DNA of 64,000 nt, taken from Ignavibacteria bacterium RIFOXYC2_FULL_35_21 (GTDB taxonomy: Bacteria > Bacteroidota > Ignavibacteria > Kapaibacteriales > UBA2268). Positions 1 to 64,000 of the stretch are shown in pieces. A model generated the notes under the pieces. That model was not told the origin of the DNA, made no database searches, and saw only the letters and a program-made list of their open reading frames with translations. A program made the translations under genes and the position numbers. Location of the stretch: positions 20,183-84,182 of the forward strand of contig MHAY01000002.1 of assembly GCA_001804705.1 (NCBI GenBank). Reading direction: 5' to 3'. Numbering within the stretch: position 1 is the first letter of the stretch; every line of letters begins with the position of its first letter.

Positions 1-1
1 T

Positions 2-979
2 CCTTTGTTTTCTGAGGGGGATGTAACGGGAGCCTCGGCAGGCGAATACGTAAAGGTCGGTGCAGCAGGTGCGCAATTCTTGAAAATTGGGATTGGTGCA
101 AGAGCTAATGCCATGGGTGGTGCTTATACAGCAGTTTGCAATGACTTAACCTCTATGTACTGGAATCCTGCAGGATTAGCTGATATCAAAACCATCGCGG
201 CAAATTTTTCTTACACTCAGTGGTTTGCCGGATTTGGATTAAATTATGGTGCAATATCACTGCCTTTAGGTGAGAATTTCACTTCGGCTTTGTATGCTTT
301 ATCCTTCAGCAGTGACAGAATTAAATTGACGACTATGGACCGGCAGGAAGGTTTAGGTTCCTATCTATGGAGTGATGTTGCTGTCGGAGCCACACTGGCA
401 GGTTATCTCACCGACCAGTTCTCATTTGGAGTAACTTTTAAATATATTCAGACAGCTTTTACCGGATTAAGTGCAAGTGGGATTGCCTTCGATATTGGTA
501 CGATGTATAATACAGGGATTCAAGGAATAAAGCTGGGCTTTTCAATTAATAATTTGGGCACTGAACAGAAGTTTTCAGGACAGGATTTACAGGCAACCAA
601 AAAATTGATTGAACAAGCTAATGCCTCACCACTTGATGTTCAATACCTGTCCAATTCATACACTATACCTTTAGCCTTCAGGGCGGGTGCAACGACCGAT
701 ATTATGAATGACGAAGAAAACAAGCTTCTTGCCGAAATTGATTTTATTGCCATGTCGGATGTATCGGAACAATTTGCAATAGGTGCTGAATACACATGGA
801 ATAACCTGCTTTCTGTTCGGGGCGGGTATTTAATAGGACAAGACCAATTAGGCCTATCCGGAGGTGTTGGTGTTAATTATATTGGAGGCGGTTTCAAAGG
901 ACAAATTGATTATTCTATTAATCCGACAAGAAATTTCGGTTTGGTAAATCGAATTAGTGTGGGTTTGACTCTTGATTAG
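2..979 (+). CDS. PorV/PorQ-family outer-membrane protein (T9SS-associated), 5' end cut by the window edge
   Basis: The reading frame is open to the window start. The motif GARANAMGGAYTAV...MYWNPAGLADI is typical of the PorV/PorQ family. The sequence is Gly/aromatic-rich and beta-strand-like throughout. Confidence 0.65.
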   Translation, partial: PLFSEGDVTGASAGEYVKVGAAGAQFLKIGIGARANAMGGAYTAVCNDLTSMYWNPAGLADIKTIAANFSYTQWFAGFGLNYGAISLPLGENFTSALYALSFSSDRIKLTTMDRQEGLGSYLWSDVAVGATLAGYLTDQFSFGVTFKYIQTAFTGLSASGIAFDIGTMYNTGIQGIKLGFSINNLGTEQKFSGQDLQATKKLIEQANASPLDVQYLSNSYTIPLAFRAGATTDIMNDEENKLLAEIDFIAMSDVSEQFAIGAEYTWNNLLSVRGGYLIGQDQLGLSGGVGVNYIGGGFKGQIDYSINPTRNFGLVNRISVGLTLD

Positions 980-997
980 TTAAATGCCAATATGATA

Positions 998-1040
998 AAT
1001 TGCCGTTGAAATAAATCAACGGCAATTTATTTTTAATTTT
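998..1040 (+). terminator. Rho-independent terminator after the PorV-like gene
   Basis: Stem aaattgccgttga / tcaacggcaattt with a 6-nt loop, followed by a T-rich run (atttttaattttt). Confidence 0.7.
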
Positions 1041-1057
1041 TAAAAATTCGTGTTAAT

Positions 1058-2503
1058 ATGTATCGGATTTTAATAATAATATGCTCGTTATTAATTATTT
1101 CGTTAACCGAAGCGAAGACCGTTAAATTCGATATTGATGGGGCGCAGTTCCGCTATGATGACAGCAAAGTACTTTGGGAGATGTATTACTCATTTCCAGA
1201 CACACTTCTGAAGTATCAGTTCAAACTTAAGGAAGGATTATATATAGGTGAATTATATATAAATGTTAAAATAAAATCGTCAGTTAAAATCGAAGCCGAG
1301 AAAGAATGGATTGTTACTAATTCATCAAAATTTCCACTGCTCGAGCACAAAACCGATTTACTTGGCCAAAAGGATTTTTTACTTTCTCCTGGCCAATATG
1401 AGGTACAAATTATCTTACTTGATTCAAATGACAGTACAACAAATGCAGAGATTAAATACAATTTAATCGTCAATAAGTTTGATGCCAATAGTCTTGAATT
1501 AAGTGATTTGGAGCTTTCAATTGCTATTGAAAATCAGGACAGGATTAGTGTCCGGTGGAATGAATCTTTTAAAAAGGGAAATTTATATGTTATTCCTAAT
1601 CCTTCGCATTTGTTCTTTGGCGATAGTCTGATATTAAATGCTTATTATGAAACTTATAATGCCCCAAAAATTTCACCGTCAGGATTTATCATAAAATATA
1701 GAATTCTCGATGCATTAAAGAGAGAAGAGCTGTCAATGACAAAAGTAATGCAATCCATAAGTGATGCACAATCCGATTTTATCTCTTTACCGATAAATGT
1801 TCTTCCCACTGGTGTTTATTTTTTTGAAACAACCCTGGTATATCCAATGGATAATCCCAAAGATTCCGTATCAAAATCCGAATTATTTTATGTTTTAAAT
1901 CCCGAAATTCCTCCAAATCTTCAGGCGCATTTTTCAGAAAGTGTTTCTTTTGAAAAAAGTGAATGGGCTATCATGTCCAATGAACAGATAGTAACTGAGT
2001 TTGAAAAGGTTAAATGTATAGCTTCTGTTAATGAGATTGAGTTATGGGAAGAATTAGCAACGATTGAAGCTAAACAGAAATTTATGTTTGCTTTTTGGAA
2101 TATCCGTAATTCTGATACGGTTAAGCCATATAATGAAAAACTGATGGAGTACAGAAAATTAATTGATTATGCTAATACATATTTCTCATATGGAAAAATG
2201 AAAGACGGATGGAGAAGTGATAGAGGAAAAGTATTGTTGAAGTACGGTAAGCCGACTCAAAGAGACCAGACGGCTGCCAGAGGTGACTACCGTGCTTATG
2301 AGAACTGGAATTATACCGATGTTCAGGGAGGAGTTAATTTCTATTTTGTTGACTTGATTGGCTTTGGTAATTTTGTACTTGTTCACTCGACTGCCATCGG
2401 TGAAATGAGGAATGAAAATTGGTATAACCAGTATGTTCCGGCAAGGAATGAAGATGATGATATTCAATATCAACAAAATTATAACCCGGGCATAATCAAA
2501 TAA
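1058..2503 (+). CDS. GWxTD domain-containing protein (secreted)
   Basis: N-terminal signal peptide. C-terminal DGWRSDRGKVLLKYGKP...YENWNY matches the GWxTD signature. Confidence 0.7.
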   Translation: MYRILIIICSLLIISLTEAKTVKFDIDGAQFRYDDSKVLWEMYYSFPDTLLKYQFKLKEGLYIGELYINVKIKSSVKIEAEKEWIVTNSSKFPLLEHKTDLLGQKDFLLSPGQYEVQIILLDSNDSTTNAEIKYNLIVNKFDANSLELSDLELSIAIENQDRISVRWNESFKKGNLYVIPNPSHLFFGDSLILNAYYETYNAPKISPSGFIIKYRILDALKREELSMTKVMQSISDAQSDFISLPINVLPTGVYFFETTLVYPMDNPKDSVSKSELFYVLNPEIPPNLQAHFSESVSFEKSEWAIMSNEQIVTEFEKVKCIASVNEIELWEELATIEAKQKFMFAFWNIRNSDTVKPYNEKLMEYRKLIDYANTYFSYGKMKDGWRSDRGKVLLKYGKPTQRDQTAARGDYRAYENWNYTDVQGGVNFYFVDLIGFGNFVLVHSTAIGEMRNENWYNQYVPARNEDDDIQYQQNYNPGIIK

Positions 2504-2527
2504 ATAATTATTGGGAATTTAATTTTA

Positions 2528-3412
2528 GTGAAAACATTTATAGATTTTTTAATTACACAAATTCTACTCTTTGTTGGCTTTCTATCATCACATTTATCAA
2601 TTTCCAAAAGACATAAACTTGGCTGCCTGATTGGAGAATTTTTCAAATTAATCAGTTCCACAAGAAAAAAGATTGCATATAACAATATTAAAATGGCATT
2701 TCCCATGGAGTCTCACGAATGGATTAATACTATCGTAAAAAAGTCATATCATAATCTGGGTATCATAGTTGCAGAAGTATCTGCAATGAATTCATTTTCT
2801 GACAATTATATACACAATCTTATAAAATATAATAATCCGGATTTATTAATTAATAAATACAAAGAAGGCAAGGGCCTGATTCTTCTGTCCGGTCATTTTG
2901 CAAATTGGGAAATACTGGCTTATTCGGTTGGACTATTCACTAAGATTCCTATACTAATTATAGTTAAAACTCAAAAGAATTCTTCATCGGATAAAATAAT
3001 TAATAAATACCGCACACGCTCAGGCAATTCTGTTATATCTATGCATAATGCGGCAAGGGAAATAATAAAAGCCATACAAACCGGCGGTGCAATAGCCATG
3101 CTTGCAGACCAAAGTGCAACAAGCGATAAAGATGTTTTCGTTAATTTCTTTGGGAAACCTACTGCAACATACAAAGCTCCGGCTGAACTTGCATTAAAAT
3201 TTAATGTACCTATTATTTGTGCTTTTCCTGTTAGACATAAGGATTATACTTATACTGCAGATATACTTGAGCTAAAACACGATGACCTTGAAAACAATGA
3301 ACATGGGATTTATGAATTAACAAGTCGCTATGCTCGAATGTTAGAGGAAGCAATTAAGAAAAATCCTGAGCTATGGGTTTGGCAGCACAGGCGTTGGAAA
3401 CACACGATTTAA
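2528..3412 (+). CDS. Lipid A biosynthesis (Kdo2-lipid IVA) acyltransferase, LpxL/HtrB family
   Basis: GTG start. N-terminal TM segment, SGHFANWE (HX4[DE] acyltransferase motif), and C-terminal NPELWVWQHRRWK typical of the family. Confidence 0.75.
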   Translation: MKTFIDFLITQILLFVGFLSSHLSISKRHKLGCLIGEFFKLISSTRKKIAYNNIKMAFPMESHEWINTIVKKSYHNLGIIVAEVSAMNSFSDNYIHNLIKYNNPDLLINKYKEGKGLILLSGHFANWEILAYSVGLFTKIPILIIVKTQKNSSSDKIINKYRTRSGNSVISMHNAAREIIKAIQTGGAIAMLADQSATSDKDVFVNFFGKPTATYKAPAELALKFNVPIICAFPVRHKDYTYTADILELKHDDLENNEHGIYELTSRYARMLEEAIKKNPELWVWQHRRWKHTI

Positions 3413-3447
3413 TGTAAAATGTAAAATGCAAAATGCAAAATGAATAA
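3411..3447. repeat. 7-nt-period microsatellite (aaatgta/aaatgca)n
   Basis: Direct reading: aatgtaaaatgtaaaatgcaaaatgcaaaatgaat between two + strand genes. Confidence 0.9.
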
Positions 3448-3471
3448 TTAAAATGGTATTTAAAGCAATAT

Positions 3472-4515
3472 ATGAATAAAAAAATTGAGGATTTTAAACA
3501 TGTGGCAATAATTCAAACTGCCTTTCTTGGTGATGTTGCTTTATCACTTTACTTAGCCCAGGCAATAAAAGTAATCTATCCGTCGGTTGAATTAACATTT
3601 GTTACTACACCTTCTGCATCACCGCTTGTTGCTTGTTCAACTGCCGTTAATAATATTATTACTTATGATAAGAGAGGTTTGCAAACCGGTTTAAGAGGTA
3701 TTAAGTTTGTAGCAAATCTTTTAAAGGATAAAAAAGTAGATTGCATTGTATCACCTCATCGCTCGTTCAGAACAACAATACTTTCTTATTTTTCCAAACC
3801 TCAATTTTCAATTTCATTTAATAAAAGTGCTGTATCAGTTTTATACTCAAAAAGAATAAATTACCTTCCTCATTTACACGAAATCGAAAGAAATCTTTCC
3901 CTGTTGACCGGATTTTCCGGTTTAAAGTTTCAATCTACTCCTACTGTTGATTTGGAATTCGAGGATGATGATATAAGTTTTATAGATTATAAACTTTATG
4001 GTTTGGGAGTTAAAGAGGGAGAAAAAATTGTATTAATTGCACCCGGGTCAATATGGAACACCAAGAGATGGGAGGAAGAGTATCATTTTAGACTTTGCTC
4101 TATGTTAAAAGAAGCAAACTGTAAGGTGATATTAATCGGGTCAAAGGAAGACTGGGAGCTTTGTTCGAGAATTGCAATTAATTCCGGAGTTATTAATTTT
4201 GCCGGAGAAACTACAATTCCTCAAACATTAGTACTGATGAAGAAAGCAAGCCTGACAATTACAAATGACAGCTCTCCAACGCATTTTGCAGGGCTTGTGG
4301 GATGCCCCGTAATAACTATATATGGCCCTACCTCCCCGGTTTTTGGGTTTGCTCCAAGAGGAGAAAAGAGTAGAATTATCGAACTAAATGGTTTGAAATG
4401 CAGGCCCTGTACAGTTCATGGAAGTCATAAATGTCCTGTAAATACACATGAGTGTATGACTCATATTAATCCCAAGACTGTTTTTGATTCTGCAAAAGAG
4501 ATATTAGGGATATGA
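3472..4515 (+). CDS. Glycosyltransferase family 9 (LPS heptosyltransferase-like)
   Basis: About 350 aa. Contains IAPGSIWNTKRW and NDSSPTHFAGLVGCPVITIYGPTSP, typical of the RfaF/WaaC-type GT9 fold. Confidence 0.75.
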   Translation: MNKKIEDFKHVAIIQTAFLGDVALSLYLAQAIKVIYPSVELTFVTTPSASPLVACSTAVNNIITYDKRGLQTGLRGIKFVANLLKDKKVDCIVSPHRSFRTTILSYFSKPQFSISFNKSAVSVLYSKRINYLPHLHEIERNLSLLTGFSGLKFQSTPTVDLEFEDDDISFIDYKLYGLGVKEGEKIVLIAPGSIWNTKRWEEEYHFRLCSMLKEANCKVILIGSKEDWELCSRIAINSGVINFAGETTIPQTLVLMKKASLTITNDSSPTHFAGLVGCPVITIYGPTSPVFGFAPRGEKSRIIELNGLKCRPCTVHGSHKCPVNTHECMTHINPKTVFDSAKEILGI

Positions 4516-4521
4516 CTTTTT

Positions 4522-4926
4522 TTATTCTGACAATTTAATAATCGCTTGAAATTCTTCATCGGTTATTAGCATCACGGATAGTCTTGGCTGTTTGAGCAGA
4601 GAAATATTTTTTAGATTGATTGATTTCCTAATTTGTACGAGAGTAACAGGTTTTTTTAGTTTTTTAACAATTTTTAATTCTACAGCCAGCCATTTACCTT
4701 CCTTATCCTTCGGTTCAGGGAATGCTTTTTTTGATACTTGGGAAATTCCAACAATACACTTGCCTTCATCGCTATGGTAAAATAAAACCTTATCGCCAAC
4801 TTTCATTGCAGCAAGATTATTTCTTGCCTGATAGTTTCTGACACCATCCCAAACTGTTTTTTTATCTTTGAGAAACTGTTCCCATGAATATGATGACGGA
4901 TCCGATTTTATAAGCCAAAAGCCCAT
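4522..4926 (-). CDS. EVE (PUA-like) domain protein
   Basis: FWLIKSDPSSYSWEQF...WDGVRNYQARNNL...GDKVLFYHS is the canonical EVE-domain opening. Confidence 0.75.
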   Translation of the reverse strand: MGFWLIKSDPSSYSWEQFLKDKKTVWDGVRNYQARNNLAAMKVGDKVLFYHSDEGKCIVGISQVSKKAFPEPKDKEGKWLAVELKIVKKLKKPVTLVQIRKSINLKNISLLKQPRLSVMLITDEEFQAIIKLSE

Positions 4927-4933
4927 GAATTAT

Positions 4934-5464
4934 TTACTTTTTTAACCCGTTAAGTAAAAGCTGTTCAACACTGATTGTTTGGCCATATCGCTTGAATTGT
5001 CTCATAGTATCGAGCATAAAATAAACTGCATTTGAATCTTGCATCACAATACATTCGGGCAATTCTGAAATGGAAAAACGGGATTTATACGGATGTTTGC
5101 TTGTTGAACTGCGCATCGAATATATCTCATAAGATGATTCCGGGATATTGCATTCTTCAAAAACTTTACACAAATGGGATATATCGGTCTGCTGGGAATT
5201 ACACCCGCAGTTGAAGTTAGCATATAAATATACTTTATGTTTGCCGGAGTCAAAGTTATTAATAATTTCTTTCATCACATTGGTATCAGGCTTATAGCTG
5301 TTCATTTCTGATTTGAACCAACTGTTTGTTGGTGTTGATACAATTTCATTGATTGTCAATTGAATGGCATCTTCATCATAAGAGACATTATCAGTACATG
5401 AAGTAAATATAGTAAGCGAAAATAATACTATAATTATTCTATTAATTAAGTTTTGATTTTTCAT
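4934..5464 (-). CDS. Hypothetical lipoprotein
   Basis: Signal peptide with lipobox (LTIFTSC). No recognisable catalytic motif. Confidence 0.5.
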   Translation of the reverse strand: MKNQNLINRIIIVLFSLTIFTSCTDNVSYDEDAIQLTINEIVSTPTNSWFKSEMNSYKPDTNVMKEIINNFDSGKHKVYLYANFNCGCNSQQTDISHLCKVFEECNIPESSYEIYSMRSSTSKHPYKSRFSISELPECIVMQDSNAVYFMLDTMRQFKRYGQTISVEQLLLNGLKK

Positions 5465-5541
5465 AATTCTCCTAATTTTATTTTATTTGGACACTATTTA
5501 ATAGTAATAACAAAAATTTTTCGATTTTGTTACAGAGATAT

Positions 5542-7044
5542 TTAAAATAAAAATAAATTAAAGCACTGATGGCTTAAATTAATTATATATGACGGAAATA
5601 CTCCAAAAATAATTAATGCGACAGAAGCTATTCCCAATGTAACATACGATAAGCCTTTTTCTGTTTCTTGTAATTTTTCTCCCGGTTCTTTGAAATACAT
5701 ACTAATAACCAAACCGATATAGAAGTATAATGAAATAAGAGAAGCAATAACTGCTATTATAGCAAGCCACACATAGCCGCTTTCGATTACGGAGGCAAAC
5801 AAATAATACTTACCTATAAATCCGGCAAAAGGCGGTATTCCGGTCAATGAAAACATGAATATACCCATAGTGGCTGCCAGAATTGGATGAGTTCTGCTTA
5901 ATCCTGCATAATCGCTTATATCGAGATTTGCTTCATTATTGCGTTCTAATAATGATATAATTACAAATGCTCCAATCTGCATAAACATATATGCTACAGC
6001 ATAAAACGCTATTCCATCCCATCCTTTTGGATTGTTGGCAACAATACCCATCAATAAATAACCGGCATGTGCAACCGATGAATAAGCCAACATTCTTTTT
6101 ACATTCTTTTGTACTAAAGCACTGATGTTTCCGATTAACATTGTTGCGGCGGATATTAATGCTATAATCAATCTTATAGTATCACCATTAAAAATTTGAT
6201 TTAGCTCATGTTTTTCAATATCCTGAGGTATCAATGGGCGAATGACAATGACCATTGCAAGAAGTGCCGCCGCTTTGCCTGCAGTACTCATAAAACCTGC
6301 TACTACAGTTGGAGCCCCATGATAAACATCCGGTGCCCACTGGTGAAATGGAAATGCCGCGACTTTGAAACTTAATCCGATAATCAATAAACCGACTCCT
6401 ATGCTTAAAATAAGAGGTGCTTTTACCACTGTTGTCATAAAGAAAGTTGCTTTGTTTATATCTATGTTACCTGTAGCTCCATAAATCAAAGCCATTCCAT
6501 ATAAAAGGAATCCTGTTGCAAATGCTCCAAGCAAAAAATATTTCAGTGCCGCTTCGACTGACCTGGCATTTGTTCTGAAAAAACCTGAGAGTATATAAAA
6601 CGATATTGACATTAATTCAATTCCAATGAAAAGAACAAGCAAATTGTTAGCATGTCCTATTATCATCATTCCGGCAATCGAAAGAAGTATTAATGAATAA
6701 TATTCGTTTATTTCTTTATATTCTCTTTTCAGGTATTGTTTCGAAGCAAGAATAGTCAATATACCCGCGACACAAAATAGAATATCGAAGAATGCGGCAT
6801 AGCCGCTGAATACCAACATTCCTTTTGTAATCAACCTATCACTGTGATGAGCAGGAATAAGTGCAACGTTTGTTTTATATAGACTAAAAACCGCAGCAAT
6901 GATGGTTATTATCAATCCAATAATTGAATAATAAAACCCGACGGATTTGTTTTTTAATAGAATCGCATCAATTACAATCGCACTCGTTGCAAAAAAAGAT
7001 ATTAATATTGCCGGCAATATAAATTGTATTTCATATCCCATCAT
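5542..7044 (-). CDS. nuoN: NADH-quinone oxidoreductase subunit N
   Basis: Polytopic antiporter-like protein with FPFHQWAPDVYHGAPT and KRMLAYSSVAHAGY motifs. It lies last in the L-M-N order. Confidence 0.9.
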   Translation of the reverse strand: MMGYEIQFILPAILISFFATSAIVIDAILLKNKSVGFYYSIIGLIITIIAAVFSLYKTNVALIPAHHSDRLITKGMLVFSGYAAFFDILFCVAGILTILASKQYLKREYKEINEYYSLILLSIAGMMIIGHANNLLVLFIGIELMSISFYILSGFFRTNARSVEAALKYFLLGAFATGFLLYGMALIYGATGNIDINKATFFMTTVVKAPLILSIGVGLLIIGLSFKVAAFPFHQWAPDVYHGAPTVVAGFMSTAGKAAALLAMVIVIRPLIPQDIEKHELNQIFNGDTIRLIIALISAATMLIGNISALVQKNVKRMLAYSSVAHAGYLLMGIVANNPKGWDGIAFYAVAYMFMQIGAFVIISLLERNNEANLDISDYAGLSRTHPILAATMGIFMFSLTGIPPFAGFIGKYYLFASVIESGYVWLAIIAVIASLISLYFYIGLVISMYFKEPGEKLQETEKGLSYVTLGIASVALIIFGVFPSYIINLSHQCFNLFLF

Positions 7045-7090
7045 TTTTTTTAACCTGCTCTTTTAATTTCATTATTTATAATTTTTATTT

Positions 7091-7112
7091 GGACAGAACA
7101 CTTTTCTGTCCC
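7091..7112. repeat. REP-like palindrome family C (ggacagaacaNNtgttctgtcc)
   Basis: ggacagaacacttttctgtccc. Related copies at 11095-11115 and 63507-63527. Confidence 0.8.
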
Positions 7113-7120
7113 TTCATAGA

Positions 7121-8707
7121 TTATTTATTTTTATTAACAGAATAGTGTTTTACCTGTGACACTTTCACTTTAATATTCTTTTGATTACCCGATTTAACGA
7201 GTTCTAATTTATTAACTAATGCTTTTGTTGAGTTTTCGGATATTTTCAAAAATGAGTTTGGGTGAACACCAATCCAAACAATTAAAATAACAATCGGTAT
7301 TAAAGTTGCCCATTCACGCTTATTCAAGTCTTTTAAATTTTCATTTTTGTGATTTGTAATTGTTCCGAACATCACTCTCTGGAACATCCACAAGAGATAA
7401 ATTGCGGCAAAAATCACTCCCGTTGCCGAAACAATGGTGTACCATTGTGAACCAAGCACTGGTGATTTGAATGCTCCGAATAACGTTAAATATTCACCTA
7501 TAAATCCGTTTAATCCCGGCAAACCGACCGAACCAAGCATAGCTATTCCAAAGAATACGGTAAACGCAGGCATAACCCTCGCCAATCCTCCAAATTCGGC
7601 TATATCCCTTGAGTGCCTTCTTTCGTAAATCATACCCACACACAAGAAGAGCATCCCTGTTGTCAAGCCATGATTGACCATTTGAATAATTGCTCCCTGC
7701 AACCCTTCGATTGTCATTGAAAATATTCCAAGTACCACAAAACCCAAGTGGCTGACTGATGAAAAAGCTACAAGTCTCTTGACATCAGTTTGGACCATAG
7801 AAACCAGAGCTCCATAAATTATTCCAATAACAGCGAGAACGCCTATGTAAGGAGCAAATTCAATAGATGCCTGCGGGAATAATTCTAAATTAAATCTAAC
7901 TAAACCATATGTACCCATCTTTAATAATACGCCGGCAAGTACAACCGAACCTGGTGTTGGTGCTTCTGTATGGGCATCGGGCAGCCATGTATGTAATGGG
8001 AATACCGGAACTTTTATACAGAATGACAAAGCGAATGCAATGAAGAGCCATCTCTGTACTTCGATTGGTATAGGATGATTTGATAATGCACTCTTTAAGA
8101 CAAAAAAGTTTGTTGTGAATCCTGCACTGTTATGTATAATATATGTTCCTGTATAATATCCTAACCAGACTATTGCAACGAGCATGAACAATGAGCCGAC
8201 TGCTGTAAAAATGAAAAATTTTACTGCGGCATAAATCCTATCTTTGCCTCCCCAGATGCCAATTATGAAATACATCGGAATCAGAATTAATTCCCAAAAA
8301 ACAAAGAACAGCAGTAAGTCGAGTGCAAGGAACACACCTGTCATTGCAAACTGTAATAATAATATCATCGCATAATATTCTTTCTCACGTTTTTCGATTG
8401 CTCCGAATGACGATAATATTGTTATTGTTGAAATAAATGTTGTCAGTAATAGTAACAACAATGACATTCCGTCAAGTCCTATCCTGAACCCTGCATCAAT
8501 AGAGGGAATCCAGACTGCCTCGAAAACCAACTGGAAATTCGGATTATTCTGATTGAAGAAATATAAAAGAAAGAGTGAAACAACAAAAGTAACAAATGAA
8601 AATCCAAACGCCGTATATTTTATTAGCTTGGGTTTATCCTTATTCAATAGTAAAAGAAATAATGAACCTGCCAAAGGTAAAAATAACGTTATAAATAAAG
8701 GGGCCAT
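7121..8707 (-). CDS. nuoM: NADH-quinone oxidoreductase subunit M
   Basis: FPLHTWLPDAHTEAPTPGSVVLAG and KRLVAFSSVSHLGF motifs. The start is moved to the internal ATG at 8707 because the first 11 codons of the tracked ORF translate the aattcac microsatellite. Confidence 0.88.
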   Translation of the reverse strand: MAPLFITLFLPLAGSLFLLLLNKDKPKLIKYTAFGFSFVTFVVSLFLLYFFNQNNPNFQLVFEAVWIPSIDAGFRIGLDGMSLLLLLLTTFISTITILSSFGAIEKREKEYYAMILLLQFAMTGVFLALDLLLFFVFWELILIPMYFIIGIWGGKDRIYAAVKFFIFTAVGSLFMLVAIVWLGYYTGTYIIHNSAGFTTNFFVLKSALSNHPIPIEVQRWLFIAFALSFCIKVPVFPLHTWLPDAHTEAPTPGSVVLAGVLLKMGTYGLVRFNLELFPQASIEFAPYIGVLAVIGIIYGALVSMVQTDVKRLVAFSSVSHLGFVVLGIFSMTIEGLQGAIIQMVNHGLTTGMLFLCVGMIYERRHSRDIAEFGGLARVMPAFTVFFGIAMLGSVGLPGLNGFIGEYLTLFGAFKSPVLGSQWYTIVSATGVIFAAIYLLWMFQRVMFGTITNHKNENLKDLNKREWATLIPIVILIVWIGVHPNSFLKISENSTKALVNKLELVKSGNQKNIKVKVSQVKHYSVNKNK

Positions 8708-8726
8708 AAAATAATTAACAATTAAT

Positions 8727-8765
8727 AATTCACAATTCACAATTCACAATTCACAATTCACAATT
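8727..8765. repeat. 7-nt-period microsatellite (aattcac)n inside the nuoL-nuoM spacer
   Basis: Five or more consecutive aattcac units read directly. Confidence 0.9.
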
Positions 8766-8830
8766 AATAACTCAATCACAAAATATATTTCAAAAAATAT
8801 AAAAATATTATAATCCTTTTGTCCTATTCC

Positions 8831-8882
8831 ATTTTGCATTTTGCATTTTACATTCTACATTCTAAATTCTAAATTCTACATT
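8831..8882. repeat. 7-nt-period microsatellite (attttgc/attctac/attctaa)n inside the nuoL-nuoM spacer
   Basis: attttgcattttgcattttacattctacattctaaattctaaattctacatt. Confidence 0.9.
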
Positions 8883-8886
8883 AATT

Positions 8887-10857
8887 TCAATAACTAAAAA
8901 TCAACCATGCAATAATCAAAATAATACCGCCCATCATTAGCAGTGCATAGTTTTGAGCGACTCCTGTCTGAATACGTCTGATTTTCTCGCCGGCTCCGAC
9001 TGTAACAGTTGCTAATCCGTTGACGAAACCATCTATAATTTTTACATCAAATATCTTCCAGAGGAAACTCTGTGATAATTTTAATATCGGAGTTCCTATA
9101 ATTGCGAAATAAATCTCATCAAGCGAATATTTATTTAACAATAATTTATATACAGTTTGAAATCTTCCAGCCAATGCTCTGGGGAATGCCCATTGTTCAT
9201 CGCTGTAAAACCGTTTTGCAAGATATATGGCAGTTAGGGCAATACCAACAGAAACAAGCATTAATATATATTCAATCGAATGAATCTGATGTCCTTCGGT
9301 TCTTTGTAAAATTACCTGGGCAGGCTGAAATACAGGATGGAGCCACGATTCGAGCAAATTGGGTTTGGTGTTGAACCAGAAGCCGAGTGCATAAGGAACA
9401 CCAAGAAAACCACCTACAGCCGACAGGAAAGCGAGTATGATTAAAGGTAAAGTCATCACTTTTGGCGATTCATGCGGATGAACATGGTGGTGGTCAAACC
9501 TTTCCTTACCGTGAAATGTTAACTTTAACAATCTGAACATATAGAATGCAGTGAAGAAAGCCGCTGTGGCACCTATCAGCCAAAGAAAAATATTTCCGTT
9601 GCTGAAAGCATTCCATAATATTTCGTCCTTTGAAAAGAAGCCGCTGAAAAACGGAATTCCTGAGATAGCCATCGTTGCGACAAAAAATGTTTTATATGTA
9701 ACGGGCATATAACTTTTCAGTCCACCCATGTTTTTTATGTTCTGTTCATCATGCATGCCGTGAATGACCGAACCTGCACCAAGGAAGAGCAGTCCTTTGA
9801 AGAATGCATGTGTCATTACATGGAATACTCCTGCAGTGAATGCCCCAACACCGAGAGCCGCAAACATATACCCAAGCTGGCTTACAGTAGAATAAGCCAG
9901 TACCTTTTTTATATCATTTTGAACAAGTCCTATTGTAGCCGCAAAAAATGCCGTTGCTATTCCGACAATAGCCACAACTTCCATCGAGACAGGGGAGAGT
10001 GCAAACAATACCGAGTTTCTTGCAACTAAATATACACCCGCTGTAACCATCGTTGCGGCATGAATGAGGGCTGAGACAGGTGTTGGCCCTGCCATCGCAT
10101 CGGGAAGCCAGACTGCAAGTGGTATTTGTGCAGATTTACCGGTGCAACCTAAAAACATCAGTAACGTGATTGCTGTAATTGTCCCGCTTCCGAAATATTT
10201 CATCGTATCTGCAGCGGCGAGGCTCGAAACTTCAGTGTATTGCAACGAACTGAATTCATTAAATATTAAAAACATTGCTATGATGAATCCAAAGTCTCCG
10301 ATTCTGTTTACTATGAATGCCTTGTTTCCCGCATCTCCTGTCCATGTGATTTTATAACCTTCGAATTTCCTGTCATACCAGAATCCGATTAGCAGATAAG
10401 AGCAAAGCCCAACGCCTTCCCATCCAAGAAATGTGAATAATAAATTATCGGCAAGAACAAGATTCAGCATCATAAAGATAAACAGATTCATATATGAAAA
10501 GAACCTGTAATAGCTCCTGTCACCCCTCATGTAGCCGATTGAGTAAACATGGATTAAAAAGCCGACGCCAGTTACAATCAAAGAAAAAAGAATTGACAGT
10601 TGGTCAACCTGGTATGAAACGTTAATGTTTAATGCTCCTGTTTCAATCCATTTGTAAACCGGTACTAATAGGGGTTTTTCATGCCCCTTGCCCATAAAGT
10701 CGAAAAATATAATAAGCGATATTATTAACGAGCCAAACACAGTTCCACTTCCGATTGTGCCTATGATTGCTTCTTTTTTAAAATATTTTCCAAATAATCC
10801 TAAGATAAGAAAGCCTATGAATGGGAGCAGAGGGACATACTTGATTAATTCATGCAT
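8887..10857 (-). CDS. nuoL: NADH-quinone oxidoreductase subunit L
   Basis: 656 aa. WLPDAMAGPTPVSALIHAATMVTAGVY and KKVLAYSTVSQLGYM motifs, with a long C-terminal extension typical of NuoL. Confidence 0.9.
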   Translation of the reverse strand: MHELIKYVPLLPFIGFLILGLFGKYFKKEAIIGTIGSGTVFGSLIISLIIFFDFMGKGHEKPLLVPVYKWIETGALNINVSYQVDQLSILFSLIVTGVGFLIHVYSIGYMRGDRSYYRFFSYMNLFIFMMLNLVLADNLLFTFLGWEGVGLCSYLLIGFWYDRKFEGYKITWTGDAGNKAFIVNRIGDFGFIIAMFLIFNEFSSLQYTEVSSLAAADTMKYFGSGTITAITLLMFLGCTGKSAQIPLAVWLPDAMAGPTPVSALIHAATMVTAGVYLVARNSVLFALSPVSMEVVAIVGIATAFFAATIGLVQNDIKKVLAYSTVSQLGYMFAALGVGAFTAGVFHVMTHAFFKGLLFLGAGSVIHGMHDEQNIKNMGGLKSYMPVTYKTFFVATMAISGIPFFSGFFSKDEILWNAFSNGNIFLWLIGATAAFFTAFYMFRLLKLTFHGKERFDHHHVHPHESPKVMTLPLIILAFLSAVGGFLGVPYALGFWFNTKPNLLESWLHPVFQPAQVILQRTEGHQIHSIEYILMLVSVGIALTAIYLAKRFYSDEQWAFPRALAGRFQTVYKLLLNKYSLDEIYFAIIGTPILKLSQSFLWKIFDVKIIDGFVNGLATVTVGAGEKIRRIQTGVAQNYALLMMGGIILIIAWLIFSY

Positions 10858-11015
10858 TACAATATACCTGTCTTATGTTTTACCTTAATCCTTATCCTTT
10901 AACCCGGTTAGTAATTTCCAATCCATTGGTCAAAGGAATTGCAAAAATTCAAATATTAAAATTACAAAAGTTCCTATATTCATACAACTGAAAAACCTAA
11001 TATTCCTTAATAATT

Positions 11016-11195
11016 GTCATACCTGCGAATGCAGGAATCCATTTTGCCCCCTTTTTCAAAGAGGGATTCCAATTTCTATCCGTGTTTGGAGTTCGGACAG
11101 AACAATGTTCTGTCCCTACACGATATCCATGTCAGGAGTAACTCCTGACACGGTTTATTTACTCCAACCACCAATCCCCAACCCCCAATCTCCAA
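11016..11195. repeat. Mosaic of five different REP-like elements packed back to back
   Basis: The five elements in order: gtcatacctgcgaatgcaggaatccat (11016-11042); ttgccccctttttcaaagagggattcc (11044-11070); ggacagaacaatgttctgtcc (11095-11115); atgtcaggagtaactcctgacac (11129-11152); ccaaccaccaatccccaacccccaatctcc (11164-11195). Confidence 0.85.
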
Positions 11196-11245
11196 AAATA
11201 ATTTTTAATTCTCATCAATATTACTTAAATTTTAATTCCTTAAAT

Positions 11246-11563
11246 ATGATATTGGAGTCTATGGCTGACGAAACTACTGTTACACATGGTGATTTGACCG
11301 GTATTGACACAGACGTTGACGTTATTGACGATATAACAACGGCGGCAAAGGTCATTCTTTATAACGATGAAATTCACACTTTCGAAGATGTCATTAACCA
11401 ATTAATCAAAGCAATAGACTGCACACTTGAAAAGGCAGAGTCTCTCACATGGGAAGTTCATACTAACGGAAAAGCAGTCGTATTCAGCGGCGAGATTCAC
11501 GACTGCCTCAAAGTCAGCTCCATACTCGAAGAAATCGCATTGCATACTCAGATTGAGTATTAA
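11246..11563 (+). CDS. clpS: ATP-dependent Clp protease adaptor ClpS
   Basis: KVILYNDEIHTFEDVINQLIKAI...AESLTWEVHTNGKAVVFSG is the ClpS core. The start is moved to an internal in-frame ATG because the upstream part of the tracked ORF translates REP elements. Confidence 0.85.
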   Translation: MILESMADETTVTHGDLTGIDTDVDVIDDITTAAKVILYNDEIHTFEDVINQLIKAIDCTLEKAESLTWEVHTNGKAVVFSGEIHDCLKVSSILEEIALHTQIEY

Positions 11564-11570
11564 AAATAGA

Positions 11571-11602
11571 TTTCCCCTCTAAAAAGAGGGGATAAAGGGG
11601 TG
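11571..11602. repeat. REP-like family A (ccc(c)tNNNNNaggggat..ggggt)
   Basis: tttcccctctaaaaagaggggataaaggggtg. Family members are listed in the findings. Confidence 0.8.
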
Positions 11603-11704
11603 TGTAATAACAATTACGAATGTCGATAATCTTATGAAAACATCATTAACAATATTTGTCTTCCTGCTCCAGGCTTTGTTCATTTCGGCTTCAGCTTTTT
11701 GATT

Positions 11705-12102
11705 TCTATTTCTTCGTGTCCTTTGCGAATTCCTTTGCGGCTTTGCGTGAGAATAACCCCATGCTTCAGCATGGGGGGCATGAGACGTGACCCACAGCTA
11801 TAGCCCTGCCCCCATCTTAAAATATGGGGTTAATCACCGAAATCAAAGTCCTGACAATTAGGCTATGGATGCTGAAATAAATTCAGCATGACATTTTCCT
11901 GTTCTTTAATTATCTATTTCTTCGTGTCCTTTGCGAATTCCTTTGCGGCTTTGCGTGAGAATAACCCCATGCTTCAGCATGGGGGGGCATGAGACGTGAC
12001 CCACAGCTATAGCCCTGCCCCCATCTTAAAATATGGGGTTAATCACCGAAATCAAAGTTCTGACAATTAGGCTATGGATGCTGAAATAAATTCAGCATGA
12101 CA
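11705..12102. repeat. Tandem duplication (period 208 bp) of a composite unit of about 190 bp made of several palindromic modules
   Basis: Copy 1 at 11705-11893 and copy 2 at 11913-12102 are near-identical. I saw one extra g and one c/t difference. Confidence 0.9.
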
Positions 12103-12122
12103 ATGGAAAAATTTGGATTAAT

Positions 12123-12148
12123 GTCACCCTGAGCGTAGTCGAAGGGTC
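12123..12148. repeat. REP-like family D (gtcaYcctgagcgtagtcgaaggRtc)
   Basis: gtcaccctgagcgtagtcgaagggtc. A second copy at 24045-24070 lies inside a CDS. Confidence 0.8.
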
Positions 12149-12149
12149 A

Positions 12150-12740
12150 TCATTCGGAATTCTTCTTCAGCTCTTCATAATTAAAATCATGAACACCGAC
12201 ATCGGGATATTCGCTGTCTTGCCCTTCTTCGGGTGTTTGAAGTGAAATAAATGTTTTCTTTCCGCAGGAACATACTACTTCGATAATTTCAATATCACCA
12301 TTCTCATTTTTATGAACATAAACCGAAGAATGTTTCTGCTCATCATTAATTGCAGGGTCATCTAAGATTTCCATCATAACACCTGAATCCCTAACTTTTT
12401 CCGCAGGTATTCTACTGCTATGAGGTATATCACTTTCAACACCAGATATATTTCTTATTTGAAGATAATCCTTAAACTTCTTTTTTAATACTTCCTCGGT
12501 TGTTTTTTCATATTCCTCAGGGTCACCCTTAATAAGATTGGAGAAACTTTTATCTTTCCGCAAATCTTCCGTTAAGGTGAGAGCCTCGATAAGTTCTTCA
12601 TCAGTCATTATTGAGGGTTTTTGTTCGCCTTCCTGTTTATTAACAACCAAATCCTTATCGAATTCCTCAGAAAACGGAGAGTCGTTCCCATTTAAGTTCT
12701 CAGTATTTTGCTTATTCTCTATGTTCTCTGTCTCACTCAT
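12150..12740 (-). CDS. Hypothetical acidic protein
   Basis: 196 aa, very D/E-rich, no recognised domain. Its codon usage looks like that of its neighbours. Confidence 0.45.
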   Translation of the reverse strand: MSETENIENKQNTENLNGNDSPFSEEFDKDLVVNKQEGEQKPSIMTDEELIEALTLTEDLRKDKSFSNLIKGDPEEYEKTTEEVLKKKFKDYLQIRNISGVESDIPHSSRIPAEKVRDSGVMMEILDDPAINDEQKHSSVYVHKNENGDIEIIEVVCSCGKKTFISLQTPEEGQDSEYPDVGVHDFNYEELKKNSE

Positions 12741-12827
12741 TTAAAAATATTAATTATCAATTTTCAATTATTAATTATCAATTTTTAATCAATATCTATA
12801 CCACATTTTATCAATTTTAATTAGTAA

Positions 12828-13736
12828 TTACTCTTTCTTGTACGCCATTGTCTTCGGATAATGCAGTAACTTAAAATCTCTTGTCAGATTATGCAAGGAC
12901 TCGGAATTTCCAATCATCAAATATCCACCCTTGTTTAAAATTTCGTGAAGATACGATAGAACTTTTTGCTTAGAAGGAATATCAAAAAATATAAGAACAT
13001 TTACGCAAAAAATCACATCAACATTTTTTATGGTTTTGATAGCATTGTAATCATACAGATTTACATTAGTGAATTTAACCATTTGCTTGATTCCATCGTT
13101 CAGTATATAATAGCTGTCCGTTTTTTTGAAATATTTCTCTAATATATCCGAAGGTAGTCCTTTCACAGCATAATCTTTGTAAATCCCTTTTTTTGCAGCA
13201 GCAAGAGCATTATTATTGATATCGCTTGCCAAAACCTGGAACTTTGCATTTGGGAATTTTTTTTGAAGTCTTTCCTGAATAATAATGGCAATAGTGTAAG
13301 CTTCTTCGCCTGTGGACGTTCCTGCACTCCATATCCTTATGTAAAGGTCTTCCTTTTTTTCTTTCAATTTTATTATTTCGGGAACGAGATACTTTTCAAA
13401 AGCATCAAACTGTTCCTCAGACCGGAAAAAATAAGTTTCATTGATAGTTATCGATTCCAAAAGTTCGTTGACTTCGTCCCTGTATCTTGGGGATTTAAGC
13501 ACTTTTATATATTCTTCATAGCCGGACATATTTTTTTCAAAAATAATCTTACTTATTCTTCCCTCCAGCAAATACTTCTTATTTTCGGTGTAGAAAATTC
13601 CTGAATATTGATAAATAATATTTCGCAATTCAATAAACGCTCCTGCACTCATTACCAACTCGACAGGCTCCTGCTTAATTGATTCGGTCTTTGTGCTATC
13701 CTTACTATACTTAAATGTAAACAACTGTGCTTCCAT
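12828..13736 (-). CDS. cheR: CheR-type protein-glutamate O-methyltransferase
   Basis: IRIWSAGTSTGEEAYTIAI (SAM-binding motif of CheR) plus an N-terminal CheR_N-like helical region. Size about 300 aa. Confidence 0.8.
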   Translation of the reverse strand: MEAQLFTFKYSKDSTKTESIKQEPVELVMSAGAFIELRNIIYQYSGIFYTENKKYLLEGRISKIIFEKNMSGYEEYIKVLKSPRYRDEVNELLESITINETYFFRSEEQFDAFEKYLVPEIIKLKEKKEDLYIRIWSAGTSTGEEAYTIAIIIQERLQKKFPNAKFQVLASDINNNALAAAKKGIYKDYAVKGLPSDILEKYFKKTDSYYILNDGIKQMVKFTNVNLYDYNAIKTIKNVDVIFCVNVLIFFDIPSKQKVLSYLHEILNKGGYLMIGNSESLHNLTRDFKLLHYPKTMAYKKE

Positions 13737-13870
13737 ATCTATTTCATTAAATAAAAAAACCCTTAACCTAAAACTTTCGCTACTTAATTATCAAAACTTC
13801 AAACTACATTAAAAGTTTATGACCTTCATTCAAAATTCAAAATTCAAAATTTAAAATTTAAATATCCTAA

Positions 13871-14106
13871 TTCCTATGTCCTAATATAATCCCTACGGGA
13901 TAAGTGAGGATGAGAATATTCATCTTCTACTAATATTTAATCCCTACGGGATAATTCTCCATGAAAATTTCAATTTCAATTAAAATTGACCACAATTCAA
14001 AATTTAAAATTCAAAATTTAAAATTCCTATGTCCTAATATAATCCCTACGGGATAAGTGAGGATGAGAATATTCATCTTCTACTAATATTTAATCCCTAC
14101 GAGATA
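13871..14106. repeat. Direct repeat (period 153 bp), each copy carrying a family E element
   Basis: ttcctatgtcctaatataatccctacgggataagtgaggatgagaatattcatcttctactaatatttaatccctacgRgataa occurs at 13871-13954 and 14024-14106. Both copies are preceded by aaattca-type heptamer runs. Confidence 0.9.
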
Positions 14107-14189
14107 AATTTTTAAAATATTTATTTTTTAAATAAAATACAACCACAATACAACACTCAACACTTAAAACTCAAAACTCAAAATTATGA

Positions 14190-15620
14190 TTAAGTAATGT
14201 TTTTCCCTGTGATATTAATCCCAAGCTGCTCAATTCTATATCTTAACTTTGCTCTTGAAATACCGAGCAACTTTGCCGCTTTTATTTGATTCCCGTTTGT
14301 AATATTCAAAGTCTGGATTATCAAATCACGCACTACATTACCCATAGTAACACCATTCTTTGCTATCTGCAGGTAATGCTGCCCCTCTCCAAGTTCGGCA
14401 GCGGCTTTGATTGGTGTTCCGGCTTGTCCTGGGCTTGTTTTGAGGAAACTCAAACTTTCTCTGGTTATTAAATCGCCGCTCTCGAGAAGTATGATTCTCT
14501 CGATTACATTTCGAAGCTCACGGACATTACCTTTCCATTGGTAGTTATTTATTATATCGATTGCGTCGGGAGAAAATCCCTTGACATTTTTATTGAATTT
14601 TTTATTGAACTCTTTAACAAAAGCCTTTGCCATAAGCATTATATCGGCACCTCTTTCTTTCAGAGGCGGGAGAAAAACTCTTGCAACATTTAACCTGTAA
14701 AACAAATCCTCTCTGAATTTCCCTTCTTCTACCAGCTTCTCCAGTTCCTGATTTGAAGATGCAATAACCCTGACATCAACACTTATTTCTTTTGTACCTC
14801 CGAGCCTGTAAAAGCTTCTTTCCTGCAATACTCTTAGCAGTTTCACCTGAAGTTCCATGCTCAATTCCGATATTTCATCGAGAAGTATTGTTCCCCGGTT
14901 AGCTTGTTCAAATTTCCCGGGCCTGATTTTTTCAGTAGCACCCGTGAATGCACCTCTTTCGTATCCGAATAATTCATTTTCAGCTAACTCTCTCGGTATT
15001 GCACCGCAGTTTATTGTTACAAAAGGCCCCTTAGCCTTGTTCGAGTTGTCGTGTATGTATCTTGCAATTAATTCTTTACCTGTCCCGGATTCACCAAGTA
15101 AAATGGCTGTAGTGTCAGCAGATGCTATGATTTTTGCGGTATCTATTGCTTTGTTCATGCCTTCATAATTGCCGAGAATCTCATTTGGTTGTTCTTCGCG
15201 TAGTTTTTCCGAAAGTAAATCAACCTGACGCCTTAAATCATAATTATCTAATGCTTTTTCAACAGCAACCTCAAGCTGTTCCAGGTCGAGAGGCTTGACA
15301 ATGAAATCCTCGGCTCCAAGCTTCATTGCCCTGACAGCCATTTTTATATCGGAAAAAGCCGTCATCATAATAACAGGCATTGTGTAGCCCAGCTTACGCA
15401 GCATTTCGAGGATGTCTAATCCGTTTGCATGCCCAAGAAAAATATCCAGTAACACCAGGTCGGGGCCTATCAGGTGAAATTCATCCTGCGCTACCTGGGC
15501 ATCGGTATATGTAATAACTTTTGAATATTTCTTACTAAGTATTTCTTTAACGGTTGAATTGACCAGCGGGTCATCTTCAATCACAACAATTGTGTAATTC
15601 TGTTGTTCCATATACTCCAA
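14190..15620 (-). CDS. Sigma-54-dependent response regulator (NtrC family: receiver + AAA+ + Fis-type HTH)
   Basis: Receiver domain DLVLLDIFL. Walker A GESGTGKE, GAFTGA, and a C-terminal HTH QIKAAKLLGISRAKLRYRI. Confidence 0.9.
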   Translation of the reverse strand: MEYMEQQNYTIVVIEDDPLVNSTVKEILSKKYSKVITYTDAQVAQDEFHLIGPDLVLLDIFLGHANGLDILEMLRKLGYTMPVIMMTAFSDIKMAVRAMKLGAEDFIVKPLDLEQLEVAVEKALDNYDLRRQVDLLSEKLREEQPNEILGNYEGMNKAIDTAKIIASADTTAILLGESGTGKELIARYIHDNSNKAKGPFVTINCGAIPRELAENELFGYERGAFTGATEKIRPGKFEQANRGTILLDEISELSMELQVKLLRVLQERSFYRLGGTKEISVDVRVIASSNQELEKLVEEGKFREDLFYRLNVARVFLPPLKERGADIMLMAKAFVKEFNKKFNKNVKGFSPDAIDIINNYQWKGNVRELRNVIERIILLESGDLITRESLSFLKTSPGQAGTPIKAAAELGEGQHYLQIAKNGVTMGNVVRDLIIQTLNITNGNQIKAAKLLGISRAKLRYRIEQLGINITGKNIT

Positions 15621-15754
15621 AATATTAGTTAATAATTAATAGTGAACAGTGAATAATTTCGGTTAAAATTTCAAATTTTAATTTAATAATATTTCCTTCG
15701 TTATTCATTTTACATTTTGCATTCTACATTAAAAAAATTTCCTATTTCCTATTT

Positions 15755-16846
15755 TCAATTATCATTAATAACAGGTAATTTTATATAAAAAGTCGTCCCT
15801 TTCCCAACAATACTTTCAATGTCAATAATCCCATTATGATTATATATTATCCTTTGTGTTATGGGTAGCCCTAAGCCTGTTCCTTCAGCCTTCCTTGTAA
15901 AAAAAGGATTAAATACTTTTGGCAAATCTTCAGGACTTATGCCAGCACCCGTATCTGAAATTGATGTTACAACGTAATCAGGCTCTTTGTCTCTCGTTGC
16001 TTTCTCAACAAAAGTTTTTATTTCAATTTTTCCTGCACCGTCAATGGCATCAATCGAATTTGTAATCAAATTTATAAATACCTGCTGCATTTGCTTAGTA
16101 TCAGCCGCTATTTTTGGTAAATTATCTTCAAGTTCAAAATCAACTTCAATGCTTTTCTTGGACAGGGGAGACGATAATAAATCGAGAGTTGAACGTAATT
16201 GAGTGTTAACATCCAAGCCTCTAATATCAGGAATGGATGTCCTTGAAAAACTCAAAGTTTTTTCTACAATTTTAGAAATTCTTTCGACACCCTGCAAAGC
16301 AATTTTCACTTTCTCCAGTTCCTGAGAATCCTTGGGCAATTCTCTTTCAAGAGTTTGTAAATTCAAATTTACAGCCGACAATGGATTTCTTATTTCATGA
16401 GATATTCCCGCAGATAACTGGCCCAGAAGCACGAGTTTATCAGTCTGCAATAATTTATCGGTCAAAATCCTTTGCTCGCTCACATCTCTTGCAATCGCTT
16501 GAATGAGCCTTTGTCCGTCAAAATCAATAAACCTCGCACTGACTTCAATCATTACCTCAATGTCTTCTGAATTATATAGAGTCAATTCACTTAGCACAAC
16601 CGGAGATTCGCTTTTATTCAATAATTTGAATATTCTACGGAATTGAGGCAGTGTAGAGCCGATTAAATTATCTTTCGGAATGTTCATTATATCCGATGCA
16701 CATGTATTGGCATCCAGTACTGTCCATGTGTCCGGTTGAATAATAAAAACCGCATCTGTTGAATTATCAAAGAAAGTTTTGTACCAAGCAAGCTGATGCT
16801 CGATATTCGTTTGCTTATTATCGGTTTTCTTTGTTGTATCAATCAC
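15755..16846 (-). CDS. PAS-domain sensor histidine kinase
   Basis: H-box SHEIRNPLSAV, N-box FINLITNSIDA, G-boxes DTGAGI and GTGLGL. The N-terminal half is PAS-like. Confidence 0.88.
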   Translation of the reverse strand: MIDTTKKTDNKQTNIEHQLAWYKTFFDNSTDAVFIIQPDTWTVLDANTCASDIMNIPKDNLIGSTLPQFRRIFKLLNKSESPVVLSELTLYNSEDIEVMIEVSARFIDFDGQRLIQAIARDVSEQRILTDKLLQTDKLVLLGQLSAGISHEIRNPLSAVNLNLQTLERELPKDSQELEKVKIALQGVERISKIVEKTLSFSRTSIPDIRGLDVNTQLRSTLDLLSSPLSKKSIEVDFELEDNLPKIAADTKQMQQVFINLITNSIDAIDGAGKIEIKTFVEKATRDKEPDYVVTSISDTGAGISPEDLPKVFNPFFTRKAEGTGLGLPITQRIIYNHNGIIDIESIVGKGTTFYIKLPVINDN

Positions 16847-16923
16847 TCAGTGATTACCCTTAACAGATATTTTTATTTAAAAATTCTTTTTCTAATAATA
16901 ATTCAGAATTCAGCATTTATTTA

Positions 16924-19059
16924 TCATTTTGGCGGTTCGACTTTCTTTTCCTTTGTCGAGTCAGGTTCCAAATCTTTAAACGGATTTTCAAACTTAATTT
17001 CAGGTGTTAGTCTATCCTGAATTTTCTTCGGGTCAGTAACATCCTTCGTTGCATTTTCGAGCATCTTTTCAGGATTTGAAAAAGGCTCAGTCAGAGTTTT
17101 AATAAACTCAGTAGGCTTGTCGAGTATCTCCATAGGGTCATTGAAAAGAGATTTGTTCTTCTTTCCTTGTTCAGCCGGTTGGCTTGCAATCGTATCAATC
17201 TGCATCTTTCTTTCATATTTAAGTAATGAACGTGCTTTCAATGAATCAGGCACTTTCCCATCTTTAACAGCATTTGCAAAATCCACCATTGCTCTAATGT
17301 CTCTTGCATATTCTGAGTTTGGATATTTTTCCAATAAAAGTAAATAGTAATGAATAGCACTATCCCTGTTCTTTATATCATTCTCATAAGTCCATCCGAC
17401 TGAATAAAGAGCCTTTGGAGCAAATTGATTTTGCGGGTATTTGTCATAGATTGTAAGGAACTGCTGTAAGGCATACTGATATTCTTTATTTTTCCTTAAA
17501 CTCACCCCGGATTTATATAATTCCGCGACTGTGTCAATCAGAAACTCTTCAGTATAGCCTAATCTTTTACGGGCATCTATTCCATATTCGGTTGTTGGAA
17601 ATACCTGGACAATATAATCGAGGATAGAATCTGCAACTGTCGGCTCATTGTCCTCGATATATCTTGCATAAACATATAAATATCTTGCCGACGCTTTCTC
17701 GGATGGGGGAGAGGCATCTTTTGCAAATTTGAAATAAAACTCTGCTGAATCTGGATTGCCAAGTTGCTCGTGTATTCTTCCGGTCTCGAAAAGATTCAAT
17801 GCAAATACGGATAATGTGGAATCGTTCAGTGTGTCATGAGTTGACCATCTCTGCATTAAAGGCACTGTAACATTTCTCTTGCTTTCCCAACTGTTCAATA
17901 GCTTATACATCCTGTCTGCAGAATTTGAAACCGGTGTTTTGATTAATTTCGCCCTTGCAAAATAATTCCTCGCATATACATATTTGTTTTTGTTGAAATT
18001 ATCCATTCCCATTTCATAATACACAGTTGATATTGCATCATTATTGGGATAGGCTGAATCTGCATATACCGTTACTTTATTAAATAATGTATCTTTCTTT
18101 TGAAGCCTCAATATGTTCATTCTCTCGGCAAGTATATTTGCCCTCCATTCCTGGAATTTCCCGTCACCTTCAATCCGGTCAAGAATTTTTTCAGCTTCTT
18201 CATAATTACCTAATCGCGTTTTGCATGCTGCTTCGTAAAGCAATGCTTCGAAAATGCCGAGATAATCCGGACTGTATTCATGCACTTTACGAAAACTAAT
18301 TTCAGCCCTGTCAAACTTGCCGATTCTGTATTGAAGCGATGCGAGGTCGAGCTGCCACTTTGCACGCTGCTCATCATCTTCGCATTGAACAATTGCCTGC
18401 TTATAAGGCCTTAAAGCTCCTTCGGTGTCATTCAGAAATAGCGATAACTCTGCTTCTAATCTGAATGCTTCCGATAAAATATCATATCTTTTCTTCTGCC
18501 AGGCTATGTCCACGGTTCTTGACAAAAGCACCTGCCCTGCCAAATATTTTCTTTGTATCAGGTAATCTTTCGCCATTAGCAAATGTGCATCGGGTGACAT
18601 TTCTCCATCAGGATATTTATCAATCAGCTCACTGCATTTGATTTGTGAATTTATCCACTGGTTCTGATAAAAAAATGAAAGTGCCATCAAATAAAGTGTT
18701 CCTTCGATATAATTACTCTTTGGATGCTTTGACAATATCTTAGAACCTTTGATGATTATAGAATCAAGCTTAGTCTTGACTGGTTGAAGCTTCTGCTGTG
18801 AAATAATAAATTCTGTCAGAAAAGGTGGCGGGCCTGTTTTCGGAATAGCAGGGACATACATTTTATTATCAGGAACAATAATTCTTGGTTTGACTCTCCT
18901 TTTCTCTTCCTGGTATTCGAAATCTTCTTCGGTTTCTTTAATCAGTCTTTCGGCATTATAATATGTATTGAAATATGTAGTGAAGTTATCATATTGCTTG
19001 CAGCCTCCGCTCCCAAGCAATAGAATACCCAAACTTATTGCTGCTAAATATTTATACAT
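16924..19059 (-). CDS. Large TPR-repeat lipoprotein (possibly SprE/PorW-like)
   Basis: Lipobox LGSGGC. Repeated TPR-like helical pairs run the length of the protein. The SprE/PorW suggestion rests only on architecture and the T9SS context. Confidence 0.5.
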   Translation of the reverse strand: MYKYLAAISLGILLLGSGGCKQYDNFTTYFNTYYNAERLIKETEEDFEYQEEKRRVKPRIIVPDNKMYVPAIPKTGPPPFLTEFIISQQKLQPVKTKLDSIIIKGSKILSKHPKSNYIEGTLYLMALSFFYQNQWINSQIKCSELIDKYPDGEMSPDAHLLMAKDYLIQRKYLAGQVLLSRTVDIAWQKKRYDILSEAFRLEAELSLFLNDTEGALRPYKQAIVQCEDDEQRAKWQLDLASLQYRIGKFDRAEISFRKVHEYSPDYLGIFEALLYEAACKTRLGNYEEAEKILDRIEGDGKFQEWRANILAERMNILRLQKKDTLFNKVTVYADSAYPNNDAISTVYYEMGMDNFNKNKYVYARNYFARAKLIKTPVSNSADRMYKLLNSWESKRNVTVPLMQRWSTHDTLNDSTLSVFALNLFETGRIHEQLGNPDSAEFYFKFAKDASPPSEKASARYLYVYARYIEDNEPTVADSILDYIVQVFPTTEYGIDARKRLGYTEEFLIDTVAELYKSGVSLRKNKEYQYALQQFLTIYDKYPQNQFAPKALYSVGWTYENDIKNRDSAIHYYLLLLEKYPNSEYARDIRAMVDFANAVKDGKVPDSLKARSLLKYERKMQIDTIASQPAEQGKKNKSLFNDPMEILDKPTEFIKTLTEPFSNPEKMLENATKDVTDPKKIQDRLTPEIKFENPFKDLEPDSTKEKKVEPPK

Positions 19060-19142
19060 TTTATTTTTATTATTTTAATGTTAACAATAATTATTATGTA
19101 AATAATTATTCATAATCTTTCCAATCTATCCAATTTTAACCC

Positions 19143-19163
19143 TGTCAGGAGTTACTCCTGACA
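19143..19163. repeat. REP-like palindrome family B (tgtcaggagttactcctgaca)
   Basis: Perfect palindrome. Other copies at 11129-11152, 21216-21236 and 43883-43903, with degenerate copies at 31509-31527 and 21819-21837. Confidence 0.85.
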
Positions 19164-19358
19164 GAAAAAATATCATTATTAACCACTTTCATAACAATTA
19201 ATTCTTAATTCGTAAATCATAATTTGTAATTTAATTAAATTGGCTAATATTAGCAAAACGTTGTGGATTTAGTATTATTGCAGAATTATTTTTTAGTGAA
19301 TAATGAATAACGAATAATGAATAATTGTGGTTTTATATTTATTCACTTAAGAAAAAAT

Positions 19359-19436
19359 GTCATTCCATACTTGATACGGAATCCATAGCCACAACCCACA
19401 TCAATTGCCCCCTTTTGAGAGGGGATTAATGGGGTG
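19359..19436. repeat. Two adjacent REP-like elements
   Basis: gtcattccatacttgatacggaatccat is followed by ttgcccccttttgagaggggattaatggggtg (family A). Confidence 0.75.
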
Positions 19437-19596
19437 TTTATTGAATTTTATTCATAATTCGTAATTCATAATTGAATATTTAATTCCTAAGAGATAAGTG
19501 TGGTGACAGTAATTCTTTTGCTACTGATATTTAATCACTTCGTGATAAAATTGATATATTAATTTAATTCAGCATTTTCAATTAATATATATCCAC

Positions 19597-19621
19597 AATT
19601 CGTAATTCGTAATTCGTAATT
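19597..19621. repeat. 7-nt-period microsatellite (aattcgt)n abutting the glgA stop codon
   Basis: aattcgtaattcgtaattcgtaatt. Confidence 0.9.
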
Positions 19622-21098
19622 ATTTTAATCTTACTTTGTCCATCGCCCATTTAAAAACTTTCAGGTATTCGAGTGCGGAACCGCTGGATGAAAAATCACA
19701 GCTCATTGCGTTTAATCTGATTTTGTCCCAATGTTTTCCTTTTGAATATAATGACAAAGCTCGATTAACGGCATAAGCAAAATCATCCGCATTATAATTA
19801 TAAAATGTAAATCCATTTCCGGTTTGTTTTTTAGAATTGTACTCCTCGATTGTGTCGGCTAATCCTCCTGTTTGCCTGACTATCGGTATTGTGCCATATT
19901 TCAAGGCATACATTTGTGTCAAACCGCAAGGTTCAAACCTCGATGGCAGTACCATGAAATCCGAGCCTGCAATGATTCTGTGTGAAAGTGTATTATTATA
20001 TCCAATATTGACATACACTCTCTTTGGGTATTTCCATGCAAGATACCTGAAATAATCCTCATACCTTGATTCACCCGAACCGAGTATAGCTAATCTGAAT
20101 AAATTATTTCCTAAGAAATATTCGATTTTATCTATAAGCAGGTCTATTCCTTTTTGCTCTGTCAGCCTTGAAACCATGCCTATCAAAGGCAAATCGAGAT
20201 TGTCCCTGTCATTCAATCCCGTTTCTTTCAGGAAATTTATTTTATTAATATGTTTTCCCATCAGATAATCTCTATTATATTTTGAATGCAGGTAATTATC
20301 TTTCTCAGGGTCCCATTCGTTATAATAAATCCCATTCAAAATACCTACAAGGTCGCCGCCTTTTGCACCAAGCACATCCTGCAAACCTTCACTGAAATAT
20401 GGATTCCTGATTTCTTTTGCATAAGTCGGACTGACTGTTGTGATTTTATCTGCAAACATAATACCCGTTTTCATGGCATTGACAGACGATTTATGCTCAA
20501 ACCAGCAGCCCGGATAAAATTCCTTCATACCAAATCCGGCAAAATCCATTGCCCTTTGTGGATTGAACCAGCCCTGATATGCAAGATTGTGAATAGTATA
20601 AACACCTGCTGTTTTGGAAAACCTCGGGTCATTCCTGTATTGCGATTTCAGAAAAGCCATTGTGAATGCAGTATGAAAATCGTGGGCATGAATAACATCA
20701 GGTTTGAAATCTATCATTTTGGCAACTTCAAATACTGCCCTGCTCAGGAAAATAAATCTTCTGTCATTGTCAGGATATTCGTTAGGGTCGCCATAAATCC
20801 CCCGTCTGTTAAAGTAATCGTTGTTTTCAAGTAAGTAAACAGGGATATTAGAATTTGGTAAATGGCCTTTCCATACATGAGCAAACTCTGTCCATGTGCT
20901 TATTGGAACATAAACAACCATAAAAGTTGGTTTGAAACCATAAGCATAAACATCTATGTGTGCATATTTCGGCATAACTACAACGGTTTCCTGCCCTTGC
21001 TTTTCCCATTCGACTGGCAGAGATGCAGTAATATCTGCCAACCCTCCTGTCTTAGCAAAAGGAACCATTTCCGCCGATGTTAATAGTATCTTCATCAC
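19620..21098 (-). CDS. glgA: Glycogen (starch) synthase
   Basis: MKILLTSAEMVPFAKTGGLADI is the N-terminal KTGGL motif. The C-terminal half is GT5/GT1-type (PSRFEPCGLTQMYALKYGT). Confidence 0.9.
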   Translation of the reverse strand: MMKILLTSAEMVPFAKTGGLADITASLPVEWEKQGQETVVVMPKYAHIDVYAYGFKPTFMVVYVPISTWTEFAHVWKGHLPNSNIPVYLLENNDYFNRRGIYGDPNEYPDNDRRFIFLSRAVFEVAKMIDFKPDVIHAHDFHTAFTMAFLKSQYRNDPRFSKTAGVYTIHNLAYQGWFNPQRAMDFAGFGMKEFYPGCWFEHKSSVNAMKTGIMFADKITTVSPTYAKEIRNPYFSEGLQDVLGAKGGDLVGILNGIYYNEWDPEKDNYLHSKYNRDYLMGKHINKINFLKETGLNDRDNLDLPLIGMVSRLTEQKGIDLLIDKIEYFLGNNLFRLAILGSGESRYEDYFRYLAWKYPKRVYVNIGYNNTLSHRIIAGSDFMVLPSRFEPCGLTQMYALKYGTIPIVRQTGGLADTIEEYNSKKQTGNGFTFYNYNADDFAYAVNRALSLYSKGKHWDKIRLNAMSCDFSSSGSALEYLKVFKWAMDKVRLK

Positions 21099-21215
21099 TT
21101 TTAATTAATAATTAACAATGAATAATGAATAAATGTGGTTATAATATTCAATTTTAATTTCATTATTTTTCTATATTTATTCACTGTTCATTATTTACTG
21201 TTCATTAAAGATACC

Positions 21216-21290
21216 CTGTCAGGAGTTACTCCTGACAGAAAAATCTCATTTCTTCGCATTCTTTGCGAATTACTTTGCGCCTTTGCGTGA
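21216..21290. repeat. Family B palindrome followed by a family F element (tttcttcg..ctttgcgaatt.ctttgcg.ctttgcgtga)
   Basis: tgtcaggagttactcctgaca at 21216-21236. At 21249-21290 is tttcttcgcattctttgcgaattactttgcgcctttgcgtga, related to 11709-11753 and 11917-11961. Confidence 0.8.
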
Positions 21291-21344
21291 AATCAATTAT
21301 ATAACCACAATTCATAATCCAAAATTTAAAATTCATAATTTATT

Positions 21345-22211
21345 TTAAATAATCCCGCACACAAAATTTCTATATCTGTTAAATTTCTTTGAAGCTAATT
21401 GTGCTTCTTCTTTCGTATCAAACAATCCATATACACTCGAACCACTGCCACTCATAAGTGCAAATACAGCACCACAATCATAAAGTTCATTTTTAATTTT
21501 TCTTATTTCAGGGTAGTGGTCGAAAATTAAAAGTTCAAAATTATTAAAAACTTTTCCTTTTAGAATACTTTTATTTTTAACCGCTTCATTTAGAACACTC
21601 TTAAAATCTGTTTTATATCTACTAAAATGATTTTCATTCAGGTTTTCATAAGCCAACTTTGTTGAAATAGAAATATCAGGCATTACAATTAATACGACAA
21701 AATTCAAATCTGATTTGAAATAATCTAAAACATCACCCAGTTCGGAAGCAATAGCAGTTCCTTCTTTTAGGAAAAATGGCACATCAGTACCTAATCGGTT
21801 TGCAAAAATACGAACCGTGTCGGGAGTTACTTCCGACATAACTGAACCTGAACCAATAATATCCCACAGCTTCAACAAACCTTTGATTGTTGCCGCTGCA
21901 TCCGAACTGCCACCGCCAAGTCCCGCACCCATTGGAATTTCTTTTTCAATTAATATCTCTGCACCACTCTCAACATTATAAGTTTCTTTAATCAGTTTGG
22001 CTGCCTTATATACAAGATTTTGTTCGGTTGGAATATTAAGGTGCGGTGAAGAATTAACTAATATTTCCTTATTTTTGCGAATATATAGAGTATCTGCAAG
22101 GCTTATGCGGGTTATTGCAGAATTAATATTATGGTAGCCGTCTTGCCTCTTGTTGAGGATTTCAAGGCCAAGATTTATTTTTGCGTATGCTTTTACAATT
22201 ATTGTATCCAT
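21345..22211 (-). CDS. ispE: 4-diphosphocytidyl-2-C-methyl-D-erythritol kinase
   Basis: AKINLGLEILNKRQDGYHNI and the GHMP kinase motif PMGAGLGGGSSDAAA. Confidence 0.88.
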   Translation of the reverse strand: MDTIIVKAYAKINLGLEILNKRQDGYHNINSAITRISLADTLYIRKNKEILVNSSPHLNIPTEQNLVYKAAKLIKETYNVESGAEILIEKEIPMGAGLGGGSSDAAATIKGLLKLWDIIGSGSVMSEVTPDTVRIFANRLGTDVPFFLKEGTAIASELGDVLDYFKSDLNFVVLIVMPDISISTKLAYENLNENHFSRYKTDFKSVLNEAVKNKSILKGKVFNNFELLIFDHYPEIRKIKNELYDCGAVFALMSGSGSSVYGLFDTKEEAQLASKKFNRYRNFVCGII

Positions 22212-22226
22212 ATTTTAATTAAATAA

Positions 22227-22892
22227 ATGGACGAATTTCACGAAATCACCTATAGCCAGGAAGTTCTCAGAAAAAGCATCCATCTGATGTCATTATCTAT
22301 TCCTATTACTTATACTTTCATTCCACAAAGTATAGGTCTATCAATTCTTATACCATTAACCATCCTCTTTATTGTAATTGATGTACTTAGCAAAAAAAGA
22401 AATAAGGCTCAATTTTTTGTTCGACTCATTTTTGGTAGAATGCTCAGACGTCATGAAGTTGAAAAAGAATACACTCTTAACGGAGCTTCCTGGGTATTGA
22501 TTTCAGCTACCATCGGTATATTGGTATTTCCTAAAATTTTGTTTGTAACCGGATTTTCAATTTTGATTTTATCCGATATAGCTGCTGCCTTGTTTGGTAG
22601 AAAATTCGGAAAGACACCTCTTTTCGATAAAAGCTGGGAAGGAACTTCTGCATTTATAATTATTGCATTTTTTATTGTTTCATTTATCGGGTATATGACA
22701 TCGGCTCCATGGACGTTTTTTGTATTTGGTTTTATCTCTGCCTTCCTCGGTGGAATGGTAGAAGCCGCATCAAGAATGATGAAAGTAGATGACAATATAA
22801 CAATTCCAATCTGCATTGGTGTTCTTATGTGGATTGGCGAATATGTTTCCGATTATTTATTCCATTTATCATATATTAATCTATTGCATTAA
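22227..22892 (+). CDS. Polyprenol/phytol/diacylglycerol kinase-family membrane protein (CTP-dependent, Sec59-like)
   Basis: About 220 aa and polytopic. Contains LSDIAAALFGRKFGK, typical of the cytidylyltransferase-family kinases. Confidence 0.5.
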   Translation: MDEFHEITYSQEVLRKSIHLMSLSIPITYTFIPQSIGLSILIPLTILFIVIDVLSKKRNKAQFFVRLIFGRMLRRHEVEKEYTLNGASWVLISATIGILVFPKILFVTGFSILILSDIAAALFGRKFGKTPLFDKSWEGTSAFIIIAFFIVSFIGYMTSAPWTFFVFGFISAFLGGMVEAASRMMKVDDNITIPICIGVLMWIGEYVSDYLFHLSYINLLH

Positions 22893-22897
22893 AAAAA

Positions 22898-22934
22898 CTT
22901 TCCCCCTTTGAAAAAGGGGGATTTAGGGGGATTT
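22898..22934. repeat. REP-like family A
   Basis: ctttccccctttgaaaaagggggatttagggggattt. Confidence 0.85.
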
Positions 22935-22938
22935 AAAA

Positions 22939-23982
22939 TTGATTGATTTACGAAGCGATACAGTTACCGTTCCGACTAAAAACATGCTCAATGCAATTGT
23001 CACCGCTAAGGTTGGAGATGATGTTTTCGGGGATGACCCTACAGTAAATGAATTACAGGAATACACTGCTGATTTACTTGGTAAGGAAGCGGCATTATAT
23101 GTCCCATCCGGTACTATGAGCAATCAAATTGCAATTGCAGTTCAAACGAAAAGGGCTGATGAAGTCATTGTTGATGCCGATGCACATATATATTATTACG
23201 AAGCTGCCGCACCTGCAGTCATATCAGGTGTACAGCTTAGGCCTATCAAATCCGAAAGAGGCATCATGCCTATCGGTGAAATAAAAAATTCCATACGTGT
23301 TTTTGATGACCATTTTCCTCACACAGCTCTTATTTGTTTGGAAAACACTCATAACCGTCATGGTGGAGCAGTCATTCCTCTTGATTATATAAAGCAAGTG
23401 AAACAAATTGTTGATGAGAACAAACTCTCATTTCATTGTGACGGAGCCCGCCTCTGGAATGCCTGTGTGGCTACAGGAATTTCGCTCAAAGATTATGCTG
23501 AACCTTTCGATACTGTTACAGTATGTTTGTCTAAAGCACTTGGAGCTCCCGTAGGCTCCTTGCTTGTCGGCTCGAAGGATTTAATCTCCGAAGGAAGAAG
23601 AAAGCGTAAACTGATGGGGGGCGGTATGCGTCAGGCAGGTATCATAGCCGCCGCAGGTTTATATGCTTTGAAAAATAATCTTCCTTTATTGAAAAATGAC
23701 CATGAAAATGCAAAAACTTTTGCGAAACTTGTTTCAGAATCCGAATTTGTTACACTTGATATTGATAGGGTAGTGACAAACATTGTGTATTTTAAAATTG
23801 ATGCTCAAATCAATGGAGCAGAGTTTGAAGAAAAATGTAAACAACAAGGTCTTTTATTACTTCACCTCGGCAATAATTCGGTTCGTGTCGTATTTCATTA
23901 TCAGGTTGAAACATCTCAGGTGAAAACTGCTGTTGATATAATAAAAGATGTTTTGAATAATATGATAAAAAGAAAGATGTAG
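22939..23982 (+). CDS. ltaE: Low-specificity L-threonine aldolase
   Basis: TTG start. [12 protein letters not shown]...[15 protein letters not shown] and the PLP-lysine region [13 protein letters not shown]. Confidence 0.85.
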
Positions 23983-23989
23983 GTTGCTA

Positions 23990-24523
23990 ATGAAAACTAT
24001 TTTTTCGGTCTTTCAATTCTTATTTTTTATAAACAAAAGAGTAAGTCATCCTGAGCGTAGTCGAAGGATCTTCTTTCTTATCCTATGCACATTCTTTTTT
24101 AATAATTCATATTCTCAGGAAACAGTTAAGAGTTATGATGAACAGTTTTTGAAAACTATTGCATCCTTCTCATCCAACACAATTTATCTGTCTCTGACAT
24201 CCATTTCTCTTATCAAACAAAACATTGAACTCGACGAGGATACAACACGGTTTTCTAACTATTCTGATGTTGTTCAGTCTATTACATTCACCATAGAGGA
24301 TGAAATTAAAAAATTGGGCGCTCTTGTCAAATCACAAACCTTAAATAAGGATGATAACAAGTTTATAAAAGAAATTATCAAAACTCTTTTTTTTATGAAA
24401 GAAGATACTAAACTTTTGATGAGCTTTTTAAAAACAAATAATGATGAAGATTATAATAAATTTAATGATTATCATAAAACTGTAATTAATGCAGTCGAAA
24501 AACTTTATTCTTTAAATAAGTAG
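23990..24523 (+). CDS. Hypothetical secreted protein with a REP element inside its N-terminal region
   Basis: ATG at 23990. The N-terminus contains SHPERSRRI, encoded by a family D REP (24045-24070), followed by a hydrophobic stretch. No recognised domain. Confidence 0.45.
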   Translation: MKTIFSVFQFLFFINKRVSHPERSRRIFFLILCTFFFNNSYSQETVKSYDEQFLKTIASFSSNTIYLSLTSISLIKQNIELDEDTTRFSNYSDVVQSITFTIEDEIKKLGALVKSQTLNKDDNKFIKEIIKTLFFMKEDTKLLMSFLKTNNDEDYNKFNDYHKTVINAVEKLYSLNK

Positions 24524-24535
24524 ATAATAATAATT

Positions 24536-25015
24536 ATGAACGAAATAGAACAGAAATTAAAAATAATAGAAGAATCACTTACTAAATTCAAATTCAAAGT
24601 CAGTGGGAGAGTGAAATTCCACGAGGTTGATTCATACAGCATTGTCCATAACCTCCAATATTTTTATTGGCTGGAGTGGGCGAGAATTGAGTATTTGCGT
24701 CAACTTCTTAGTAGAGAATCAGGTAAAATTTCAATCTATGAATTTCCTGTTATGTCTGCACATGCTGAAATAGATTATTTCAACACTGCAAGTTTCGACG
24801 ATGCCTATGAAGTTTTTACGAGAATATCATTTATAAAAAATTCATCCTTCGGTTTTGAAAATATAATCCGTCTCGAAAGCGGATTATTACTTGCAAAAGC
24901 AAGTATTGTTCTGGTTAATATAAATTTCAAAACAAGGCAACCAGAAAGAATATCAGATGAAATCCGAGAACTGGTACGTAATTACGAAGGTGAAAATGTT
25001 TTATTTATTGATTAA
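24536..25015 (+). CDS. Acyl-CoA thioesterase, 4HBT/YbgC family
   Basis: VKFHEVDSYSIVHNLQYFYWLEWARIEYL is the hot-dog-fold YbgC-type signature. Confidence 0.75.
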   Translation: MNEIEQKLKIIEESLTKFKFKVSGRVKFHEVDSYSIVHNLQYFYWLEWARIEYLRQLLSRESGKISIYEFPVMSAHAEIDYFNTASFDDAYEVFTRISFIKNSSFGFENIIRLESGLLLAKASIVLVNINFKTRQPERISDEIRELVRNYEGENVLFID

Positions 25016-25020
25016 TATAA

Positions 25021-25152
25021 CTTTCCCCCTTTAATAAAGGGGGATTCAGGGGGATTTTAAATAATTACGAATTATGAATTACGAATTATGAATTAGGTAA
25101 GAAAAATTGTTAAGACTTTTCCCCCTTTATCAAAGGGGGATTAAGGGGGATT
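25021..25152. repeat. Two family A REPs flanking an (aattacg/aattatg)n microsatellite
   Basis: Family A REPs at 25021-25058 and 25116-25152. The 7-nt-period array is at 25063-25095. Confidence 0.85.
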
Positions 25153-25187
25153 ATAAATCAAATAAATCCATAAATCAAGGTGCTTTT

Positions 25188-26108
25188 ATGAAAACATTAG
25201 TTTTATTTCTTTTTTTTGCAAACATCATGCTCTCTCCTGCAATTATTTATCGGCATGATAAAGACTCAACTGATTATTTAAAATTAGCACAGGAAGAGCA
25301 GTTCAAATGTGTCGGTCACAATTTCAGAATTATTAAAAAAAATAACACAGATTCTCTGTTGGGTAAAGCTTCTTGCGTGTTAATTTCGGATAGGTATATC
25401 TTATCAGCTTGTCATTTATTTACTGATGTTATCACCAAAGATACAACTGCTTACATTAATGATACTACCAAAATTTACTATAATATATTGGTCTCAGAAA
25501 ATCAGGCACCTTGCAATGAATATAGGTTTCAATTTGAAAACAAACTTTATGAACCGGATACAATTATCTTTCATCCGGGGTATTTTGGAGCAAATCCAAA
25601 AGGAAAAAGTAAGAATTATGATATATGCTTAATAAAATTAAAAGAACCTGTATCAAATATTAAAATTCCACAACTCAACAATAAATATGATGAAGTTGGG
25701 AAAAAAGCTGTTGGAGTAGGTTGGGGTCATTATGGAGGAGCTTATGATGATTCTTTGAAATTGGGGAAGAAGCTTGCAGGTGAAAATATGATTGACTCAA
25801 TATTGAATTTTCGTGATGGAGTTCCAGGTTACATGGTCTGTGATTTTGATAGTCCAACTGATACAAATTGTAATAAAACCGGAAATCCTCAACCACTCGA
25901 ATTAGAATTTTTTATTAGTGGAGGCGACTCAGGTGGTGGTTTATTAATTGAAAAAAATAATCAATGGTTATTAGCAGGTGTATCTCCTTCTGGAGGAATT
26001 TATCTAGACCAATTCATGAAAACAGGATACTATTGCCATAAATATTATTGGGTCAGAATTTCTACCATTCTTGATTGGATAAATAAGACTATAAAAGAAA
26101 CTAAGTAA
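25188..26108 (+). CDS. Trypsin-like (S1 family) serine protease, secreted
   Basis: Signal peptide MKTLVLFLFFANIML. SACH (His), DICLIKL (Asp) and GGDSGGGL (Ser) form the catalytic triad context. The start is moved downstream of the REP-derived codons. Confidence 0.75.
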   Translation: MKTLVLFLFFANIMLSPAIIYRHDKDSTDYLKLAQEEQFKCVGHNFRIIKKNNTDSLLGKASCVLISDRYILSACHLFTDVITKDTTAYINDTTKIYYNILVSENQAPCNEYRFQFENKLYEPDTIIFHPGYFGANPKGKSKNYDICLIKLKEPVSNIKIPQLNNKYDEVGKKAVGVGWGHYGGAYDDSLKLGKKLAGENMIDSILNFRDGVPGYMVCDFDSPTDTNCNKTGNPQPLELEFFISGGDSGGGLLIEKNNQWLLAGVSPSGGIYLDQFMKTGYYCHKYYWVRISTILDWINKTIKETK

Positions 26109-26134
26109 AATTGAGAAATTATTGAATTTGTTAA

Positions 26135-27721
26135 GTGAAAAATATTCCAAATATTGAAAGTTTTAATTACAATCAACTAGCCGCTCAATGCATTATCGGC
26201 AGGCTCTCTTCCGATGATTATTTTAAAGATATCGGTTATCAGGAAAATGCAAAAAACCTTGTTAAATCCGGCATCGGAGGTTTCTGCGTATTCAAAGGGA
26301 CAGCCGCTGATACAAAAAAAATGCTCGATGAACTTCAATACCTTTCTGAAATTCCCCTCTTTTTCTGCGCTGATTTTGAGAATGGCTTACCTATGAGATT
26401 ACTGGATGGCACTGCTTTTCCCCATGCAATGGCTATGGGATATGCTGACGATTCAGAATTGACATTTCAATGTGCTAAAGCAATTGCAGAAGAAGCGAAA
26501 GCAATCGGAATCAATTGGAATCTCGCTCCTGTCTGTGATGTTAATTCAAATCCCCAAAATCCGATAATAAATATTCGTTCATTCGGAGAAAATTCAAGTA
26601 TAGTAGAAAAGCATAGCCTTGCTTATGTACAAGGAACACAATCGGTAAATGTTTTATCATGTGCAAAGCATTTTCCCGGTCATGGTGATACCGATATTGA
26701 TTCTCATTTATCATTACCTGTACTTAATAAAAGTAGGGAAGAACTTAATGCCCTTGAATTAAAGCCTTTTATGAATGCAATTAACAATGGAGCCCGTTCA
26801 ATTATGGTTGGACATCTTTCTGTCCCATCAATTGATGATTCAGGTCTTCCTGCATCATTATCAAAAAAAATTATAACTGATTTATTGAGGAAAGAACTTG
26901 GTTTTGATAGATTGATTCTCACTGATGCTTTGGACATGAACTCAATTACATCAAATTATTCAAATGCTCAAGCAATAGAATTACTTTTCAAAGCAGGTGC
27001 AGATATAGCATTGCTTCCTCCCGATTGTAATGAAGCAATTAACACACTTGAATCATTAATGAAAAATGATACTATAATACTTGAACAGGTAAAAAGAAGT
27101 GTTGAAAAAATCATTGGAGCTAAGAACTGGTGCAGTAGTGAAAAGCTAACAACGCAAGGTGATGTAGAGACAGGTCTGAGACCTGTCTCTACTAAATTAA
27201 ATCTTTCAGAATTAGCAGAAAAACATGGAAATCTCGCACTTAAAATCGCTATGAAATCTATCTCTGTCATTGGAAATAATTCTCTCCTTCCTATTCAGAA
27301 AAAATTATCCATCGGCGGATTTGCCTTCATACCCGATGATGATATTCAACCCGGAGCTTTATTCTTCAAAATGCTTGCCCAGGCTTTGGATAATGATTGC
27401 GATTTCGGTTTTATCAATGATGAAATTTCTGATGGAGACCTGAAATCTCTAAAAGAAGGAATAAAGAATGCAGATATAATGTTGCTTGCATTTTTCTATC
27501 GTGCTAAAGCTTATAAGGGAACTGTTAATATAACTGATAAAATTAAGAATATAGTATCAGAATTGTCAGAAGGAAAAAAAACAATAGCTGTTCTATTCGG
27601 TAACCCTTATTTGAAGGATGTAATCATGACAGACACATATCTCCTGGCTTATTCCGATTCATTACCGAGCATTGCGGCATCTATCGTAAAACTTAGTGGT
27701 ATGCAACTGAATGTTGATTAA
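26135..27721 (+). CDS. Glycoside hydrolase family 3 (NagZ-like beta-N-acetylhexosaminidase) with a C-terminal extension
   Basis: GTG start. KHFPGHGDTDIDSH and the LILTDALDM region typical of GH3. Confidence 0.8.
   Translation: MKNIPNIESFNYNQLAAQCIIGRLSSDDYFKDIGYQENAKNLVKSGIGGFCVFKGTAADTKKMLDELQYLSEIPLFFCADFENGLPMRLLDGTAFPHAMAMGYADDSELTFQCAKAIAEEAKAIGINWNLAPVCDVNSNPQNPIINIRSFGENSSIVEKHSLAYVQGTQSVNVLSCAKHFPGHGDTDIDSHLSLPVLNKSREELNALELKPFMNAINNGARSIMVGHLSVPSIDDSGLPASLSKKIITDLLRKELGFDRLILTDALDMNSITSNYSNAQAIELLFKAGADIALLPPDCNEAINTLESLMKNDTIILEQVKRSVEKIIGAKNWCSSEKLTTQGDVETGLRPVSTKLNLSELAEKHGNLALKIAMKSISVIGNNSLLPIQKKLSIGGFAFIPDDDIQPGALFFKMLAQALDNDCDFGFINDEISDGDLKSLKEGIKNADIMLLAFFYRAKAYKGTVNITDKIKNIVSELSEGKKTIAVLFGNPYLKDVIMTDTYLLAYSDSLPSIAASIVKLSGMQLNVD
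27164..27192. repeat. REP-like palindrome family J inside the GH3 CDS
   Basis: gtagagacaggtc-tga-gacctgtctctac: 13-bp perfect arms and a 3-nt loop. It is translated as VETGLRPVST. Confidence 0.85.
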
Positions 27722-27888
27722 TTATTAAAGAATAAATTTACTTTGTTAAGAGTACTGAGCTTAGGCTGGGGTCCGGAAGTGCTAAACCCCAATCCCCAAC
27801 CACTATTCCCCAATTAAACTTCTTGAGTAGTTTTGAATTGCCTCAATGTTTCCGTAATTTTAAATTTATTTAAATCCGATAATTAGAA

Positions 27889-28902
27889 ATGAATGAATCA
27901 ATTCTTGTAACAGGTGGGGCAGGCTTCATAGGAAGTTGTTTTATAAGACATATTCTATCTAACGAAGATGTGAATATTGTCAATTTGGATGCTTTGACCT
28001 ATGCTGGTAACCTTGAAAATCTGAAATCAATTGAAAAAAATCCAAACTATACATTTGTTCATGGTTCAATTCAAAATGCCGAGCTGGTCAAGTCAGTTTG
28101 TGAAAAACATAATGTAACATCAATAATTAACTTTGCGGCTGAATCCCATGTTGACCGTTCAATTATGAATGCTCATCCTTTCATTGACACAAATGTTTTG
28201 GGAACATTAATATTATTGGAAGTTGTCAATGAATTGAAATTAAAATTGATGCTTCATGTTTCGACCGATGAGGTTTATGGCTCTCTCGGAGAGACAGGTA
28301 AATTCACTGAATCAACTCCGCTCTCCCCCAATTCGCCATATTCTGCATCAAAAGCCGCCGCAGACCAGTTGGTATTAGCTTTTGTTCATACCTACAATAC
28401 ACCGGCAGTTATTACACGATGCTCAAATAATTATGGTCCTTATCAATTCCCGGAAAAGTTGATTCCACTAATGATTTTGAACGCTCTTGAAGATAGGCCT
28501 TTGCCAGTATATGGCGATGGTATGAATGTCAGAGACTGGATTCATGTTCAGGACCATTGCGAGGCAATTTGGACTGTATATAAAACCGGGGAGCAGGGGC
28601 AGGTATATAATATAGGAGGAAACTGTGAATTGACAAATATCGAAATTGTTAAATCAATACTTAAACAACTCAATAAATCCGAATCACTCATAAAATTCAT
28701 AAAAGACCGCCCCGGCCATGACTTACGCTATGCTATGGATATTGAAAAAATCAAGATAAAACTCGGCTGGTCGCCAAAAATTAATTTTGAACAAGGTATC
28801 AAAGATACAATTCAATGGTATATTAATAATCCGCAATGGTGCAATAACGTCAGGACAGGTGCGTATAGGGACTATTATAAAAAACAATATGGTGAAATGT
28901 GA
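27889..28902 (+). CDS. rfbB: dTDP-glucose 4,6-dehydratase
   Basis: ILVTGGAGFIGS, STDEVYG and YSASKAA (the SDR YxxxK motif). Length and C-terminus are typical of RmlB. Confidence 0.88.
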   Translation: MNESILVTGGAGFIGSCFIRHILSNEDVNIVNLDALTYAGNLENLKSIEKNPNYTFVHGSIQNAELVKSVCEKHNVTSIINFAAESHVDRSIMNAHPFIDTNVLGTLILLEVVNELKLKLMLHVSTDEVYGSLGETGKFTESTPLSPNSPYSASKAAADQLVLAFVHTYNTPAVITRCSNNYGPYQFPEKLIPLMILNALEDRPLPVYGDGMNVRDWIHVQDHCEAIWTVYKTGEQGQVYNIGGNCELTNIEIVKSILKQLNKSESLIKFIKDRPGHDLRYAMDIEKIKIKLGWSPKINFEQGIKDTIQWYINNPQWCNNVRTGAYRDYYKKQYGEM

Positions 28903-28997
28903 ATTAGTGTTAAGTTTTAATTTGAAAATTGCAAAATTTTGAATTGTAGGGGTTGAAAATTTTCAACCCTTGTAATATTTTAAATTAAAAATTTATT

Positions 28998-29025
28998 GAA
29001 AATTGAAAATTGAAAATTGAAAATT
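28998..29025 (+). repeat. (gaaaatt)4 microsatellite just upstream of the dehydrogenase gene
   Basis: gaaaattgaaaattgaaaattgaaaatt, about 20 nt before the start codon. Confidence 0.9.
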
Positions 29026-29044
29026 ATATTGATATCTGGGATAT

Positions 29045-30385
29045 TTGATGAAAACAGAAAAAAATGAAAATAATTTATTAAAAAAAATCAAAGAGAAACA
29101 AATAACGATTGGAGTTATTGGTATTGGTTATGTGGGTTTGCCTTTAGCACTCGAATATGCGAAAAAGGGCATCAGAACTATCGGTTTTGATGTTGATAAA
29201 ACAAAAATCAAACAGCTTAATAATGGAAAGAATTATAATCAGGACCTGGATTCAAAGGAAGTAAAAAAATGTGTATCAGAAAAATTTCTTTCAGCTACTG
29301 ATGACTTTTCTCGATTAGAAGAATGTAATGTTGTTTTCATTTGTGTTCCGACTCCATTTACTCCAAACAAAGAACCCGATATTTCCTATATTATTGATTC
29401 ATCAAACACAATTGCAAAATATCTTAAGAAAGAGCAGCTCATAATTTTAAAAAGCACAACATTTCCCGGTACAACTGAGAAATATCTTAAACCAATTCTT
29501 GAGAAATCAGGATTAAAAGTCGGAAAAGATTTTTATCTCGCTTTCTCCCCCGAAAGGATTGACCCGGGAAATAAAAAATGGAACACATCTAACACTCCCG
29601 TTGTCGTCGGAGGAATAACAAAAAAATGCACTGAATTAGCTTGTGCTGTAATATCTCTTGCTATTGACAAAGTAGTTCCTGTCAGTTCTCCTTCAATTGC
29701 AGAGATGGAAAAACTGCTTGAAAACATTTTCAGGAGTGTCAATATAGCTCTTGTTAATGAGCTTGCCCAGTTGGGTGACAGAATTGGTGTTAACATCTGG
29801 GAAGTGATTGATGCCGCTTCAACAAAGCCGTTTGGCTTTATTCCATTCTATCCCGGTCCCGGAATCGGAGGGCATTGCATTTTAATTGACCCATACTACC
29901 TTGCCTGGATGGCTCGTGAATACGATTTCGTTACAAATTTCATCACATTAGCCGCCGAGATTAATGAGTATATGCCTTTCTATGTCCGCAATATGATTAT
30001 TAGTGAAATTGCCAAACAGGATACAACTATTAAAAAGGCAAAAATTTTGATACTTGGTGTTGCTTTCAAAAAAGATGTTGATGACCTCAGACATTCACCG
30101 GCTCTCAAGGTTGCAGAGTTACTTCAAGATGAGAATATTGGAAAAATCTCATATTATGACCCTTATATTCCTGAAATTAAAGTCAACTCAAAAATATATA
30201 AATCTGAAAAACAGCTTAATCAGGAATTGTTGAAAAAGTTTGATGTAGTAGTCATCACAACAGACCATTCGGTATTTGATTTTGGTTTGATTGCAAAAAA
30301 CAGCAAAGTTGTCATAGACACAAGAAATGCCTGCAAAAATGTGAAAAATAGAAATAACATTATTCTTCTTGGAGACGGAAAATAG
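29045..30385 (+). CDS. Nucleotide-sugar dehydrogenase (UDP-N-acetyl-D-mannosamine/glucosamine dehydrogenase-like)
   Basis: Rossmann motif GVIGIGYVGLPLA and catalytic Cys region GIGGHCI. It sits next to wecB. Confidence 0.8.
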   Translation: MMKTEKNENNLLKKIKEKQITIGVIGIGYVGLPLALEYAKKGIRTIGFDVDKTKIKQLNNGKNYNQDLDSKEVKKCVSEKFLSATDDFSRLEECNVVFICVPTPFTPNKEPDISYIIDSSNTIAKYLKKEQLIILKSTTFPGTTEKYLKPILEKSGLKVGKDFYLAFSPERIDPGNKKWNTSNTPVVVGGITKKCTELACAVISLAIDKVVPVSSPSIAEMEKLLENIFRSVNIALVNELAQLGDRIGVNIWEVIDAASTKPFGFIPFYPGPGIGGHCILIDPYYLAWMAREYDFVTNFITLAAEINEYMPFYVRNMIISEIAKQDTTIKKAKILILGVAFKKDVDDLRHSPALKVAELLQDENIGKISYYDPYIPEIKVNSKIYKSEKQLNQELLKKFDVVVITTDHSVFDFGLIAKNSKVVIDTRNACKNVKNRNNIILLGDGK

Positions 30386-30397
30386 AAAAGGTAAAAT

Positions 30398-31504
30398 TTG
30401 ACTAAAAAGAAAATAATATCTGTCGTTGGAGCAAGGCCCAATTTTATGAAGGTGGCTCCTTTGCACAGAGCATTCCAAAAATATAATGATTCAATCGAGC
30501 ATCTCATTGTCCATACCGGACAGCATTATGACTTCTCGATGTCCGATGCTTTTTTCAAAGACCTCGAAATGCCTCAGCCATCCTATTTCCTTGGTGTAGG
30601 TTCAGGAACTCATGCCGAGCAAACTGCTAAGATAATGGTTGAATTTGAGAAAGTATGTAAAGAATTAAAGCCTGATTTGGTGATTGTTGTCGGTGATGTC
30701 AACTCAACTATTGCATGTTCAATTACTGCCGTCAAGATTGGAATTAAAGTCGCTCACATCGAAGCTGGACTTAGAAGCTTTGACCGCACAATGCCCGAAG
30801 AAATCAACCGCATAGTAACTGATTCTATTTGTAATTACTGTTTCGTTACCGAACAAAGCGGGGTTGATAATTTAATCAAAGAAGGTTTCAACAAAAACAG
30901 AATTTTCTTTGTCGGTAACACAATGATTGATTCTTTAATTTATGATTTGGACAAAGCAGTAAATTCAGATATTAGAAATAAATTAGATTTAATACCTAAG
31001 GAGTATGTCTTAGTTACTTTACATAGGCCTACAAATGTTGATGAGCCTGAAAGACTCGATGAGTTTCTAAGAATATTCAAACATTTATCCCAATTCAGAA
31101 AAATTATTTTTCCCGTTCATCCACGCACACGAAAGAATTTAAAATATTTCAGTCTTGAAAAAAAAGTCGAAGAAATATCAGAGTTGGTATTGCTCGAACC
31201 ACTCGGTTACATTGACTTTCTTTCCCTGATGCTTGATGCCGATTTTATTTTGACAGATTCAGGTGGCATTCAAGAGGAATCTACGTATTTGAAGATTCCT
31301 TGTCTTACTCTTAGGACAACAACCGAAAGGCCTGTAACAATCGAGTTAGGTACGAATATACTTGTTCAACCCGATGAAAATATTATTTTAAATGCTATCA
31401 ATTATATAATTGATAAACCGCGAAAAGTTGGCACTGTGCCTGAATTATGGGATGGTAAAGCTGCCGGGAGAATTGCTGAAATAATTGCTGATATTTTAAG
31501 TTAA
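30398..31504 (+). CDS. wecB: UDP-N-acetylglucosamine 2-epimerase (non-hydrolysing)
   Basis: VGARPNFMKVAPL, VHTGQHYD, HIEAGLRS, DSGGIQEE. Confidence 0.88.
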   Translation: MTKKKIISVVGARPNFMKVAPLHRAFQKYNDSIEHLIVHTGQHYDFSMSDAFFKDLEMPQPSYFLGVGSGTHAEQTAKIMVEFEKVCKELKPDLVIVVGDVNSTIACSITAVKIGIKVAHIEAGLRSFDRTMPEEINRIVTDSICNYCFVTEQSGVDNLIKEGFNKNRIFFVGNTMIDSLIYDLDKAVNSDIRNKLDLIPKEYVLVTLHRPTNVDEPERLDEFLRIFKHLSQFRKIIFPVHPRTRKNLKYFSLEKKVEEISELVLLEPLGYIDFLSLMLDADFILTDSGGIQEESTYLKIPCLTLRTTTERPVTIELGTNILVQPDENIILNAINYIIDKPRKVGTVPELWDGKAAGRIAEIIADILS

Positions 31505-31598
31505 TGTCCCAGGGATAACTCCTGACACGGATTAAAAATAAATATCCGTTACAATTGTCTTTTAATGATATTTTGTTGCAAATAATTATAAATATAGT

Positions 31599-33341
31599 AT
31601 GATAAAAAAACATAATTGCATTTTACATTTAATTTTAATTCTAACTTTATTTTCTCTGTCATCTAATTCATATTCTCAATTAAAAGGCTTATCCCAATTT
31701 GATATGGAATCCTTGATGAAAGAGGATTTACTTATGAACCAGGATGCTGATAAACTTCAAAAATTAGAAAGTATGCCGACAGGTAACAAAATTAATCCCG
31801 ATTTTTATTACGTTGGCCCGGGTGATATTTTAGCTTATCAAATTCTTTCAGCTTCAGCAAATTCTCAATATGTTATTGTTTCACCGGAGAATTCGATTCT
31901 GTTACCAAGATTTGGTGAGATTTCCTTAAAAGATAGGACTTTAACCGGAACTAAGAAATTAATTCTCGATATGATTTCGGAAAGAAATCCGAATACTGTT
32001 TCTTCTGTTGTTCTTTTTAAACCAAGAACTGTAATAGCTACCATTAGCGGTAACGTCATATCGGAAGGGACCATGACATTGCCTGCATCTTATAATATTT
32101 CAACAGTTTATAAATTGTCAAATAAGATTTCAAGCACCACTCGTTCATCCCTTACCGAATCATTTGCATATTTAATATTTACCGATAAAAAACATGAGTT
32201 GGCTAAGCTTAATGCAGGTACAGGTTCTCCTAATTATTATCAATATTGTTCAAGGAACATATTTGTAAAACATGATGATGGTACTTCTCAAAATGCAGAT
32301 ATCCTAAAAGCTTATACCATTAATGACCCATCATACGATCAATACATAAGAGAAGGTGATGAAATAATTGTTCCGTTTGAACCCGATGAATATCCGCGGA
32401 TTTCAATTTCAGGTGCTGTCCTAAACCCTTCAACCCTACCTTACAAAAAAGGAGATAAAGCATCTTTCCTATTAAAAATAGCAGGAGGGTTTAATGAGGA
32501 TGCAGATTTGGATAATATATTTATTTATGTACCAGGCAGCATGGAAAAAGAAAAACTTATTGTTGATTATTCAATGAATTTACAAAGTCCAGATATTGAT
32601 TTAACTCCGGGGAGTATGATACTCGTAGGTTCAAAACAGTCTGAGCAATCATCTGATGTTGGAATGGTTGCTATTTCAGGCAATGTAAAGAATCCGGGAG
32701 TATATCCGATTGCAAATGATAAAACAAAATTAAAAGATGCAATTGAACTCGCAGGTGGTTTCAATGAAAAGGCTTATTTGCCCTTAGCTAAAATTTATCG
32801 AAGAAGTAATTTATCATATTCAACAAATACTAGAAGAGATTTTGAAAAAAAGTTTCAATATAGCGATTTAACCCTTCAGGATACAACCCGTTTTAATATT
32901 GACCAAAACCAGAAATTGCCGATTGTTTCATGCGATTTGAATGCTCTTTATAATGGAAACTCATCTATTGATAATATTGTGTTAAAAGATGGTGACTTAA
33001 TTGTCATACCTTCTAATCCGGGCAGTGTTTTTATTTATGGCCAAATAAATAAACCGGGCTATATAATGTTTGAAAACGAAAAAAATATGGAATGGTATAT
33101 TCAGCGTGCAGGGGGTATAGCCGAAGGTGGTAAATCGGATAGGGCAAGGATAATCAGAGGAAAAAATCATACATGGGTCGAAGGTGATGATGATGTCATG
33201 GTCTATGCCGGTGACGAAATCTACATTCCGAGAGCTGAAGACACACCTCCGGGTATTGAAATGCAGACTTGGGCTATGGTCGTCAGTGCTTTAGGTGCTA
33301 CAGCCGCCGTTATTAATGCACTTATTTGGATTATTCGTTAA
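31599..33341 (+). CDS. Polysaccharide export protein (Wza-like: Poly_export + SLBB repeats)
   Basis: Signal peptide. YYVGPGDILAYQI (Poly_export), repeated soluble-ligand-binding beta-grasp-like segments (GDLIVIP, GDEIYIP), and a C-terminal TM helix. Confidence 0.7.
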   Translation: MIKKHNCILHLILILTLFSLSSNSYSQLKGLSQFDMESLMKEDLLMNQDADKLQKLESMPTGNKINPDFYYVGPGDILAYQILSASANSQYVIVSPENSILLPRFGEISLKDRTLTGTKKLILDMISERNPNTVSSVVLFKPRTVIATISGNVISEGTMTLPASYNISTVYKLSNKISSTTRSSLTESFAYLIFTDKKHELAKLNAGTGSPNYYQYCSRNIFVKHDDGTSQNADILKAYTINDPSYDQYIREGDEIIVPFEPDEYPRISISGAVLNPSTLPYKKGDKASFLLKIAGGFNEDADLDNIFIYVPGSMEKEKLIVDYSMNLQSPDIDLTPGSMILVGSKQSEQSSDVGMVAISGNVKNPGVYPIANDKTKLKDAIELAGGFNEKAYLPLAKIYRRSNLSYSTNTRRDFEKKFQYSDLTLQDTTRFNIDQNQKLPIVSCDLNALYNGNSSIDNIVLKDGDLIVIPSNPGSVFIYGQINKPGYIMFENEKNMEWYIQRAGGIAEGGKSDRARIIRGKNHTWVEGDDDVMVYAGDEIYIPRAEDTPPGIEMQTWAMVVSALGATAAVINALIWIIR

Positions 33342-33429
33342 CAATAAAGTTAGGTCTTGGGTGTTGGGTGTTTGATTGAAAATTGCAAAAAAAAATTGAC
33401 CGAAAATTGAAAATTGAAAATTTTAATAT

Positions 33430-35067
33430 ATGTTACGTATTTCATTAATATTACTCTTGTTTGTTTTATTAACAAGCCCTGTTATTTCACAGATTGAACA
33501 CGTTCCTGTTACCCATCCTGTTTATTCTTTTCTTTTGCATATGGAAACCAAGGGTTACCTTGAAAATTTTTCCTTATCTTCATTACCCTTGCAAAGACAG
33601 GAAATAGTAGCTGCTTTGCAAAAGATTGCAAACAATAAAACTAAACTGAATAATTCCGATTTAAAAACTTTACAACTTTACGAAACAGAATTTGAAATTG
33701 TTAAACGAGCAAACGCTGTTCTATTCTATAGTTCATCGGATTCAAACCAGGTTATTTCAGATAAGCTTTTTAGCAATGACGAAAAGTTTTTCTATCATTA
33801 TAAAGATTCATCATATATTGTAAATGTTTCACCTCTTGGTTCCATAGAATCAATCATTGGATTTGATAATACAGAAACAAGAAACGTTATTTATGGTAAT
33901 CTGGGAGTCAGATTTTTTGGTTCTTTGAGTAATACACTTGGTTATTACTTACAAGCCACAAACGGAGCAATTATTTCGGGCAACAGAGAACTTGCTTTGC
34001 AAGAAGTCCATAAACTTCAGCAAAATGTAAAATTTACCGATTTGAACAGCGACTTTGATTTTGCAGAATCCCATGTCAGATTTCAAACAGACTGGTTCTA
34101 TGCTATTTTGGGAAGAGAAACACGCTTGCAGGGTGCTGGTATTAATCATTCACTATATCTTTCAGACAATGCCCCTCCGTTTGATGCTGTCAGCATTGGA
34201 GCGAAATTTTCAAATTTTGAATATAGATTTACCCATGGGAGTTTATTGTCTATCCCTGTAGAAAGCCCAAATGTTGGCATCTCAGCCAATCTCCCTTCAA
34301 AATATGTTGCGATTCACCGTTTTGCAGTTAAGCCAAGCTGGGGAGAAATCGGATTTTGGGAGAATGTGATTTATTCAAGGCGGGGAATTGATTTATCATA
34401 CTTGAATCCATTAAGCTTTTTCAAATCTTTAGAACATGCCCTCCGTGACAGGGATAATTCAATTATGGGATTAGACGCCACAATCAGGCCCTTCAATGGC
34501 ATTCAAATTAAAGGAAGCTATTTGCTTGATGATGTACGGTTCGAAAAGATTGGGACAGGTTATTGGAGCAATAAATCTGCATGGAATATCGGTTTTATTG
34601 CATCTCTTTTACCATCAGCAGACATTGGAATTGAATATGCCAGAATCGAACCTTATACATTTACACATTTTGACACACTGAACGTAATGGCAAACGATAG
34701 AATGTTATATGGTTCGTATTTATTACCAAATTCTGATGAATTATCATTAAATTTTTACTATTGGTGGGGTGACAGGTATCCAATAAAGCTTAAACTTTCA
34801 TTCCAAAGGCACGGAGAAAATTATTATGATTCTACCGGCAAGTTAATAAATGTTGGTGGTAATCCATTTCAGACAAGAAGGTTTGATGAAGACCCCGAAA
34901 CTGTTTATTTCCTCGATGGCAAGCGACTAAACACTATTGATGCTACACTTGAAGCAGGTTATGAATTATTCAGGGGCTTAAACATACATTTGCTATACCA
35001 TTTTAAAGCTGTTGATAGAATTACAACAAATGCCGTAAGATTTATTTTAAGATATGAAGATTTTTAA
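33430..35067 (+). CDS. Outer-membrane beta-barrel protein, capsule-assembly Wzi-like
   Basis: Signal peptide and an N-terminal helical motif HPVYSFLLHMETKGYL...LPLQRQEIVAAL. The long beta-rich remainder ends in ...ILRYEDF. Confidence 0.55.
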   Translation: MLRISLILLLFVLLTSPVISQIEHVPVTHPVYSFLLHMETKGYLENFSLSSLPLQRQEIVAALQKIANNKTKLNNSDLKTLQLYETEFEIVKRANAVLFYSSSDSNQVISDKLFSNDEKFFYHYKDSSYIVNVSPLGSIESIIGFDNTETRNVIYGNLGVRFFGSLSNTLGYYLQATNGAIISGNRELALQEVHKLQQNVKFTDLNSDFDFAESHVRFQTDWFYAILGRETRLQGAGINHSLYLSDNAPPFDAVSIGAKFSNFEYRFTHGSLLSIPVESPNVGISANLPSKYVAIHRFAVKPSWGEIGFWENVIYSRRGIDLSYLNPLSFFKSLEHALRDRDNSIMGLDATIRPFNGIQIKGSYLLDDVRFEKIGTGYWSNKSAWNIGFIASLLPSADIGIEYARIEPYTFTHFDTLNVMANDRMLYGSYLLPNSDELSLNFYYWWGDRYPIKLKLSFQRHGENYYDSTGKLINVGGNPFQTRRFDEDPETVYFLDGKRLNTIDATLEAGYELFRGLNIHLLYHFKAVDRITTNAVRFILRYEDF

Positions 35068-35070
35068 CTT

Positions 35071-36246
35071 ATGAGTATTCCTGAATTTTTAATATTATTA
35101 TTTCTTTTTTTACTAATATATCCGATAATTTTTTATCCTTTAATTCTATGGTTATTATCAAAATTATTCAATAAACCAGTACAACAAAAACAAAATTATG
35201 AACCTGATGTAACTTTCATTTTATCAGTGTATAATGAAGAAGAACTGATAAGAGATGCCATCGAATCAGTATTTAAAAGCGGTTATCCGATAGATAAGCT
35301 TAATTTAATTGTTGGTTCTGATGGTTCGAATGATAAAACCTGTAATATCATCCATGAACTAATGCTCAAATATAAAAATCTGGTTTTATATGAATTTCCA
35401 CGTTCTGGTAAAAATTATGTATTAAATCAAATCGTTCCTAAAGCTAAAAGTGAGATTATTTTATACATAGATGCAGATTCGAGAATAATTCCAAATAGTT
35501 TAGAAACATACCTATCAAATTACTTTGATGATAATGTAGGTTCTGTTCTGGCTTCCATTGTTATTTATAGCGACGATAGTAATACCGGTTCCATTGGTGA
35601 ATCCTTATACCATAAACTTGAATCTTACATTAGAATATGGGAAAGCTCAATTAAAACAAATACTAATACTTTGAGTGCATTATATGGAGTAAAAAAAGAA
35701 TTATATACACCAATACCAAATGATTTAGTTTGTGACGACCTTTATAATATCATTTCAGTATCATTGCAAAATAAACGTGTCATTTATGATGAAGATACTA
35801 AAGTAATTGAAGTCAGAAGAAAAACTTTAAAGGGAGAATTAAGAAGAAGAGTAAGGTTTGTTGCAGGTGGTCTTAACACATTATGGAATCTTAAGAAAGA
35901 AATTATAAAAGATTTTGGTTGGACTTCATTTTTTATTATATCACATAAACTTATAAGATATTTCTCACCTATCTTTTTAATTGGAATATTTATTTTAACA
36001 TTAATATTAACTCCAAATTCAAAATTATTTCCTTATTTTGCATATGGTCAATTATTATTGTATTTATCCACTTTAATTGGCTGGGTTTTTGAGAAAATGA
36101 AAATAAACATTATACTCTTTAAATTGCCTTTATTTTTTATTTCAATTAATATTGGCTTTTTATTAGGCTTAATAAAATTTCTATTAGCTACACCAAATGC
36201 AGCTTGGGATAAGGTTGTTAATAATTCAGCTAAAATATTTAAATGA
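35071..36246 (+). CDS. Membrane-anchored family 2 glycosyltransferase (possibly processive)
   Basis: N-terminal TM helix, GT2 core (FILSVYNEE...VGSDGSND...IDADS) and several C-terminal TM helices. Confidence 0.75.
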   Translation: MSIPEFLILLFLFLLIYPIIFYPLILWLLSKLFNKPVQQKQNYEPDVTFILSVYNEEELIRDAIESVFKSGYPIDKLNLIVGSDGSNDKTCNIIHELMLKYKNLVLYEFPRSGKNYVLNQIVPKAKSEIILYIDADSRIIPNSLETYLSNYFDDNVGSVLASIVIYSDDSNTGSIGESLYHKLESYIRIWESSIKTNTNTLSALYGVKKELYTPIPNDLVCDDLYNIISVSLQNKRVIYDEDTKVIEVRRKTLKGELRRRVRFVAGGLNTLWNLKKEIIKDFGWTSFFIISHKLIRYFSPIFLIGIFILTLILTPNSKLFPYFAYGQLLLYLSTLIGWVFEKMKINIILFKLPLFFISINIGFLLGLIKFLLATPNAAWDKVVNNSAKIFK

Positions 36247-36253
36247 GCTTATT

Positions 36254-37747
36254 ATGTCTGAAAGTATTTTAGAAATTCATAAATTAGATCAACAAGCTAC
36301 CTTTTCAGTTGGTACATTAAATGCACATAGTTTAAAAAGTAAATTTACTGCCCCATACATGCAACTATTTACTGATATTTTTTCATTTTTATTAATATAT
36401 TTTCTTCACTTTCTTATTAGATTCAAATCCGGTTATTTTGGTTCGGTTATGAGCCCCGATTTTTATTTAACCATTTTATCATCGCTGATATTAACTTCAT
36501 ATTGGATAATATTATTTTGGTTATCTGGACTATACAAAGACTGGTATGTTAGGTCCCCCTTCGATGAGTTTTTTTCGATTGTAAAGGTAAGTCTATTTGG
36601 TACATTTTTAATATTTTTTATTGTTTTTCTTGATAGTATATCATCAAGATTGTTGTTTTTAATATACTTAGCAGTTTTCATAATTATTACATCTATTGGA
36701 AGACTAATAGCTCGTAAGTTACAAAAAAGGTTAAGAGCATCAAATATAATTGCAATACCAATTGTCATAATTGGAACAACAAATGAAGTTAAGGAGCTTA
36801 TTTTGAAAATAAATGGTTCTAAAGAGTGGGGATATATTGCAATTGGAATAATATTAGTTAGCGAAAATGAAGTTGTGAAATGGTATGAAAATGGAAGCAA
36901 TGATGTAAGGGACATAAAATTATTAGGTACATCGGACAATTTATCCGAGATATTGAAACAAACGAATCCCAAGGAAGTACTTATAGCTATTGACAAACCA
37001 GAACACGAGTTATTATTAAGTATTTCATCTCTTTGTGCAGAAAGAAAAATATTAATTAAAATCGTTCCCGACTTATATGATTTCTTTACCGGCCAAGCCA
37101 GGGCTTTTCACTTATATGCTATTCCTTTAATTGAGATAAATACACAACTGTTGAAGCCTTGGCAATATTTAACAAAAAGAACTATTGATTTTATTATAAG
37201 TTTTATCATACTTTTAACAGGAATACCAATTTGGATTTTATTAGCATTAATGATAAAATTTGATTCAAAAGGTTCTATTTTTTATAAGCAAGTCAGAGTC
37301 GGTAAGGATGAAAGAAATTTTGTAACATATAAATTTCGAACGATGATACGTAATGCAGAGAAACATGGTCCACAATGGGCTTTGGTAAATGATTCAAGGG
37401 TAACAAGGGTAGGAAGATTTCTTCGGAAGACACATCTTGACGAAGTACCACAATTTTGGAATGTATTGAGAGGGGAAATGAGTATTGTTGGACCTCGGCC
37501 TGAAAGACCAATATTCGTGGAGAAATTTTCAAAATTAATTCCATATTATAAAAGAAGATTAGTCGTCAGGCCAGGAATTACAGGATGGTACCAGGTAAGG
37601 CATTATGCTTATGTTGAGTCAAAAGAAGAAATTGAAAATAGATTGAAAGCAGATTTCTATTATATTGAAAACATGTCATTTATATTAGATTTTGAAATTC
37701 TTGTAAGGACTTTATTACATATGATTCGCGGGAGAGGACAGGCTTAG
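36254..37747 (+). CDS. Polyprenyl-phosphate glycosyl-1-phosphate transferase (WbaP/WcaJ-like priming enzyme)
   Basis: N-terminal TM helices and a CoA-binding-like middle domain. Complete Bac_transf core: KRTIDFIIS...KFRTM...LDEVPQFWNVLRGEMSIVGPRPERP...PGITGWYQV. The start is moved to ATG 36254 to remove the overlap. Confidence 0.85.
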   Translation: MSESILEIHKLDQQATFSVGTLNAHSLKSKFTAPYMQLFTDIFSFLLIYFLHFLIRFKSGYFGSVMSPDFYLTILSSLILTSYWIILFWLSGLYKDWYVRSPFDEFFSIVKVSLFGTFLIFFIVFLDSISSRLLFLIYLAVFIIITSIGRLIARKLQKRLRASNIIAIPIVIIGTTNEVKELILKINGSKEWGYIAIGIILVSENEVVKWYENGSNDVRDIKLLGTSDNLSEILKQTNPKEVLIAIDKPEHELLLSISSLCAERKILIKIVPDLYDFFTGQARAFHLYAIPLIEINTQLLKPWQYLTKRTIDFIISFIILLTGIPIWILLALMIKFDSKGSIFYKQVRVGKDERNFVTYKFRTMIRNAEKHGPQWALVNDSRVTRVGRFLRKTHLDEVPQFWNVLRGEMSIVGPRPERPIFVEKFSKLIPYYKRRLVVRPGITGWYQVRHYAYVESKEEIENRLKADFYYIENMSFILDFEILVRTLLHMIRGRGQA

Positions 37748-37755
37748 AGAGTTTT

Positions 37756-38484
37756 ATGAAAATAATTGTTGTAATACCGACATATAACGAGATTGAAAAT
37801 ATTGAAAATTTAATCGCCTCGATTCATAGCATTGATGAGAGTATTCATGTTCTTGTAGTTGATGATAATTCGCCTGATGGCACTTCCGAATTAATCAAGA
37901 AATTAAGCGAAAGTGACAATCGCATACACCTTATATCAAGATCTGCCAAAATGGGTTTGGGTACAGCATATTGCGAAGGATTTGCGTATGCCTTAAAAAA
38001 TAATTTTGATGTTATTTTTGAAATGGATGCAGATTTCTCCCATGACCCTGCAATGATACCTATTTTCCTTGAAGAATTGAAAAATAATGATTTAGTAATT
38101 GGTTCAAGATACATAACCGGTGTTAATGTTGTAAACTGGCCCTTAAGCCGTTTGATTTTGAGTTATGGAGCTAATATGTATTCACGATTTATTACAGGCA
38201 TGCCTATTAAAGATGCTACTGGCGGTTTCAAATGTTTCAGAGCTGATGCATTGTCAAAAATTAATTTATCTACAATAAAATCGAATGGTTATGGTTTTCA
38301 AATTGAGATGAATTACAGATTATGGAAGCATGGTGCTAAAATTAAAGAAATTCCGATTATTTTTATTGATCGAAGAAGTGGTGTATCAAAAATGAATAAG
38401 GGTATTATTTGGGAAGCTATATTTTTAGTATGGAAATTGAGATTTGGTTTTCATGCCCATCTCGATAAAGAAATATTACATTGA
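37756..38484 (+). CDS. Polyprenol-phosphate mannosyl/glycosyl transferase (Dpm1-like GT2)
   Basis: IIVVIPTYNEIENI, VVDDNSPDGT, EMDADFSHDP, GSRY. Confidence 0.82.
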   Translation: MKIIVVIPTYNEIENIENLIASIHSIDESIHVLVVDDNSPDGTSELIKKLSESDNRIHLISRSAKMGLGTAYCEGFAYALKNNFDVIFEMDADFSHDPAMIPIFLEELKNNDLVIGSRYITGVNVVNWPLSRLILSYGANMYSRFITGMPIKDATGGFKCFRADALSKINLSTIKSNGYGFQIEMNYRLWKHGAKIKEIPIIFIDRRSGVSKMNKGIIWEAIFLVWKLRFGFHAHLDKEILH

Positions 38485-38588
38485 AATTAATAAAATTAAT
38501 AAATTTAGTTAACAAATTTAATTTTTTTATAAAATTTCTTATTTTATTGTAAATAAATTACTTATATTATTTATTTAATATAAATTAA

Positions 38589-40547
38589 ATGACCGATTTA
38601 GATTTATCTGTTATTATAGTAAATTATAACGTCAAAGACTTTCTATATCAATGTCTTAAGTCATTGGAGAAAGCTTCTGAGGTAGCAGTTATAAATGGAT
38701 TTTCCACTGAAATTATTGTAATTGATAATAATTCTACTGATGATTCAATAAGCTATTTAAAACCATATTTCCCGGATGTCAAATTCATACAACTTAAAGA
38801 AAATTATGGATTTGGAAGGGCAAACAATATTGCTTTTAAACACTCTCACGGAAGATTTATATTAATATTAAATCCTGATACAGTAGTCGAAGAAAACAAC
38901 TTGTTGAAAATGCTTCAATATATGAAAAGTAATCATGAAGTAGGTGCCGCAGGATGTAAGGTTTTAAATGCTGATGGTTCATTTCAATTGGGATGTAGAA
39001 GAGGATTACCTACTCCTTGGGCATCATTTACAAAGTTATTTGGTCTGCAGAGTCTATTTCCAAATTCAGAATTATTTGGAAAATATAATCAAACCTTCAG
39101 AAGTATTGATGAATCTTATTACATAGATGTGCTGATTGGTGCTTATATGTTTGTGAGGAGGGAAGCTTTTGAATCTGTTGGTGGTTTTGATGAAATATAT
39201 TTTCTGTATGGAGAGGATATTGATTTATGTTATAGTATTCAGCAAAAGGGTTGGAAAATTGCATATTACCACGAAACATCAATTGTTCATTATAAAGGAG
39301 AAAGCACACGCAGAAGCTCGATTAAAGAACTCTATCATTTTTATAATGCAATGGAAATTTTTTCAAAGAAATATTTTAATTCATCACGCATTTTTTTATT
39401 AATCCTTAAGCTGGGTATAACGTTAAGAACAATCTTTGCTTATATTAATAAATATAAGCGACAAATTGTGATAATATTATTGGATTTATTATCACTGAAT
39501 ATAGCAATAATGATAGGAACTTATTATAAATTTGGCGGTATTTTTAATTTACCCGATTATGCTTATCCTACTGTTTTAATATTTGTTTCGATTATTGTAT
39601 TTAGTTCAATGGTTGCGGTCGGGGAGTACTTTGAAGGAAAAAGTACAATACGAAGAACATTTTTTGGTTTAATGCTTAGTTTTTTCATTTTATCATCTCT
39701 CACATATTATTTTAAAGAATATGCATTTAGCAGAGGAATTCTTTTATTTACAATTGGTTTTACAACTTTGACTTCAGGAATATTCAGGTTTCTTTTAAGC
39801 ATGTATGACCGAATATCCGGCAAGGAGTCTGATAGAAGAATTGCTATTGTTGGTATTAATGAACAAACAGAAAAAATAATTAATCAATTGAAATCCGGCG
39901 AGGCAAGAAATGTAAACCTAATCGGGATGATAACTAATGAGAATAGTATAAAAAATTTTGAAATTGGGGTACCTGTTATTGGGAATATCAAATACCTCCC
40001 AAAACTGATTGAACAATTTGGATTAAGTGAGATAATAATAGCTGATCCAAATATAAATAAAAGTGAACTGCTTAAATTAATATCAAGTATTTCGGATAAG
40101 AATGTGAAATTCCATTTGGTTACAGAATATGAAGATTTGCTGGCTTCAAGAATTATCAATGATGTATCGAAAACCGAGTCTCTTATACATAAGTATAATA
40201 TTTTAAAATTGAGATTTAAAATTTTGAAAAGGACTTTCGATTTGATGAGTTCCTTTTTTCTTTTGACTATTGGCTTACCATTGGTATATTTGTTATCTGA
40301 AAATAGAACAAAAATTATAGAGGGGATTTGGAAAGTTTTTATAGGTAAATTTTCTTTAGTCGGATTATACGATACCGGAATTGAAAAGCCCATGATAGGC
40401 AAAATTGGGTTAACAGGATTAGCCCAAATAAGTAAAACCGAAGGTTTAAATCCGAAAATAATTAAAGATTTAAACGAATATTATATAATTAATTACAATT
40501 TTTCCCTTGATGTGGACATTATAATAAAACATTTTTTCAGGAAGTGA
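38589..40547 (+). CDS. GT2 glycosyltransferase fused to a WbaP-like membrane/CoA-binding scaffold whose sugar-transferase domain is internally deleted
   Basis: N-terminal [14 protein letters not shown]...DNNSTDDS...NPDT...EDIDLC (GT2). Then TM helices and [11 protein letters not shown]...VPVIGNI (CoA-binding-like). The C-terminal [19 protein letters not shown]...[10 protein letters not shown]...GLTGLAQI lacks the KFRTM and DE(L/V)PQ segments. Confidence 0.7.
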
Positions 40548-40548
40548 C

Positions 40549-41505
40549 GTGGCAAAGAAGTTAGTTTTGGATTTTGAAAAACCTATTCTTGAACTTGAGA
40601 AGAAGATTGAGGAAATGAAATCACTGTCAAGTGAACTCGATATAAGTAATGAAATTAATTTCCTTCAAAAAAAAGCAAATGATTTGAGGCTACATATCTA
40701 TCAAAACCTAACACGATGGCAGAGAGTTCAGATAGCCCGTCATCCGGAAAGGCCATTTACTCTCGATTATATTCAAAATGTTTTCACGGACTTTTACGAA
40801 TTGCATGGTGATAGGAATTATAAAGACGACCCTTCAATTGTAGGAGGAATAGCAAAATTTAATGGTAAGCCTGTTATGATTGTTGGCCATCAAAAAGGAA
40901 GAGATACCAAGTCAAATCTATACAGGAATTTTGGTATGCCCCACCCCGAAGGTTATAGAAAAGCTAACCGCTTATTTCAATTAGCAGAAAAATACGGAAA
41001 CCCAATAATTTGTTTCCTTGATACCCCGGGAGCATACCCGGGTATCGAAGCCGAAGAAAGAGGCCAGGCGGAAGCTATCGCAAGGAATTTATTATTGATG
41101 TCAAAATTAAAGGTACCAATAATTATTGTGATAATCGGTGAAGGTGCATCGGGTGGTGCTATTGGTATTGGAGTAGGGGACAGAATTCTTATGCTTGAAA
41201 ATTCATGGTATTCGGTCATTTCACCGGAATCCTGCTCGAGTATTTTATGGAGAAGCTGGGATTTCAAAGAACAAGCGGCTGAAGCTCTACAATTAACCGC
41301 TGAGGATTTAAAAAAGATTGGGATAATTGATGAAATCATACCGGAGCCGGTTGGAGGTGCCCACAATGACCCGCAAACTATGTTTTCAATTATGCAAGAA
41401 AGTTTATCTACAAATCTCGAAAATTTAATGAAAATTAATGCTAAAGATTTGGTTAGAAACAGGAGGGAAAAATTTGCATCTATGGGTGTTTGGCAAGAAT
41501 CATAG
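40549..41505 (+). CDS. accA: Acetyl-CoA carboxylase carboxyltransferase alpha subunit
   Basis: GTG start 1 nt after the preceding stop. [47 protein letters not shown]. Confidence 0.9.
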
Positions 41506-41823
41506 GTTAATAACTGATGTTATGCAAAATTTATTATAACTGGAATTAATAATTTTCAATTTTCAATCAATTATTAATTTTAAATATTAGAATGAAATGA
41601 GATTAATTACAAACAAGAAACAGTTAAGAATTTGAAGGAAGAAGGTTATTGAAAAAATTGAATATATTTCAAAATTGTTCATCAAAAATTCAATGAAAAT
41701 TATAAATTGAAAATTGAAAATTTTATTTCTGTGTAAATGTTAATATGATGCATAACACCAATAATAAAATACACTTTATAAATTAGATATAGTAGTGAAA
41801 TTTTAACATTAAAAATAATAATA

Positions 41824-42294
41824 ATGCCGCAAATCGTATCCAATACAGTTCAAGTTCACATAGCAGTTTTTGATATAAATAATGAACCAAAATACCTGGT
41901 ATTGCAAAGGTCAGGACAAAGCAAGTTATATCCTAACGTTTGGCAGGTTGTAACCGGGAAAATAAAAAAAGGGGAAACTGCATTGACAACTGCAGTAAGA
42001 GAGATAATTGAAGAGATTAATATTAAACCAAAAAAAATTTGGGTTGCACCTTACGTAACGACTTTTTTTGATGCAAAGAGAGATTTGATAAATCTTTCTC
42101 CGGTTTTTGGTGCATTGATTAACAAAAACCAGAAAGTCAAATTATCCCAAGAACATCAGGCTTTTGAATGGCTTTCATATAAAGAGGCCTATAAAAGATT
42201 GTTTCTAAGAACACATAAGGAAGGTGCAAATATTTTTCATAATTATATTGTGAATGGAAAGTCAATCGGATTATTTGAGATTAAAGGATTTTAG
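41824..42294 (+). CDS. NUDIX hydrolase
   Basis: Nudix box GKIKKGETALTTAVREIIEEINI (GX5EX7REUXEEXxU). Confidence 0.8.
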   Translation: MPQIVSNTVQVHIAVFDINNEPKYLVLQRSGQSKLYPNVWQVVTGKIKKGETALTTAVREIIEEINIKPKKIWVAPYVTTFFDAKRDLINLSPVFGALINKNQKVKLSQEHQAFEWLSYKEAYKRLFLRTHKEGANIFHNYIVNGKSIGLFEIKGF

Positions 42295-42303
42295 GATAAT
42301 TGA

Positions 42304-43269
42304 ATGTCATTCGAAAATACAAATGTAACGGCAGTTGTTGTAACTTATAACAGACTGGAATATTTAAAAGAAATTATAGATGCTTTAAGGGATCAAACCC
42401 ATAAAATTGAAAAAATCATAGTTGTTGATAATGCAAGTGCAGATGGCACATTAGAATGGCTTGATGAACAGAAAGACATTATTTTAATCAGGCAGGAAAA
42501 TGTAGGAAGTTCAGGAGGTCAATATACCGGAATTAAATCGGCATTTGAAATAGGTTCTGAATGGATTTGGACTATGGATGATGATGTTGTACCTGCTGTT
42601 GACTGTCTTGAAAATTTACTCGAAAATCCCCCTGAATCCCACCTGAAACAAGTTCAGGGCAGGCTTTTTGAAAAAGGGAGAAATCTCATAAACACACATA
42701 TTAATAATGAGGTAGTCAATCAAGTAATTGGAATGGATATAATAAGAGTGCCTCTTAGGTATCAACCGAACGGTAAACCATTTTATAATGATGTGGTGAG
42801 ATATAATCTTAGGAATCCATTTAGAAAATTCTGGCAGGAAATAATTTCTGAAAACCACCTAACGGGTAAATTTATTCCTGTAGAAGGAATTACTTTTGAA
42901 GGCCCTTTGTTTCACAGGTCTGTAGTTGAAAGAATCGGGTTACCAGAAAAAAATTTCTTCATATTTGGTGACGATACGGAGTATTTCCTGAGGGTAAGAA
43001 AATTTAATATTAAAATCGAACTTTGCATGGATGCAAGACTGAACAGGAAGCTTGAAGTTCTGCCCTTAAAAAAAATTCATCCGTCCAGAAAATTTTATTT
43101 CGTAAGAAATCTGATTGCTATTAATGTAAAGCATGGAAGTAACGCAGTAAGGTTGATACGTCCATTTGTCATATTATTTTTATGGATATTTCGTGCAAGA
43201 AGTTTATCGGATTTAAAATATATAATCAAAGGATTTATTAAAGGGTATTTTTATAAATCGGATAATTAG
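42304..43269 (+). CDS. Family 2 glycosyltransferase (rhamnosyltransferase-like)
   Basis: VTAVVVTYNRLEYL, VVDNASADGT, MDDDV, GDDTEY. Confidence 0.78.
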   Translation: MSFENTNVTAVVVTYNRLEYLKEIIDALRDQTHKIEKIIVVDNASADGTLEWLDEQKDIILIRQENVGSSGGQYTGIKSAFEIGSEWIWTMDDDVVPAVDCLENLLENPPESHLKQVQGRLFEKGRNLINTHINNEVVNQVIGMDIIRVPLRYQPNGKPFYNDVVRYNLRNPFRKFWQEIISENHLTGKFIPVEGITFEGPLFHRSVVERIGLPEKNFFIFGDDTEYFLRVRKFNIKIELCMDARLNRKLEVLPLKKIHPSRKFYFVRNLIAINVKHGSNAVRLIRPFVILFLWIFRARSLSDLKYIIKGFIKGYFYKSDN

Positions 43270-43274
43270 TTGAG

Positions 43275-43354
43275 AAATCCCCCTGAATCCCCATTTTGGA
43301 AAAGGGGAAAGAAAAAATCCCCCTGAATTCCCATTTTGGAAAAGGGTGAAAGGG
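43275..43354. repeat. Two tandem family A REPs (period about 40 bp)
   Basis: aaatccccctgaatccccattttggaaaagggg is followed by aaatccccctgaattcccattttggaaaagggtgaaaggg. Confidence 0.85.
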
Positions 43355-43446
43355 AAAAAAACCTTAGAATCCTGCATTTGGTATGTATAAAGTGAAAAAA
43401 AATTCGTATCTTACAAAGTTATTCTTAAATCATAGGGAGTGTTGAA

Positions 43447-46400
43447 TTGAAAAATTTATTTTCATTATTCGTTTCAATAATAATAATATCAACGTCAGTA
43501 AATTTATTTTCGCTGACTACAAATAAAATAGGAAATCCCCCTGAATCCCCCTTTAATAAAGGGGGAAATTCAAGAACAATTTCAGATTGTCTCAGGCAAA
43601 TTGATAATAAAGACAAGGAAGGGAGGCATCTTTACTATTCTGATAAAATTTATATCAAACTTAAAAAAGATGCTAAAGCTTTTTTAAAAACTTCGGATGA
43701 ACTGCAAGGAACTGTTAACTACAGATTTGGTATTAGCAGTATTGATGAAAAACTCCTGAAGTATGGTGTAAAAACTAATAAGACATTCAAACAAAGAAAA
43801 GAGTTACTTCAAAAAAATAAAGACCATATTCAATCTACAAAGCAGGAATTACCTGACCTTTCGAGAATCTATACATTAGTATTGTCAGGAGTAACTCCTG
43901 ACAGGGATGGGTGGAATAAAATCAGAAAAGTTTTGAAGGAGTTTGCTGATGACCCGAATATCGAGTATGCAGAACCTGTTCCTATCAGGTATTTACTTGA
44001 AATACCGAACGATTCACTTTACAGCCGGCAGCAGCATTTACCTCAAATTAAAGCTGATTCGGCTTGGGATGTGTTTAAAGGAGAAGATGGAACTAAGGAA
44101 ATAATAATTGGTATTAGCGATACAGGTGTCGAATGGGACCATCCTGATTTAATGCGAAATCTGAAACAAAATTTAGGTGAAGATGCAGACGGTGACGGGC
44201 ATGTGATAGAGTATAGTGAAAACGACAGTGCATGGGTGTTGGACCCGGGTGATACAAACCATATTGATGATGACGGTAACGGATACGTTGATGACTTTAT
44301 CGGCTGGGACTTCCTTACGGATTGGACAAGCAAGGGAGAAGGGAATGATCCATGGGATTACAACAGCCACGGAACTCATGTATCAGGAATTGCAGCCGGT
44401 GTTACAAATAATGATTCTGGAATTGCATCAATAAGTTACAATGTGAAATTTTTACCTACATCACATTCATCACAAAGTTATAATAATATATATAAAGGAT
44501 ATGAAGGCATTGTTTATCTTGCAGAAAACGGTGCAGATGTGATTAATTGCAGTTGGGGCGGTGGTGGTTATTCTGCCGCAGAAGCGGAGTCAATTGCTTA
44601 TGCAACAGGATTAGGTGCCATACTTGTCATTGCTGCAGGAAATGATAATAGCGATGAGCATTTCTATCCTGCATATTATCCCAATGTAATAAGCGTAGCC
44701 TCGGTTGGCGTTAACGACAGAAAAGCAAATTATTCAAATTATGGAATTGGTGTTGATATTGCAGCACCGGGAGGTGATTATGGTAACGGTGGTGGTATTT
44801 TAAGTACCTTATTGAATCACAGTTACGGAAGCTACCAGGGTACATCAATGGCAAGTCCTGTGGCGGCAGGGTGTATGGGATTTCTTAAGGCATTTCATCC
44901 TGATTGGTCAATTGCACAACTTGAAACACAATTTTTTGGTACCGCCGATAATATTGATTCGATGAATGCTAATTATATAAATAAACTTGGTGCAGGAAGG
45001 GTAAATCCGTATAGGTCACTGATTGAAACCAATCCTTCGATTCCAAAAAAATTAAGATTAGAACTTTACAGGGTGGTAACTAATGATTCCCTATCTGATA
45101 ATGACGGAGCTTTGGAACCCGGAGATACTGTAAATATAGGATTTGTAATTAGAAATTATACTCATTTGTTAACTTCTAATTCAGTCAATTTTACACTTGA
45201 GTCTCTCGACCCGGATATTGAAGTAATTAAAAATTCATATACAGGAAGTGTTAATCCGGATGGATACTCTGAGATTCCACCAGTATTTGAGGTTAAAATT
45301 TCAGAATCAGCAGAAGCAAGGTTCGCAAAACTAAGATTGAAAACTGCCTCCGATAATGAAGAAATTGTTTACGGAAGCTCCATGGATTTTGAAATTCCTA
45401 TTTCAACCGGTGGTGTTCTTGTGTGGGAAGGGATACCAATGCGGGGATTCAGTGGTTCATTTATCAGGGATTTTCTTAAAGAACAGGGAGTAAAAGTAAC
45501 TTATGGTAATGTATTTCCGACAACATTATTTGGTTATGATGCGGTTTTTCTTTCATTCGGAAGTATAGGCTCTACCGAAACCGGAGCTTCAATGGGGCTT
45601 ACCAGCTTCGATGACTGGATGGCAGATGTAGTAAAGAATTATTTATTAGATGGCGGCAAAGTTTATATTGAAGGTACTGAGATTTTTGGGTGGGACCAGA
45701 GAAATAATTCTGAATTACTTGGTTTATTCGGAATAAAAAGCGGTGATGACGGTGAAAACTATGTAATACTTGATACATTGGAGGGTAATTCATCTGCACT
45801 AACAATTAATATGGAATTTATAGGGTCACATGCTTCCATGTTCCGTTCGATTGATACAGTCATCCCTGATGATAATGGATATAGTTCTTTTTACCAGCCC
45901 GGATACGGAACAGTTTCAGTTCAAAACATCGGTTTTTATAACCAGAAAACATTTTACAGTGCCTATCCGATTGCGGAATTGAATGACCATGCACAGCCAA
46001 GTACAAGGTATGAGCTTGTTTCACGCATTATGAATTTCTTAGGTATTCCGATAGATTATACAGTTCCTTATTTTACAGCTCAGCCAATTACTGGACATGC
46101 TCCAATGGAAATCAGTTTTCAGGATAAATCTTTAACTACCAAACCGATTGATAGCTGGTATTGGGATTTTGGCGATAATTCGGGTAATTCAAACGAAAAA
46201 AATCCGGATTGGACTTATGTTAATCCCGGTACTTATGATGCAAAAATGACGATTACAAGAAACATTAAAAATTATGATACAACGAAAAGTGTATATATAT
46301 TTGATGGGGAAAGCGCCCTCGACTTTAATGGAAGTAGCGGCTATGCACAGGTTCAACCAAATACACCTATTAATTTTTTCAATAAGCTTACAATCGAAGC

Positions 46401-48315
46401 GTGGATAAAGCCTCGAAGCGGCGGCAGGGGCTATTTCGGCAGAATAGCCGACAAAACTAATTTCATGTTTTACATTGCCGGTGACAGATCAATTCGTTTT
46501 ACATTTACTAATGACAGCAATAAAACATCAAATGTATTTACAGATAGATTTAAATTGAATTTTAATGTTTGGCAGCATGTAGCTGTTACTTATGATGGCG
46601 ATAGTATTGTGAAATTCTATGTAAATGGAAAAAATATTAACGATACATTATTCATTACTCAAAATCAACCCAGAGGATTAATAAAAAGAACTACTAATAA
46701 TCTGCTTATTTTCGGGAATAACTCTAATTATAACAGGCCATTCGATGGTGCAATTGATGAAATCAGAATGTGGAGTGTAGAGAGGACCCAACAGGAATTG
46801 ATTAAGAATATGAATACGATTCTTAATGGAGATGAGTTTGGCCTTGCAGGATATTGGCGGTTTCAGGAGGGGAAAGGTTCAGAAACAGAAGATGAAACTC
46901 AATATAATGATATTGCATCTGTTTACTCAGATTGGCGGCAGGGATGGCATAGTGGTTATATTAAATCACAGCCTGTGAGTCAGTTATTATGCCAAGGGCA
47001 GGATGCATCATTTTCAATTAATGCCGTTGGCGGAGAAAAATCATTAACGTATAAATGGTATAAGGACGAGCAGCCTTTAACAGGTGATAGCAGGGTAGTC
47101 GGTGTTGATTCAACAACTCTTGTGGTGAATAACATCATAAAAAGCGATGAAGGAAACTATTTTGTTGTAATCACCGCTATTCCGGGTAATATAAAAACAT
47201 CATCGGATACTGTAGAGTTAAAAGCTAAGGTTAATGTAACTTTACAGCGAGAAGAACCTTTAAGAGAAATAAAAGTTGATGATAGGGGAGAAATGCTTCT
47301 TTCTGTAGATGCAACAGGTGAGGCACCTATTTTTTATAAATGGTATAAAAATGATGTCCTGATACCGGGAGCCGATAATTCTTCATTCAGGAAATTTCCT
47401 TTTATAAAACAAGATGAAGGACGTTATTACTGTATGGTTTCAAACCAGTGTAATAATGTGGTTTCGGACACTTTTAATGTTAAACTTAATGCCGTATCAA
47501 TTGACACACAACCTTTGGAGCAATCGGTTTGCGAAGAACAAGATGCAACCTTTACAATATTAGTTTACGATGCAGGTAAGACATTATCATATCAATGGTA
47601 TAAAGATAATCAGCTTTTAGTCAATGGGAGCAGAATTTCAGGGATTGATTCATCAACGCTTCGAATAAATAATACTATCGAACAGGACGAAGGAAATTAT
47701 TATGCACAAATAATTGCTAATCCCGGCAATATTCAGTTGAATACAAATTCTGCATTCTTAACGATCAAGGACAGTGCATCTGTCCAAAAGAGCGATTCGA
47801 TAAGAAAAGTCAGGGTGAAAGAAGGTGATGATTTGCTATTAACTGTAGAAGCTTCAGGGGAGGCTCCGCTAAGTTATAAGTGGTATAAAGATGATGTAGA
47901 GATTCCCGGCACAGATAGTTCAACTTACTTCAAATCACCTTTCGCAAAAGAGGATGCAGGATTATACTATTGCATAGTATCGAACGAGTGCAATTCGGCT
48001 ATTTCAGATACTTTCGATGTTATTCTAAGATATACATCTGTTGATGATTATACAACTGATGAATTAATAAAAGTATATCCGAATCCTTTTAACGGTATAA
48101 CTACATTTTATCTGAGCCTTCAAATACCGCATTCAGTAAGGCTTGTGATTAATGATATTCTTGGCAATGAAGTATCGGAAATAACCAATCAGAAGTTAGA
48201 AGCGGGATTACATAGATACAATTTCAATGCTGAAGGATTATCGAGCGGAATATATTTTTATTCTCTGAATATTGAGGGTAAGAAAATAACAGGATTGTTG
48301 AATTTAATTAAATAA
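43447..48315 (+). CDS. Giant T9SS-secreted subtilisin-like (S8) peptidase with PKD, LamG and four Ig-like domains
   Basis: TTG start preceded by agggag. Signal peptide. S8 triad contexts SDTGVEWDHPDL, HGTHVSGIAAG and GTSMASPVAAG. PKD (WYWDFGDNSGNS...GTYDAKMTIT). LamG (LTIEAWIKP...FDGAIDEIRMWS). Four repeats of (Y[KQ]WYKD...DEGNY). C-terminal KVYPNPFNGITTFYLSL...GIYFYSLNIEGK sorting domain. Confidence 0.88.
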   Translation: MKNLFSLFVSIIIISTSVNLFSLTTNKIGNPPESPFNKGGNSRTISDCLRQIDNKDKEGRHLYYSDKIYIKLKKDAKAFLKTSDELQGTVNYRFGISSIDEKLLKYGVKTNKTFKQRKELLQKNKDHIQSTKQELPDLSRIYTLVLSGVTPDRDGWNKIRKVLKEFADDPNIEYAEPVPIRYLLEIPNDSLYSRQQHLPQIKADSAWDVFKGEDGTKEIIIGISDTGVEWDHPDLMRNLKQNLGEDADGDGHVIEYSENDSAWVLDPGDTNHIDDDGNGYVDDFIGWDFLTDWTSKGEGNDPWDYNSHGTHVSGIAAGVTNNDSGIASISYNVKFLPTSHSSQSYNNIYKGYEGIVYLAENGADVINCSWGGGGYSAAEAESIAYATGLGAILVIAAGNDNSDEHFYPAYYPNVISVASVGVNDRKANYSNYGIGVDIAAPGGDYGNGGGILSTLLNHSYGSYQGTSMASPVAAGCMGFLKAFHPDWSIAQLETQFFGTADNIDSMNANYINKLGAGRVNPYRSLIETNPSIPKKLRLELYRVVTNDSLSDNDGALEPGDTVNIGFVIRNYTHLLTSNSVNFTLESLDPDIEVIKNSYTGSVNPDGYSEIPPVFEVKISESAEARFAKLRLKTASDNEEIVYGSSMDFEIPISTGGVLVWEGIPMRGFSGSFIRDFLKEQGVKVTYGNVFPTTLFGYDAVFLSFGSIGSTETGASMGLTSFDDWMADVVKNYLLDGGKVYIEGTEIFGWDQRNNSELLGLFGIKSGDDGENYVILDTLEGNSSALTINMEFIGSHASMFRSIDTVIPDDNGYSSFYQPGYGTVSVQNIGFYNQKTFYSAYPIAELNDHAQPSTRYELVSRIMNFLGIPIDYTVPYFTAQPITGHAPMEISFQDKSLTTKPIDSWYWDFGDNSGNSNEKNPDWTYVNPGTYDAKMTITRNIKNYDTTKSVYIFDGESALDFNGSSGYAQVQPNTPINFFNKLTIEAWIKPRSGGRGYFGRIADKTNFMFYIAGDRSIRFTFTNDSNKTSNVFTDRFKLNFNVWQHVAVTYDGDSIVKFYVNGKNINDTLFITQNQPRGLIKRTTNNLLIFGNNSNYNRPFDGAIDEIRMWSVERTQQELIKNMNTILNGDEFGLAGYWRFQEGKGSETEDETQYNDIASVYSDWRQGWHSGYIKSQPVSQLLCQGQDASFSINAVGGEKSLTYKWYKDEQPLTGDSRVVGVDSTTLVVNNIIKSDEGNYFVVITAIPGNIKTSSDTVELKAKVNVTLQREEPLREIKVDDRGEMLLSVDATGEAPIFYKWYKNDVLIPGADNSSFRKFPFIKQDEGRYYCMVSNQCNNVVSDTFNVKLNAVSIDTQPLEQSVCEEQDATFTILVYDAGKTLSYQWYKDNQLLVNGSRISGIDSSTLRINNTIEQDEGNYYAQIIANPGNIQLNTNSAFLTIKDSASVQKSDSIRKVRVKEGDDLLLTVEASGEAPLSYKWYKDDVEIPGTDSSTYFKSPFAKEDAGLYYCIVSNECNSAISDTFDVILRYTSVDDYTTDELIKVYPNPFNGITTFYLSLQIPHSVRLVINDILGNEVSEITNQKLEAGLHRYNFNAEGLSSGIYFYSLNIEGKKITGLLNLIK
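43533..43570. repeat. Family A REP inside the S8 peptidase CDS
   Basis: aaatccccctgaatccccctttaataaagggggaaatt is the reverse-orientation equivalent of the intergenic copy at 25021-25058. It is translated as GNPPESPFNKGGN, directly after the signal peptide. Confidence 0.85.
43883..43903. repeat. Family B palindrome inside the S8 peptidase CDS
   Basis: tgtcaggagtaactcctgaca, translated as LSGVTPDR in the pro-region. Confidence 0.85.
48070..48312 (+). other. T9SS C-terminal sorting domain of the S8 peptidase
   Basis: The last ~80 aa begin KVYPNPF and end ...GIYFYSLNIEGKKITGLLNLIK. Confidence 0.8.
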
Positions 48316-48328
48316 AAAATTATTAAAG

Positions 48329-48353
48329 AACCTGCAATGTGAAATCGCAGGTT
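48329..48353. terminator. Hairpin between convergent genes (candidate bidirectional terminator)
   Basis: aacctgc / gcaggtt stem with an 11-nt loop, A-rich on the left and T-rich on the right (tattttatttatt). Confidence 0.5.
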
Positions 48354-48361
48354 TATTTTAT

Positions 48362-50470
48362 TTATTGTTTGAATAATTCCTCCACTCCCTTTGTTCTGCC
48401 TGTGTTGACTATGAGTATTTTTGAGGATTTGGGGATTGAGTCTTTCATTTGGAGGAGCAATGCGAGGCCAGCCATGCCCGAAGGCTCGAATTTTATTTTT
48501 TGTGATGATGCGATTTCAATTGCACGGTCAACATTACTTTCATCAACATTGTAGATGCCTGTCATTTGCCCAACGCAGTCGTATTCTTCTTTCAATTCAA
48601 CTATGTATTTTTTGAATGAATCGAGTGAAGGAAGAAAACTTGAGAATAATTTATCAAGCCGTGAATTAGGCTTGTTCGTAGAAGCTCCTATGAAACTGCA
48701 TTTCTTCAAAGTATTGACATCGCTGAAAAAGCGAGGGTCGTGCTTTGCAACGAATGAATTGAAGTATTCGATTTTCACTATGTTGAGGACATTGATAAAC
48801 AAATCACCGGTGCCGAAAGGAATGAAACAATAATCAGGCTTTTCACGTAGGATTTCGTAGCTCATCCAGTCGTAGTAATTGTCGTGTGTAGGGTCGAGAA
48901 CTTCGCGGTAAGTTATGTCAATTCCGTTTTGATTGCTGGTAATTTCTTTAATTTCATCTGATGTCAACAGTTTTTCGGACAAGTCGCATTGATATAGTTC
49001 GCATCCGATTTGTGTGATTGATTCTTTAATACCGTTATTCAGCCTGTTGTCAACGAGTACTTTTAATCGAGTCGGAATTTTGAAAAGATTAAATAGATGC
49101 TGGATAGCAATAGCCGCACTTCCGGAGGAGATGATGGACATCTGGGGAAGAGAGTCCTGGTTTTTGTACTTCAGGCTTTCAATCAATGACTTGTATTTAA
49201 TAACAACTTCCCAAGCCATCCTGTCTTTGTGTGTGCCTGTCGGATTTGTGCTTTCATCTTTGAGCCACATATTTGAAAAGCCGGGTATATGGATTTTGTA
49301 AGTTTCGGAAGCAGGAAACTTTGGCGTATAAAACGGCTCAGGCGGAAACTCCGGTTTATTTGGATTATTTGTTGAAGGAATTTTTATTCTCTTGTAAGTT
49401 AATTCAAGTGAAGAGCTGATTATATGCGGCTTTGTCAGCTTTGGCAATAAGGCTGTTAGCTCTTCATATTTGTTTATTTTATTGAGTAAAATTTCATAGT
49501 ATATTTTATGCTGATTTTCACGAATGATATCGAGAAGGTCATGAAGCTTTTCGATGATTTTCTTGATTTCATCAAACTCTGTACGCAGCTTTTTATAAAA
49601 TTCTTTTTCTTTTTTGTCGCTGATTAGCAGCTTATGATTTTTTTCGAGTTTTTCTATTCGCAATTTCCAATACTTAAGCAATTCCGACCTGCCGAGAGAA
49701 TCGAATAAATTAAAATCACCTTCGTAAACATCTTTGAGAAGGATGTGGAATGTGTGGCTGAGATATAAGTCCGGGTGGAACTTTGTCAGGTCAATAAGTT
49801 CCCTGAGGCAGTTCTCATTTTGAAGGAAATCACGGCTGATAATAATAAATACCTGCTCGTTTGAATCGAGGCCATTGTACAGTTCAAGCAAAGAGCCTTT
49901 GCTGAAAGTTTGTGAATTCCTGATTTCGGTTTCGACAATTATATCAAATTTATCTTTCAGGTAAGCACCAATTTTTTCGGATTCGCTCATATTATTGAGT
50001 GTCGAAGAAATAATTACTTTTAATTTTTGAGAGGGTGCTTTATAAACAGAAAAATCTTCTAATAATTTTTTTTCAAATCTTTTCTGGTCAAATCTTTTTC
50101 TTCCATGAGAAAAAAGATAGCAAATATCAATGTTGTATTCCTGAAATTGCAGGTTCTTGGCTTCTTTGTTAGTGTATAATAGGTTTCTGAAGAAAGTATT
50201 ACCCGGAACAATTTCGTAGTCGGGTAAATCCTGAATTTTAATATCGGTGTTCTGCTGTTCTTCAATTTCTTTAAGTTTATTAATAATTATTTCCCGAAGC
50301 TCTTCGTAGTTGGGTAGGTGGGCATTGAATTTTTTTGTACCGCCTTCGGATTCATATTTCTCACGGATTTTTTGCCTGAGCTTGTCCAGTTCTTCTTTGT
50401 CAACTTTAATCCAGCCGCTTTTAAGTATAATTTCCTGTTTCATTATTTCATTATTATTGATTTTACTCAA
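48362..50470 (-). CDS. Multidomain protein: unknown N-terminal domain + TIR-like domain + coiled coil + fold-type-II PLP-dependent enzyme domain
   Basis: See the domain features and finding below. TIR-like order KVIISS / DIIVETEI / GSLLELYNGL / VFIIISRDFLQNENCLRELIDL. PLP-enzyme motifs WLKDESTNPTGTHKDRMA, SSGSAAIAIQ, IPFGTGDLF. Confidence 0.6.
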   Translation of the reverse strand: MSKINNNEIMKQEIILKSGWIKVDKEELDKLRQKIREKYESEGGTKKFNAHLPNYEELREIIINKLKEIEEQQNTDIKIQDLPDYEIVPGNTFFRNLLYTNKEAKNLQFQEYNIDICYLFSHGRKRFDQKRFEKKLLEDFSVYKAPSQKLKVIISSTLNNMSESEKIGAYLKDKFDIIVETEIRNSQTFSKGSLLELYNGLDSNEQVFIIISRDFLQNENCLRELIDLTKFHPDLYLSHTFHILLKDVYEGDFNLFDSLGRSELLKYWKLRIEKLEKNHKLLISDKKEKEFYKKLRTEFDEIKKIIEKLHDLLDIIRENQHKIYYEILLNKINKYEELTALLPKLTKPHIISSSLELTYKRIKIPSTNNPNKPEFPPEPFYTPKFPASETYKIHIPGFSNMWLKDESTNPTGTHKDRMAWEVVIKYKSLIESLKYKNQDSLPQMSIISSGSAAIAIQHLFNLFKIPTRLKVLVDNRLNNGIKESITQIGCELYQCDLSEKLLTSDEIKEITSNQNGIDITYREVLDPTHDNYYDWMSYEILREKPDYCFIPFGTGDLFINVLNIVKIEYFNSFVAKHDPRFFSDVNTLKKCSFIGASTNKPNSRLDKLFSSFLPSLDSFKKYIVELKEEYDCVGQMTGIYNVDESNVDRAIEIASSQKIKFEPSGMAGLALLLQMKDSIPKSSKILIVNTGRTKGVEELFKQ
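48365..49318 (-). other. PALP (tryptophan-synthase-beta-like) PLP-dependent domain (residues ~385-702)
   Basis: NPTGTHKDR places a Lys (K415) where the family has its PLP lysine. Gly-rich phosphate-binding loop FGTGDL. Confidence 0.65.
49685..50023 (-). other. TIR-like domain (residues ~150-262)
   Basis: Motif order and spacing match bacterial TIR domains. The candidate catalytic Glu is E196. Confidence 0.5.
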
Positions 50471-50505
50471 TGTTAAAATACGGATAAGTCAAGAAATAGT
50501 TTTTT

Positions 50506-50540
50506 TTCTCCCTATATTAAAGGGAGATAAAAGAGGGATT
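50506..50540. repeat. Degenerate family A REP
   Basis: ttctccctatattaaagggagataaaagagggatt. Confidence 0.7.
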
Positions 50541-50563
50541 ATTTATAGAAAAAATTTAGAAAA

Positions 50564-50600
50564 CAAAAAAGGATTAACCTTTAGAATTAATCCTTTTTTA
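50564..50600. terminator. Bidirectional-type intrinsic terminator ending the cytochrome operon
   Basis: aaaaaa-aggattaa-(9 nt)-ttaatcct-tttttt. On the minus strand the hairpin is followed by ttttttgtttt. Confidence 0.7.
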
Positions 50601-50615
50601 AAAATTTGTGTTCAA

Positions 50616-50972
50616 CTAATAAACAACCGTAGATAAATTATGCAGCCAGTTACACAAAATATCAAGGTCTTCCTTCTTACCTTTGAAAGCTACTGGATGT
50701 TTTTTATTAATAAGCTTAACCTTTTTTTTCAGGTAATCTTTAATAATTTCTACTTCTAATGAATCACCAACGGTTGACAAATCAGTTAGCGATTTTTTAG
50801 TTGTATCACTACATTCAATAACCTGAGACTTGATGGAATGGCATCTATTGCACTTCATTTCCAAAAAGATAATACTGCCGCTTCTGACAGGATAATCCTG
50901 ACTGATAAGCAAAGAACTGAAAACAAATATTAAAATAAGTGCAACAAAAATATTTAATTTTAAAAATTTCAT
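50616..50972 (-). CDS. Small secreted monoheme c-type cytochrome
   Basis: Signal peptide and a single CNRCH (CxxCH) motif. Confidence 0.6.
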   Translation of the reverse strand: MKFLKLNIFVALILIFVFSSLLISQDYPVRSGSIIFLEMKCNRCHSIKSQVIECSDTTKKSLTDLSTVGDSLEVEIIKDYLKKKVKLINKKHPVAFKGKKEDLDILCNWLHNLSTVVY

Positions 50973-51040
50973 TTATAGATATTTTACCTATTTATATTAC
51001 ACCTACCCCAGCTCTTCCTCATAGGAAGGGATAATTAATT

Positions 51041-51075
51041 ATTCATTCGTAATTCGTAATTCATAATTCGTAATT
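51041..51075. repeat. 7-nt-period microsatellite (aattcgt/aattcat)n abutting a stop codon
   Basis: attcattcgtaattcgtaattcataattcgtaatt. Confidence 0.9.
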
Positions 51076-51445
51076 AATTATTCGGTGCTCCTTTATTAAT
51101 CCAAGCAATAATTTGGTCGGCATCACAGCTACTCAACAGGCTCCTCATTGAACCTCCCGGAATTATAGCATTTTGTAATTTGCCATTATCAACATTTGTT
51201 TTGACATTAGCATAACCATTCAAATCTACACCTCCGGCACTACCATGGCAACTAACACATTTGGATGCTAAAATATTTTGAATAGTAACCGTAAAAGTTA
51301 CATTTACTGTATCACAGCCACCGGGAGGAGGAGGTGCAACATATATTTCATCCTGTTCGCATGATATTAAGAAAGATGATATTGAAATTATTGCAACGAT
51401 TGCAAACAGGCTAAAAATTCTATAATTTTTTATTTTATTTCTCAT
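51074..51445 (-). CDS. Monoheme c-type cytochrome lipoprotein (PSCyt1-like domain)
   Basis: Lipobox FLISC and a Pro-rich linker. IQNILASKCVSCHGSAGGVDL...GGSMR...IIAWINKGA resembles the planctomycete-type cytochrome c domain. Confidence 0.6.
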   Translation of the reverse strand: MRNKIKNYRIFSLFAIVAIISISSFLISCEQDEIYVAPPPPGGCDTVNVTFTVTIQNILASKCVSCHGSAGGVDLNGYANVKTNVDNGKLQNAIIPGGSMRSLLSSCDADQIIAWINKGAPNN

Positions 51446-51495
51446 AATTTAACCTTTCGTTTGATTTGTCTTTATTTTCATAAATAAGAAAAATT

Positions 51496-52677
51496 TTAAT
51501 AAAATATATGTAATTGGAATGTCCATTCCGCCGAATAACCCGGCACCTGTTCGCTGTTGTAAATCCTGTATTCCGGAAGCAAATCAATATATGGAAGAAG
51601 ATTTACATGAGCGCCGAATACAAATTGATTAGTATAGAAAGGATGATTTTCAACTTTATATTTTGTTACACCTCTTTCTGCACGGACAAACGGCAAAACA
51701 GCATCTGTAACAGCATAAGTTACTTCAGCAAGAAAATTAAGCGTTAACCTGCTATCCTTTTTCTCAGAACGCATATATTCTGTCATCAAAGCGAGCTGTT
51801 CGGTTAATCCAATATTGAAAAATACGCTTGAAATATAATAATCATCGTTCAATAAATAAGTTCCACCAAAGAAAGTTGTAACTCCATCAATAATATTCGG
51901 AGGTGTAATAAATGCTCTTAAAACAGTTGATACGGAACCTGTGTCAACAACAGGGATAGTAGTATTTGCTTTACTTTTTGTTGTTAACTTAATCATATTT
52001 TTTGTATCAAACATACCAACCGATAGTCCAACCCAATCGAGAGCTTCGTAATCAATTTGAGCTCCGAATTCTGCATAATCACCAGGAATAAGCGGCCTGG
52101 TTTGTCCCTTCCAGATGCCTGTGACTTCTCTGATTAGCATGGTATGGTCATCATACTTAGTTCCGATAGTGGGCTGGAAGTAGCCAACACGCAGTGACGG
52201 CAACTTCTCGGATGGTTTGATATACATGCTTGCAGAATATGGATTCTGCCCTACAAATCTTTTATCGGAAGCAATGTCATAGGCAATGTTGTAAAATCCT
52301 TCGAATCCAAGCCAGTTAAATGGCTGTAAAATTATGAAAGGAGATAGTTGCATTACCATCATATCTCTACCGATAGGTGGTCCCCATCGTGCAGACTGAA
52401 GGCGGAAATCAACTCCAAATGTTGCAACCTCGTTGAAAACTGTATTTGTTTCCATTGCATCGTATAATCCCTGCAAACCAATTGTTCCCGGATTTATAAG
52501 GCTAATATCTTTTCTTGCCATCCAACCGGGCTGAGTGCGGGCTCCACCGCCCTGAGTGTTATAATGACAGCCTATGCACTTTGTACCAAAATTCTGAAGA
52601 ATAGAATACTGAGGCCTTGCATTTGCAAAAGCAATAGTTAACATTAATAAAATTGTAATTAGAAAATATTTTTTCAT
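51496..52677 (-). CDS. Cyc2-like fused monoheme cytochrome-porin (outer-membrane beta-barrel with an N-terminal CxxCH)
   Basis: Signal peptide ...AFANA. The protein's only two Cys residues form CIGCH at residues 34-38, preceded by RPQYSILQNFGTK. The remaining ~350 aa alternate hydrophobic and polar residues and end WTFQLHIFY (an OMP beta-signal-like terminus). Confidence 0.6.
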   Translation of the reverse strand: MKKYFLITILLMLTIAFANARPQYSILQNFGTKCIGCHYNTQGGGARTQPGWMARKDISLINPGTIGLQGLYDAMETNTVFNEVATFGVDFRLQSARWGPPIGRDMMVMQLSPFIILQPFNWLGFEGFYNIAYDIASDKRFVGQNPYSASMYIKPSEKLPSLRVGYFQPTIGTKYDDHTMLIREVTGIWKGQTRPLIPGDYAEFGAQIDYEALDWVGLSVGMFDTKNMIKLTTKSKANTTIPVVDTGSVSTVLRAFITPPNIIDGVTTFFGGTYLLNDDYYISSVFFNIGLTEQLALMTEYMRSEKKDSRLTLNFLAEVTYAVTDAVLPFVRAERGVTKYKVENHPFYTNQFVFGAHVNLLPYIDLLPEYRIYNSEQVPGYSAEWTFQLHIFY

Positions 52678-52779
52678 ATAATACCTTTGAAAATTGATTT
52701 ATAATTCTTTTTAAAATTAAAAAATAATTATGCAGAAAAAAAGCTCCAGCAATAATATGTTGAAGCTTTTTTATAAAAA

Positions 52780-52807
52780 GATTGTCAGGGTCTAAGCCCT
52801 GACAATC
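52780..52807 (-). terminator. Strong hairpin between the hexaheme gene and the cyc2-like gene (terminator/attenuator)
   Basis: gattgtcaggg-tctaag-ccctgacaatc (11-bp perfect stem) with a T-run on the minus strand. A second, weaker hairpin (agcttc...ggagct + T7) follows at about 52741-52772. Confidence 0.6.
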
Positions 52808-52821
52808 TTTTTTTAAGAAAA

Positions 52822-53880
52822 TTATTTGCCTAAATATTGCAAGCCGTTATTAACTAATGCTTTGATGTATGCCGGATTATGAACACCTTTACTGCGGTCT
52901 TTTGCTACGTATAAGTAATTTAAGACTACTTCGACATCAGTCGGATTGGGGAAAGCAACTTTTGCTTGGTCAGCCCTAAAATATTCACCTAATACGTTAT
53001 AACCCTCTGCTGAAACAGCAGCAGTTGTATCTAACCAACCTTTGTCAATCAATGCCTGTCTGTAGATTACAAGTTTGGGTCCAATATCATTTTGAATTGC
53101 TGCCTTACTTATTGTAGTAGAGTCGTGGCAGTTTCTACATTCGACAATCTTGGCAAGATTTGGTGGTGTCATCAAGAATGTATGTCCGCCAGCTGCAGGA
53201 TTTGATGGGTCAGAACCCATGTGGCAGGAAACGCATCCTTTCGGCAATGAAGCATGCTGGTTGATTGTTGGGTATGTATCATCACCTGTTATTTGATATG
53301 GTCCATTCATAGTAACGACATTAGCTACAACGCCATAATGTGGACCAAACCTTGAATATGTTGTTCCGCTGACTCTGCTGATTGTGTCAGGAACTGTACG
53401 TGTAAAAGGACGAGCCTGATGGCATTTCGAACATAAATTGCCATCTTTCTGGTCAATCATTGCACCAGTATGACGAAGAGCAAAACCTGCTGTGATTCTT
53501 CTTGCGAAATCAGTTGTGTCGAAATTCTTGTGAATAGTATGACATGCTTTGCAATTGATTTTTGAGGATGCTTTTGATACAGGGTCATTTTGTCCCAATG
53601 TTGCAGCTTCTGCAAAACCGTCGCCAGTATGACAGCCGCCACAAGCTAATCTGCCGGCTTCTTCTTCATAAATAACACCGGTGTTGTGCCTAGATAGGTG
53701 ATACTGATTAAATTTCAGATTCACATCATCAGCATCAGCACCATGACAAACAGCACATACAATTTCTGCAGATGGCCCTGCAGGCCCTTCGGGTCCTGTA
53801 CAAGAAATAAACATACTTGTTATTCCGAGGACTGTTAAAAGTCCGAATAACTTCCAAATTAGACTTTCAAACTTTTTCAA
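52822..53880 (-). CDS. Hexaheme c-type cytochrome lipoprotein
   Basis: Lipobox MFISC followed by a GPEGPAGPS linker. Six CxxCH motifs: CAVCH, CGGCH, CKACH, CSKCH, CVSCH, CRNCH. Confidence 0.8.
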   Translation of the reverse strand: MKKFESLIWKLFGLLTVLGITSMFISCTGPEGPAGPSAEIVCAVCHGADADDVNLKFNQYHLSRHNTGVIYEEEAGRLACGGCHTGDGFAEAATLGQNDPVSKASSKINCKACHTIHKNFDTTDFARRITAGFALRHTGAMIDQKDGNLCSKCHQARPFTRTVPDTISRVSGTTYSRFGPHYGVVANVVTMNGPYQITGDDTYPTINQHASLPKGCVSCHMGSDPSNPAAGGHTFLMTPPNLAKIVECRNCHDSTTISKAAIQNDIGPKLVIYRQALIDKGWLDTTAAVSAEGYNVLGEYFRADQAKVAFPNPTDVEVVLNYLYVAKDRSKGVHNPAYIKALVNNGLQYLGK

Positions 53881-54227
53881 TACCTTTTCTCCTAAAAAAA
53901 TTACACATTAAAAATGATTTATATAAGCAATTATTGATAACATATAAATACATTAAAAAGAACTTTTTATCTTCATTAATACAATTTAATTCAAAAATTA
54001 ATTATTCGCAAATACTTTTTTAATTATTTTTCCACGAAAAGCAAGAGTAGGTCTTGGTTTTTAGTTATAGCTAATAATATTGTTAATTTGAAAGACTATT
54101 TTTTTTTGCTTTTAAATAATTAATTTTAAATAAAGAACAACCAATAAATTTTCATTATATCATAATTAAATAAAAAGCATTGAAACTATTAAATTTTAAT
54201 AGCTTACATGATTTATTAAATAAATTA

Positions 54228-55577
54228 CTAATAACCGAGTTCGGTTAAATGTTTTAATATTTCATCCCGGTAAATATTTAGCATTTCACCGTACCACATA
54301 TCCTGAGGAACTAAAAACAAGGCACCGTATGTATTTGATTCAGAGGGATTGAAATTTGAAGTTGCAATCTGAGTTTCTTCTTCGGGCCTGTACCTATTGT
54401 CAATATCATGGACGACCACAGTACATCCGAATCTGGTAAGTTTTTTTTCTTCAATTGGTGGCCCATCAAAACCGAATAATAGAAGAGGAATCCTGAATTT
54501 AACGATGTATCCGTCAGATGACAATGAAGATGAGGCTTTAATCCAGGCTGAAGCTTCCTTCTGGAATTTGTATAGTTTATCAGAACTGCTGACTTCTCTT
54601 ACGAATGCTTTCTTTTCAAGGAAATCACCGAGAGAAATTTTAAAATTAAATATTCCCTTTTCTTCGTCTGTTTTGAGGCTATTTTTGTTCTGTAAAGCCT
54701 CGACTATATCCTTCTCATTATTATCAGGAGGTTTAATATCGAGCCAAATTTCAATATTATCGGCCGGAATAAAATCGTAATAGTCATATACTACATTATC
54801 ATCTTTTATTTTGATTGTCATATAAATATATTCCTGGTCATAAGCAGAGCTGACCCAAAAGGAACAATCGTCTTCGCCTGACCAGTAATAAGCTCCTTTA
54901 ATAACATAAGTAGTATAATTATCATAAACCTGCGAAGCATAGCCCTCATATATGTTTCTTCCTCTTTGATAGCATGGAATCGAAAGATAGTCTGAATAGA
55001 ACCTGCTTTCATTCTTTATTGTCTTGATATATTTTTCAGTGTTTTTCAAAGTAGAAAAATCCTCATGAGTCTCATGTGTGAAATCTTTGATTCTTTTTGT
55101 AGTAAATTCTTCATTAAGAATGAGAGTTCCGTTCCTGAATGTATAGCCCCTGATAATCCAGTTGAATTGTTTGATTTTTGAAGTAATAAAACAGATATTA
55201 CTCCTGATGGTAACACCGATTTCCAAGGGTAATTCAACATAGTCAAATGGAATTTCAGTGAGATTTGTAAGGAATCCGTCAATATCAACGAAGAAATAAA
55301 CATGTGATGTCTTTTTCTTTTCTGCACTTATCTTAATGGTTAAAGCGACATCATTAAATCCGTCACCGGAAAAATCACCTACATCCCAGCCCCAGATTGA
55401 GTAATCACTTCCCTGAGGTAATTGCTTTTTTATGTCATCAATCAAATCTTCGGCAAAATAAGGTTCAAGTTTTTTTTCAAGCTCAGGGAACCTCATACCT
55501 CCCTGGCTGAAGGAATTTGAGAGTGAACACAGAAATAGCAGTATAAAGTATATAATTTTTTTCATTAATAATTTCAA
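54228..55577 (-). CDS. Hypothetical secreted protein (FG-GAP-like N-terminal motif; CBM9/DOMON-like C-terminal half suspected)
   Basis: Signal peptide. WGWDVGDFSGDGFNDVAL is FG-GAP-like. The C-terminal pattern YDQEYIYMTIKIKDD...DNIEIWLD...VVVHDID resembles CBM9-type sugar-binding folds. Low certainty. Confidence 0.4.
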   Translation of the reverse strand: MKLLMKKIIYFILLFLCSLSNSFSQGGMRFPELEKKLEPYFAEDLIDDIKKQLPQGSDYSIWGWDVGDFSGDGFNDVALTIKISAEKKKTSHVYFFVDIDGFLTNLTEIPFDYVELPLEIGVTIRSNICFITSKIKQFNWIIRGYTFRNGTLILNEEFTTKRIKDFTHETHEDFSTLKNTEKYIKTIKNESRFYSDYLSIPCYQRGRNIYEGYASQVYDNYTTYVIKGAYYWSGEDDCSFWVSSAYDQEYIYMTIKIKDDNVVYDYYDFIPADNIEIWLDIKPPDNNEKDIVEALQNKNSLKTDEEKGIFNFKISLGDFLEKKAFVREVSSSDKLYKFQKEASAWIKASSSLSSDGYIVKFRIPLLLFGFDGPPIEEKKLTRFGCTVVVHDIDNRYRPEEETQIATSNFNPSESNTYGALFLVPQDMWYGEMLNIYRDEILKHLTELGY

Positions 55578-55656
55578 ATTTATTATTCAATCATACAATT
55601 TATTAATCAATGACATGATTTCCAAATGACGAATCATTTTAAAAGAAGTGTACTTT

Positions 55657-56649
55657 TTATCCTAAAAAAAAGTCAATAATATTCGTGTGTTTCTCCTTTA
55701 ACCGGGGACCTAACTGTGATACGATTTTTGCTCCCGCATAAGAACCAAGCTGGCCTGCAAATTTTGCATCATTATGTTTGATTAAACCATAAAAGAATCC
55801 CGCGGCAAAAATATCTCCTGCACCAGTGCTGTCAACAGGATTTGCAGGGTAGGAAGGTATTGAAAGAATTTCATCGTTCCATTTAACTACTGCGCCTTTA
55901 TTTCCTTTTGTTATTGCAAAATTTGGTGTTAGAGACTCAAGAATTTTAACAGCATCATCAATATTGTTTGTTTGAGTGAAGTTCAATGCTTCAGCTTCAT
56001 TACAGAAGATTAATTCGGATAATTTTACACAATCTTCAACCGGCTTTCTGAAATTTTCGGTTATAAATACATCAGAAAAAGTGAATGAAATTTTAGTATT
56101 GTGTTTTTTTGCAATTTCGATTGCTTTAAAAACAGCATCAGAGCTTGATTTCTGAGAGAATTTATATCCTTCAATATAAAGCCATTTTGACCTTTTAATT
56201 AATTCTTCTGATAAATCTTCAATGCCGAAAGAAGCCGATGCGCCGAGTGAAGTCAGCATCGTTCGTTCCGAGTCAGGAGAAATAAGAATCAGGCAGGTTC
56301 CTGTCAGTTCGGTTTTACTTTTAGTATAATGAAGAATAATTCCCAAATCCTCGAATTCTTTTGAATAGAATTTTCCAAATTCATCATCGCCTAACTTAGA
56401 ATTATATGCCGCCGAGCCGCCAAATCGGGAATATGCAATAATTGTATTCGCCGCTGAACCGCCGCTGGCTCTATACTCTTCCTTAATACCGATGTTTTTT
56501 ATTATTTCATTTTGAAATCCGGAATCGACAAGCCTCATTTCTCCTTTTTTGATATTCAATTTAGAAATGATTTCATCAGTTACCAAGTATTGAATATCGA
56601 GGAGGCTGTTACCGATTCCGCACAGGCCTATATCTTTTATTTGGCTCAT
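55657..56649 (-). CDS. PfkB-family carbohydrate/adenosine kinase
   Basis: GGSAANT and DSTGAGDIFAAGFFYG (PfkB signature 2). Confidence 0.78.
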   Translation of the reverse strand: MSQIKDIGLCGIGNSLLDIQYLVTDEIISKLNIKKGEMRLVDSGFQNEIIKNIGIKEEYRASGGSAANTIIAYSRFGGSAAYNSKLGDDEFGKFYSKEFEDLGIILHYTKSKTELTGTCLILISPDSERTMLTSLGASASFGIEDLSEELIKRSKWLYIEGYKFSQKSSSDAVFKAIEIAKKHNTKISFTFSDVFITENFRKPVEDCVKLSELIFCNEAEALNFTQTNNIDDAVKILESLTPNFAITKGNKGAVVKWNDEILSIPSYPANPVDSTGAGDIFAAGFFYGLIKHNDAKFAGQLGSYAGAKIVSQLGPRLKEKHTNIIDFFLG

Positions 56650-57692
56650 TCTTTGTTTTCTTCAACGTGATTATTATTTTTATCGAAAACAAGCTGAATT
56701 ATTCTTTCACACAATTCGGGAAATTCAATACCGACTTCTTTTGCCGCCATAGGTACAAGGCTTGTTGAAGTGAAACCGGGTATGGTGTTTATCTCAAGAA
56801 GGAATGGCTGGCCTTCGTCGTCGAGGCGGAAATCTGTTCTTGCAAATCCTGAGCATCCGAGAATATTATAAGCTGACAATGCCTGGTTTTGCATAAATTC
56901 TGCAATATCTTCGCTGACATCGGCAGGGCAGATGTACTCGGTTTTTCCTTTGGTATATTTATGTTCGTAATCGTAAAAGCCTTCTTCAGGAACAATCTCA
57001 ATCAATGGCAGTGCTTCTCCTCCGACTATACCGACTGTTATTTCCCTTCCTTCGATGAATTGCTCGGCTATTACTATTTCTGAAAATTTTGATGCTTCTT
57101 CAACGCCGTGATTAATGTCGTCGAGATTTCCCGAATCAACTATAGTTATACCGATTGTCGAACCCTGGTCATTTGGCTTAATAACAAGTTCGTTGCCAAG
57201 TTCGCTTCGTATATCTTCAAAGTAATCATAATTACCGTAATCTTTGGGCCTGACGGTCATCCATTGTGGTGTGGTTATGCCTGCCGCAAGGAAAAGCATT
57301 TTTGAAGCGAGTTTGTCAATGCCGATTGCACTTGCTTTTATGTTGCTTCCTGTGTAAGGAATGCCGCGAAGCTCGAGCAGAGCCTGAATTTTACCATCTT
57401 CACCGTACTTGCCATGAAGAACGATAAAAGCTACATCTATATCATCAAAAAGTTCTGAGTGAATACATTCAATAATTTTTTTTGAATCAAATTTTGCAAG
57501 CTCTTCAAGTGAGATACTATTAGATGGTGAAATTATTTCTTCCATCGTTTGTTTACCATTAGTTCCGAAAGCCGGGTCAATAGGCACTACCTCATGTCCA
57601 AGTTCCTTCAAAGCTTTTATTACAGCCAATCCGCCGGCAATCGAAACATTTCTTTCGGGAGAAATCCCGCCATATAATACAGCTACCTTCAT
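56646..57692 (-). CDS. ddl: D-alanine--D-alanine ligase
   Basis: KVAVLYGGISPERNVS, HGKYGEDGKIQALLE, ATP-grasp region, and C-terminal EINTIPGFTSTSL. Confidence 0.9.
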   Translation of the reverse strand: MKVAVLYGGISPERNVSIAGGLAVIKALKELGHEVVPIDPAFGTNGKQTMEEIISPSNSISLEELAKFDSKKIIECIHSELFDDIDVAFIVLHGKYGEDGKIQALLELRGIPYTGSNIKASAIGIDKLASKMLFLAAGITTPQWMTVRPKDYGNYDYFEDIRSELGNELVIKPNDQGSTIGITIVDSGNLDDINHGVEEASKFSEIVIAEQFIEGREITVGIVGGEALPLIEIVPEEGFYDYEHKYTKGKTEYICPADVSEDIAEFMQNQALSAYNILGCSGFARTDFRLDDEGQPFLLEINTIPGFTSTSLVPMAAKEVGIEFPELCERIIQLVFDKNNNHVEENKE

Positions 57693-57720
57693 ATATCTGA
57701 TTTTATTAGTTAAACAACTA

Positions 57721-57866
57721 TTTTCTTGTCAATTTTCAATTTATAATTTTCAATTTTCAATCAATTTCTAATTATCAATTTAAATTTCAATTATCAATTT
57801 ACAATCAATTTTTAATTCTAAATATTCAATTTTCATTTCAATTTATAATTTTCAATTTTCAGTTTT
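57721..57866. repeat. Long degenerate (aattttc/aatttat)n microsatellite tract, about 145 bp
   Basis: caattttcaatttataattttcaattttcaatcaatttctaattatcaattt... fills the whole ddl-UDG spacer. Confidence 0.9.
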
Positions 57867-58664
57867 TTAGATTTTTAATTTGCTATTTAAATATTCATCA
57901 TACAGGCGTCTCAACAATCTGACATCATCCCAGACATTTTTCTTCCATCCCGGATTTCTAAGTAATGCGGCGGGATGGTAAGTTACAACCATTTTAATAC
58001 CATGATAATTCTGCACTGTTCCCCTGATTTCTCCCATTTTGTTTTTCTTCTTCAGTAAAGTGTCAATTGCTGTTAAACCAAGAGCAAGAATAAATTTCGG
58101 TTGAATGAGTTCAATTTGTTTTATTAAATATGGTTCACATTCATCTATTTCGGAAGGGAATGGTGACCTGTTATCGGGAGGACGGCATTTGAGTATATTG
58201 CAAATAAATACATCATCCCTGGATAATCCGATTGATTCGATTATTTTGGTAAGTAATTGCCCCGCTCTGCCAACAAATGGTTTGCCTTGCTCATCTTCGT
58301 CGGCTCCGGGAGCTTCACCGATAAGCATAATGTCAGCCTGTGGATTTCCCGTTCCGAAAACAAAGTTTTTTCTTGTAGCTCCTAATGGGCAATTCTGGCA
58401 ATTATGAATTTTTTCATACAAGGCATCGAGACTTTTTGTTTTCTTCCATTCAGGTTCATCGGTAAATAAATCTGTAGGTTCATCTGATATAACTATTTTT
58501 CTTTGCTCCTTTTCTTTTTCAGGAATTTTTTCTTCCTGAAATAAAACATTAATGGTAGAATCAGTTGATTTTTCTTTTTCAGTGTAAAATACATTACCAA
58601 AAACCTCCTGCTGCTGCCTGAAGTATTGGCCAACCAATTCATTTAATGTTCTATCACCCATCAT
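57867..58664 (-). CDS. Uracil-DNA glycosylase, family 4
   Basis: CQNCPL (Fe-S Cys), GEAPGADEDEQGKPFVGRAGQLL, ILKCRPP, and HPAALLRNP at the C-terminus. There is an N-terminal extension of about 90 aa. Confidence 0.85.
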   Translation of the reverse strand: MMGDRTLNELVGQYFRQQQEVFGNVFYTEKEKSTDSTINVLFQEEKIPEKEKEQRKIVISDEPTDLFTDEPEWKKTKSLDALYEKIHNCQNCPLGATRKNFVFGTGNPQADIMLIGEAPGADEDEQGKPFVGRAGQLLTKIIESIGLSRDDVFICNILKCRPPDNRSPFPSEIDECEPYLIKQIELIQPKFILALGLTAIDTLLKKKNKMGEIRGTVQNYHGIKMVVTYHPAALLRNPGWKKNVWDDVRLLRRLYDEYLNSKLKI

Positions 58665-58671
58665 TAAAATA

Positions 58672-58762
58672 AAATTTTCAATTTCTAATTTTCAATTTTC
58701 AAAAAATTACAGTTTTCAGTTTTCAGTTTTCAATTTAAATTATCAATTAACAATTTTCAATT
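58672..58762. repeat. Degenerate (aattttc/agttttc)n microsatellite tract
   Basis: aaattttcaatttctaattttcaattttcaaaaaattacagttttcagttttcagttttcaattt... Confidence 0.9.
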
Positions 58763-58765
58763 ATT

Positions 58766-59842
58766 TCAAATATACTCTTTAATTTGTATTTCACCTTTAA
58801 GAGCATAGTAAGTTCCTTCGGCAAGAGCCCGCATTTCGTCTTCACCGGGATAAACCTTAAGCGGTGCTAAAAAAGAAATCCGTCCTTTGATTGAATTTAT
58901 TATTCTATCGGAATAAGCAAGACCGCCGGTTATTAATATACAATCAATTTTACCGGATAAAACTGCGGAACATGCACCAATTTCTTTAGAAACCTGGTAT
59001 GCCATAGAATCGAGAATCAGTTTTGCTCTGGCATCACCATTATCAATACGTCTCTCAGCTTCGGAAGCATCATTTGTTCCAAGATAAGCAATCATTCCGC
59101 CTTTGCCGGTAATCATTTTTCTTATTTCATGGTATTGATATTTATCCGAGAAACATATTTTGACTAATGCTCCTGCAGGTAGAGTTCCTGCTCTTTCAGG
59201 CGAGAACGGGCCCTCACCGTCTAATCCATTGTTAACGTCAATAACCCTGCCTTTCTTATGTACACCGACAGTAATTCCACCGCCAAGATGAACGACAATC
59301 AGATTCAAATCTTCGTATTTTTTATTTATTTCTCTTGCATATCTTCGTGCAACTGCCTTTTGGTTTAATGCATGAAAAATACTAATTCTCGGTAGTTCGG
59401 GATTACCGGAGATTCTTGCAATGTCATCAAGTTCATCAACAACCACAGGGTCAACAATAAAAGCATCAATATTTTTATTATTTTCATTTGCAATTTCCTT
59501 TGCAAGTATTCCCCCGATATTTGAAGCATGTTCACCGAGTAGCTCTTTCTTTAAATCCGAAATTAAGACATCATTGACCCTGTAAACACCTCCGGGAATG
59601 GGTTTGAGCAAACCTCCTCTGCCAACTACGGCATCCAAAGAATGAATATCAATTTTTGCAAGAGAAAGTGAATCAATAATTATTTTTTTTCTGAACCGGT
59701 ACTGGTCAATGATTCTTGGATATTGCCCCAATTCCTCCGAATTATGCCTTAAAACTGTTGTGAAAATTTCTTTTAAATCATCAAAAACAGAAATTTTGGT
59801 GGACGTTGAACCCGGATTTATAGCTAAAATTCTCATTTTCAA
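58766..59842 (-). CDS. buk: Butyrate kinase
   Basis: [20 protein letters not shown] and the HLGGGITVG region. Size and adjacency to ptb fit. Confidence 0.88.
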
Positions 59843-59972
59843 ATTTTATATCTAAAATTACAATAACTAACTTTCATCATCATATCTTCTAAATGTATTA
59901 GGAATAATGAAATGTGAGTAATTACATTCAAAATTCAATAATTTTTATTATTCACTATTCATTATTCATTGA

Positions 59973-60869
59973 TTAATAGCTTGCGGCTAAGGCAATGGAC
60001 ATAAGTTTGCTCCTGTTGCTATCAGACCTGGATGTTAGCACAATAGGAACAGAAGCACCCAATATAATTGCTGCCACTTTAGCATCAGCAAAGTATGTTA
60101 AACTTTTATATAAAATGTTTCCTGATTCAATATCCGGAGTTAAAAGTAAATCAACATCACCGCTTACTTCACTAACAATTCCTTTATGCTCTGCTGATTC
60201 TTTTGAAATTGCATTATCGAAACCAAGCGGGCCATCAATAATACAACCATTAATTTGTTTTCTCCGGTTCATCATAGTTAAAAGAGCAGCATGTATTGTT
60301 GCTTCCATTTTAGGATTTACGGTTTCGACAGCCGCAACGACAGCAATTTTTGGATGAACAATACCGATTCTATGAAAACAATCAACGGCATTATTAAGAA
60401 TATCAATTTTTTCTTCGAGTGTTGGAGCTATGTTCTGAGCGACATCTGTAACAGCAAGAAGTTTGTGATATTTTTTCAATTCAAAGAAACCGATGTGGCT
60501 TAGAAGTTGTCCAGTTCTTAATCCGTTCTCCTTGTCGAGAATAGCCCTAAGGTAATCGGCAGTGTTTACCATACCTTTCATAAGAATCTGAGCTTTGTTT
60601 TCTCTGATTAAACCGACAGATATTTTGCAGGCTTGTACAGGATTAATCTCATTAATTATATCAATGCCCTTTAAATCGAAATTTATTTTTGAAGAAATTT
60701 CCTCGATAATAATTCTGTTTCCAACGAGTATAGGTTCAACTATGTTTTCTTTTCTTGCGGCGGCAACAGCTTCGAGAACAGGCTGGTCTTCGGCAGCAGC
60801 CACGGCAATTTTCTTTTTCGATTTGCCTGCCGCAATTTCGATAAAAGTATTTAATGTTTTTAGAATCAT
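59973..60869 (-). CDS. ptb: Phosphate butyryltransferase
   Basis: About 300 aa PTA_PTB family (KIAVAAAEDQPVLEAV..., ILMKGMVNT, DIESGNILYK), upstream of buk. Confidence 0.82.
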   Translation of the reverse strand: MILKTLNTFIEIAAGKSKKKIAVAAAEDQPVLEAVAAARKENIVEPILVGNRIIIEEISSKINFDLKGIDIINEINPVQACKISVGLIRENKAQILMKGMVNTADYLRAILDKENGLRTGQLLSHIGFFELKKYHKLLAVTDVAQNIAPTLEEKIDILNNAVDCFHRIGIVHPKIAVVAAVETVNPKMEATIHAALLTMMNRRKQINGCIIDGPLGFDNAISKESAEHKGIVSEVSGDVDLLLTPDIESGNILYKSLTYFADAKVAAIILGASVPIVLTSRSDSNRSKLMSIALAASY

Positions 60870-60948
60870 ATCTCAATTAATCTAAGTTAAAATTCAAAAA
60901 ATATATAATAAACCCTGCAGATTAACAGGGTGGAATTTTCTAATTAAT

Positions 60949-62472
60949 TTATTCTAAACTACCTACAACTTTTTCTACTGCATCAAGTATTTTACAAGAC
61001 TTGACAAGCTCTTTCATTTTATTGTGGTCGCTATAAAGGGGCCTGTCAATATCGAGGAAATCAACATTTTTCCTTACCACATTTTTTGCAGCAGTCACTC
61101 CATCTCCCGTTTTAAATTCACGGAAATCGAGAGCCTGAGCTGCCGCCATAAATTCTATCCCAAGTATTCCGTAGGCATTATCGAGTATTTGGGCATTTTT
61201 TAATGCGGTGTTCATTCCCATCGAAACAAAATCTTCCTGGTCAGCCGCAGCAGGAATTGAATGTATGGATGCAGGATTAGAAAGAATCCTTTGTTCGACG
61301 ATAAGAGTATCCGCTGTGTATTGGCTGAGCATCATACCTGAGAACATCCCTGCACCCTTGGTTAAAAATGCAGGTAAGCCTACACTCAAAGCCGGATTTA
61401 ACAATCTGTTCAACCTGCGTTCCGATAGAACACTAACCATTGTAATTGATGCTCCAGCAAAATCCATTGGAAGTGAAACAGGTGTTCCCTGGAAATTTGC
61501 ACCTGTAAGTGTTATATTATCTTCAGGAATAAATATGGGATTATCACCAACACCGTTTAGTTCGGTTTCAACTTGTACTTTTGCATAAGCGACAACATCA
61601 TGTGCGGCACCAATAACTTGTGGAGTAGAACGCATCGAATAAGCATCCTGCACTTTTGTTTTTATTTTACCAGTTAAAAGGTCGCTTCCTTCGATACATT
61701 TCCTAATTGCATTTCCACTTCTTTGAGCTCCTTTGAATCCTCTCATTTTATGCAATCTTATGTCATAAGGTTTCATGTTTGCGAGAAGAGCCTCAAGAGT
61801 CATTGCCGCAGCAATTTCAGACTGCATCAGGAATTTATTGAAATCATAAAGATGAATGGCGCTCATTGCCGTCAATAAATTTGAGCCATTGATAACTGCC
61901 AAGCCATCCCTTGCTTTTAAGCCTGGAATAGATATACCTGCTTTTTCCAAAGCAACTTTACCGGGCAGTCTTTCGCCTTTGAAATAGGCTTCTCCTTCGC
62001 CCAACATCAGAAGGGCTATTTGGGACATGGGTGCTAAATCTCCGCTTGCTCCGACAGAACCCTTTTCGCAAACGACAGGTGTAACACCTTTGTTCAGCAT
62101 TTCAATAAGTGTTTGCGTAATTTCTAATCTGCAACCTGAGTTGCCATGAGCATGGACATTAATCCTCCCAGCCATTGCACCGCGGACATATTCAACAGGA
62201 ACAGGTTCGCCTATACCGGCAGAGTGATTGTAAATTAAATATTTTTGAAAATCTTTGATTTGCTCGTCAGTAAGAACAATCTCGGAAAATTCACCGATTC
62301 CGGTATTGACACCGTACATGATTTCACCTGCATCAATTTTTTTCTCTAGCATTGCACGGCAGGAGTTGATTTTTTGTATTGACGAATTGTCAAGTTCCAC
62401 CTTTTCGTTATGCCGTGCAATACTTACCAGTTTTTCAATTGTCAATGACTGGCCATTTATTGTTATTGCCAT
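60949..62472 (-). CDS. hutH: MIO-dependent aromatic amino acid ammonia-lyase, histidine ammonia-lyase-like
   Basis: GSVGASGDLAPMS (Ala-Ser-Gly MIO precursor), YGVNTGIG, NHSAGIG (His retained at the HAL selectivity position), QDAYSMR. Confidence 0.75.
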   Translation of the reverse strand: MAITINGQSLTIEKLVSIARHNEKVELDNSSIQKINSCRAMLEKKIDAGEIMYGVNTGIGEFSEIVLTDEQIKDFQKYLIYNHSAGIGEPVPVEYVRGAMAGRINVHAHGNSGCRLEITQTLIEMLNKGVTPVVCEKGSVGASGDLAPMSQIALLMLGEGEAYFKGERLPGKVALEKAGISIPGLKARDGLAVINGSNLLTAMSAIHLYDFNKFLMQSEIAAAMTLEALLANMKPYDIRLHKMRGFKGAQRSGNAIRKCIEGSDLLTGKIKTKVQDAYSMRSTPQVIGAAHDVVAYAKVQVETELNGVGDNPIFIPEDNITLTGANFQGTPVSLPMDFAGASITMVSVLSERRLNRLLNPALSVGLPAFLTKGAGMFSGMMLSQYTADTLIVEQRILSNPASIHSIPAAADQEDFVSMGMNTALKNAQILDNAYGILGIEFMAAAQALDFREFKTGDGVTAAKNVVRKNVDFLDIDRPLYSDHNKMKELVKSCKILDAVEKVVGSLE

Positions 62473-62496
62473 AAAATCCTACTAAAATAATCTCTA

Positions 62497-63453
62497 TCAA
62501 AACGGTATAATATCTTTTGTACCCATAACAAATTGTAATACTCTGCCAAAACCTAATCCCATACCCGCACGTTCAACAGGATTGTTCTTGAATAGATTAA
62601 GATAATCATCAAACATAGCATTTACTTCATCGGGTTTCCCATCGTGCATATTCTTCAGTTCTCTGAGTTGAGTAATCATGGTACCTTCATCCAGTCTTTT
62701 CTTGAGTATATCATAATCATATTCACGAACAGAACCGCCAATTGATTCCCCTGAGTTTTTCAGAATTACATCTACACATTCACATGTTTGTCTTTCGGGC
62801 GGGTCTTCGCGTACAAGTTTCATATTGAAAAATTTAATTTTTTCAGGATAACGGGTAATCATTAAATTTTGGTCGTAATAATCAACTAAAAAGCTTTCAT
62901 AAGCTGATGATAAGTCCTCACCCCATTCAATTTTAAATTTGGTTTTCAAAACTTCAACCGCATCTGTATAGGTGATTATTTTGAATCCTTTTTCATAATA
63001 GATATATAGATTATGATGCTCATGAGGGGTAAGTAAACCATGTTTGGATGAAACATTAAGGACTGTAATAAAAATATAATTTAATAAGTCCTTACAGTGT
63101 TTCAGCAACCACTTCATATCTGTATCTAATGCTTCTGTTTCGAGCAATTCAAAATCATTTAGATGCCTTCCATCGGAAACCCACTGCTTGTTATCTCTTC
63201 TGTAACTCCTATTGGTTGAAAACATCCGGGGTAATCCGTTGAGAAAAATATCTCTTTCGAGATGGAGCTGTACAGTCTGGGATAAAGTCTGGAAACGTTC
63301 TTCGTTGAGGGTAAATACATTACTGACAGCTTCGCATGAACCTGTCGCATTTGTAATACCCGCATAGGGAACTCCGACAAATCCCTCGTTCCATAAAAAT
63401 TCGAGTGCGGATTGATAAATCAATCCCTTGAGAATAACTATATTTTTGTTCAT
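62497..63453 (-). CDS. Stand-alone class II aminoacyl-tRNA-synthetase-like catalytic core (AsnRS/AspRS-related; asparagine-synthetase-A-like candidate)
   Basis: No anticodon-binding domain. Motif-2-like YRRDNKQWVSDGRHLNDFELLETE and motif-3-like GMGLGFGRVLQFV. Confidence 0.55.
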   Translation of the reverse strand: MNKNIVILKGLIYQSALEFLWNEGFVGVPYAGITNATGSCEAVSNVFTLNEERFQTLSQTVQLHLERDIFLNGLPRMFSTNRSYRRDNKQWVSDGRHLNDFELLETEALDTDMKWLLKHCKDLLNYIFITVLNVSSKHGLLTPHEHHNLYIYYEKGFKIITYTDAVEVLKTKFKIEWGEDLSSAYESFLVDYYDQNLMITRYPEKIKFFNMKLVREDPPERQTCECVDVILKNSGESIGGSVREYDYDILKKRLDEGTMITQLRELKNMHDGKPDEVNAMFDDYLNLFKNNPVERAGMGLGFGRVLQFVMGTKDIIPF

Positions 63454-63506
63454 AAAAAAAAAACCTCACATTATTAATGGTTTAATATGCAGAAAATCTG
63501 CTATTT

Positions 63507-63527
63507 GGACAGAACAGTGTTCTGTCC
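63507..63527. repeat. REP-like palindrome family C
   Basis: ggacagaacagtgttctgtcc. Confidence 0.85.
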
Positions 63528-63657
63528 TTACTATTTATAAATTATTATCACATAAAGTACCCATAAAACGGGCTTCGATAAAAACAAATATTTTTTATTC
63601 TCAAGGAAGATATAATCTTTTATTGATTTCTTCATTATTTAATTCATATATTTTGTT

Positions 63658-63680
63658 GGGCAAACACATAGGTTTGCCCC
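63658..63680. repeat. REP-like palindrome family I
   Basis: gggcaaacacataggtttgcccc. Confidence 0.8.
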
Positions 63681-63684
63681 TACA

Positions 63685-64000
63685 TTATGACATTAGACTG
63701 CAAATTGATGCAACATTGATTATATCATCAGTACTGCATCCGCGTGATAAATCACAATATGGTTTCTTCAATCCCTGTACAATTGGTCCAACTGCTTCGG
63801 CACCAGCGAGCCTTTCTGTTAATTTATATCCAATATTCCCGGCATCCAGGTCAGGGAAAATTAATACGTTTGCTTTTCCTGCGACAGGAGAACCTTTGCA
63901 TTTTCGCTCGCCAATCGAAGCAATCAGAGCCGCATCAGCCTGCATTTCACCGTCAACCAATAAACCGGGTGCTTTATCTTTCAGAATTTTCGTAGCATTG
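63685..64000 (-). CDS. pta: Phosphate acetyltransferase, C-terminal part (gene continues beyond the window)
   Basis: ...GKANVLIFPDLDAGNIGYKLTERLAGAEAVGPIVQGLKKPYCDLSRGCSTDDIINV is the Pta C-terminus. The frame is open to the window end. Confidence 0.8.
   Translation of the reverse strand, partial: NATKILKDKAPGLLVDGEMQADAALIASIGERKCKGSPVAGKANVLIFPDLDAGNIGYKLTERLAGAEAVGPIVQGLKKPYCDLSRGCSTDDIINVASICSLMS

Follow-up and report, generated by a model that had tools for sequence, protein, structure and literature searches.

NADase-type TIR domains possess a conserved catalytic Glu in helix alphaC (E208 in AbTir, E642 in SARM1). Located in alphaC, the TIR catalytic Glu follows the Trp of WxxxE by four residues, and cyclic ADPR products require an aromatic residue (the Trp of WxxxE) four residues before the Glu (10.1101/2022.05.07.491051). 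The systems closest to the protein described here on the TIR side are bacterial TIR_2 (PF13676) proteins with helical or coiled-coil extensions (AbTir, BtpA/TcpB, TIR-TPR) and Thoeris, which combines the TIR protein ThsB with the effector ThsA and includes a type II His-ADPR variant. Fold-type II PLP enzymes often carry fused allosteric domains; cystathionine beta-synthase possesses a CBS pair, IlvA ACT-like domains, and plant threonine synthase a SAM-responsive N-terminus. We know of no TIR domain serving as accessory domain of a PLP enzyme and, in agreement with a preliminary description of the locus, a search of the literature for TIR plus PLP or PALP yielded nothing relevant.

The combination of TIR and PALP found in the Bacteroidota protein analyzed here appears to be undescribed. 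In this protein, a novel alpha/beta N-domain is followed by a degenerate TIR_2-type domain with a helical hairpin, a proline-rich strap, and a fold-type II PLP domain, an order that, apart from the strap, had been read correctly from the sequence in the preliminary description. We tentatively favor the view that the protein is a PLP enzyme carrying a TIR-derived regulatory or assembly module.

Gene Structure and Flanking Terminators

The window, a 64,000-nucleotide stretch of DNA from Ignavibacteria bacterium RIFOXYC2_FULL_35_21, harbors an ORF of 702 codons that is real, monocistronic, and conserved, with about 70 full-length homologues sharing 48-95% identity. Its features are as follows.

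48362-50470, minus strand: whole ORF, 702 codons from TTG; stop codon 48362-48364
50441-50443, minus strand: likely genuine start codon ATG (M10, 'MKQEI...'), from homologue and upstream alignments
50051-50443, minus strand: N-domain, residues 10-140, novel alpha/beta (AF2 pLDDT mostly 70-93)
49685-50029, minus strand: TIR_2-type domain core, residues 148-262 (Foldseek, TIR_2 matches in relatives, family profile)
49799-49801, minus strand: E224 codon GAA, canonical TIR catalytic-Glu position in 'NCLREL' (motif register against relatives)
49436-49684, minus strand: helical hairpin, residues 263-345, inserted in or appended to the TIR domain, with the motif LLKYWKLRIEKLE (AF2 helices)
49301-49408, minus strand: proline-rich strap IPSxNxPxKPEFPPxPFYxPKFPAS, residues 355-390, specific to the PALP subfamily
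48386-49300, minus strand: fold-type II PLP (PALP) catalytic domain, residues 391-695, threonine-synthase-like (Pfam, NCBIfam, Foldseek)
49226-49228, minus strand: K415 codon AAA, predicted PLP Schiff-base lysine in NPTGTHKDR (alignments)
48328-48354, no strand assigned: bidirectional intrinsic-terminator hairpin, serving the convergent S8 protease gene as well (energies, T-runs flanking both sides)
50564-50600, minus strand: terminator hairpin of the upstream cytochrome-like gene at 50616-50972 (folding energy, U-run)

The aligned Met is the first residue in all homologues, and the five upstream regions compared all have 'ATGAAA' but do not conserve the TTG; the ATG at 50443-50441 is probably the true start and would yield a protein of about 693 aa. 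Both hairpins that bracket the gene are real, with z-scores ranging from -3.5 to -4.4. The downstream one (48328-48354) folds at -11.5 kcal/mol on one strand (z = -3.5) and at -12.4 kcal/mol on the other (z = -4.4), and that at 50564-50600 (-14 kcal/mol, z = -3.8), which is followed by a U-run on the minus strand, cuts the PALP gene off transcriptionally from the cytochrome-like gene upstream. The notion that the hairpins mark an independent, separately acquired unit did not hold: both are ordinary terminators, the GC content of the gene is like that of its neighbors, and the gene order persists in relatives as distant as 81% identity, so that neither base composition nor synteny among close relatives nor the terminators gave any sign of a recent acquisition. 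A 7-bp inverted repeat upstream of the gene (50507-50527) was considered as a regulatory element and was dismissed, as relatives do not conserve it.

The N-Domain and the TIR-Like Domain

The N-domain, made up of the approximately 140 N-terminal amino acids, has no match in Pfam, the PDB, or BFVD, where a fold search with the N-terminal model returned nothing meaningful. Its conserved motifs are GW, GG, FNxHLxNY, PGxTF, FQxxN, and CYL. A word-indexed search with the N-terminal alignment recovered only two proteins, K/E-rich words having probably filled up the list of candidates, and we used an exhaustive HMM search instead. The N-domain is also present in PALP-less proteins of about 340-370 aa (P0123-P0136); a scan of metagenomes for the PALP-less N-module found none.

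In the AF2 model, the TIR-like region folds as beta-alpha-beta-alpha-beta-alpha-beta with strands at residues 151-157, 178-184, 205-211, and 240-244 (pLDDT of about 83-93), a predicted flavodoxin-like alpha/beta fold as expected of a TIR domain. The top PDB matches of this region in Foldseek are TIR domains (RPPT, RPS4, RPV1, MAL, Roq1, RUN1, L6, BtpA) at probabilities of 0.95-1.0, with weak E-values (3e-3 to 2e-2) and with SIS domains among the matches as well. A Pfam scan of the window protein gave no TIR match at E <= 1; TIR_2 was matched by 14 of 22 relatives (best E = 4e-5), and P0140, P0141, and P0142 score above the TIR_2 gathering score of 28 bits (31.5, 50.3, and 47.7 bits, respectively). 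With the family profile, 1014 proteins were recovered, most of them aligned only over the TIR-plus-hairpin positions, and TIR_2 proteins were picked up at E = 1e-10 to 1e-15; when non-PALP-only matches to this profile were scanned with Pfam, TIR_2 was found in eight of eight. The predicted membership of the window protein in the TIR superfamily rests on transitive homology.

The preliminary description had proposed a K/E-rich coiled coil at residues ~270-345. The region is indeed helical (258-340), with AF2 helices at 258-283 and 289-318, but it is not a separate coiled-coil domain: the hairpin is common to the TIR_2 subfamily recovered with the profile, about 1000 matches of which span both TIR core and hairpin (profile positions ~135-325). 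The protein has in common with bacterial TIR_2 proteins the flavodoxin-like TIR fold, the S-x-x-Y-L-x-S-E-x-C-x-x-E(L) motif spanning betaC-alphaC, the BB-loop Gly, and the adjoining helical element with its Y-x-x-Y-W motif. Unlike them, it falls below Pfam significance, and its TIR domain is fused to a PLP enzyme rather than to TPR, NLR, STING, or SAVED.

The Catalytic Glu and the TIR Pocket

When the motif S-x-x-Y-L-x-S-E-x-C-x-x-E is placed in register with 144 TIR_2 relatives, the canonical catalytic position is occupied by E224, the Glu of 'C-x-x-E-L' in alphaC. E196, the residue initially put forward as catalytic, is located in alphaB and was rejected on these grounds, though an acidic residue is found there in 36 of 38 sequences. 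Position 224 is Glu in 134 of the 144 outgroup TIR_2 relatives. Within the family, it is Glu in 42 of 79 sequences, the remainder including Gly (14), Asp (9), His (6), Asn (4), Ser (2), and Gln (1). The two clades behave differently: the Kapabacteria clade, to which the window protein belongs, has 15 Glu, 4 Asp, and 1 Asn, and the Bacteroidales clade has 8 Gly, 3 Glu, 2 Asn, 2 Asp, 2 His, and 1 Ser. In the clade of the window protein, the position is thus acidic (Glu or Asp) in 19 of 20 members.

In contrast to position 224, E219 is fixed in the family (77 of 79 sequences, compared to 58 of 144 in the outgroup), and it is part of a set of conserved pocket residues that includes S155, T157, N159, N160, R184, D214, Q217, and N218. 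Since the catalytic Glu has been relaxed while E219 has been fixed, the alignments indicate that use of the TIR pocket has changed in this family yet is still under constraint. Where bacterial TIR_2 proteins have Trp or another aromatic residue at position -4, the window protein has N220, with E219, N159/N160, and R184 fixed instead; no family member has an aromatic residue there (N, E, S, D, T, and Q are among those found), and the formation of cyclic products by the TIR domain is unlikely for this reason. Because E224 survives in the window protein and in most of the Kapabacteria clade, residual hydrolysis of NAD+ to ADPR is possible for these proteins, and its retention as Glu or Asp may mean that TIR catalysis is of importance in this lineage.

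Genomic Context and the Question of an Immune Function

Loci of the family are rare (355 in 185,579 species representatives), and the 80 that were listed all derive from Bacteroidota-type MAGs. In the window, the neighboring genes encode AccA, NUDIX, GT2, a secreted S8 protease, cytochromes, CBM9, and PfkB, and the PADLOC matches of these neighbors concern generic domains only. Among Kapabacteria, the position of the gene varies between genera, which is compatible with an accessory gene, and synteny is stable among close relatives. Across 37 long-form loci, we found no shared neighbor beyond close-relative synteny. In the Bacteroidales clade, the gene travels with genes for a Peptidase_C1, two MORN-caspases, and a 2H phosphoesterase.

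That the gene product is a single-gene stress-response or anti-phage protein of the abortive-infection type is possible, if rather doubtful. The N-domain or the PALP domain would then sense a trigger, the TIR domain would oligomerise and hydrolyse NAD+ via E224, and/or the PLP domain would act as a metabolic effector, e.g., by depleting or converting an amino acid. The clear TIR_2 ancestry, the presence of E224 with the acidic character of its position in the Kapabacteria clade, the monocistronic nature of the gene and its differing location between genera, and the sparse taxonomic distribution are all in keeping with such a role. The company kept by relatives fits it as well: PALP-less N-module proteins lie beside Bub ubiquitination-like operons in both of the contexts that contained several neighboring genes, one of which also has an integrase; a third adjoins a SocA/Panacea (toxin-antitoxin-like) gene; the TIR_2-PALP protein P0142 is encoded next to another TIR gene and an AAA_31-GerE gene; and the peptidase and MORN-caspase genes that accompany the Bacteroidales gene can be read in the same way.

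Against this stands the full-length form itself. On inspection of the neighboring genes, no defense genes flank it in the window or in roughly seven further, distinct contexts, which include those in Kapabacteria and in polysaccharide clusters, and the protein has no family match at E <= 1 in PADLOC-DB v2, so that the defense association proposed in the preliminary description was not found in any of these roughly eight contexts. The family is absent from the viral contigs that we scanned, synteny is stable with no GC anomaly, and a TIR-less form (see below) is found in a housekeeping context. The catalytic Glu has been lost in about half of the family, and conservation of the PLP domain far exceeds that customary among immune sensors and effectors. 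No support emerged for a function that is necessarily NAD-linked or immune: Glu occupies position 224 in only 42 of 79 members, a TIR-less form exists, and neither a PADLOC match nor relatives on the scanned viral contigs were found. Judging from its surroundings and its conservation, the gene is more likely to encode a regulated metabolic enzyme than an anti-phage immune module.

Relatives with Other N-Termini

The PALP core is joined to three alternative N-termini, i.e., the N-domain with TIR and hairpin, TIR and hairpin without the N-domain (P0141, P0142), and an unrelated helical domain in a short form from Cytophagales. Because it occurs with three different N-termini, the PALP core would be the constant functional unit. 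The TIR-less Cytophagales protein (about 509 aa) has a PLP domain that is about 58% identical to that of the long form, with all active-site motifs the same, and its gene is found in the housekeeping synteny ileS-lspA-PALP. As this form retains the PLP domain, the comparison suggests that the PLP chemistry is independent of any TIR product. A candidate relationship between the N-termini of the long and short forms was rejected (hhalign probability 2%, no homology). Only short-form proteins were among the matches listed in a word-indexed search with the PALP core, which added no further architectures.

These relatives bear on the proposal of a chemical coupling made in the preliminary description. 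In more detail, the TIR domain would cleave NAD+ or exchange a base, an amino-acid moiety would be attached or modified by the PLP domain, and an amino-acid-nucleotide conjugate or a beta-substituted alanine would result. Beta-replacement PLP enzymes are able to use heterocyclic N-nucleophiles, E224 is kept in the clade of the window protein, and TIR has been fused to this PALP subfamily in at least two architectures (N-domain-TIR-PALP and TIR-PALP). We nevertheless consider the proposal very unlikely, given that the same PALP core operates TIR-free in Cytophagales, that about half of the TIR-bearing members have no catalytic Glu (mostly Gly in the Bacteroidales clade), that the aromatic residue needed for cyclic ADPR products is missing at position -4, and that there are no conserved partner genes. 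The likeness to Thoeris, from which the amino acid-ADPR idea was taken, is confined to the TIR-family domain; the window gene has no ThsA-like (SIR2/SLOG or Macro) partner, no conserved neighbor, no PADLOC match, and no defense island.

The PLP Domain and Its Conservation

The C-terminal region matches Pfam PF00291 above the gathering score (residues 395-691, profile positions 13-295 of 295, E = 4.6e-18, 66 bits compared to a cut-off of 35), as the preliminary description had anticipated. With the AF2 model, Foldseek retrieved 376 PDB chains at E <= 1e-3, and a two-domain fold-type II structure is predicted; the top matches are DcsD, ThrC, TdcB, serine racemase, CysM, and CBS, with E-values of about 1e-10. 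In pairwise alignments with PDB sequences, Lys415 coincides with the family Lys of CysK and CysM, which upholds its earlier designation as the PLP lysine, and it is invariant in all 39 + 27 + 9 aligned sequences. S449-G450, G553-T554-G555-D556, and E662-P663-S664-G665 are invariant in 39 homologues. With every cofactor motif invariant, the PALP domain gives the appearance of an intact catalyst.

Threonine synthase, DcsD (O-ureido-serine synthase), CysM, and serine racemase/threonine deaminase have the same fold (target-normalised TM-score 0.5-0.63), and they have the Lys, the Gly-rich phosphate loop, 'EPSG', and the C-terminal 'TG' in common with the family. However, identity to these enzymes amounts to only 11-18%, and a profile search of PDB sequences revealed no sequence relative of the protein. 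Two further differences concern the substrate loop and the strap. In CysK, ThrC, and IlvA, the Asn of the S/T-x-G-N substrate/O3' loop is canonical. The family does not have it; its loop reads S448-S449-G450-S451-A-A, with position 451 being Ser in the Kapabacteria clade and Gly in Bacteroidales. We treated this as an atypical variant that gives no ground to exclude the family from the fold-type II PLP enzymes. The proline-rich strap N-terminal to the domain is unique to the family, is (near-)invariant in the long, short, and TIR_2-PALP forms, and is the most conserved segment of the protein (74-79% identity within clades, 64% between). Identity is highest for PALP domain and strap taken together (73-79% within clades, 62-64% between), compared to 57-65% and 40%, respectively, for N-domain and TIR.

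An ordinary amino-acid biosynthesis enzyme, i.e., a threonine or cysteine synthase paralogue with a functionally unimportant N-terminal extension, as the database names 'cysteine synthase' and 'PLP-dependent lyase/thiolase', weak NCBIfam threonine synthase matches, and ordinary chromosomal contexts could suggest, is very improbable in view of NCBIfam scores of about 25 bits or less against equivalog cut-offs of at least 266 (best, PRK06381 threonine synthase, 24.8 against 266 bits; cysM, 13 against 394), the lack of a PDB sequence relative even by profile, the altered Asn loop, the lack of an amino-acid biosynthesis operon in any context inspected, and the clear purifying selection on an N-terminal module that holds many invariant residues.

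A Proposed Role as a PLP Enzyme with a TIR-Derived Module

If the TIR-derived part of the protein serves the regulation or assembly of a PLP enzyme, the protein would be a cytoplasmic, multi-domain enzyme encoded by a monocistronic gene. Its C-terminal part would be a divergent threonine-synthase-like fold-type II catalyst with K415 engaged in the internal aldimine and the PLP phosphate bound by G553-T554-G555-D556. EPSG and NTG would make up the rest of the cofactor site, and the family-specific strap would pack onto the PLP domain. The enzyme may catalyze an elimination or replacement, in the beta or gamma position, on an amino acid that is possibly of the O-phospho- or O-acyl-hydroxy type. 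The N-domain and the TIR_2-type domain with its hairpin would form the regulatory or assembly module, acting via self-association and/or the binding of a nucleotide (NAD-related) at the conserved TIR pocket; we do not think of this module as an obligatory NADase. Such an arrangement would have its counterpart in the allosteric domains fused to other fold-type II enzymes: as in CBS, IlvA, and plant threonine synthase, a PALP catalytic core is combined in one chain with a non-catalytic ligand-binding or assembly domain, and the core is the more conserved part, whereas the accessory part is here TIR-derived, N-terminal, and accompanied by a novel N-domain.

A more specific version, in which the TIR domain is an NAD+/ADPR-sensing or NAD+-consuming allosteric switch wired directly to the PLP enzyme, with NAD status or a TIR-made nucleotide gating the making or destruction of an amino-acid-derived metabolite, and which is possibly a domesticated offshoot of a Bub-associated conflict module, strikes us as unlikely; if true, it would constitute a new link between TIR signaling chemistry and amino-acid metabolism. 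Should the immune or the coupled-chemistry reading be true, new effector chemistry for TIR systems would result.

TIR domains are known as immune NADases or signal generators or as protein-interaction scaffolds; in the family described here, the partner to which a TIR_2-type domain is permanently joined is a PLP enzyme of metabolic type and of high conservation. On the reading that we favor, nature would have repurposed a TIR domain for regulation or assembly outside immunity, with the catalytic Glu decaying while other pocket residues are fixed. Among fold-type II PLP enzymes, the family makes up an uncharacterised subfamily that is specific to Bacteroidota and is set apart by its unique proline-rich strap and its unusual substrate loop.

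Structure and Transcriptional Isolation of the Gene

The open reading frame proposed in the preliminary description of this DNA exists, and the two hairpins said to flank it are real; both fold significantly better than shuffled sequence (z = -3.5 to -4.4).

48362-50470, minus strand: TIR-PALP open reading frame, 702 codons from a TTG
48328-48354: hairpin; bidirectional terminator that also serves the convergent S8 protease gene
50564-50600: hairpin; terminator of the upstream cytochrome-like gene

With plain terminators at both positions, the TIR-PALP gene is transcriptionally isolated, and both hairpins are unremarkable. In every homologue, the first residue corresponds to M10. At this point 'ATGAAA' is invariant in an alignment of five upstream regions, in which the TTG start is unconserved; the real product therefore probably comprises about 693 amino acids, with its start at 50443. 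A perfect 7-bp inverted repeat (50507-50527; TCTCCCT, 7-nt loop, AGGGAGA) sits in the stretch from the upstream terminator to the start codon; not being conserved in relatives at 81-94% identity, it is probably not functional.

A Constant PLP Enzyme Unit Carries Three Different N-Termini

PALP (PF00291) is the sole Pfam match in the window protein (residues 395-691, E = 4.6e-18), and searches against NCBIfam yielded only far sub-threshold matches to threonine synthase and CysM. The full-length AF2 model (mean pLDDT 80.5) matched fold-type II PLP enzymes in Foldseek, among them DcsD, ThrC, TdcB, serine racemase, CysM, and CBS, with E-values of about 1e-10 and identities of 11-18%; no PDB chain was found at the sequence level, even by family profile. 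The PLP domain constitutes a distant, uncharacterized subfamily. A proline-rich strap, IPSxNxPxKPEFPPxPFYxPKFPAS, links the helical hairpin with the PALP domain; it is a specific trait of this PALP subfamily and shows the highest conservation of any part of the protein. Strap and PALP domain, the latter with intact cofactor motifs, form the constant and most conserved unit of the family, and this unit is joined to three different N-termini.

Kapabacteria, Ignavibacteriae-like, and Bacteroidales MAGs contain about 70 full-length homologues (48-95% identity). In Cytophagales, a far larger set of proteins of about 509 amino acids has just the strap and PALP domain in common with them (about 58% identity), and the helical N-terminus of this short form is unrelated to that of the long form. 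It is a conserved domain of its own (loci L006-L009 and L041-L092; motifs GTGxWSF, GPSEDLLRRAFNLKSPPGAT, and DWN), for which no Pfam match was found. We found 355 loci in GTDB species representatives, and the 80 loci listed all belong to Bacteroidota-type MAGs; the viral contigs scanned contained no family member.

The N-Terminal Module Contains a TIR-Like Domain

For the fold search, residues 10-372 were modeled separately (pLDDT 81). The top PDB matches of this model were TIR domains (RPPT, RPS4, RPV1, MAL, Roq1, RUN1, L6, and BtpA), with probabilities of 0.95-1.0 and weak E-values (3e-3 to 2e-2). TIR_2 was matched in 14 of 22 N-terminal regions of relatives (best E = 4e-5), and it exceeded the Pfam gathering score in P0140, P0141, and P0142, which are more distant PALP proteins. 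When 1.8 billion representatives were searched exhaustively by HMM with the N-terminal profile, 1014 proteins were retrieved, most of them only over profile positions ~135-325, which span the TIR core and the helical hairpin; those sampled from this group were TIR_2 proteins, e.g., TIR-TPR and double-TIR proteins. Since the TIR_2 domains of the relatives and of the retrieved proteins close the gap left by the weak structural E-values, the original TIR call appears to be right. The coiled coil proposed to follow it is indeed a helical region, but not a separate domain; it corresponds to the helical hairpin of a TIR_2 subfamily. The first ~140 residues, which had resembled nothing recognizable, form a conserved alpha/beta domain (N-domain) without a match in Pfam, PDB, or BFVD.

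The Canonical TIR Glutamate Is Kept in About Half of the Family

In NADase TIR domains, the catalytic Glu is located in helix alphaC, four residues past the Trp of a WxxxE motif (W204/E208 in AbTir, W638/E642 in SARM1); in AbTir, activity is abolished by E208A and impaired by E208D, and the formation of cyclic ADPR products needs an aromatic residue at position -4 (preprint 10.1101/2022.05.07.491051). We located the canonical Glu through the motif S-x-x-Y-L-x-S-E-x-C-x-x-E aligned across the matches. This places it at E224 ('NCLREL') of the window protein and not at E196, the residue suggested earlier, which sits in alphaB, at a position where 36 of 38 sequences have an acidic residue. Glu occupies position 224 in 134 of 144 outgroup TIR_2 relatives; within the TIR-PALP family it does so in only 42 of 79 proteins, and the residues found there instead include G (14), D (9), H (6), N (4), S (2), and Q (1). 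The Bacteroidales clade has 8 G, 3 E, 2 N, 2 D, 2 H, and 1 S at this position, and an aromatic residue at position -4 never occurs in the family. Judged from these alignments, the canonical catalytic Glu appears dispensable across the TIR-PALP family. E219 shows the opposite trend, with 77 of 79 family members carrying it vs. 58 of 144 outgroup proteins, and S155, T157, N159, N160, R184, D214, Q217, and N218 are nearly invariant as well. A relaxed E224 next to a fixed E219 and other near-invariant residues indicates that the TIR pocket is still constrained, but otherwise than in an NADase.

Genomic Context of the TIR-PALP Genes

The gene had been viewed as an independently acquired unit. However, its GC content is that of its neighbors, and these neighbors (AccA, NUDIX, GT2, a T9SS-secreted S8 protease, multihaem cytochromes, CBM9, and PfkB) are retained in close relatives at 81-94% identity. 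In more distant Kapabacteria, the long form adjoins unrelated but likewise ordinary genes (oxidoreductase, DPBB, TPR, glycoside hydrolases, a polysaccharide cluster, and tryptophanase), and the short form resides in a conserved housekeeping synteny in Cytophagales MAGs (ileS-lspA-PALP-DUF4230-GAF-mutS2). The window protein had no match in PADLOC. GC content, synteny, and the neighborhoods of the window gene and its homologues thus gave no support for recent acquisition or a defence island.

Members of the Bacteroidales clade invariably have the TIR-PALP gene convergent with a block encoding Peptidase_C1+DUF4384, two MORN-Peptidase_C14 (caspase-like) proteins, and a LigT/2H phosphoesterase.

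Loci L002-L005, L034, L035, L037, and L038, ~10.1-17.3 kb in locus coordinates: Bacteroidales convergent block

The block is kept with either of two different upstream contexts. Either a conflict-system-like unit or simple synteny could be involved, and a single rearrangement breakpoint could be the source of the pattern.

In the window itself, gene orientation changes from plus (~22-48 kb) to minus (48-63 kb), and the cumulative GC skew reaches its maximum at ~49.5-50 kb. The coding-strand GC skew of the TIR-PALP gene is -0.096, and 16 of 16 other window genes sampled were positive (0.016 to 0.205); since the family median is about 0, this negative skew is partly intrinsic. The skew pattern at 48000-50500 may also reflect a replication-terminus-like skew switch or an old inversion. 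The units on either side of the gene are as follows.

43447-48315, plus strand: 1622-aa secreted protease with subtilase S8, PKD, LamG-like, several Ig, and a T9SS C-terminal sorting domain
50616-53880, minus strand: four genes, encoding two small CxxCH-containing proteins, a 393-aa protein (no Pfam match; putative outer-membrane beta-barrel by sequence look), and a 352-aa multihaem cytochrome (Cytochrome_C7/MtrC-like matches); possibly a module for extracellular electron transfer

Relatives of the N-Terminal Module

N-domain, TIR, and hairpin were all matched in PALP-less proteins of ~340-370 amino acids (P0123-P0136). The two whose contigs show several neighbors, P0125 and P0132 (~40% mutual identity), both adjoin Bub-type ubiquitination-like operons (ThiF E1, Multi_ubiq, DUF6791-ThiF, and BubE); the P0125 locus, L097, also contains HTH_3, NlpC/P60, and a phage integrase. 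For Bub operons, a function in stress response or antiphage defence is suspected but not established (PMC11601596), and the PALP-less module may be an unrecognized accessory or effector component of them. A third PALP-less relative adjoins a SocA/Panacea gene, and P0142, a bona fide TIR_2-PALP protein of 558 amino acids without the N-domain, has a separate TIR gene downstream.

L097:1945-7791: Bub-adjacent region of P0125
L096:2105-6972: P0142 and the same-strand genes that follow it, which encode a 226-aa ORF product, the 208-aa TIR protein, and a CbiA/AAA_31-GerE protein

Based on these Bub, SocA/Panacea, and TIR-gene neighbors, the N-terminal module probably originated in conflict-type systems.

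A Putative Regulated PLP Enzyme

The constant strap and PALP unit with its three N-termini, together with the dispensable TIR Glu, leads us to favor, tentatively, a threonine-synthase-like PLP enzyme with unassigned substrate that carries an N-terminal TIR-derived module for regulation or assembly. A stress or immune role involving TIR NADase activity is less likely but plausible for the window's own clade, the Kapabacteria, which largely retains E224 (15 E, 4 D, 1 N); the missing PADLOC match and the ordinary neighbors of the long form in the window and in other Kapabacteria speak against this role. The obligatory chemical coupling of TIR and PALP domains envisaged in the preliminary description seems unlikely, and we give equally little credence to a plain biosynthetic paralogue.

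We found no description of the TIR-PALP architecture in the searchable literature; the fusion unites known kinds of proteins: PLP enzymes that bear regulatory domains, and TIR fusion proteins. Fused allosteric domains occur in CBS, IlvA, and plant threonine synthase, and the N-terminal module proposed here would be a parallel to them, with a TIR-derived domain serving in the regulation or assembly of the PLP enzyme.

Follow-up and report, generated by a model that had tools for sequence, protein, structure and literature searches.

A hexaheme lipoprotein and a porin-cytochrome encoded together in Ignavibacteria look like an unnamed variant of extracellular electron-transfer machinery

The closest described counterparts of the gene cluster analysed here are Cyc2, OcwA and the MtrCAB-type and CbcL-type systems. 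We take Cyc2 to be the Fe(II) oxidase, a cytochrome fused to a porin, that is known from Acidithiobacillus, Zetaproteobacteria, Gallionellaceae and Chlorobium. OcwA and OmhA, of the Gram-positive Thermincola and Carboxydothermus, are multiheme terminal reductases at the cell surface and belong to the NrfA/c554/MccA superfamily. MtrCAB, MtoAB and Geobacter OmbB-OmaB-OmcB resemble the present cluster in combining an outer-membrane barrel with a multiheme lipoprotein and periplasmic cytochromes; the MtrB barrel has 26 strands. Current understanding has Cyc2 working on dissolved Fe2+ by itself, with no help from a multiheme protein (PMC8406198). OcwA is a terminal iron-oxide reductase located at the cell surface (PMC6703420; PMC9250108), and quinone oxidoreductases of the CbcL/MtoC type are known in Fe(III) reducers and Fe(II) oxidisers alike (PMC6295460).

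We analysed a 64-kb stretch of DNA (the window), in which the only open reading frames containing a CxxCH heme motif are four co-oriented genes, g1 to g4 (Table 1). The minus-strand cytochrome cluster reported in the initial annotation is present, with its reading frames and their positions confirmed. The flanking genes encode a CBM9-like protein, a pfkB kinase and a PLP-dependent enzyme; as had been noted, no quinol dehydrogenase, terminal oxidase or reductase gene lies beside the cluster, and no inner-membrane module was found within the 64 kb. Chance occurrence of CxxCH in the four proteins was considered and rejected, because the heme motifs are invariant across homologues. We propose, with a probability of roughly 55%, that these genes specify the outer-membrane portion of a pathway for extracellular electron transfer (EET). 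The cluster looks like a so far unnamed variant of the machinery by which bacteria exchange electrons with extracellular minerals.

Table 1. Positions of the cytochrome genes and terminator-like hairpins in the window, in order of transcription.
Feature	Position	Strand	Description
g1	52822..53880	-	352 aa, hexaheme c-type cytochrome lipoprotein, TTG start
Hairpin 1, intrinsic-terminator-like	52775..52813	-	just past g1 stop; GATTGTCAGGG-cttaga-CCCTGACAATC and T-run
Hairpin 2, terminator-like	52736..52772	-	AAAAAAGCTTCAACA...TGCTGGAGCTTTTTTT, T-run
g2	51496..52677	-	393 aa, monoheme cytochrome fused to predicted 16-strand outer-membrane porin
g3	51074..51445	-	123 aa, monoheme c-type cytochrome lipoprotein
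g4	50616..50972	-	118 aa, small secreted monoheme cytochrome c
Hairpin after g4, terminator-like	50565..50599	-	AAAAAAGGATTAATT-ctaaa-GGTTAATCCTTTTTT

The g2 protein carries a single CIGCH (residues 34-38), 13 residues past the predicted signal-peptide cut between ANA and R, and ends in HIFY. It matches no Pfam or NCBIfam family, and its 107 close homologues are all 'hypothetical protein' entries in MAGs from Ignavibacteria, Kapabacteria or Bacteroidota; the wider family comprises 501 cluster representatives at E<1e-3. CxxCH (in 25 aligned sequences) and a DDHT motif are invariant in this family, and in 213 full-length members the CxxCH falls within the N-terminal 90 residues. The AF2 model of g2 (pLDDT 83.6) contains 16 long strands, and a Foldseek search matched it to the porins OprP (2o4v, TMq 0.56) and OprO (4rjw, TMq 0.55), both with probability 1.00. 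The model thus predicts a 16-strand, OprP/OprO-like outer-membrane porin. We rejected an MtrCAB-type porin-cytochrome complex as the identity of the cluster: the predicted 16-strand barrel has its own fused monoheme whereas MtrB-type barrels sheathe a separate deca- or octaheme protein, and MtrA-, MtrB- or OmbB-like genes, to which the cluster has no sequence relation, are absent from the 64-kb window. The arrangement agrees with neither MtrCAB nor the textbook cyc2/cyc1/rus layout, as was claimed from the outset.

We compared g2 with Cyc2 in the definition of Keffer et al. 2021 (PMC8406198), where OprP/OprO templates are reported for Cyc2 too. Like Cyc2, g2 has a signal peptide and a single N-terminal CxxCH, exceeds the length threshold of at least 365 aa, and has an AF2 model that predicts a 16-strand barrel, for which OprP and OprO rank among the closest structures. 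The two also share an overall length of ~400 aa, a cleavage site with Ala at -1 and x-P-x-aromatic behind it, a CxxCH within ~13 residues of the start of the mature protein, and a small c-type cytochrome gene next downstream; one of the canonical Cyc2 loci also encodes a HiPIP. The differences lie around the heme motif. Where Cyc2 has AxPxFAR[Q/K][T/Y] before CxxCH, g2 has A-R-P-Q-Y-S-I-L-Q, in which the Ala, Pro and aromatic positions agree and R-[Q/K]-[T/Y] is missing; in full it reads ARPQYSILQNFGTKCIGCH, with Tyr for Phe and a spacer 2 residues longer. Where Cyc2 has PxL ~4 residues past CxxCH (CxxCH-xxF-PEL in canonical sequences), g2 has CIGCH-YNTQGGG and its family QGGGxR, and the invariant DDHT is specific to the g2 family. 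Distant family members read LPRFALxxGxxCxxCH, whose P-to-C spacing equals that of the canonical ALPAFARQTGxxCxxCH.

Against a proxy Cyc2 HMM, built from six canonical-motif sequences in place of the FeGenie HMMs, g2 showed no significant direct similarity, at 5.7 bits (E 1.2); distant members of its family reached 19-23 bits. By hhalign, the 213-sequence family profile aligned to canonical Cyc2-type sequences with a probability of 93.6% (E 2e-7), and to their N-termini with 94-96%. This signal was confined to 26 N-terminal columns, and no barrel homology between the g2 family and Cyc2 was detectable by sequence (hhalign probability 0.7%). The relatedness of g2 to Cyc2 thus appears limited to an N-terminal heme signature of ~26 residues, detectable only at the level of family profiles. 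Because the published Cyc2 motifs are missing, g2 seems to belong to a distinct, unnamed family with Cyc2 architecture: the label 'Cyc2-like' given initially is justified by the signal peptide, the N-terminal monoheme and the predicted barrel, and loses its footing on the published motifs and the proxy HMM score.

The same parts could also carry electrons inward, as a Cyc2-type Fe(II) oxidase or in the oxidation of another extracellular donor, an explanation that we consider less likely. Electrons would then pass from the outer membrane to g3 and g4 and on to a terminal oxidase or a chain for nitrate reduction whose genes lie elsewhere, with the hexaheme g1 making solid Fe(II) minerals available as further substrates. 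The Cyc2 architecture, the common N-terminal signature and the order of a porin gene followed by a small c-type cytochrome gene, as in canonical cyc2 loci, speak for such a role, whereas the missing PxFAR[Q/K][T/Y] and PxL motifs and the presence of a multiheme partner, which Cyc2 is thought not to need, speak against it.

In g1, the lipobox Cys27 is followed by GPEGPAGPS, which amounts to three Gly-X-Y triplets, then by six CxxCH motifs; the C-terminus is a helical bundle that closes with a GVHNP motif. The six heme motifs, the lipobox Cys and the GPxGPxG run are all invariant in the family alignment. A Gly-X-Y run of varying length follows the lipobox Cys in 115 of 120 homologues (median 6-7 triplets, maximum 15), and one homologue matches the Pfam Collagen family (PF01391); the initial description of g1 as a hexaheme lipoprotein on a collagen-like tether was accurate. 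Bacterial collagen-like proteins have uninterrupted Gly-X-Y repeats of sufficient length for a triple helix, and g1 of the window has just three triplets. A profile search of the PDB placed OcwA first (6i5b, E 2.8e-8), followed by NrfA nitrite reductases (3ubr, E 4e-6; 8bcx, E 1e-5). OcwA was likewise the first Foldseek match to the AF2 model (pLDDT 87), with E 1e-4, TMq 0.48 and 20% identity over 306 aligned columns, and NrfA structures were again among the matches; Pfam matches to MtrC domain II/IV were weak and below the curated cut-off.

OcwA and g1 also resemble each other in their last two heme motifs, in the helical bundle with GVHN at the C-terminus and in a conserved distal-histidine segment (GGH in g1, SH in OcwA). 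Hemes number six in g1, nine in OcwA and eleven in OmhA, and g1 has none of the HH pairs that adjoin the two open-coordinated hemes of OcwA (PMC9250108). Unlike OcwA and OmhA, g1 is a diderm lipoprotein on a collagen-like stalk, paired with a porin-cytochrome. An assignment as OcwA proper was accordingly rejected (six heme motifs rather than nine, no HH pairs), as was one as NrfA nitrite reductase proper, since the catalytic CxxCK is absent from g1 and there are six hemes rather than five. Profile and structural matches instead suggest that g1 is a remote member of the OcwA/NrfA superfamily, with its heme-binding core and C-terminal helical bundle.

The NrfA matches raise a different explanation, in which g1 is an NrfA-family enzyme for a soluble nitrogen or sulfur compound (nitrite, hydroxylamine, NO, sulfite), g2 serves as a porin or electron donor for its reaction, and electron transfer with minerals or electrodes is not the purpose of the cluster. 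The g1 family has only five invariant non-motif histidines for six hemes, so that one heme could be open-coordinated, and OcwA shows in-vitro activity of its own, reducing nitrite and turning over hydroxylamine, although its nitrite turnover is very slow at ~1 per minute (PMC6703420). We consider this explanation improbable, as g1 is closest to OcwA and not to bona fide NrfA, has no CxxCK, and with six hemes in 352 aa is unlike any enzyme of the superfamily characterised so far (PMC9250108, its table). Its lipid anchor, its stalk and its tight linkage to a porin-cytochrome and, in relatives, a 13-heme wire point the same way. Nrf, Hao and Mcc systems are not known to have such an anchor, stalk or linkage. 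The reservation first attached to the cluster, that the hexaheme protein might prove to be a known nitrite- or hydroxylamine-type enzyme, was apt as to the NrfA superfamily and inapt as to the nearest relative and the catalytic motif.

The mature hexaheme domain of g1 is swapped as a cassette between close relatives, and DNA homology to L001 picks up exactly at 52772. Both this replacement and the near-constant stalk of variable length would fit a surface-exposed protein.

The g3 protein has the lipobox LISC, one CVSCH, and a mature N-terminus C-E-Q-D-E followed by a Pro-rich linker, which agrees with the Bacteroidetes lipoprotein export signal C-X-K-(D/E)2-X (PMC5080379). Its matches to class-I cytochromes c were weak and all below the curated cut-offs. 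It had been called PSCyt1-like: g3 itself gave no match to PF07635 at E<=0.1, and the name can be kept only by way of the two-domain relatives L045 and L067, which align with g3 and score 38 and 35 bits against this family (cut-off 22). A conserved Met read from the sequence is a candidate distal heme ligand; in most relatives the slot of g3 is taken by a Rieske lipoprotein. If g3 and the Rieske proteins are centres of high potential, as they may be, the module would suit Fe(II) oxidation no less well than Fe(III) reduction, and the occupants of this post-porin slot, if their high potential is assumed, count in favour of inward flow. The g4 protein, with one CNRCH, a conserved KKHPVxFKG motif and a weak Pfam match to Cytochrom_C, is more constant than any other partner found downstream of the gene for the porin-cytochrome.

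Gene-order conservation, proposed initially as a check, supports the association of these genes, as the module is co-conserved in dozens of species-level genomes of Ignavibacteria and Kapabacteria. The hexaheme gene lies directly upstream of the porin gene at 30 of 38 related loci, and a g4 homologue lies downstream of it at 30 of 35. In most relatives the cluster runs on into genes for a Rieske lipoprotein, a 13-heme cytochrome (25 of 33 loci) and a fusion of cytochrome b561/PhsC with a NapC/NrfH-type hexaheme domain (21 of 29). The matches of this fusion (PF01292, 3.7e-25; PhsC, 1e-55; NrfH, 2e-11) tie the module to the quinone pool, and we regard it as a putative quinol dehydrogenase. The earlier picture of a self-contained conduit does not survive these additions: the window holds a reduced version of the cluster, and an inner-membrane partner must be encoded elsewhere. 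No comparable multiheme partners or quinol-dehydrogenase module are reported for the Cyc2 loci and papers compared.

The link to an inner-membrane quinol dehydrogenase is a further likeness of the relatives' clusters to MtrCAB-type systems. As in CbcL, MtoC and MtrH, a dihaem-b-type membrane domain is fused to a multiheme c domain and encoded beside outer-membrane conduit genes; the order is reversed, with the c-heme domain first in CbcL (PMC6295460) and the cytochrome b domain N-terminal in the relatives' fusion. This component occurs only in relatives and is absent from the window.

That the four genes are unrelated neighbours, or g2 an ordinary porin with a fortuitous CxxCH, is scarcely credible. 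The terminators between g1 and g2 (see below), the lack of a family annotation for g2 and the absence of a canonical CxxCH from g3 of the close relatives L002 and L003 would be in keeping with it; judged by the sequences, it is already contradicted by the synteny across dozens of genomes and by the conservation of CxxCH throughout the g2 family.

We therefore return to the proposal of an outer-membrane EET module. In it, the 16-strand barrel of g2 would sit in the outer membrane with its own N-terminal heme in or under the pore, as the single trans-membrane relay; docking of a partner is assumed, since one barrel heme by itself is too little to bridge the membrane. The OcwA-like g1, on its collagen-like stalk, would most likely stand at the cell surface and take up or hand over electrons at insoluble or macromolecular substrates. 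The lipoprotein g3 and the soluble g4 would act as one-electron carriers between the barrel heme and the rest of the respiratory chain, which most relatives would encode alongside as the Rieske lipoprotein, a membrane-anchored 13-heme cytochrome and the cytochrome-b/NrfH-like quinol dehydrogenase; the lineage of the window would keep the outer-membrane module only and draw its inner-membrane partners from elsewhere. The Bacteroidetes-type export signal is absent from g1 and present in g3 and the Rieske proteins, so the topology could also be the reverse of the one proposed.

As to direction, outward flow (respiration of Fe(III), Mn(IV), humics or an electrode) seems somewhat more likely than Fe(II) oxidation. 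Modules of the cytochrome-b/NrfH type are typical of menaquinol oxidation in anaerobic respiration, and one is co-conserved here; the closest relative of g1 is a terminal reductase. Cultured Ignavibacteria are described as heterotrophs and iron reducers (PMC8478452; PMC7914226). In favour of inward flow, CbcL/MtoC-type enzymes occur on both sides, in Fe(III) reducers and Fe(II) oxidisers (PMC6295460), and FeGenie-based surveys list Ignavibacteriales with genes for iron oxidation as well as iron reduction (PMC8478452).

The cluster had been described as a four-gene operon closed by a terminator. The hairpin past g4 is real (dG -14 kcal/mol, z -3.1); the single operon is doubtful, since two strong tandem terminator hairpins, overlooked in the initial annotation, part g1 from g2-g4, which leaves strict co-expression less well supported. 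Hairpin 1 folds with dG -24.1 kcal/mol (z -6.7 against shuffles); a consensus terminator scanner did not pick it up, presumably as A/T pairs carry its stem into the T-run. Hairpin 2 (z -2.7 for the 98-nt stretch containing it) is kept in sequence in the closest relatives, L001-L004. At every related locus with a spacer of at least 79 nt, the hexaheme gene likewise has an analogous hairpin and T-run behind it. The g1 gene is probably transcribed on its own, or more strongly than g2-g4.

The four minus-strand genes at 50616-53880 are best explained, from their predicted products, as an outer-membrane electron conduit. They encode a hexaheme lipoprotein (g1), a porin-cytochrome (g2), a monoheme lipoprotein (g3) and a small monoheme cytochrome (g4), and all four ORFs are present exactly as the initial annotation had described them. 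Among ORFs of at least 80 aa, no CxxCH motif was found outside these genes across the 64-kb window, which has a G+C content of about 35% and gave zero Rfam matches. The neighbours of the cluster are a gene for a CBM9-like secreted protein, a pfkB kinase gene, a D-Ala-D-Ala-ligase-like gene and a gene for a PLP-dependent enzyme whose N-terminal extension is long; as had been noted from the sequence, no quinol dehydrogenase, oxidase or reductase gene is adjacent within the window. The closest relatives of the window are MAGs that carry the label Bacteroidetes, Ignavibacteriae or Kapaibacterium.

Coordinates of the cytochrome cluster and of associated features in the window and in related loci
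Feature	Sequence	Position	Strand	Description
g1	window	52822-53880	-	352 aa; signal peptide to lipobox Cys, GPEGPAGPS, then six CxxCH
g2	window	51496-52677	-	393 aa; signal peptide with predicted cut between ANA and R, one CIGCH, long body with HIFY end
g3	window	51074-51445	-	123 aa; lipoprotein, one CVSCH
g4	window	50616-50972	-	118 aa; secreted, one CNRCH
Hairpin 1	window	52775-52813		g1-g2 spacer; dG -24.1, z -6.7
Hairpin 2	window	52736-52772		g1-g2 spacer
Third hairpin	window	50565-50599		after g4
Swapped segment	window	52773-53776		counterpart of L001 segment
Swapped segment	L001	4099-5091		counterpart of window segment
TACGAAT repeat	window	51045-51075		heptamer (coding strand), about 4.4 tandem copies
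PLP-dependent enzyme	window	48362-50470	-	702-aa ORF
ORF with subtilisin-like motifs	window	43447-48315	+	1622-aa ORF
g3 orthologue	L002	7262-7630		C-N-C-H
g3 orthologue	L003	7256-7624		C-N-C-H
HiPIP gene	L081	1927-2238		Caballeronia plasmid
Tandem duplication	L037	about 2600-9000		Kapaibacterium MAG

A locus scan with one genome taken from each species gave 80 loci, and co-conservation was counted over those with a porin-cytochrome at least 38% identical to g2, the denominators being loci with the relevant flank available. The comparison with relatives that the initial annotation had suggested bore out the gene order: the hexaheme gene lies directly upstream of the porin-cytochrome gene in 30/38 loci and a g4 homologue lies downstream of it in 30/35. 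Chance adjacency of the four genes was among the ideas rejected. The same annotation had considered the unit self-contained, a view contradicted by most relatives, which continue with a 13-heme cytochrome bearing a C-terminal membrane helix (25/33 loci) and with a cytochrome b + hexaheme fusion of about 730 aa (21/29). This fusion consists of a cytochrome b561/PhsC-like domain (PF01292, 3.7e-25; NF011582, 1e-55) and a NapC/NrfH-like hexaheme domain; it is similar in composition to the CbcL/MtoC-type quinol oxidoreductases, but its domain order is reversed (PMC6295460). The neighbour counts and the longer cluster of the relatives therefore indicate that the four-gene unit is a conserved module that forms the outer-membrane end of a longer pathway and is not self-contained. 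The window and the four closest related loci (L001-L004) contain the hexaheme, porin-cytochrome, g3 and g4 genes only, followed by the same PLP-dependent enzyme, with L004 lacking the g4 homologue. Members of a distant porin-cytochrome subfamily (<38% identity to g2) almost never have these partners, the hexaheme gene being found in 1/37 loci.

We were not able to assign g2 to a family by Pfam or NCBIfam scans, and a PDB sequence search with a g2 profile gave nothing meaningful. Its 107 close homologues derive from Ignavibacteria, Kapabacteria and Bacteroidota MAGs, and those that are named are all 'hypothetical protein', also the sole name returned by a cluster look-up of g2 relatives. An exhaustive search with the family profile found 501 cluster representatives at E<=0.001, the best 150 of which all belong to the same unnamed family. 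Two motifs, CxxCH and DDHT, do not vary within the family alignment, and the CIGCH of g2 is 13 residues from the mature N-terminus. The AlphaFold2 model of g2 (pLDDT 83.6) has 16 long beta-strands behind a poorly defined N-terminal heme segment, and a Foldseek search of the PDB matched it to general porins, the top query TM-scores being those of OprP (0.56) and OprO (0.55). These two porins are likewise the templates given for Cyc2 by Keffer et al. (PMC8406198). The N-terminal heme, the 16-strand model and the OprP/OprO templates together argue that g2 has the predicted architecture of Cyc2. In one Kapaibacterium MAG (L037) the hexaheme gene, the Cyc2-like gene and the next gene of about 180-190 aa are duplicated in tandem, and several other MAGs carry at least two Cyc2-like paralogues on separate contigs (L043/L044, L048/L064 and L056/L063).

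Keffer et al. (PMC8406198) define Cyc2 by two motifs, AxPxFAR[Q/K][T/Y] upstream of the heme motif and PxL downstream of it, together with a 16-strand porin and no fewer than 365 aa. In this region g2 reads ARPQYSILQNFGTKCIGCH-YNTQGGG, keeping the Ala, Pro and aromatic positions but lacking both R-[Q/K]-[T/Y] and PxL, and its spacer is 2 residues longer than that of canonical sequences. A probe alignment of Cyc2-like N-termini recovered N-terminal gene fragments of 50-84 aa and no full-length proteins; the fragments confirmed that the motif does occur in nature. One of them, used as a tblastn query against plasmids, then gave full-length genes for six canonical proteins of 446-508 aa with one CxxCH each, from Caballeronia, Methylocystis, Ideonella, Ralstonia, Paraburkholderia and Polymorphobacter. 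Five of the six carry P-x-F-[A/N]-R-Q-T-G-x-x-C-x-x-C-H and then an F-P-E-L-type segment, and the Polymorphobacter sequence has PSFAAQT and PQL in their place. A c-type cytochrome gene comes next after the Cyc2-type gene in 4/5 annotated plasmid loci; on the Caballeronia plasmid (L081), which has such a gene downstream, a HiPIP gene lies upstream.

The six conform to the published motif but are Cyc2 proteins by prediction only, so homology tests against them serve as a proxy: an HMM built from them gave g2 5.7 bits, far below significance, and distant g2-family members 19-23 bits. The latter read LPRFALxxGxxCxxCH, with the canonical P-to-C spacing. Using hhalign, a 213-sequence g2-family profile matched the canonical six with a probability of 93.6% (E 2e-7), the signal being confined to 26 N-terminal columns; the N-terminal part alone gave 95.9% and the barrel alone 0.7%. 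The original description of g2 as Cyc2-like thus holds for its architecture and for this N-terminal signal, but not for the published motifs or the barrel. We conclude that g2 is a member of a sister family with the design of Cyc2 and is not Cyc2 by the published definition, and that the heme-binding N-termini of the two probably share a common ancestry.

For g1, Pfam gave generic multiheme matches only. The best PDB sequence match of the family profile was OcwA (6i5b, E 2.8e-8), followed by NrfA nitrite reductases; the OcwA match spans the final two heme motifs, a segment with a distal histidine that is conserved (SH in OcwA, GGH in g1) and C-terminal helices with GVHN. The AlphaFold2 model (pLDDT 87) gave the same order in Foldseek, OcwA being the top match (E 1e-4, 306 aligned columns, TMq 0.48) and NrfA structures next. 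OcwA, a cell-surface terminal reductase of Thermincola, folds like NrfA and turns nitrite over only slowly (PMC6703420; PMC9250108). It is possible, but less likely, that g1 is an NrfA-type enzyme acting on a soluble substrate; the CxxCK motif is absent from g1. The family has five invariant non-motif histidines for six hemes, and a Met after heme motif 5, so that one heme may be His/Met-ligated or open-coordinated. Two further candidates were dropped, MtrC/OmcA-like (Pfam matches below threshold only) and OmcS-like (no match). Behind the lipobox Cys, 115 of the 120 g1 homologues carry a Gly-X-Y run of at least three triplets (median 6-7, maximum 15; one member matches Pfam Collagen), which makes it a family trait, the three triplets of the window g1 being at the short end of the range.

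The g1-g2 spacer contains two tandem hairpins, each with a T-run after it. No comparable hairpins lie between g2, g3 and g4, and the g2-g3-g4 stretch ends at the third hairpin. Among related loci, such a hairpin is present wherever the g1-g2 spacer measures at least 79 nt; the remaining loci have spacers of 0-26 nt and no hairpin. A single four-gene operon, as first proposed, is therefore not supported, and g1 is probably a separate or attenuated transcription unit in the window. A promoter/terminator scanner, which missed all three hairpins, found no more promoter-like sites than in shuffled sequence. The 101-nt g3-g4 spacer contains the TACGAAT tandem repeat, just past the g3 stop codon.

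Between the window and L001 the flanking genes are 85-94% identical in protein and the flanking DNA about 83%. DNA homology stops at 53777, just past the lipobox/Gly-X-Y region, and restarts at 52772, at hairpin 2; the segment between, which takes in the mature hexaheme domain and hairpin 1, encodes mature domains that are only 38% identical. Such divergent domains within closely similar flanks, with these two breakpoints, indicate a cassette exchange of about 1 kb that replaced the mature hexaheme domain.

In related loci, L005-L046 among them, the gene right after the porin gene almost always encodes a lipoprotein with the mature N-terminus C-E-[K/Q/R]-D-E and a proline-rich linker. In the window's clade this slot is occupied by g3 (mature start CEQDEIY), and in about 28 loci by a Tat-signal Rieske [2Fe-2S] protein. 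The N-terminal motif of both matches C-X-K-(D/E)2-X, a signal for lipoprotein export that was defined by experiment in Bacteroidetes (PMC5080379) and that Ignavibacteria may or may not use, and it hints that the Rieske protein could be exported to the surface. The topology may be the reverse, with g3 or the Rieske protein at the surface rather than g1: the motif is present on these proteins and not on g1. The label 'PSCyt1-like' initially given to g3 is supported indirectly, since the lipoprotein cytochromes to which g3 can be aligned have two-domain versions that match PSCyt1 above threshold. The g3 orthologues of L002 and L003 read C-N-C-H rather than C-x-x-C-H, either a degenerate heme site or an unusual motif. 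g4 gave only a weak class-I cytochrome signature, yet no other gene accompanies the porin gene downstream as constantly; the g4 sequence lacks a Met after the heme motif and has a conserved KKHPV histidine.

In the outer-membrane conduit that we favour, the barrel's own heme in g2 would be the trans-membrane relay, and g3 and g4 would be one-electron connectors. The OcwA-like g1 would be the multi-centre interface, probably on the cell surface given its stalk, the variable stalk length, the cassette exchange and the role of OcwA itself. Linkage in relatives to the 13-heme wire and the quinol dehydrogenase ties the module to respiration. We lean towards outward electron flow, given the relationship of g1 to OcwA, the menaquinol-type dehydrogenase and the lineage's own phenotype. 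Inward flow, with Fe(II) oxidation, is a serious rival that would fit the Cyc2 design of g2 and the kind of putative carrier encoded next after the porin gene, either a Rieske protein or a cytochrome with a Met.

We also considered, as an unlikely possibility, that the cluster represents a distinct class of conduit, in which the 16-strand porin-cytochrome would form trimers as OprP does and the one heme inside each barrel would relay between lipoprotein redox partners on both membrane faces. The first partner would be the hexaheme cytochrome, with a collagen triple helix of tunable length as the stalk that trimerises and projects it; the second would be a single-centre protein exported to the surface, Rieske [2Fe-2S] or monoheme cytochrome c, bearing a Bacteroidetes-type lipoprotein export signal. 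If so, Cyc2-type proteins and multiheme porin-cytochrome systems would be two ends of one evolutionary continuum.

Cyc2 is a marker gene for neutrophilic iron oxidation and multiheme porin-cytochrome complexes are markers for metal reduction; Ignavibacteriota are recurrent in anode biofilms, aquifers and iron-rich springs. The cluster described here unites a protein of Cyc2 architecture with multiheme partners and, in relatives, a quinol dehydrogenase, across the two marker classes. Our literature searches gave no description of this cluster or of the g2 family, of Cyc2 in Kapabacteria or of collagen-like multiheme lipoproteins, and surveys of Ignavibacteriales report generic 'Cyc2-like' or FeGenie matches only. 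The cluster, with functions all assigned to its proteins from sequence, is a new variant on Cyc2 and porin-cytochrome conduits and is not categorically new. Surveys built on known markers probably overlook the g2 family, because it has no Pfam or NCBIfam model and carries 'hypothetical protein' names, and the window protein scores far below significance with the proxy HMM; electron-transfer potential may therefore be undercounted or given the wrong direction. With one barrel heme, a six-heme cap and one-centre carriers, the system is small enough to be a tractable model for electron passage through a narrow barrel. Two features would each be new if confirmed, the collagen-like stalk of a cytochrome and the putative export of a Rieske protein to the surface.

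In L001-L004, too, the next gene downstream of the cytochrome cluster is that of the PLP-dependent enzyme, at 81-94% identity. In the window, its PLP-dependent (PALP) domain is confined to residues 395-691, behind a 390-aa N-terminal extension without a Pfam match. Convergent with this gene is an ORF for a secreted protein in which subtilisin-like motifs and repeated Ig-like segments were recognized from the translation alone.

Follow-up and report, generated by a model that had tools for sequence, protein, structure and literature searches.

The gene at positions 51496 to 52677 of the window, the whole 64-kb stretch of DNA analysed here, is likely to encode an outer-membrane electron port in which one c-type haem is carried on an N-terminal segment fused to a 16-strand porin. 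On sequence grounds the protein is a member of a separate, unnamed family distinct from Cyc2, to which the sequence-only reading had likened it. The open reading frame of 393 amino acids and a stop codon exists as first described, with its strand now corrected to minus; it starts with an ATG at 52677 and is read from there to 51496. Pfam and NCBIfam scans assigned no family to the protein. A sequence search of the PDB returned only 8e5f_A (E 0.34), matched over the signal peptide and the CxxCH region, which we regard as uninformative, and the profiles of both families, that of the porin and that of Cyc2, found no solved relative in the PDB.

Residues 1-20 (MKKYFLITILLMLTIAFANA; 52618 to 52677, minus strand) read by eye as a Sec-like signal peptide with a hydrophobic core and an A-x-A site, as had been proposed. 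Cleavage at A-N-A would leave R21 as the first residue of the mature porin. In the AlphaFold2 (AF2) model, residues 2-16 form the helix of the signal peptide. The haem motif is located at the mature N-terminus (residues 20-38, A-R-P-Q-Y-S-I-L-Q-N-F-G-T-K-C-I-G-C-H; 52564 to 52620, minus strand). C34 and C37 are its only cysteines, and both fall within the single CIGCH at residues 34-38; this was read correctly from the translation before, as was RPQYSILQNFGTK directly N-terminal of it. YNTQGGGARTQPGW comes after CIGCH, where the consensus of the family is xNxQGGGxRxxxGW. The spacing had been given as six residues between P-x-[FY]-[AS] and CxxCH, but here eight residues lie between P-x-Y-S and CxxCH; six are seen in canonical Cyc2 and in more distant members of the porin's own family. 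Conservation was followed in 192 full-length relatives, with identities down to about 21%. C34, C37 and H38 are present in 192/192, and each relative has exactly one CxxCH. The surrounding positions are nearly as constant, with P22 in 186/192, Y, F or M at position 24 in 185/192, S, A or T at position 25 in 186/192, and G31 in 183/192. The invariance of C34, C37 and H38 indicates that CIGCH is not a chance occurrence in a porin, an explanation which is thereby effectively refuted, and we infer that a c-type haem is attached covalently.

The remainder of the protein is a barrel (residues 85-393; 51499 to 52425, minus strand) with the aromatic C-terminus ...QLHIFY, assigned by DSSP of the AF2 model and by Foldseek; the longer ending ...WTFQLHIFY reported earlier is present in the translation. 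With an alignment of 50 sequences, AF2 gave a mean pLDDT of 87.0 and a pTM of 0.83, and the model has 16 long strands within residues 85-392. A second family member, 21% identical, was modelled with a pLDDT of 87.2 and the same 16-strand topology, and the two models together bear out the prediction of an outer-membrane-type barrel of about 16 strands. Confidence is at its minimum for residues 16-50, the region with the haem motif. The predicted extracellular loops are very short, apart from the long strand 5-6 loop. The structural matches found by Foldseek are 16-strand porins: BpsOmp38 (E 2.8e-10), OprP (2o4v, TMq 0.55) and OprO (4rjx, TMq 0.56). The protein is presumably located in the outer membrane. 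A porin of the MtrB/MtoB/PioB/OmbB type, having 20-26 strands, is ruled out by the 16-strand barrel, and the 393-aa protein has no Pfam or NCBIfam match to MtrB-type porin families. That the best matches are ordinary porins, and that 9 of 48 distant members have sub-threshold Pfam matches to OMP_b-brl, BBP2 or Porin_4, would also be expected of a plain diffusion porin in which CxxCH is fortuitous or non-functional. We regard this as extremely improbable, given a CxxCH that occurs at a fixed place in every relative and accounts for the only two cysteines of the window protein, and given redox-protein genes as conserved neighbours. Its invariant haem motif distinguishes the family from the cofactor-free 16-strand porins.

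Within the barrel, D90, R92, Q94, M109, R332, E334, E369, R371, Q388 and H390 are near-invariant among the 192 members, and since they alternate along the strands, all lie on one side. At the C-terminus Q388 is conserved in 191/192, H390 in 187/192 and the terminal Y or F in 185/192. The loop between strands 5 and 6, at the position of porin loop L3, carries D176-D177-H178-T179 (52141 to 52152, minus strand), which was assigned from conservation and DSSP and is found in the long loop of both AF2 models. Position 178 is H in 182/192 and M in 10/192, with no other residue seen. D176 is replaced by C in 9/192, and all nine belong to the ten with M178 (DDHT versus CDMT). We consider D176-D177-H178-T179 a candidate distal haem ligand or metal site, and the His/Met alternation at 178 gives a specific hypothesis for how one haem could be held in a small barrel.

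The layout is that of Cyc2, with a signal peptide, one N-terminal haem motif and a porin of 16 strands resembling OprP and OprO, the structural homologues of Cyc2 (Keffer et al. 2021, PMC8406198). This part of the earlier assignment stands; membership in Cyc2 as the family is published does not. According to Keffer et al., AXPXFAR[Q/K][T/Y] upstream of CXXCH is unique to Cyc2, and sequences without it were dropped from their Cyc2 set; a PXL motif follows four residues after CXXCH, and the length is at least 365 aa. At 393 aa the window protein is long enough, and its upstream motif is half present: in A-R-P-Q-Y-S-I-L-Q there is agreement only at A, P, the aromatic and the small position. I-L-Q stands in place of R-[QK]-[TY], and the first cysteine follows after a spacer two residues longer than in canonical-type Cyc2. 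There is no PXL motif after its CxxCH. A literature search for the string FARQTG gave no match. For comparison, canonical-type Cyc2 sequences were seeded by a tblastn search of plasmids with an N-terminal consensus. This gave genes of Ralstonia, Caballeronia and Methylocystis with the published Cyc2 motif, and a genome scan added 80 loci. The resulting set is a proxy, lacking Cluster 1 (Zetaproteobacteria, Gallionellaceae), the chromosomal Cyc2 of Acidithiobacillus and biochemically characterised proteins.

An HMM built from 81 of these canonical-type sequences (without Cluster 1 or characterised proteins) gives 3.1 bits for the window protein and no more than 24 bits for other members of its family, all of it inside the N-terminal motif. 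Scores within families are 236-553 bits, against at most 27 bits between them. In the comparison of profiles by hhalign, the family (192 sequences) and canonical-type Cyc2 (81) align over the signal peptide and haem motif with a probability of 94.5% (E 7.5e-8). When the signal peptides are removed, the value is 79% (E 1.6e-5) over 31 columns beginning at residue 1 of both mature proteins; with small alignments the match is weak (38%). Here the haem stretch aligns with AVPSFARQTGxxCxxCH of canonical-type Cyc2. Barrel-only hhalign found no sequence similarity (P 0.086), nor did a global run give a meaningful alignment. The HMM of the family matches 86/86 canonical-type Cyc2 open reading frames and 0 of about 140 others with CxxCH in the loci examined. 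The motif A-x-P-x-[FY]-[SA]…G-x-x-CxxCH is the only link between the two families, and a specific one; the haem modules probably have a common origin.

It might still be argued that the protein is a true, divergent Cyc2, an orthologue within clusters 1-3 that oxidises dissolved Fe2+ at the outer membrane and hands the electron on to cytochromes c in the periplasm. Accepted Cyc2 proteins are themselves only 15-23% identical between clusters, the A-x-P-x-aromatic-small start at the mature N-terminus is common to both families, the layout agrees, and small c-type cytochrome genes lie downstream, as at five canonical-type loci (L001, L002, L004, L005 and L006). We nevertheless judge it distinctly unlikely, as both defining motifs, FAR[Q/K][T/Y] and PXL, are missing, the barrels cannot be aligned and the scores fall into two separate groups. 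The conserved candidate ligand positions differ as well (M75 and H306 in canonical-type Cyc2, M109, H178 and H390 here). In one locus of an Ignavibacteriaceae (L080), a family member adjoins a canonical-type Cyc2 together with a cytochrome c and a HiPIP-like gene (read by eye); with both side by side, the two families are not orthologues, and we reject orthology with Cyc2.

As the link to Cyc2 is short (about 17 to 31 columns) and the barrels are dissimilar, the resemblance could also have arisen by convergence. An FCB-group porin would have gained its CxxCH segment independently, and the substrate might be Mn(II), Cu(I), sulfur species or humics. The barrel comparison and the differing His and Met positions would fit, as would the motifs after CxxCH (GGGxRxxxGW here, FPELTPFGRxFK in canonical-type Cyc2); the change from DDHT to CDMT, which exchanges harder for softer ligands in a subgroup, hints at variable metal specificity. 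We think convergence rather unlikely: six positions beyond CxxCH match in register from mature residue 1 or 2 in both families, the family HMM selects all of the canonical-type Cyc2 and none of the roughly 140 other cytochromes, and genes of both families are adjacent in L080. We retain the reading as a family distinct from Cyc2 that probably shares the origin of its haem module.

The family comprises at least 442 clusters at 50% identity, with 107 clusters of close homologues, and is found mainly in Ignavibacteria-type bacteria. Named members come only from metagenome-assembled genomes (MAGs) of Ignavibacteria, Kapabacteria, Bacteroidota and Gemmatimonadota, and all members, which are annotated as 'hypothetical', are from such genomes. 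A search for literature linking Kapabacteria or Ignavibacteria to monohaem cytochrome-porins found no description of the family.

The porin gene lies among genes of other redox proteins. Directly upstream is a gene for a hexahaem c-type cytochrome lipoprotein of 352 aa (52822 to 53880, minus strand) with six CxxCH, the lipobox FISC and GXY triplets (GPEGPAGPS). It matches Cytochrome_C7 in Pfam (1.8e-9) and, below threshold, MtrC/MtrF domain II/IV (1e-5). The first gene downstream (51074 to 51445, minus strand) encodes a monohaem cytochrome c lipoprotein of 123 aa with one CxxCH, the lipobox LISC and the linker EQDE...PPPP, which has weak matches to Cytochrome_CBB3 and c550/c551. It occupies the slot of a TAT-exported Rieske lipoprotein in relatives, and the lipobox and linker are common to both. 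The second (50616 to 50972, minus strand) encodes a secreted monohaem cytochrome c of 118 aa with one CxxCH. Past this last cytochrome gene, a terminator-like hairpin with a T-run (50563 to 50600, minus strand; RNA fold -14.0 kcal/mol, z-score -4.0) is probably the end of the transcription unit. A stronger one lies in the gap between the hexahaem and porin genes (52780 to 52807, minus strand; 11-bp stem, 6-nt loop and TTTTT; RNA fold -23.9 kcal/mol, z-score -8.6 versus shuffles), so that these two genes are perhaps not co-transcribed. Both hairpins were found by eye; the promoter and terminator pattern scan missed them and gave background level only. PADLOC found no match for the neighbouring 702-aa PLP-enzyme fusion.

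In close relatives the order of genes is hexahaem lipoprotein, porin, Rieske lipoprotein, cytochrome c, 13-haem cytochrome and a CbcL/MtoC-like cytochrome b fusion. Five loci (L090, L094, L095, L096 and L098) have the hexahaem orthologue directly upstream of the porin gene and the Rieske and cytochrome c genes after it, with a monohaem cytochrome c of 115-128 aa at the position of the 118-aa gene. All of them except L090 continue with the 13-haem cytochrome and a cytochrome b or cytochrome b-multihaem gene. Among distant members, a Rieske gene adjoins the porin gene in L091 and L103, and there are no redox genes near it in L100, L106 and L107. The 64-kb window holds four cytochrome genes only; the Rieske, 13-haem and cytochrome b genes of the relatives are absent from it.

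We propose the following mechanism. One covalent c-type haem on the mature N-terminal segment of about 64 residues, fused to the 16-strand barrel, would sit at the periplasmic half of the barrel lumen or inside it, a placement suggested by the topology of the model alone. H38 would be the proximal ligand, and H178, from the long strand 5-6 loop that folds inwards, or M109 probably the distal one. The haem would then act as a one-step electron relay through the outer membrane. On the outside its partner may be a dissolved redox species in the pore (Fe2+, following the proposal for Cyc2) or the lipoprotein of the upstream hexahaem gene. On the inner side, the candidate partners are the two monohaem cytochromes c encoded downstream, and in relatives the TAT-exported Rieske lipoprotein and cytochrome c, from which the 13-haem cytochrome and the CbcL/MtoC-type cytochrome b-multihaem fusion would make the junction with the quinone pool.

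The conserved multihaem neighbours fit electron transfer both ways. CbcL/MtoC homologues likewise occur in extracellular electron transfer of iron reducers and iron oxidisers alike (PMC6295460). We favour electron uptake, in which Fe(II) or another soluble reductant is oxidised, at slightly under an even chance; the porin may be an Fe(II) oxidase. Transfer in the outward direction, for the reduction of Fe(III), humic substances or electrodes, would run from the CbcL-like protein through periplasmic cytochromes and the porin haem to the hexahaem lipoprotein at the surface. It would be in keeping with the conserved synteny with that lipoprotein and its weak similarity to MtrC/MtrF domain II/IV, with the 13-haem cytochrome and cytochrome b-multihaem fusion of relatives, and with loops so short (but for that between strands 5 and 6) that the outer face would be accessible to a partner. 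Fe(III) reducers are known among the Ignavibacteria, which are also enriched on anodes (PMC7399161), and He et al. described homologues of Cyc2 in MAGs of taxa that reduce Fe(III), Ignavibacteriaceae among them (PMC6344600). A single haem in a 16-strand barrel, however, cannot by itself span the way through the outer membrane to a cytochrome at the surface; the known outward conduits have porins of 20 to 26 strands into which a multihaem protein is inserted. A position of the hexahaem lipoprotein at the surface is only putative, and the hairpin separates its gene from that of the porin. High-potential, uptake-side chains typically have partners of the Rieske and HiPIP type, and this too speaks against outward transfer, which we regard as possible but less probable than uptake. 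The balance falls to some other substrate or role.

A bolder interpretation can be put forward tentatively. There could be a second, independent family of fused cytochrome-porins, of which this protein is the first to be recognised, with the haem clamped in the barrel between the CxxCH segment and the third-loop His or Met. It might form a new type of outer-membrane conduit for electrons, its partners being a collagen-stalked hexahaem lipoprotein and a Rieske lipoprotein exported by the TAT route, in FCB-group bacteria and Gemmatimonadota that surveys of iron cycling have missed. Cyc2 is the main genetic marker by which microbial Fe(II) oxidation is inferred in genomes and metagenomes, and published pipelines rely on the FAR[Q/K][T/Y] motif and on HMMs trained mostly on proteobacterial sequences. 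To such screens a sizeable sister family of the same layout would be invisible or ambiguous. Should the family carry electrons through the outer membrane, its hosts, common organisms of sediments, aquifers and bioreactors, have an iron and electron-transfer potential that is under-counted or mis-assigned. The conserved gene order, from the hexahaem lipoprotein through to the CbcL-like protein, offers a concrete pathway that can be tested.

Among known systems, the closest in layout is Cyc2 (Cyc2 of Acidithiobacillus ferrooxidans, Cyc2PV-1 of Mariprofundus ferrooxydans; clusters 1-3 of McAllister 2020 and Keffer 2021). In both, the mature protein starts with A-x-P-x-[FY]-[AS] and has its CxxCH no more than about 15 residues in, with a G two residues before the first cysteine; the proteins are about 400 aa long, their 16-strand barrel matches OprP/OprO, and small periplasmic redox genes adjoin. 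They differ in GGGxRxxxGW instead of PXL and in their conserved His and Met positions. The neighbours here include the hexahaem lipoprotein, TAT-exported Rieske lipoprotein, 13-haem cytochrome and CbcL-like protein, and the named hosts are FCB-group bacteria and Gemmatimonadota, whereas Cyc2 is found mainly in Proteobacteria. Cyt572 of Leptospirillum, an Fe(II) oxidase, is likewise an outer-membrane monohaem cytochrome fused to a barrel. McAllister et al. 2020 place it in Cyc2 Cluster 3; unlike the porin, it is part of the motif-defined Cyc2 set. With the porin-cytochrome complexes (MtrCAB, MtoAB/PioAB and OmbB-OmaB-OmcB of Geobacter) the family shares a gene cluster with multihaem cytochromes, an inner-membrane protein of the CbcL/MtoC type, an MtoD-like periplasmic monohaem cytochrome, a multihaem lipoprotein partner weakly similar to MtrC domain II/IV and, as proposed here from the genes, the carriage of electrons across the outer membrane. 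Those complexes enclose a separate multihaem protein in a porin of 20-26 strands, whereas here the barrel has 16 strands and the haem is on the same polypeptide. The OprP/OprO-type porins match the predicted fold (E down to 2.8e-10, TM about 0.5-0.56) and have 16 strands, a long third loop and a C-terminal aromatic residue, but no haem and no N-terminal cytochrome segment, and are only 7-13% identical to the window protein in sequence.

The porin-cytochrome is encoded on the minus strand (51496–52677, ATG at 52677), a detail absent from the sequence-only reading. Translation of the ORF gives 393 aa and bears out what that reading described: a signal-peptide-like N-terminus (MKKYFLITILLMLTIAFANA), only two cysteines, both within CIGCH (residues 34–38) and preceded by RPQYSILQNFGTK, and the C-terminal end ...WTFQLHIFY. 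Its x6 spacer was wrong; 8 residues separate P-x-Y-S from the first cysteine. Among 5.8 billion clustered proteins, 107 homologue clusters (33–83% identity) were found, every one labelled 'hypothetical'; a family profile run against 1.84 billion representatives matched 442 at E ≤ 1e-3, of which 208 reached E ≤ 1e-10. No model in Pfam or NCBIfam covers the protein. The CxxCH that had been read as a haem site is invariant: C34, C37 and H38 are unchanged in 192 of 192 full-length family members, each with one CxxCH, and on this conservation the haem motif is evidently no chance feature.

The AlphaFold2 model of the window protein, built from a 50-sequence alignment (mean pLDDT 87.0, pTM 0.83), has 16 long strands between residues 85 and 392, in agreement with the outer-membrane barrel proposed from the sequence. 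The strands are connected by short turns and loops except between strands 5 and 6 (35 residues) and strands 7 and 8 (24 residues); confidence is reduced for residues 16–50. Foldseek gave 208 matches in the PDB at E ≤ 1e-3, of which the best 50 are outer-membrane porins, with BpsOmp38 (E 2.8e-10), OprP (2o4v, TMq 0.55), OprO (4rjx, TMq 0.56), PorB and OmpU among the top matches. The model of P0236, a distant family member 21% identical to the window protein, likewise has 16 strands and a long strand 5–6 loop (pLDDT 87.2), and sub-threshold Pfam matches to outer-membrane barrel families occur in 9 of 48 distant members. No solved structure was found in the PDB for this family or for canonical-type Cyc2, that is, sequences with the published Cyc2 motif.

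Across the 192 members, the residues nearly invariant on the strands are D90, R92, Q94, M109, R332, E334, E369, R371, Q388 and H390, which alternate along the strands and so face the same way. The long strand 5–6 loop carries D176-D177-H178-T179 (52141–52152); in ordinary 16-strand porins, this loop is L3 and folds into the lumen. At position 178, 182 members have H, 10 have M and none has any other residue, and D176 is replaced by C in 9 members, all within the 10 that have M178. Exclusive His or Met is the pattern expected of an axial haem ligand, which makes residue 178 a candidate ligand; alternatively, the motif would be a candidate substrate-metal site. The exchange of DDHT for CDMT suggests altered haem ligation or metal preference. 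A modelling preprint on Acidithiobacillus ferrooxidans Cyc2 proposed His/Asp/Asp iron sites within the barrel (10.1101/2021.03.22.436458).

Cyc2 features a signal peptide, one CXXCH and a 16-strand porin structurally homologous to OprO/OprP, with the consensus AXPXFAR[Q/K][T/Y], 'unique to Cyc2', upstream of the haem site and PXL 4 residues downstream; proteins of <365 aa, without CXXCH or without PXFAR[Q/K][T/Y] were excluded from the published set (Keffer et al. 2021, PMC8406198). Canonical-type Cyc2 sequences were gathered by tblastn against plasmids, with an N-terminal consensus as query. The matches (55–77% identity) came from Ralstonia, Caballeronia, Paraburkholderia, Methylocystis, Ideonella, Polymorphobacter and one Acidithiobacillus plasmid, and these genes bear the published motif exactly (for example, AVPAFARQTGMACMACHVSFPELTPFGRFFK); Ralstonia and Burkholderia are genera bearing Cyc2 (Keffer et al., PMC8406198). 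Five were aligned for a one-genome-per-species scan, which gave 80 further loci. The 81 canonical-type sequences taken form a set without Cluster 1 (Zetaproteobacteria, Gallionellaceae) and without biochemically characterised proteins.

Comparison of the 192 family sequences with these 81 by hhalign gave a probability of 94.5% (E 7.5e-8) over 46 columns, confined to the signal peptide and haem motif. With the signal peptides removed, the match was 79% (E 1.6e-5) over 31 columns from residue 1 of each mature protein, and a barrel-only profile comparison gave no match (P 0.086). Distant family members begin, when mature, with A-[LI]-P-[RQ]-F-[AS]-L-x-T-G-x-x-CxxCH, in a register identical to that of canonical Cyc2 (A-V-P-S-F-A-R-Q-T-G-x-x-CxxCH), whereas the window's own subfamily has two more residues (ARPQYSILQNFGTK-C). 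Specificity was assessed on the 3,620 ORFs of the collected loci, 242 of them with CxxCH; at E ≤ 1, the family HMM matched the 14 family members and each of the 86 ORFs of canonical-type Cyc2, and left the other ~140 cytochrome ORFs unmatched. Scores are 236–553 bits within the family and ≤27 bits across families, and the canonical-type HMM, from the 81-sequence proxy set without Cluster 1, gives the window protein 3.1 bits. After CxxCH, the window's family has xNxQGGGxRxxxGW but canonical-type Cyc2 has FPELTPFGRxFK, and the conserved His and Met residues differ (M109, H178 and H390 versus M75 and H306). Judged by sequence, these are clearly separate families. The layout for which the protein had been called Cyc2-like (signal peptide, one CxxCH, 16 strands) stands, but neither membership of the Cyc2 family, in view of the score and the differing motifs, nor an Fe(II) oxidase function is established.

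The different families can share one locus, since both occur side by side in L080, an Ignavibacteriaceae MAG (JBJKPP010000119.1, 3001–6706). Here the gene for a canonical-type Cyc2 (442 aa, IPSFARQTNLPCSSCH) precedes those for a cytochrome c and for a protein with a TAT signal, HiPIP-like when read by eye; adjoining this group on the opposite strand is a member of 375 aa from the window's family. The 'Cyc2 homologues' reported in Ignavibacteria (PMC6344600; PMC8478452) may be of the canonical type. This L080 gene group is flanked by genes that look YceI-like by eye, and the distant member in L103 likewise has a Pfam YceI gene nearby.

The window DNA is matched in assembly GCA_001802705.1 (contig MGZV01000025.1) and in a JGI metagenome. 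Its 64 kb contain only four c-type cytochrome genes, mutually adjacent and all on the minus strand: a hexahaem lipoprotein (352 aa, 53880–52822) directly upstream of the porin-cytochrome, the porin-cytochrome itself, a monohaem cytochrome c lipoprotein (123 aa, 51445–51074) and a monohaem cytochrome c (118 aa, 50972–50616). Terminator-like minus-strand hairpins with T-runs are located between the hexahaem and porin genes (52780–52807, -23.9 kcal/mol, z -8.6) and 3' of the last cytochrome gene (50563–50600, -14.0 kcal/mol, z -4.0). As these two hairpins frame them, the porin gene and the two cytochrome c genes likely form the transcription unit; the hexahaem gene may have a transcript of its own or be subject to attenuation. 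The hexahaem–porin gap is ~115–145 bp in four of five relatives examined and 26 bp in L094.

Collagen-like G-X-Y triplets directly follow the lipobox cysteine of the hexahaem lipoprotein. There are 3 in the window (GPEGPAGPS), 5 in L094 and 8–9 in the other four of five relatives checked (for example, GPAGKDGATGPAGTKGDAGPAGKDGEG; L090 6758–7861, L095 4776–5858, L096 4754–5884, L098 4766–5878), and they could form a putative trimeric stalk to match a trimeric porin. The lipobox and linker of the 123-aa lipoprotein (SCEQDE...PPPP) recur in the TAT-exported Rieske lipoproteins found at this position in relatives (L090 9289–9774, L094 7257–7754, L095 7272–7754, L096 7201–7695), which looks as if the anchor had been kept and the Rieske domain exchanged for a cytochrome c. 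In the 123-aa protein, the acidic residues after the lipobox cysteine presumably resemble the Bacteroidota surface-lipoprotein export signal.

In the close relatives L094, L095, L096 and L098, the order is hexahaem lipoprotein (360–393 aa), porin-cytochrome, TAT-signal Rieske lipoprotein (~160–172 aa), monohaem cytochrome c (115–128 aa), 13-haem cytochrome (~490–510 aa) and cytochrome b. The last stands alone in L095 (266 aa) and is fused to a multihaem domain in the other three (733–740 aa, 6 CxxCH and one CxxxxCH-type site), an architecture as in CbcL/MtoC-type quinol or quinone oxidoreductases, which are found in iron reducers and iron oxidisers alike (PMC6295460). L090 has the first four genes and lacks the last two. 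A Rieske gene also adjoins the distant members in L091 and L103; no redox neighbours were seen at the loci of other distant members, including a Gemmatimonadota-type group. A small hydrophobic protein of 80–108 aa without a Pfam match adjoins distant members in L091 (9207–9503), L107 (7163–7405) and L103 (5163–5489); two of the three are similar at the N-terminus, and no window equivalent was noticed.

Beyond the cluster lie a 702-aa protein (48362–50470, minus) without a PADLOC match, which has a C-terminal PLP-dependent domain (PALP, threonine/cysteine synthase-like) and an N-terminal region of ~390 aa assigned to no family, and a 1622-aa subtilisin-like Peptidase_S8 protein (43447–48315, plus) with PKD, LamG, Ig-like and type IX secretion C-terminal sorting domains, which fits an FCB-group organism. 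The gene for a secreted protein of 449 aa that has a CBM9-like domain (54228–55577, minus) lies 347 bp upstream of the hexahaem gene and is not kept beside the cluster in relatives.

The best-supported reading is that the window protein is an outer-membrane electron port. The single haem, bound by C34, C37 and H38, would be held at or in the barrel. Small periplasmic carriers would be its redox partners on one side, and either a dissolved species within the pore or the hexahaem lipoprotein encoded alongside would be its partner on the other. Electron flow may be inward, with Fe(II) oxidation, by analogy with Cyc2 and in keeping with a small barrel, one haem and Rieske, HiPIP-like and class-I cytochrome c partners. 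It may instead be outward, to which the multihaem and CbcL-like neighbours point and which suits the Ignavibacteria, known for Fe(III) reduction and association with anodes (PMC7399161). The gene neighbourhood is compatible with either direction, because the mto cluster of Fe(II) oxidisers is built along similar lines, with an outer-membrane conduit, a monohaem cytochrome and MtoC.

No description of the window's family was found in the literature searched, and all its members are annotated as hypothetical. The fused monohaem cytochrome-porin is known as a protein type; within it, the window's family is distinct from Cyc2, having motifs and conserved partners of its own and occurring in other taxa.
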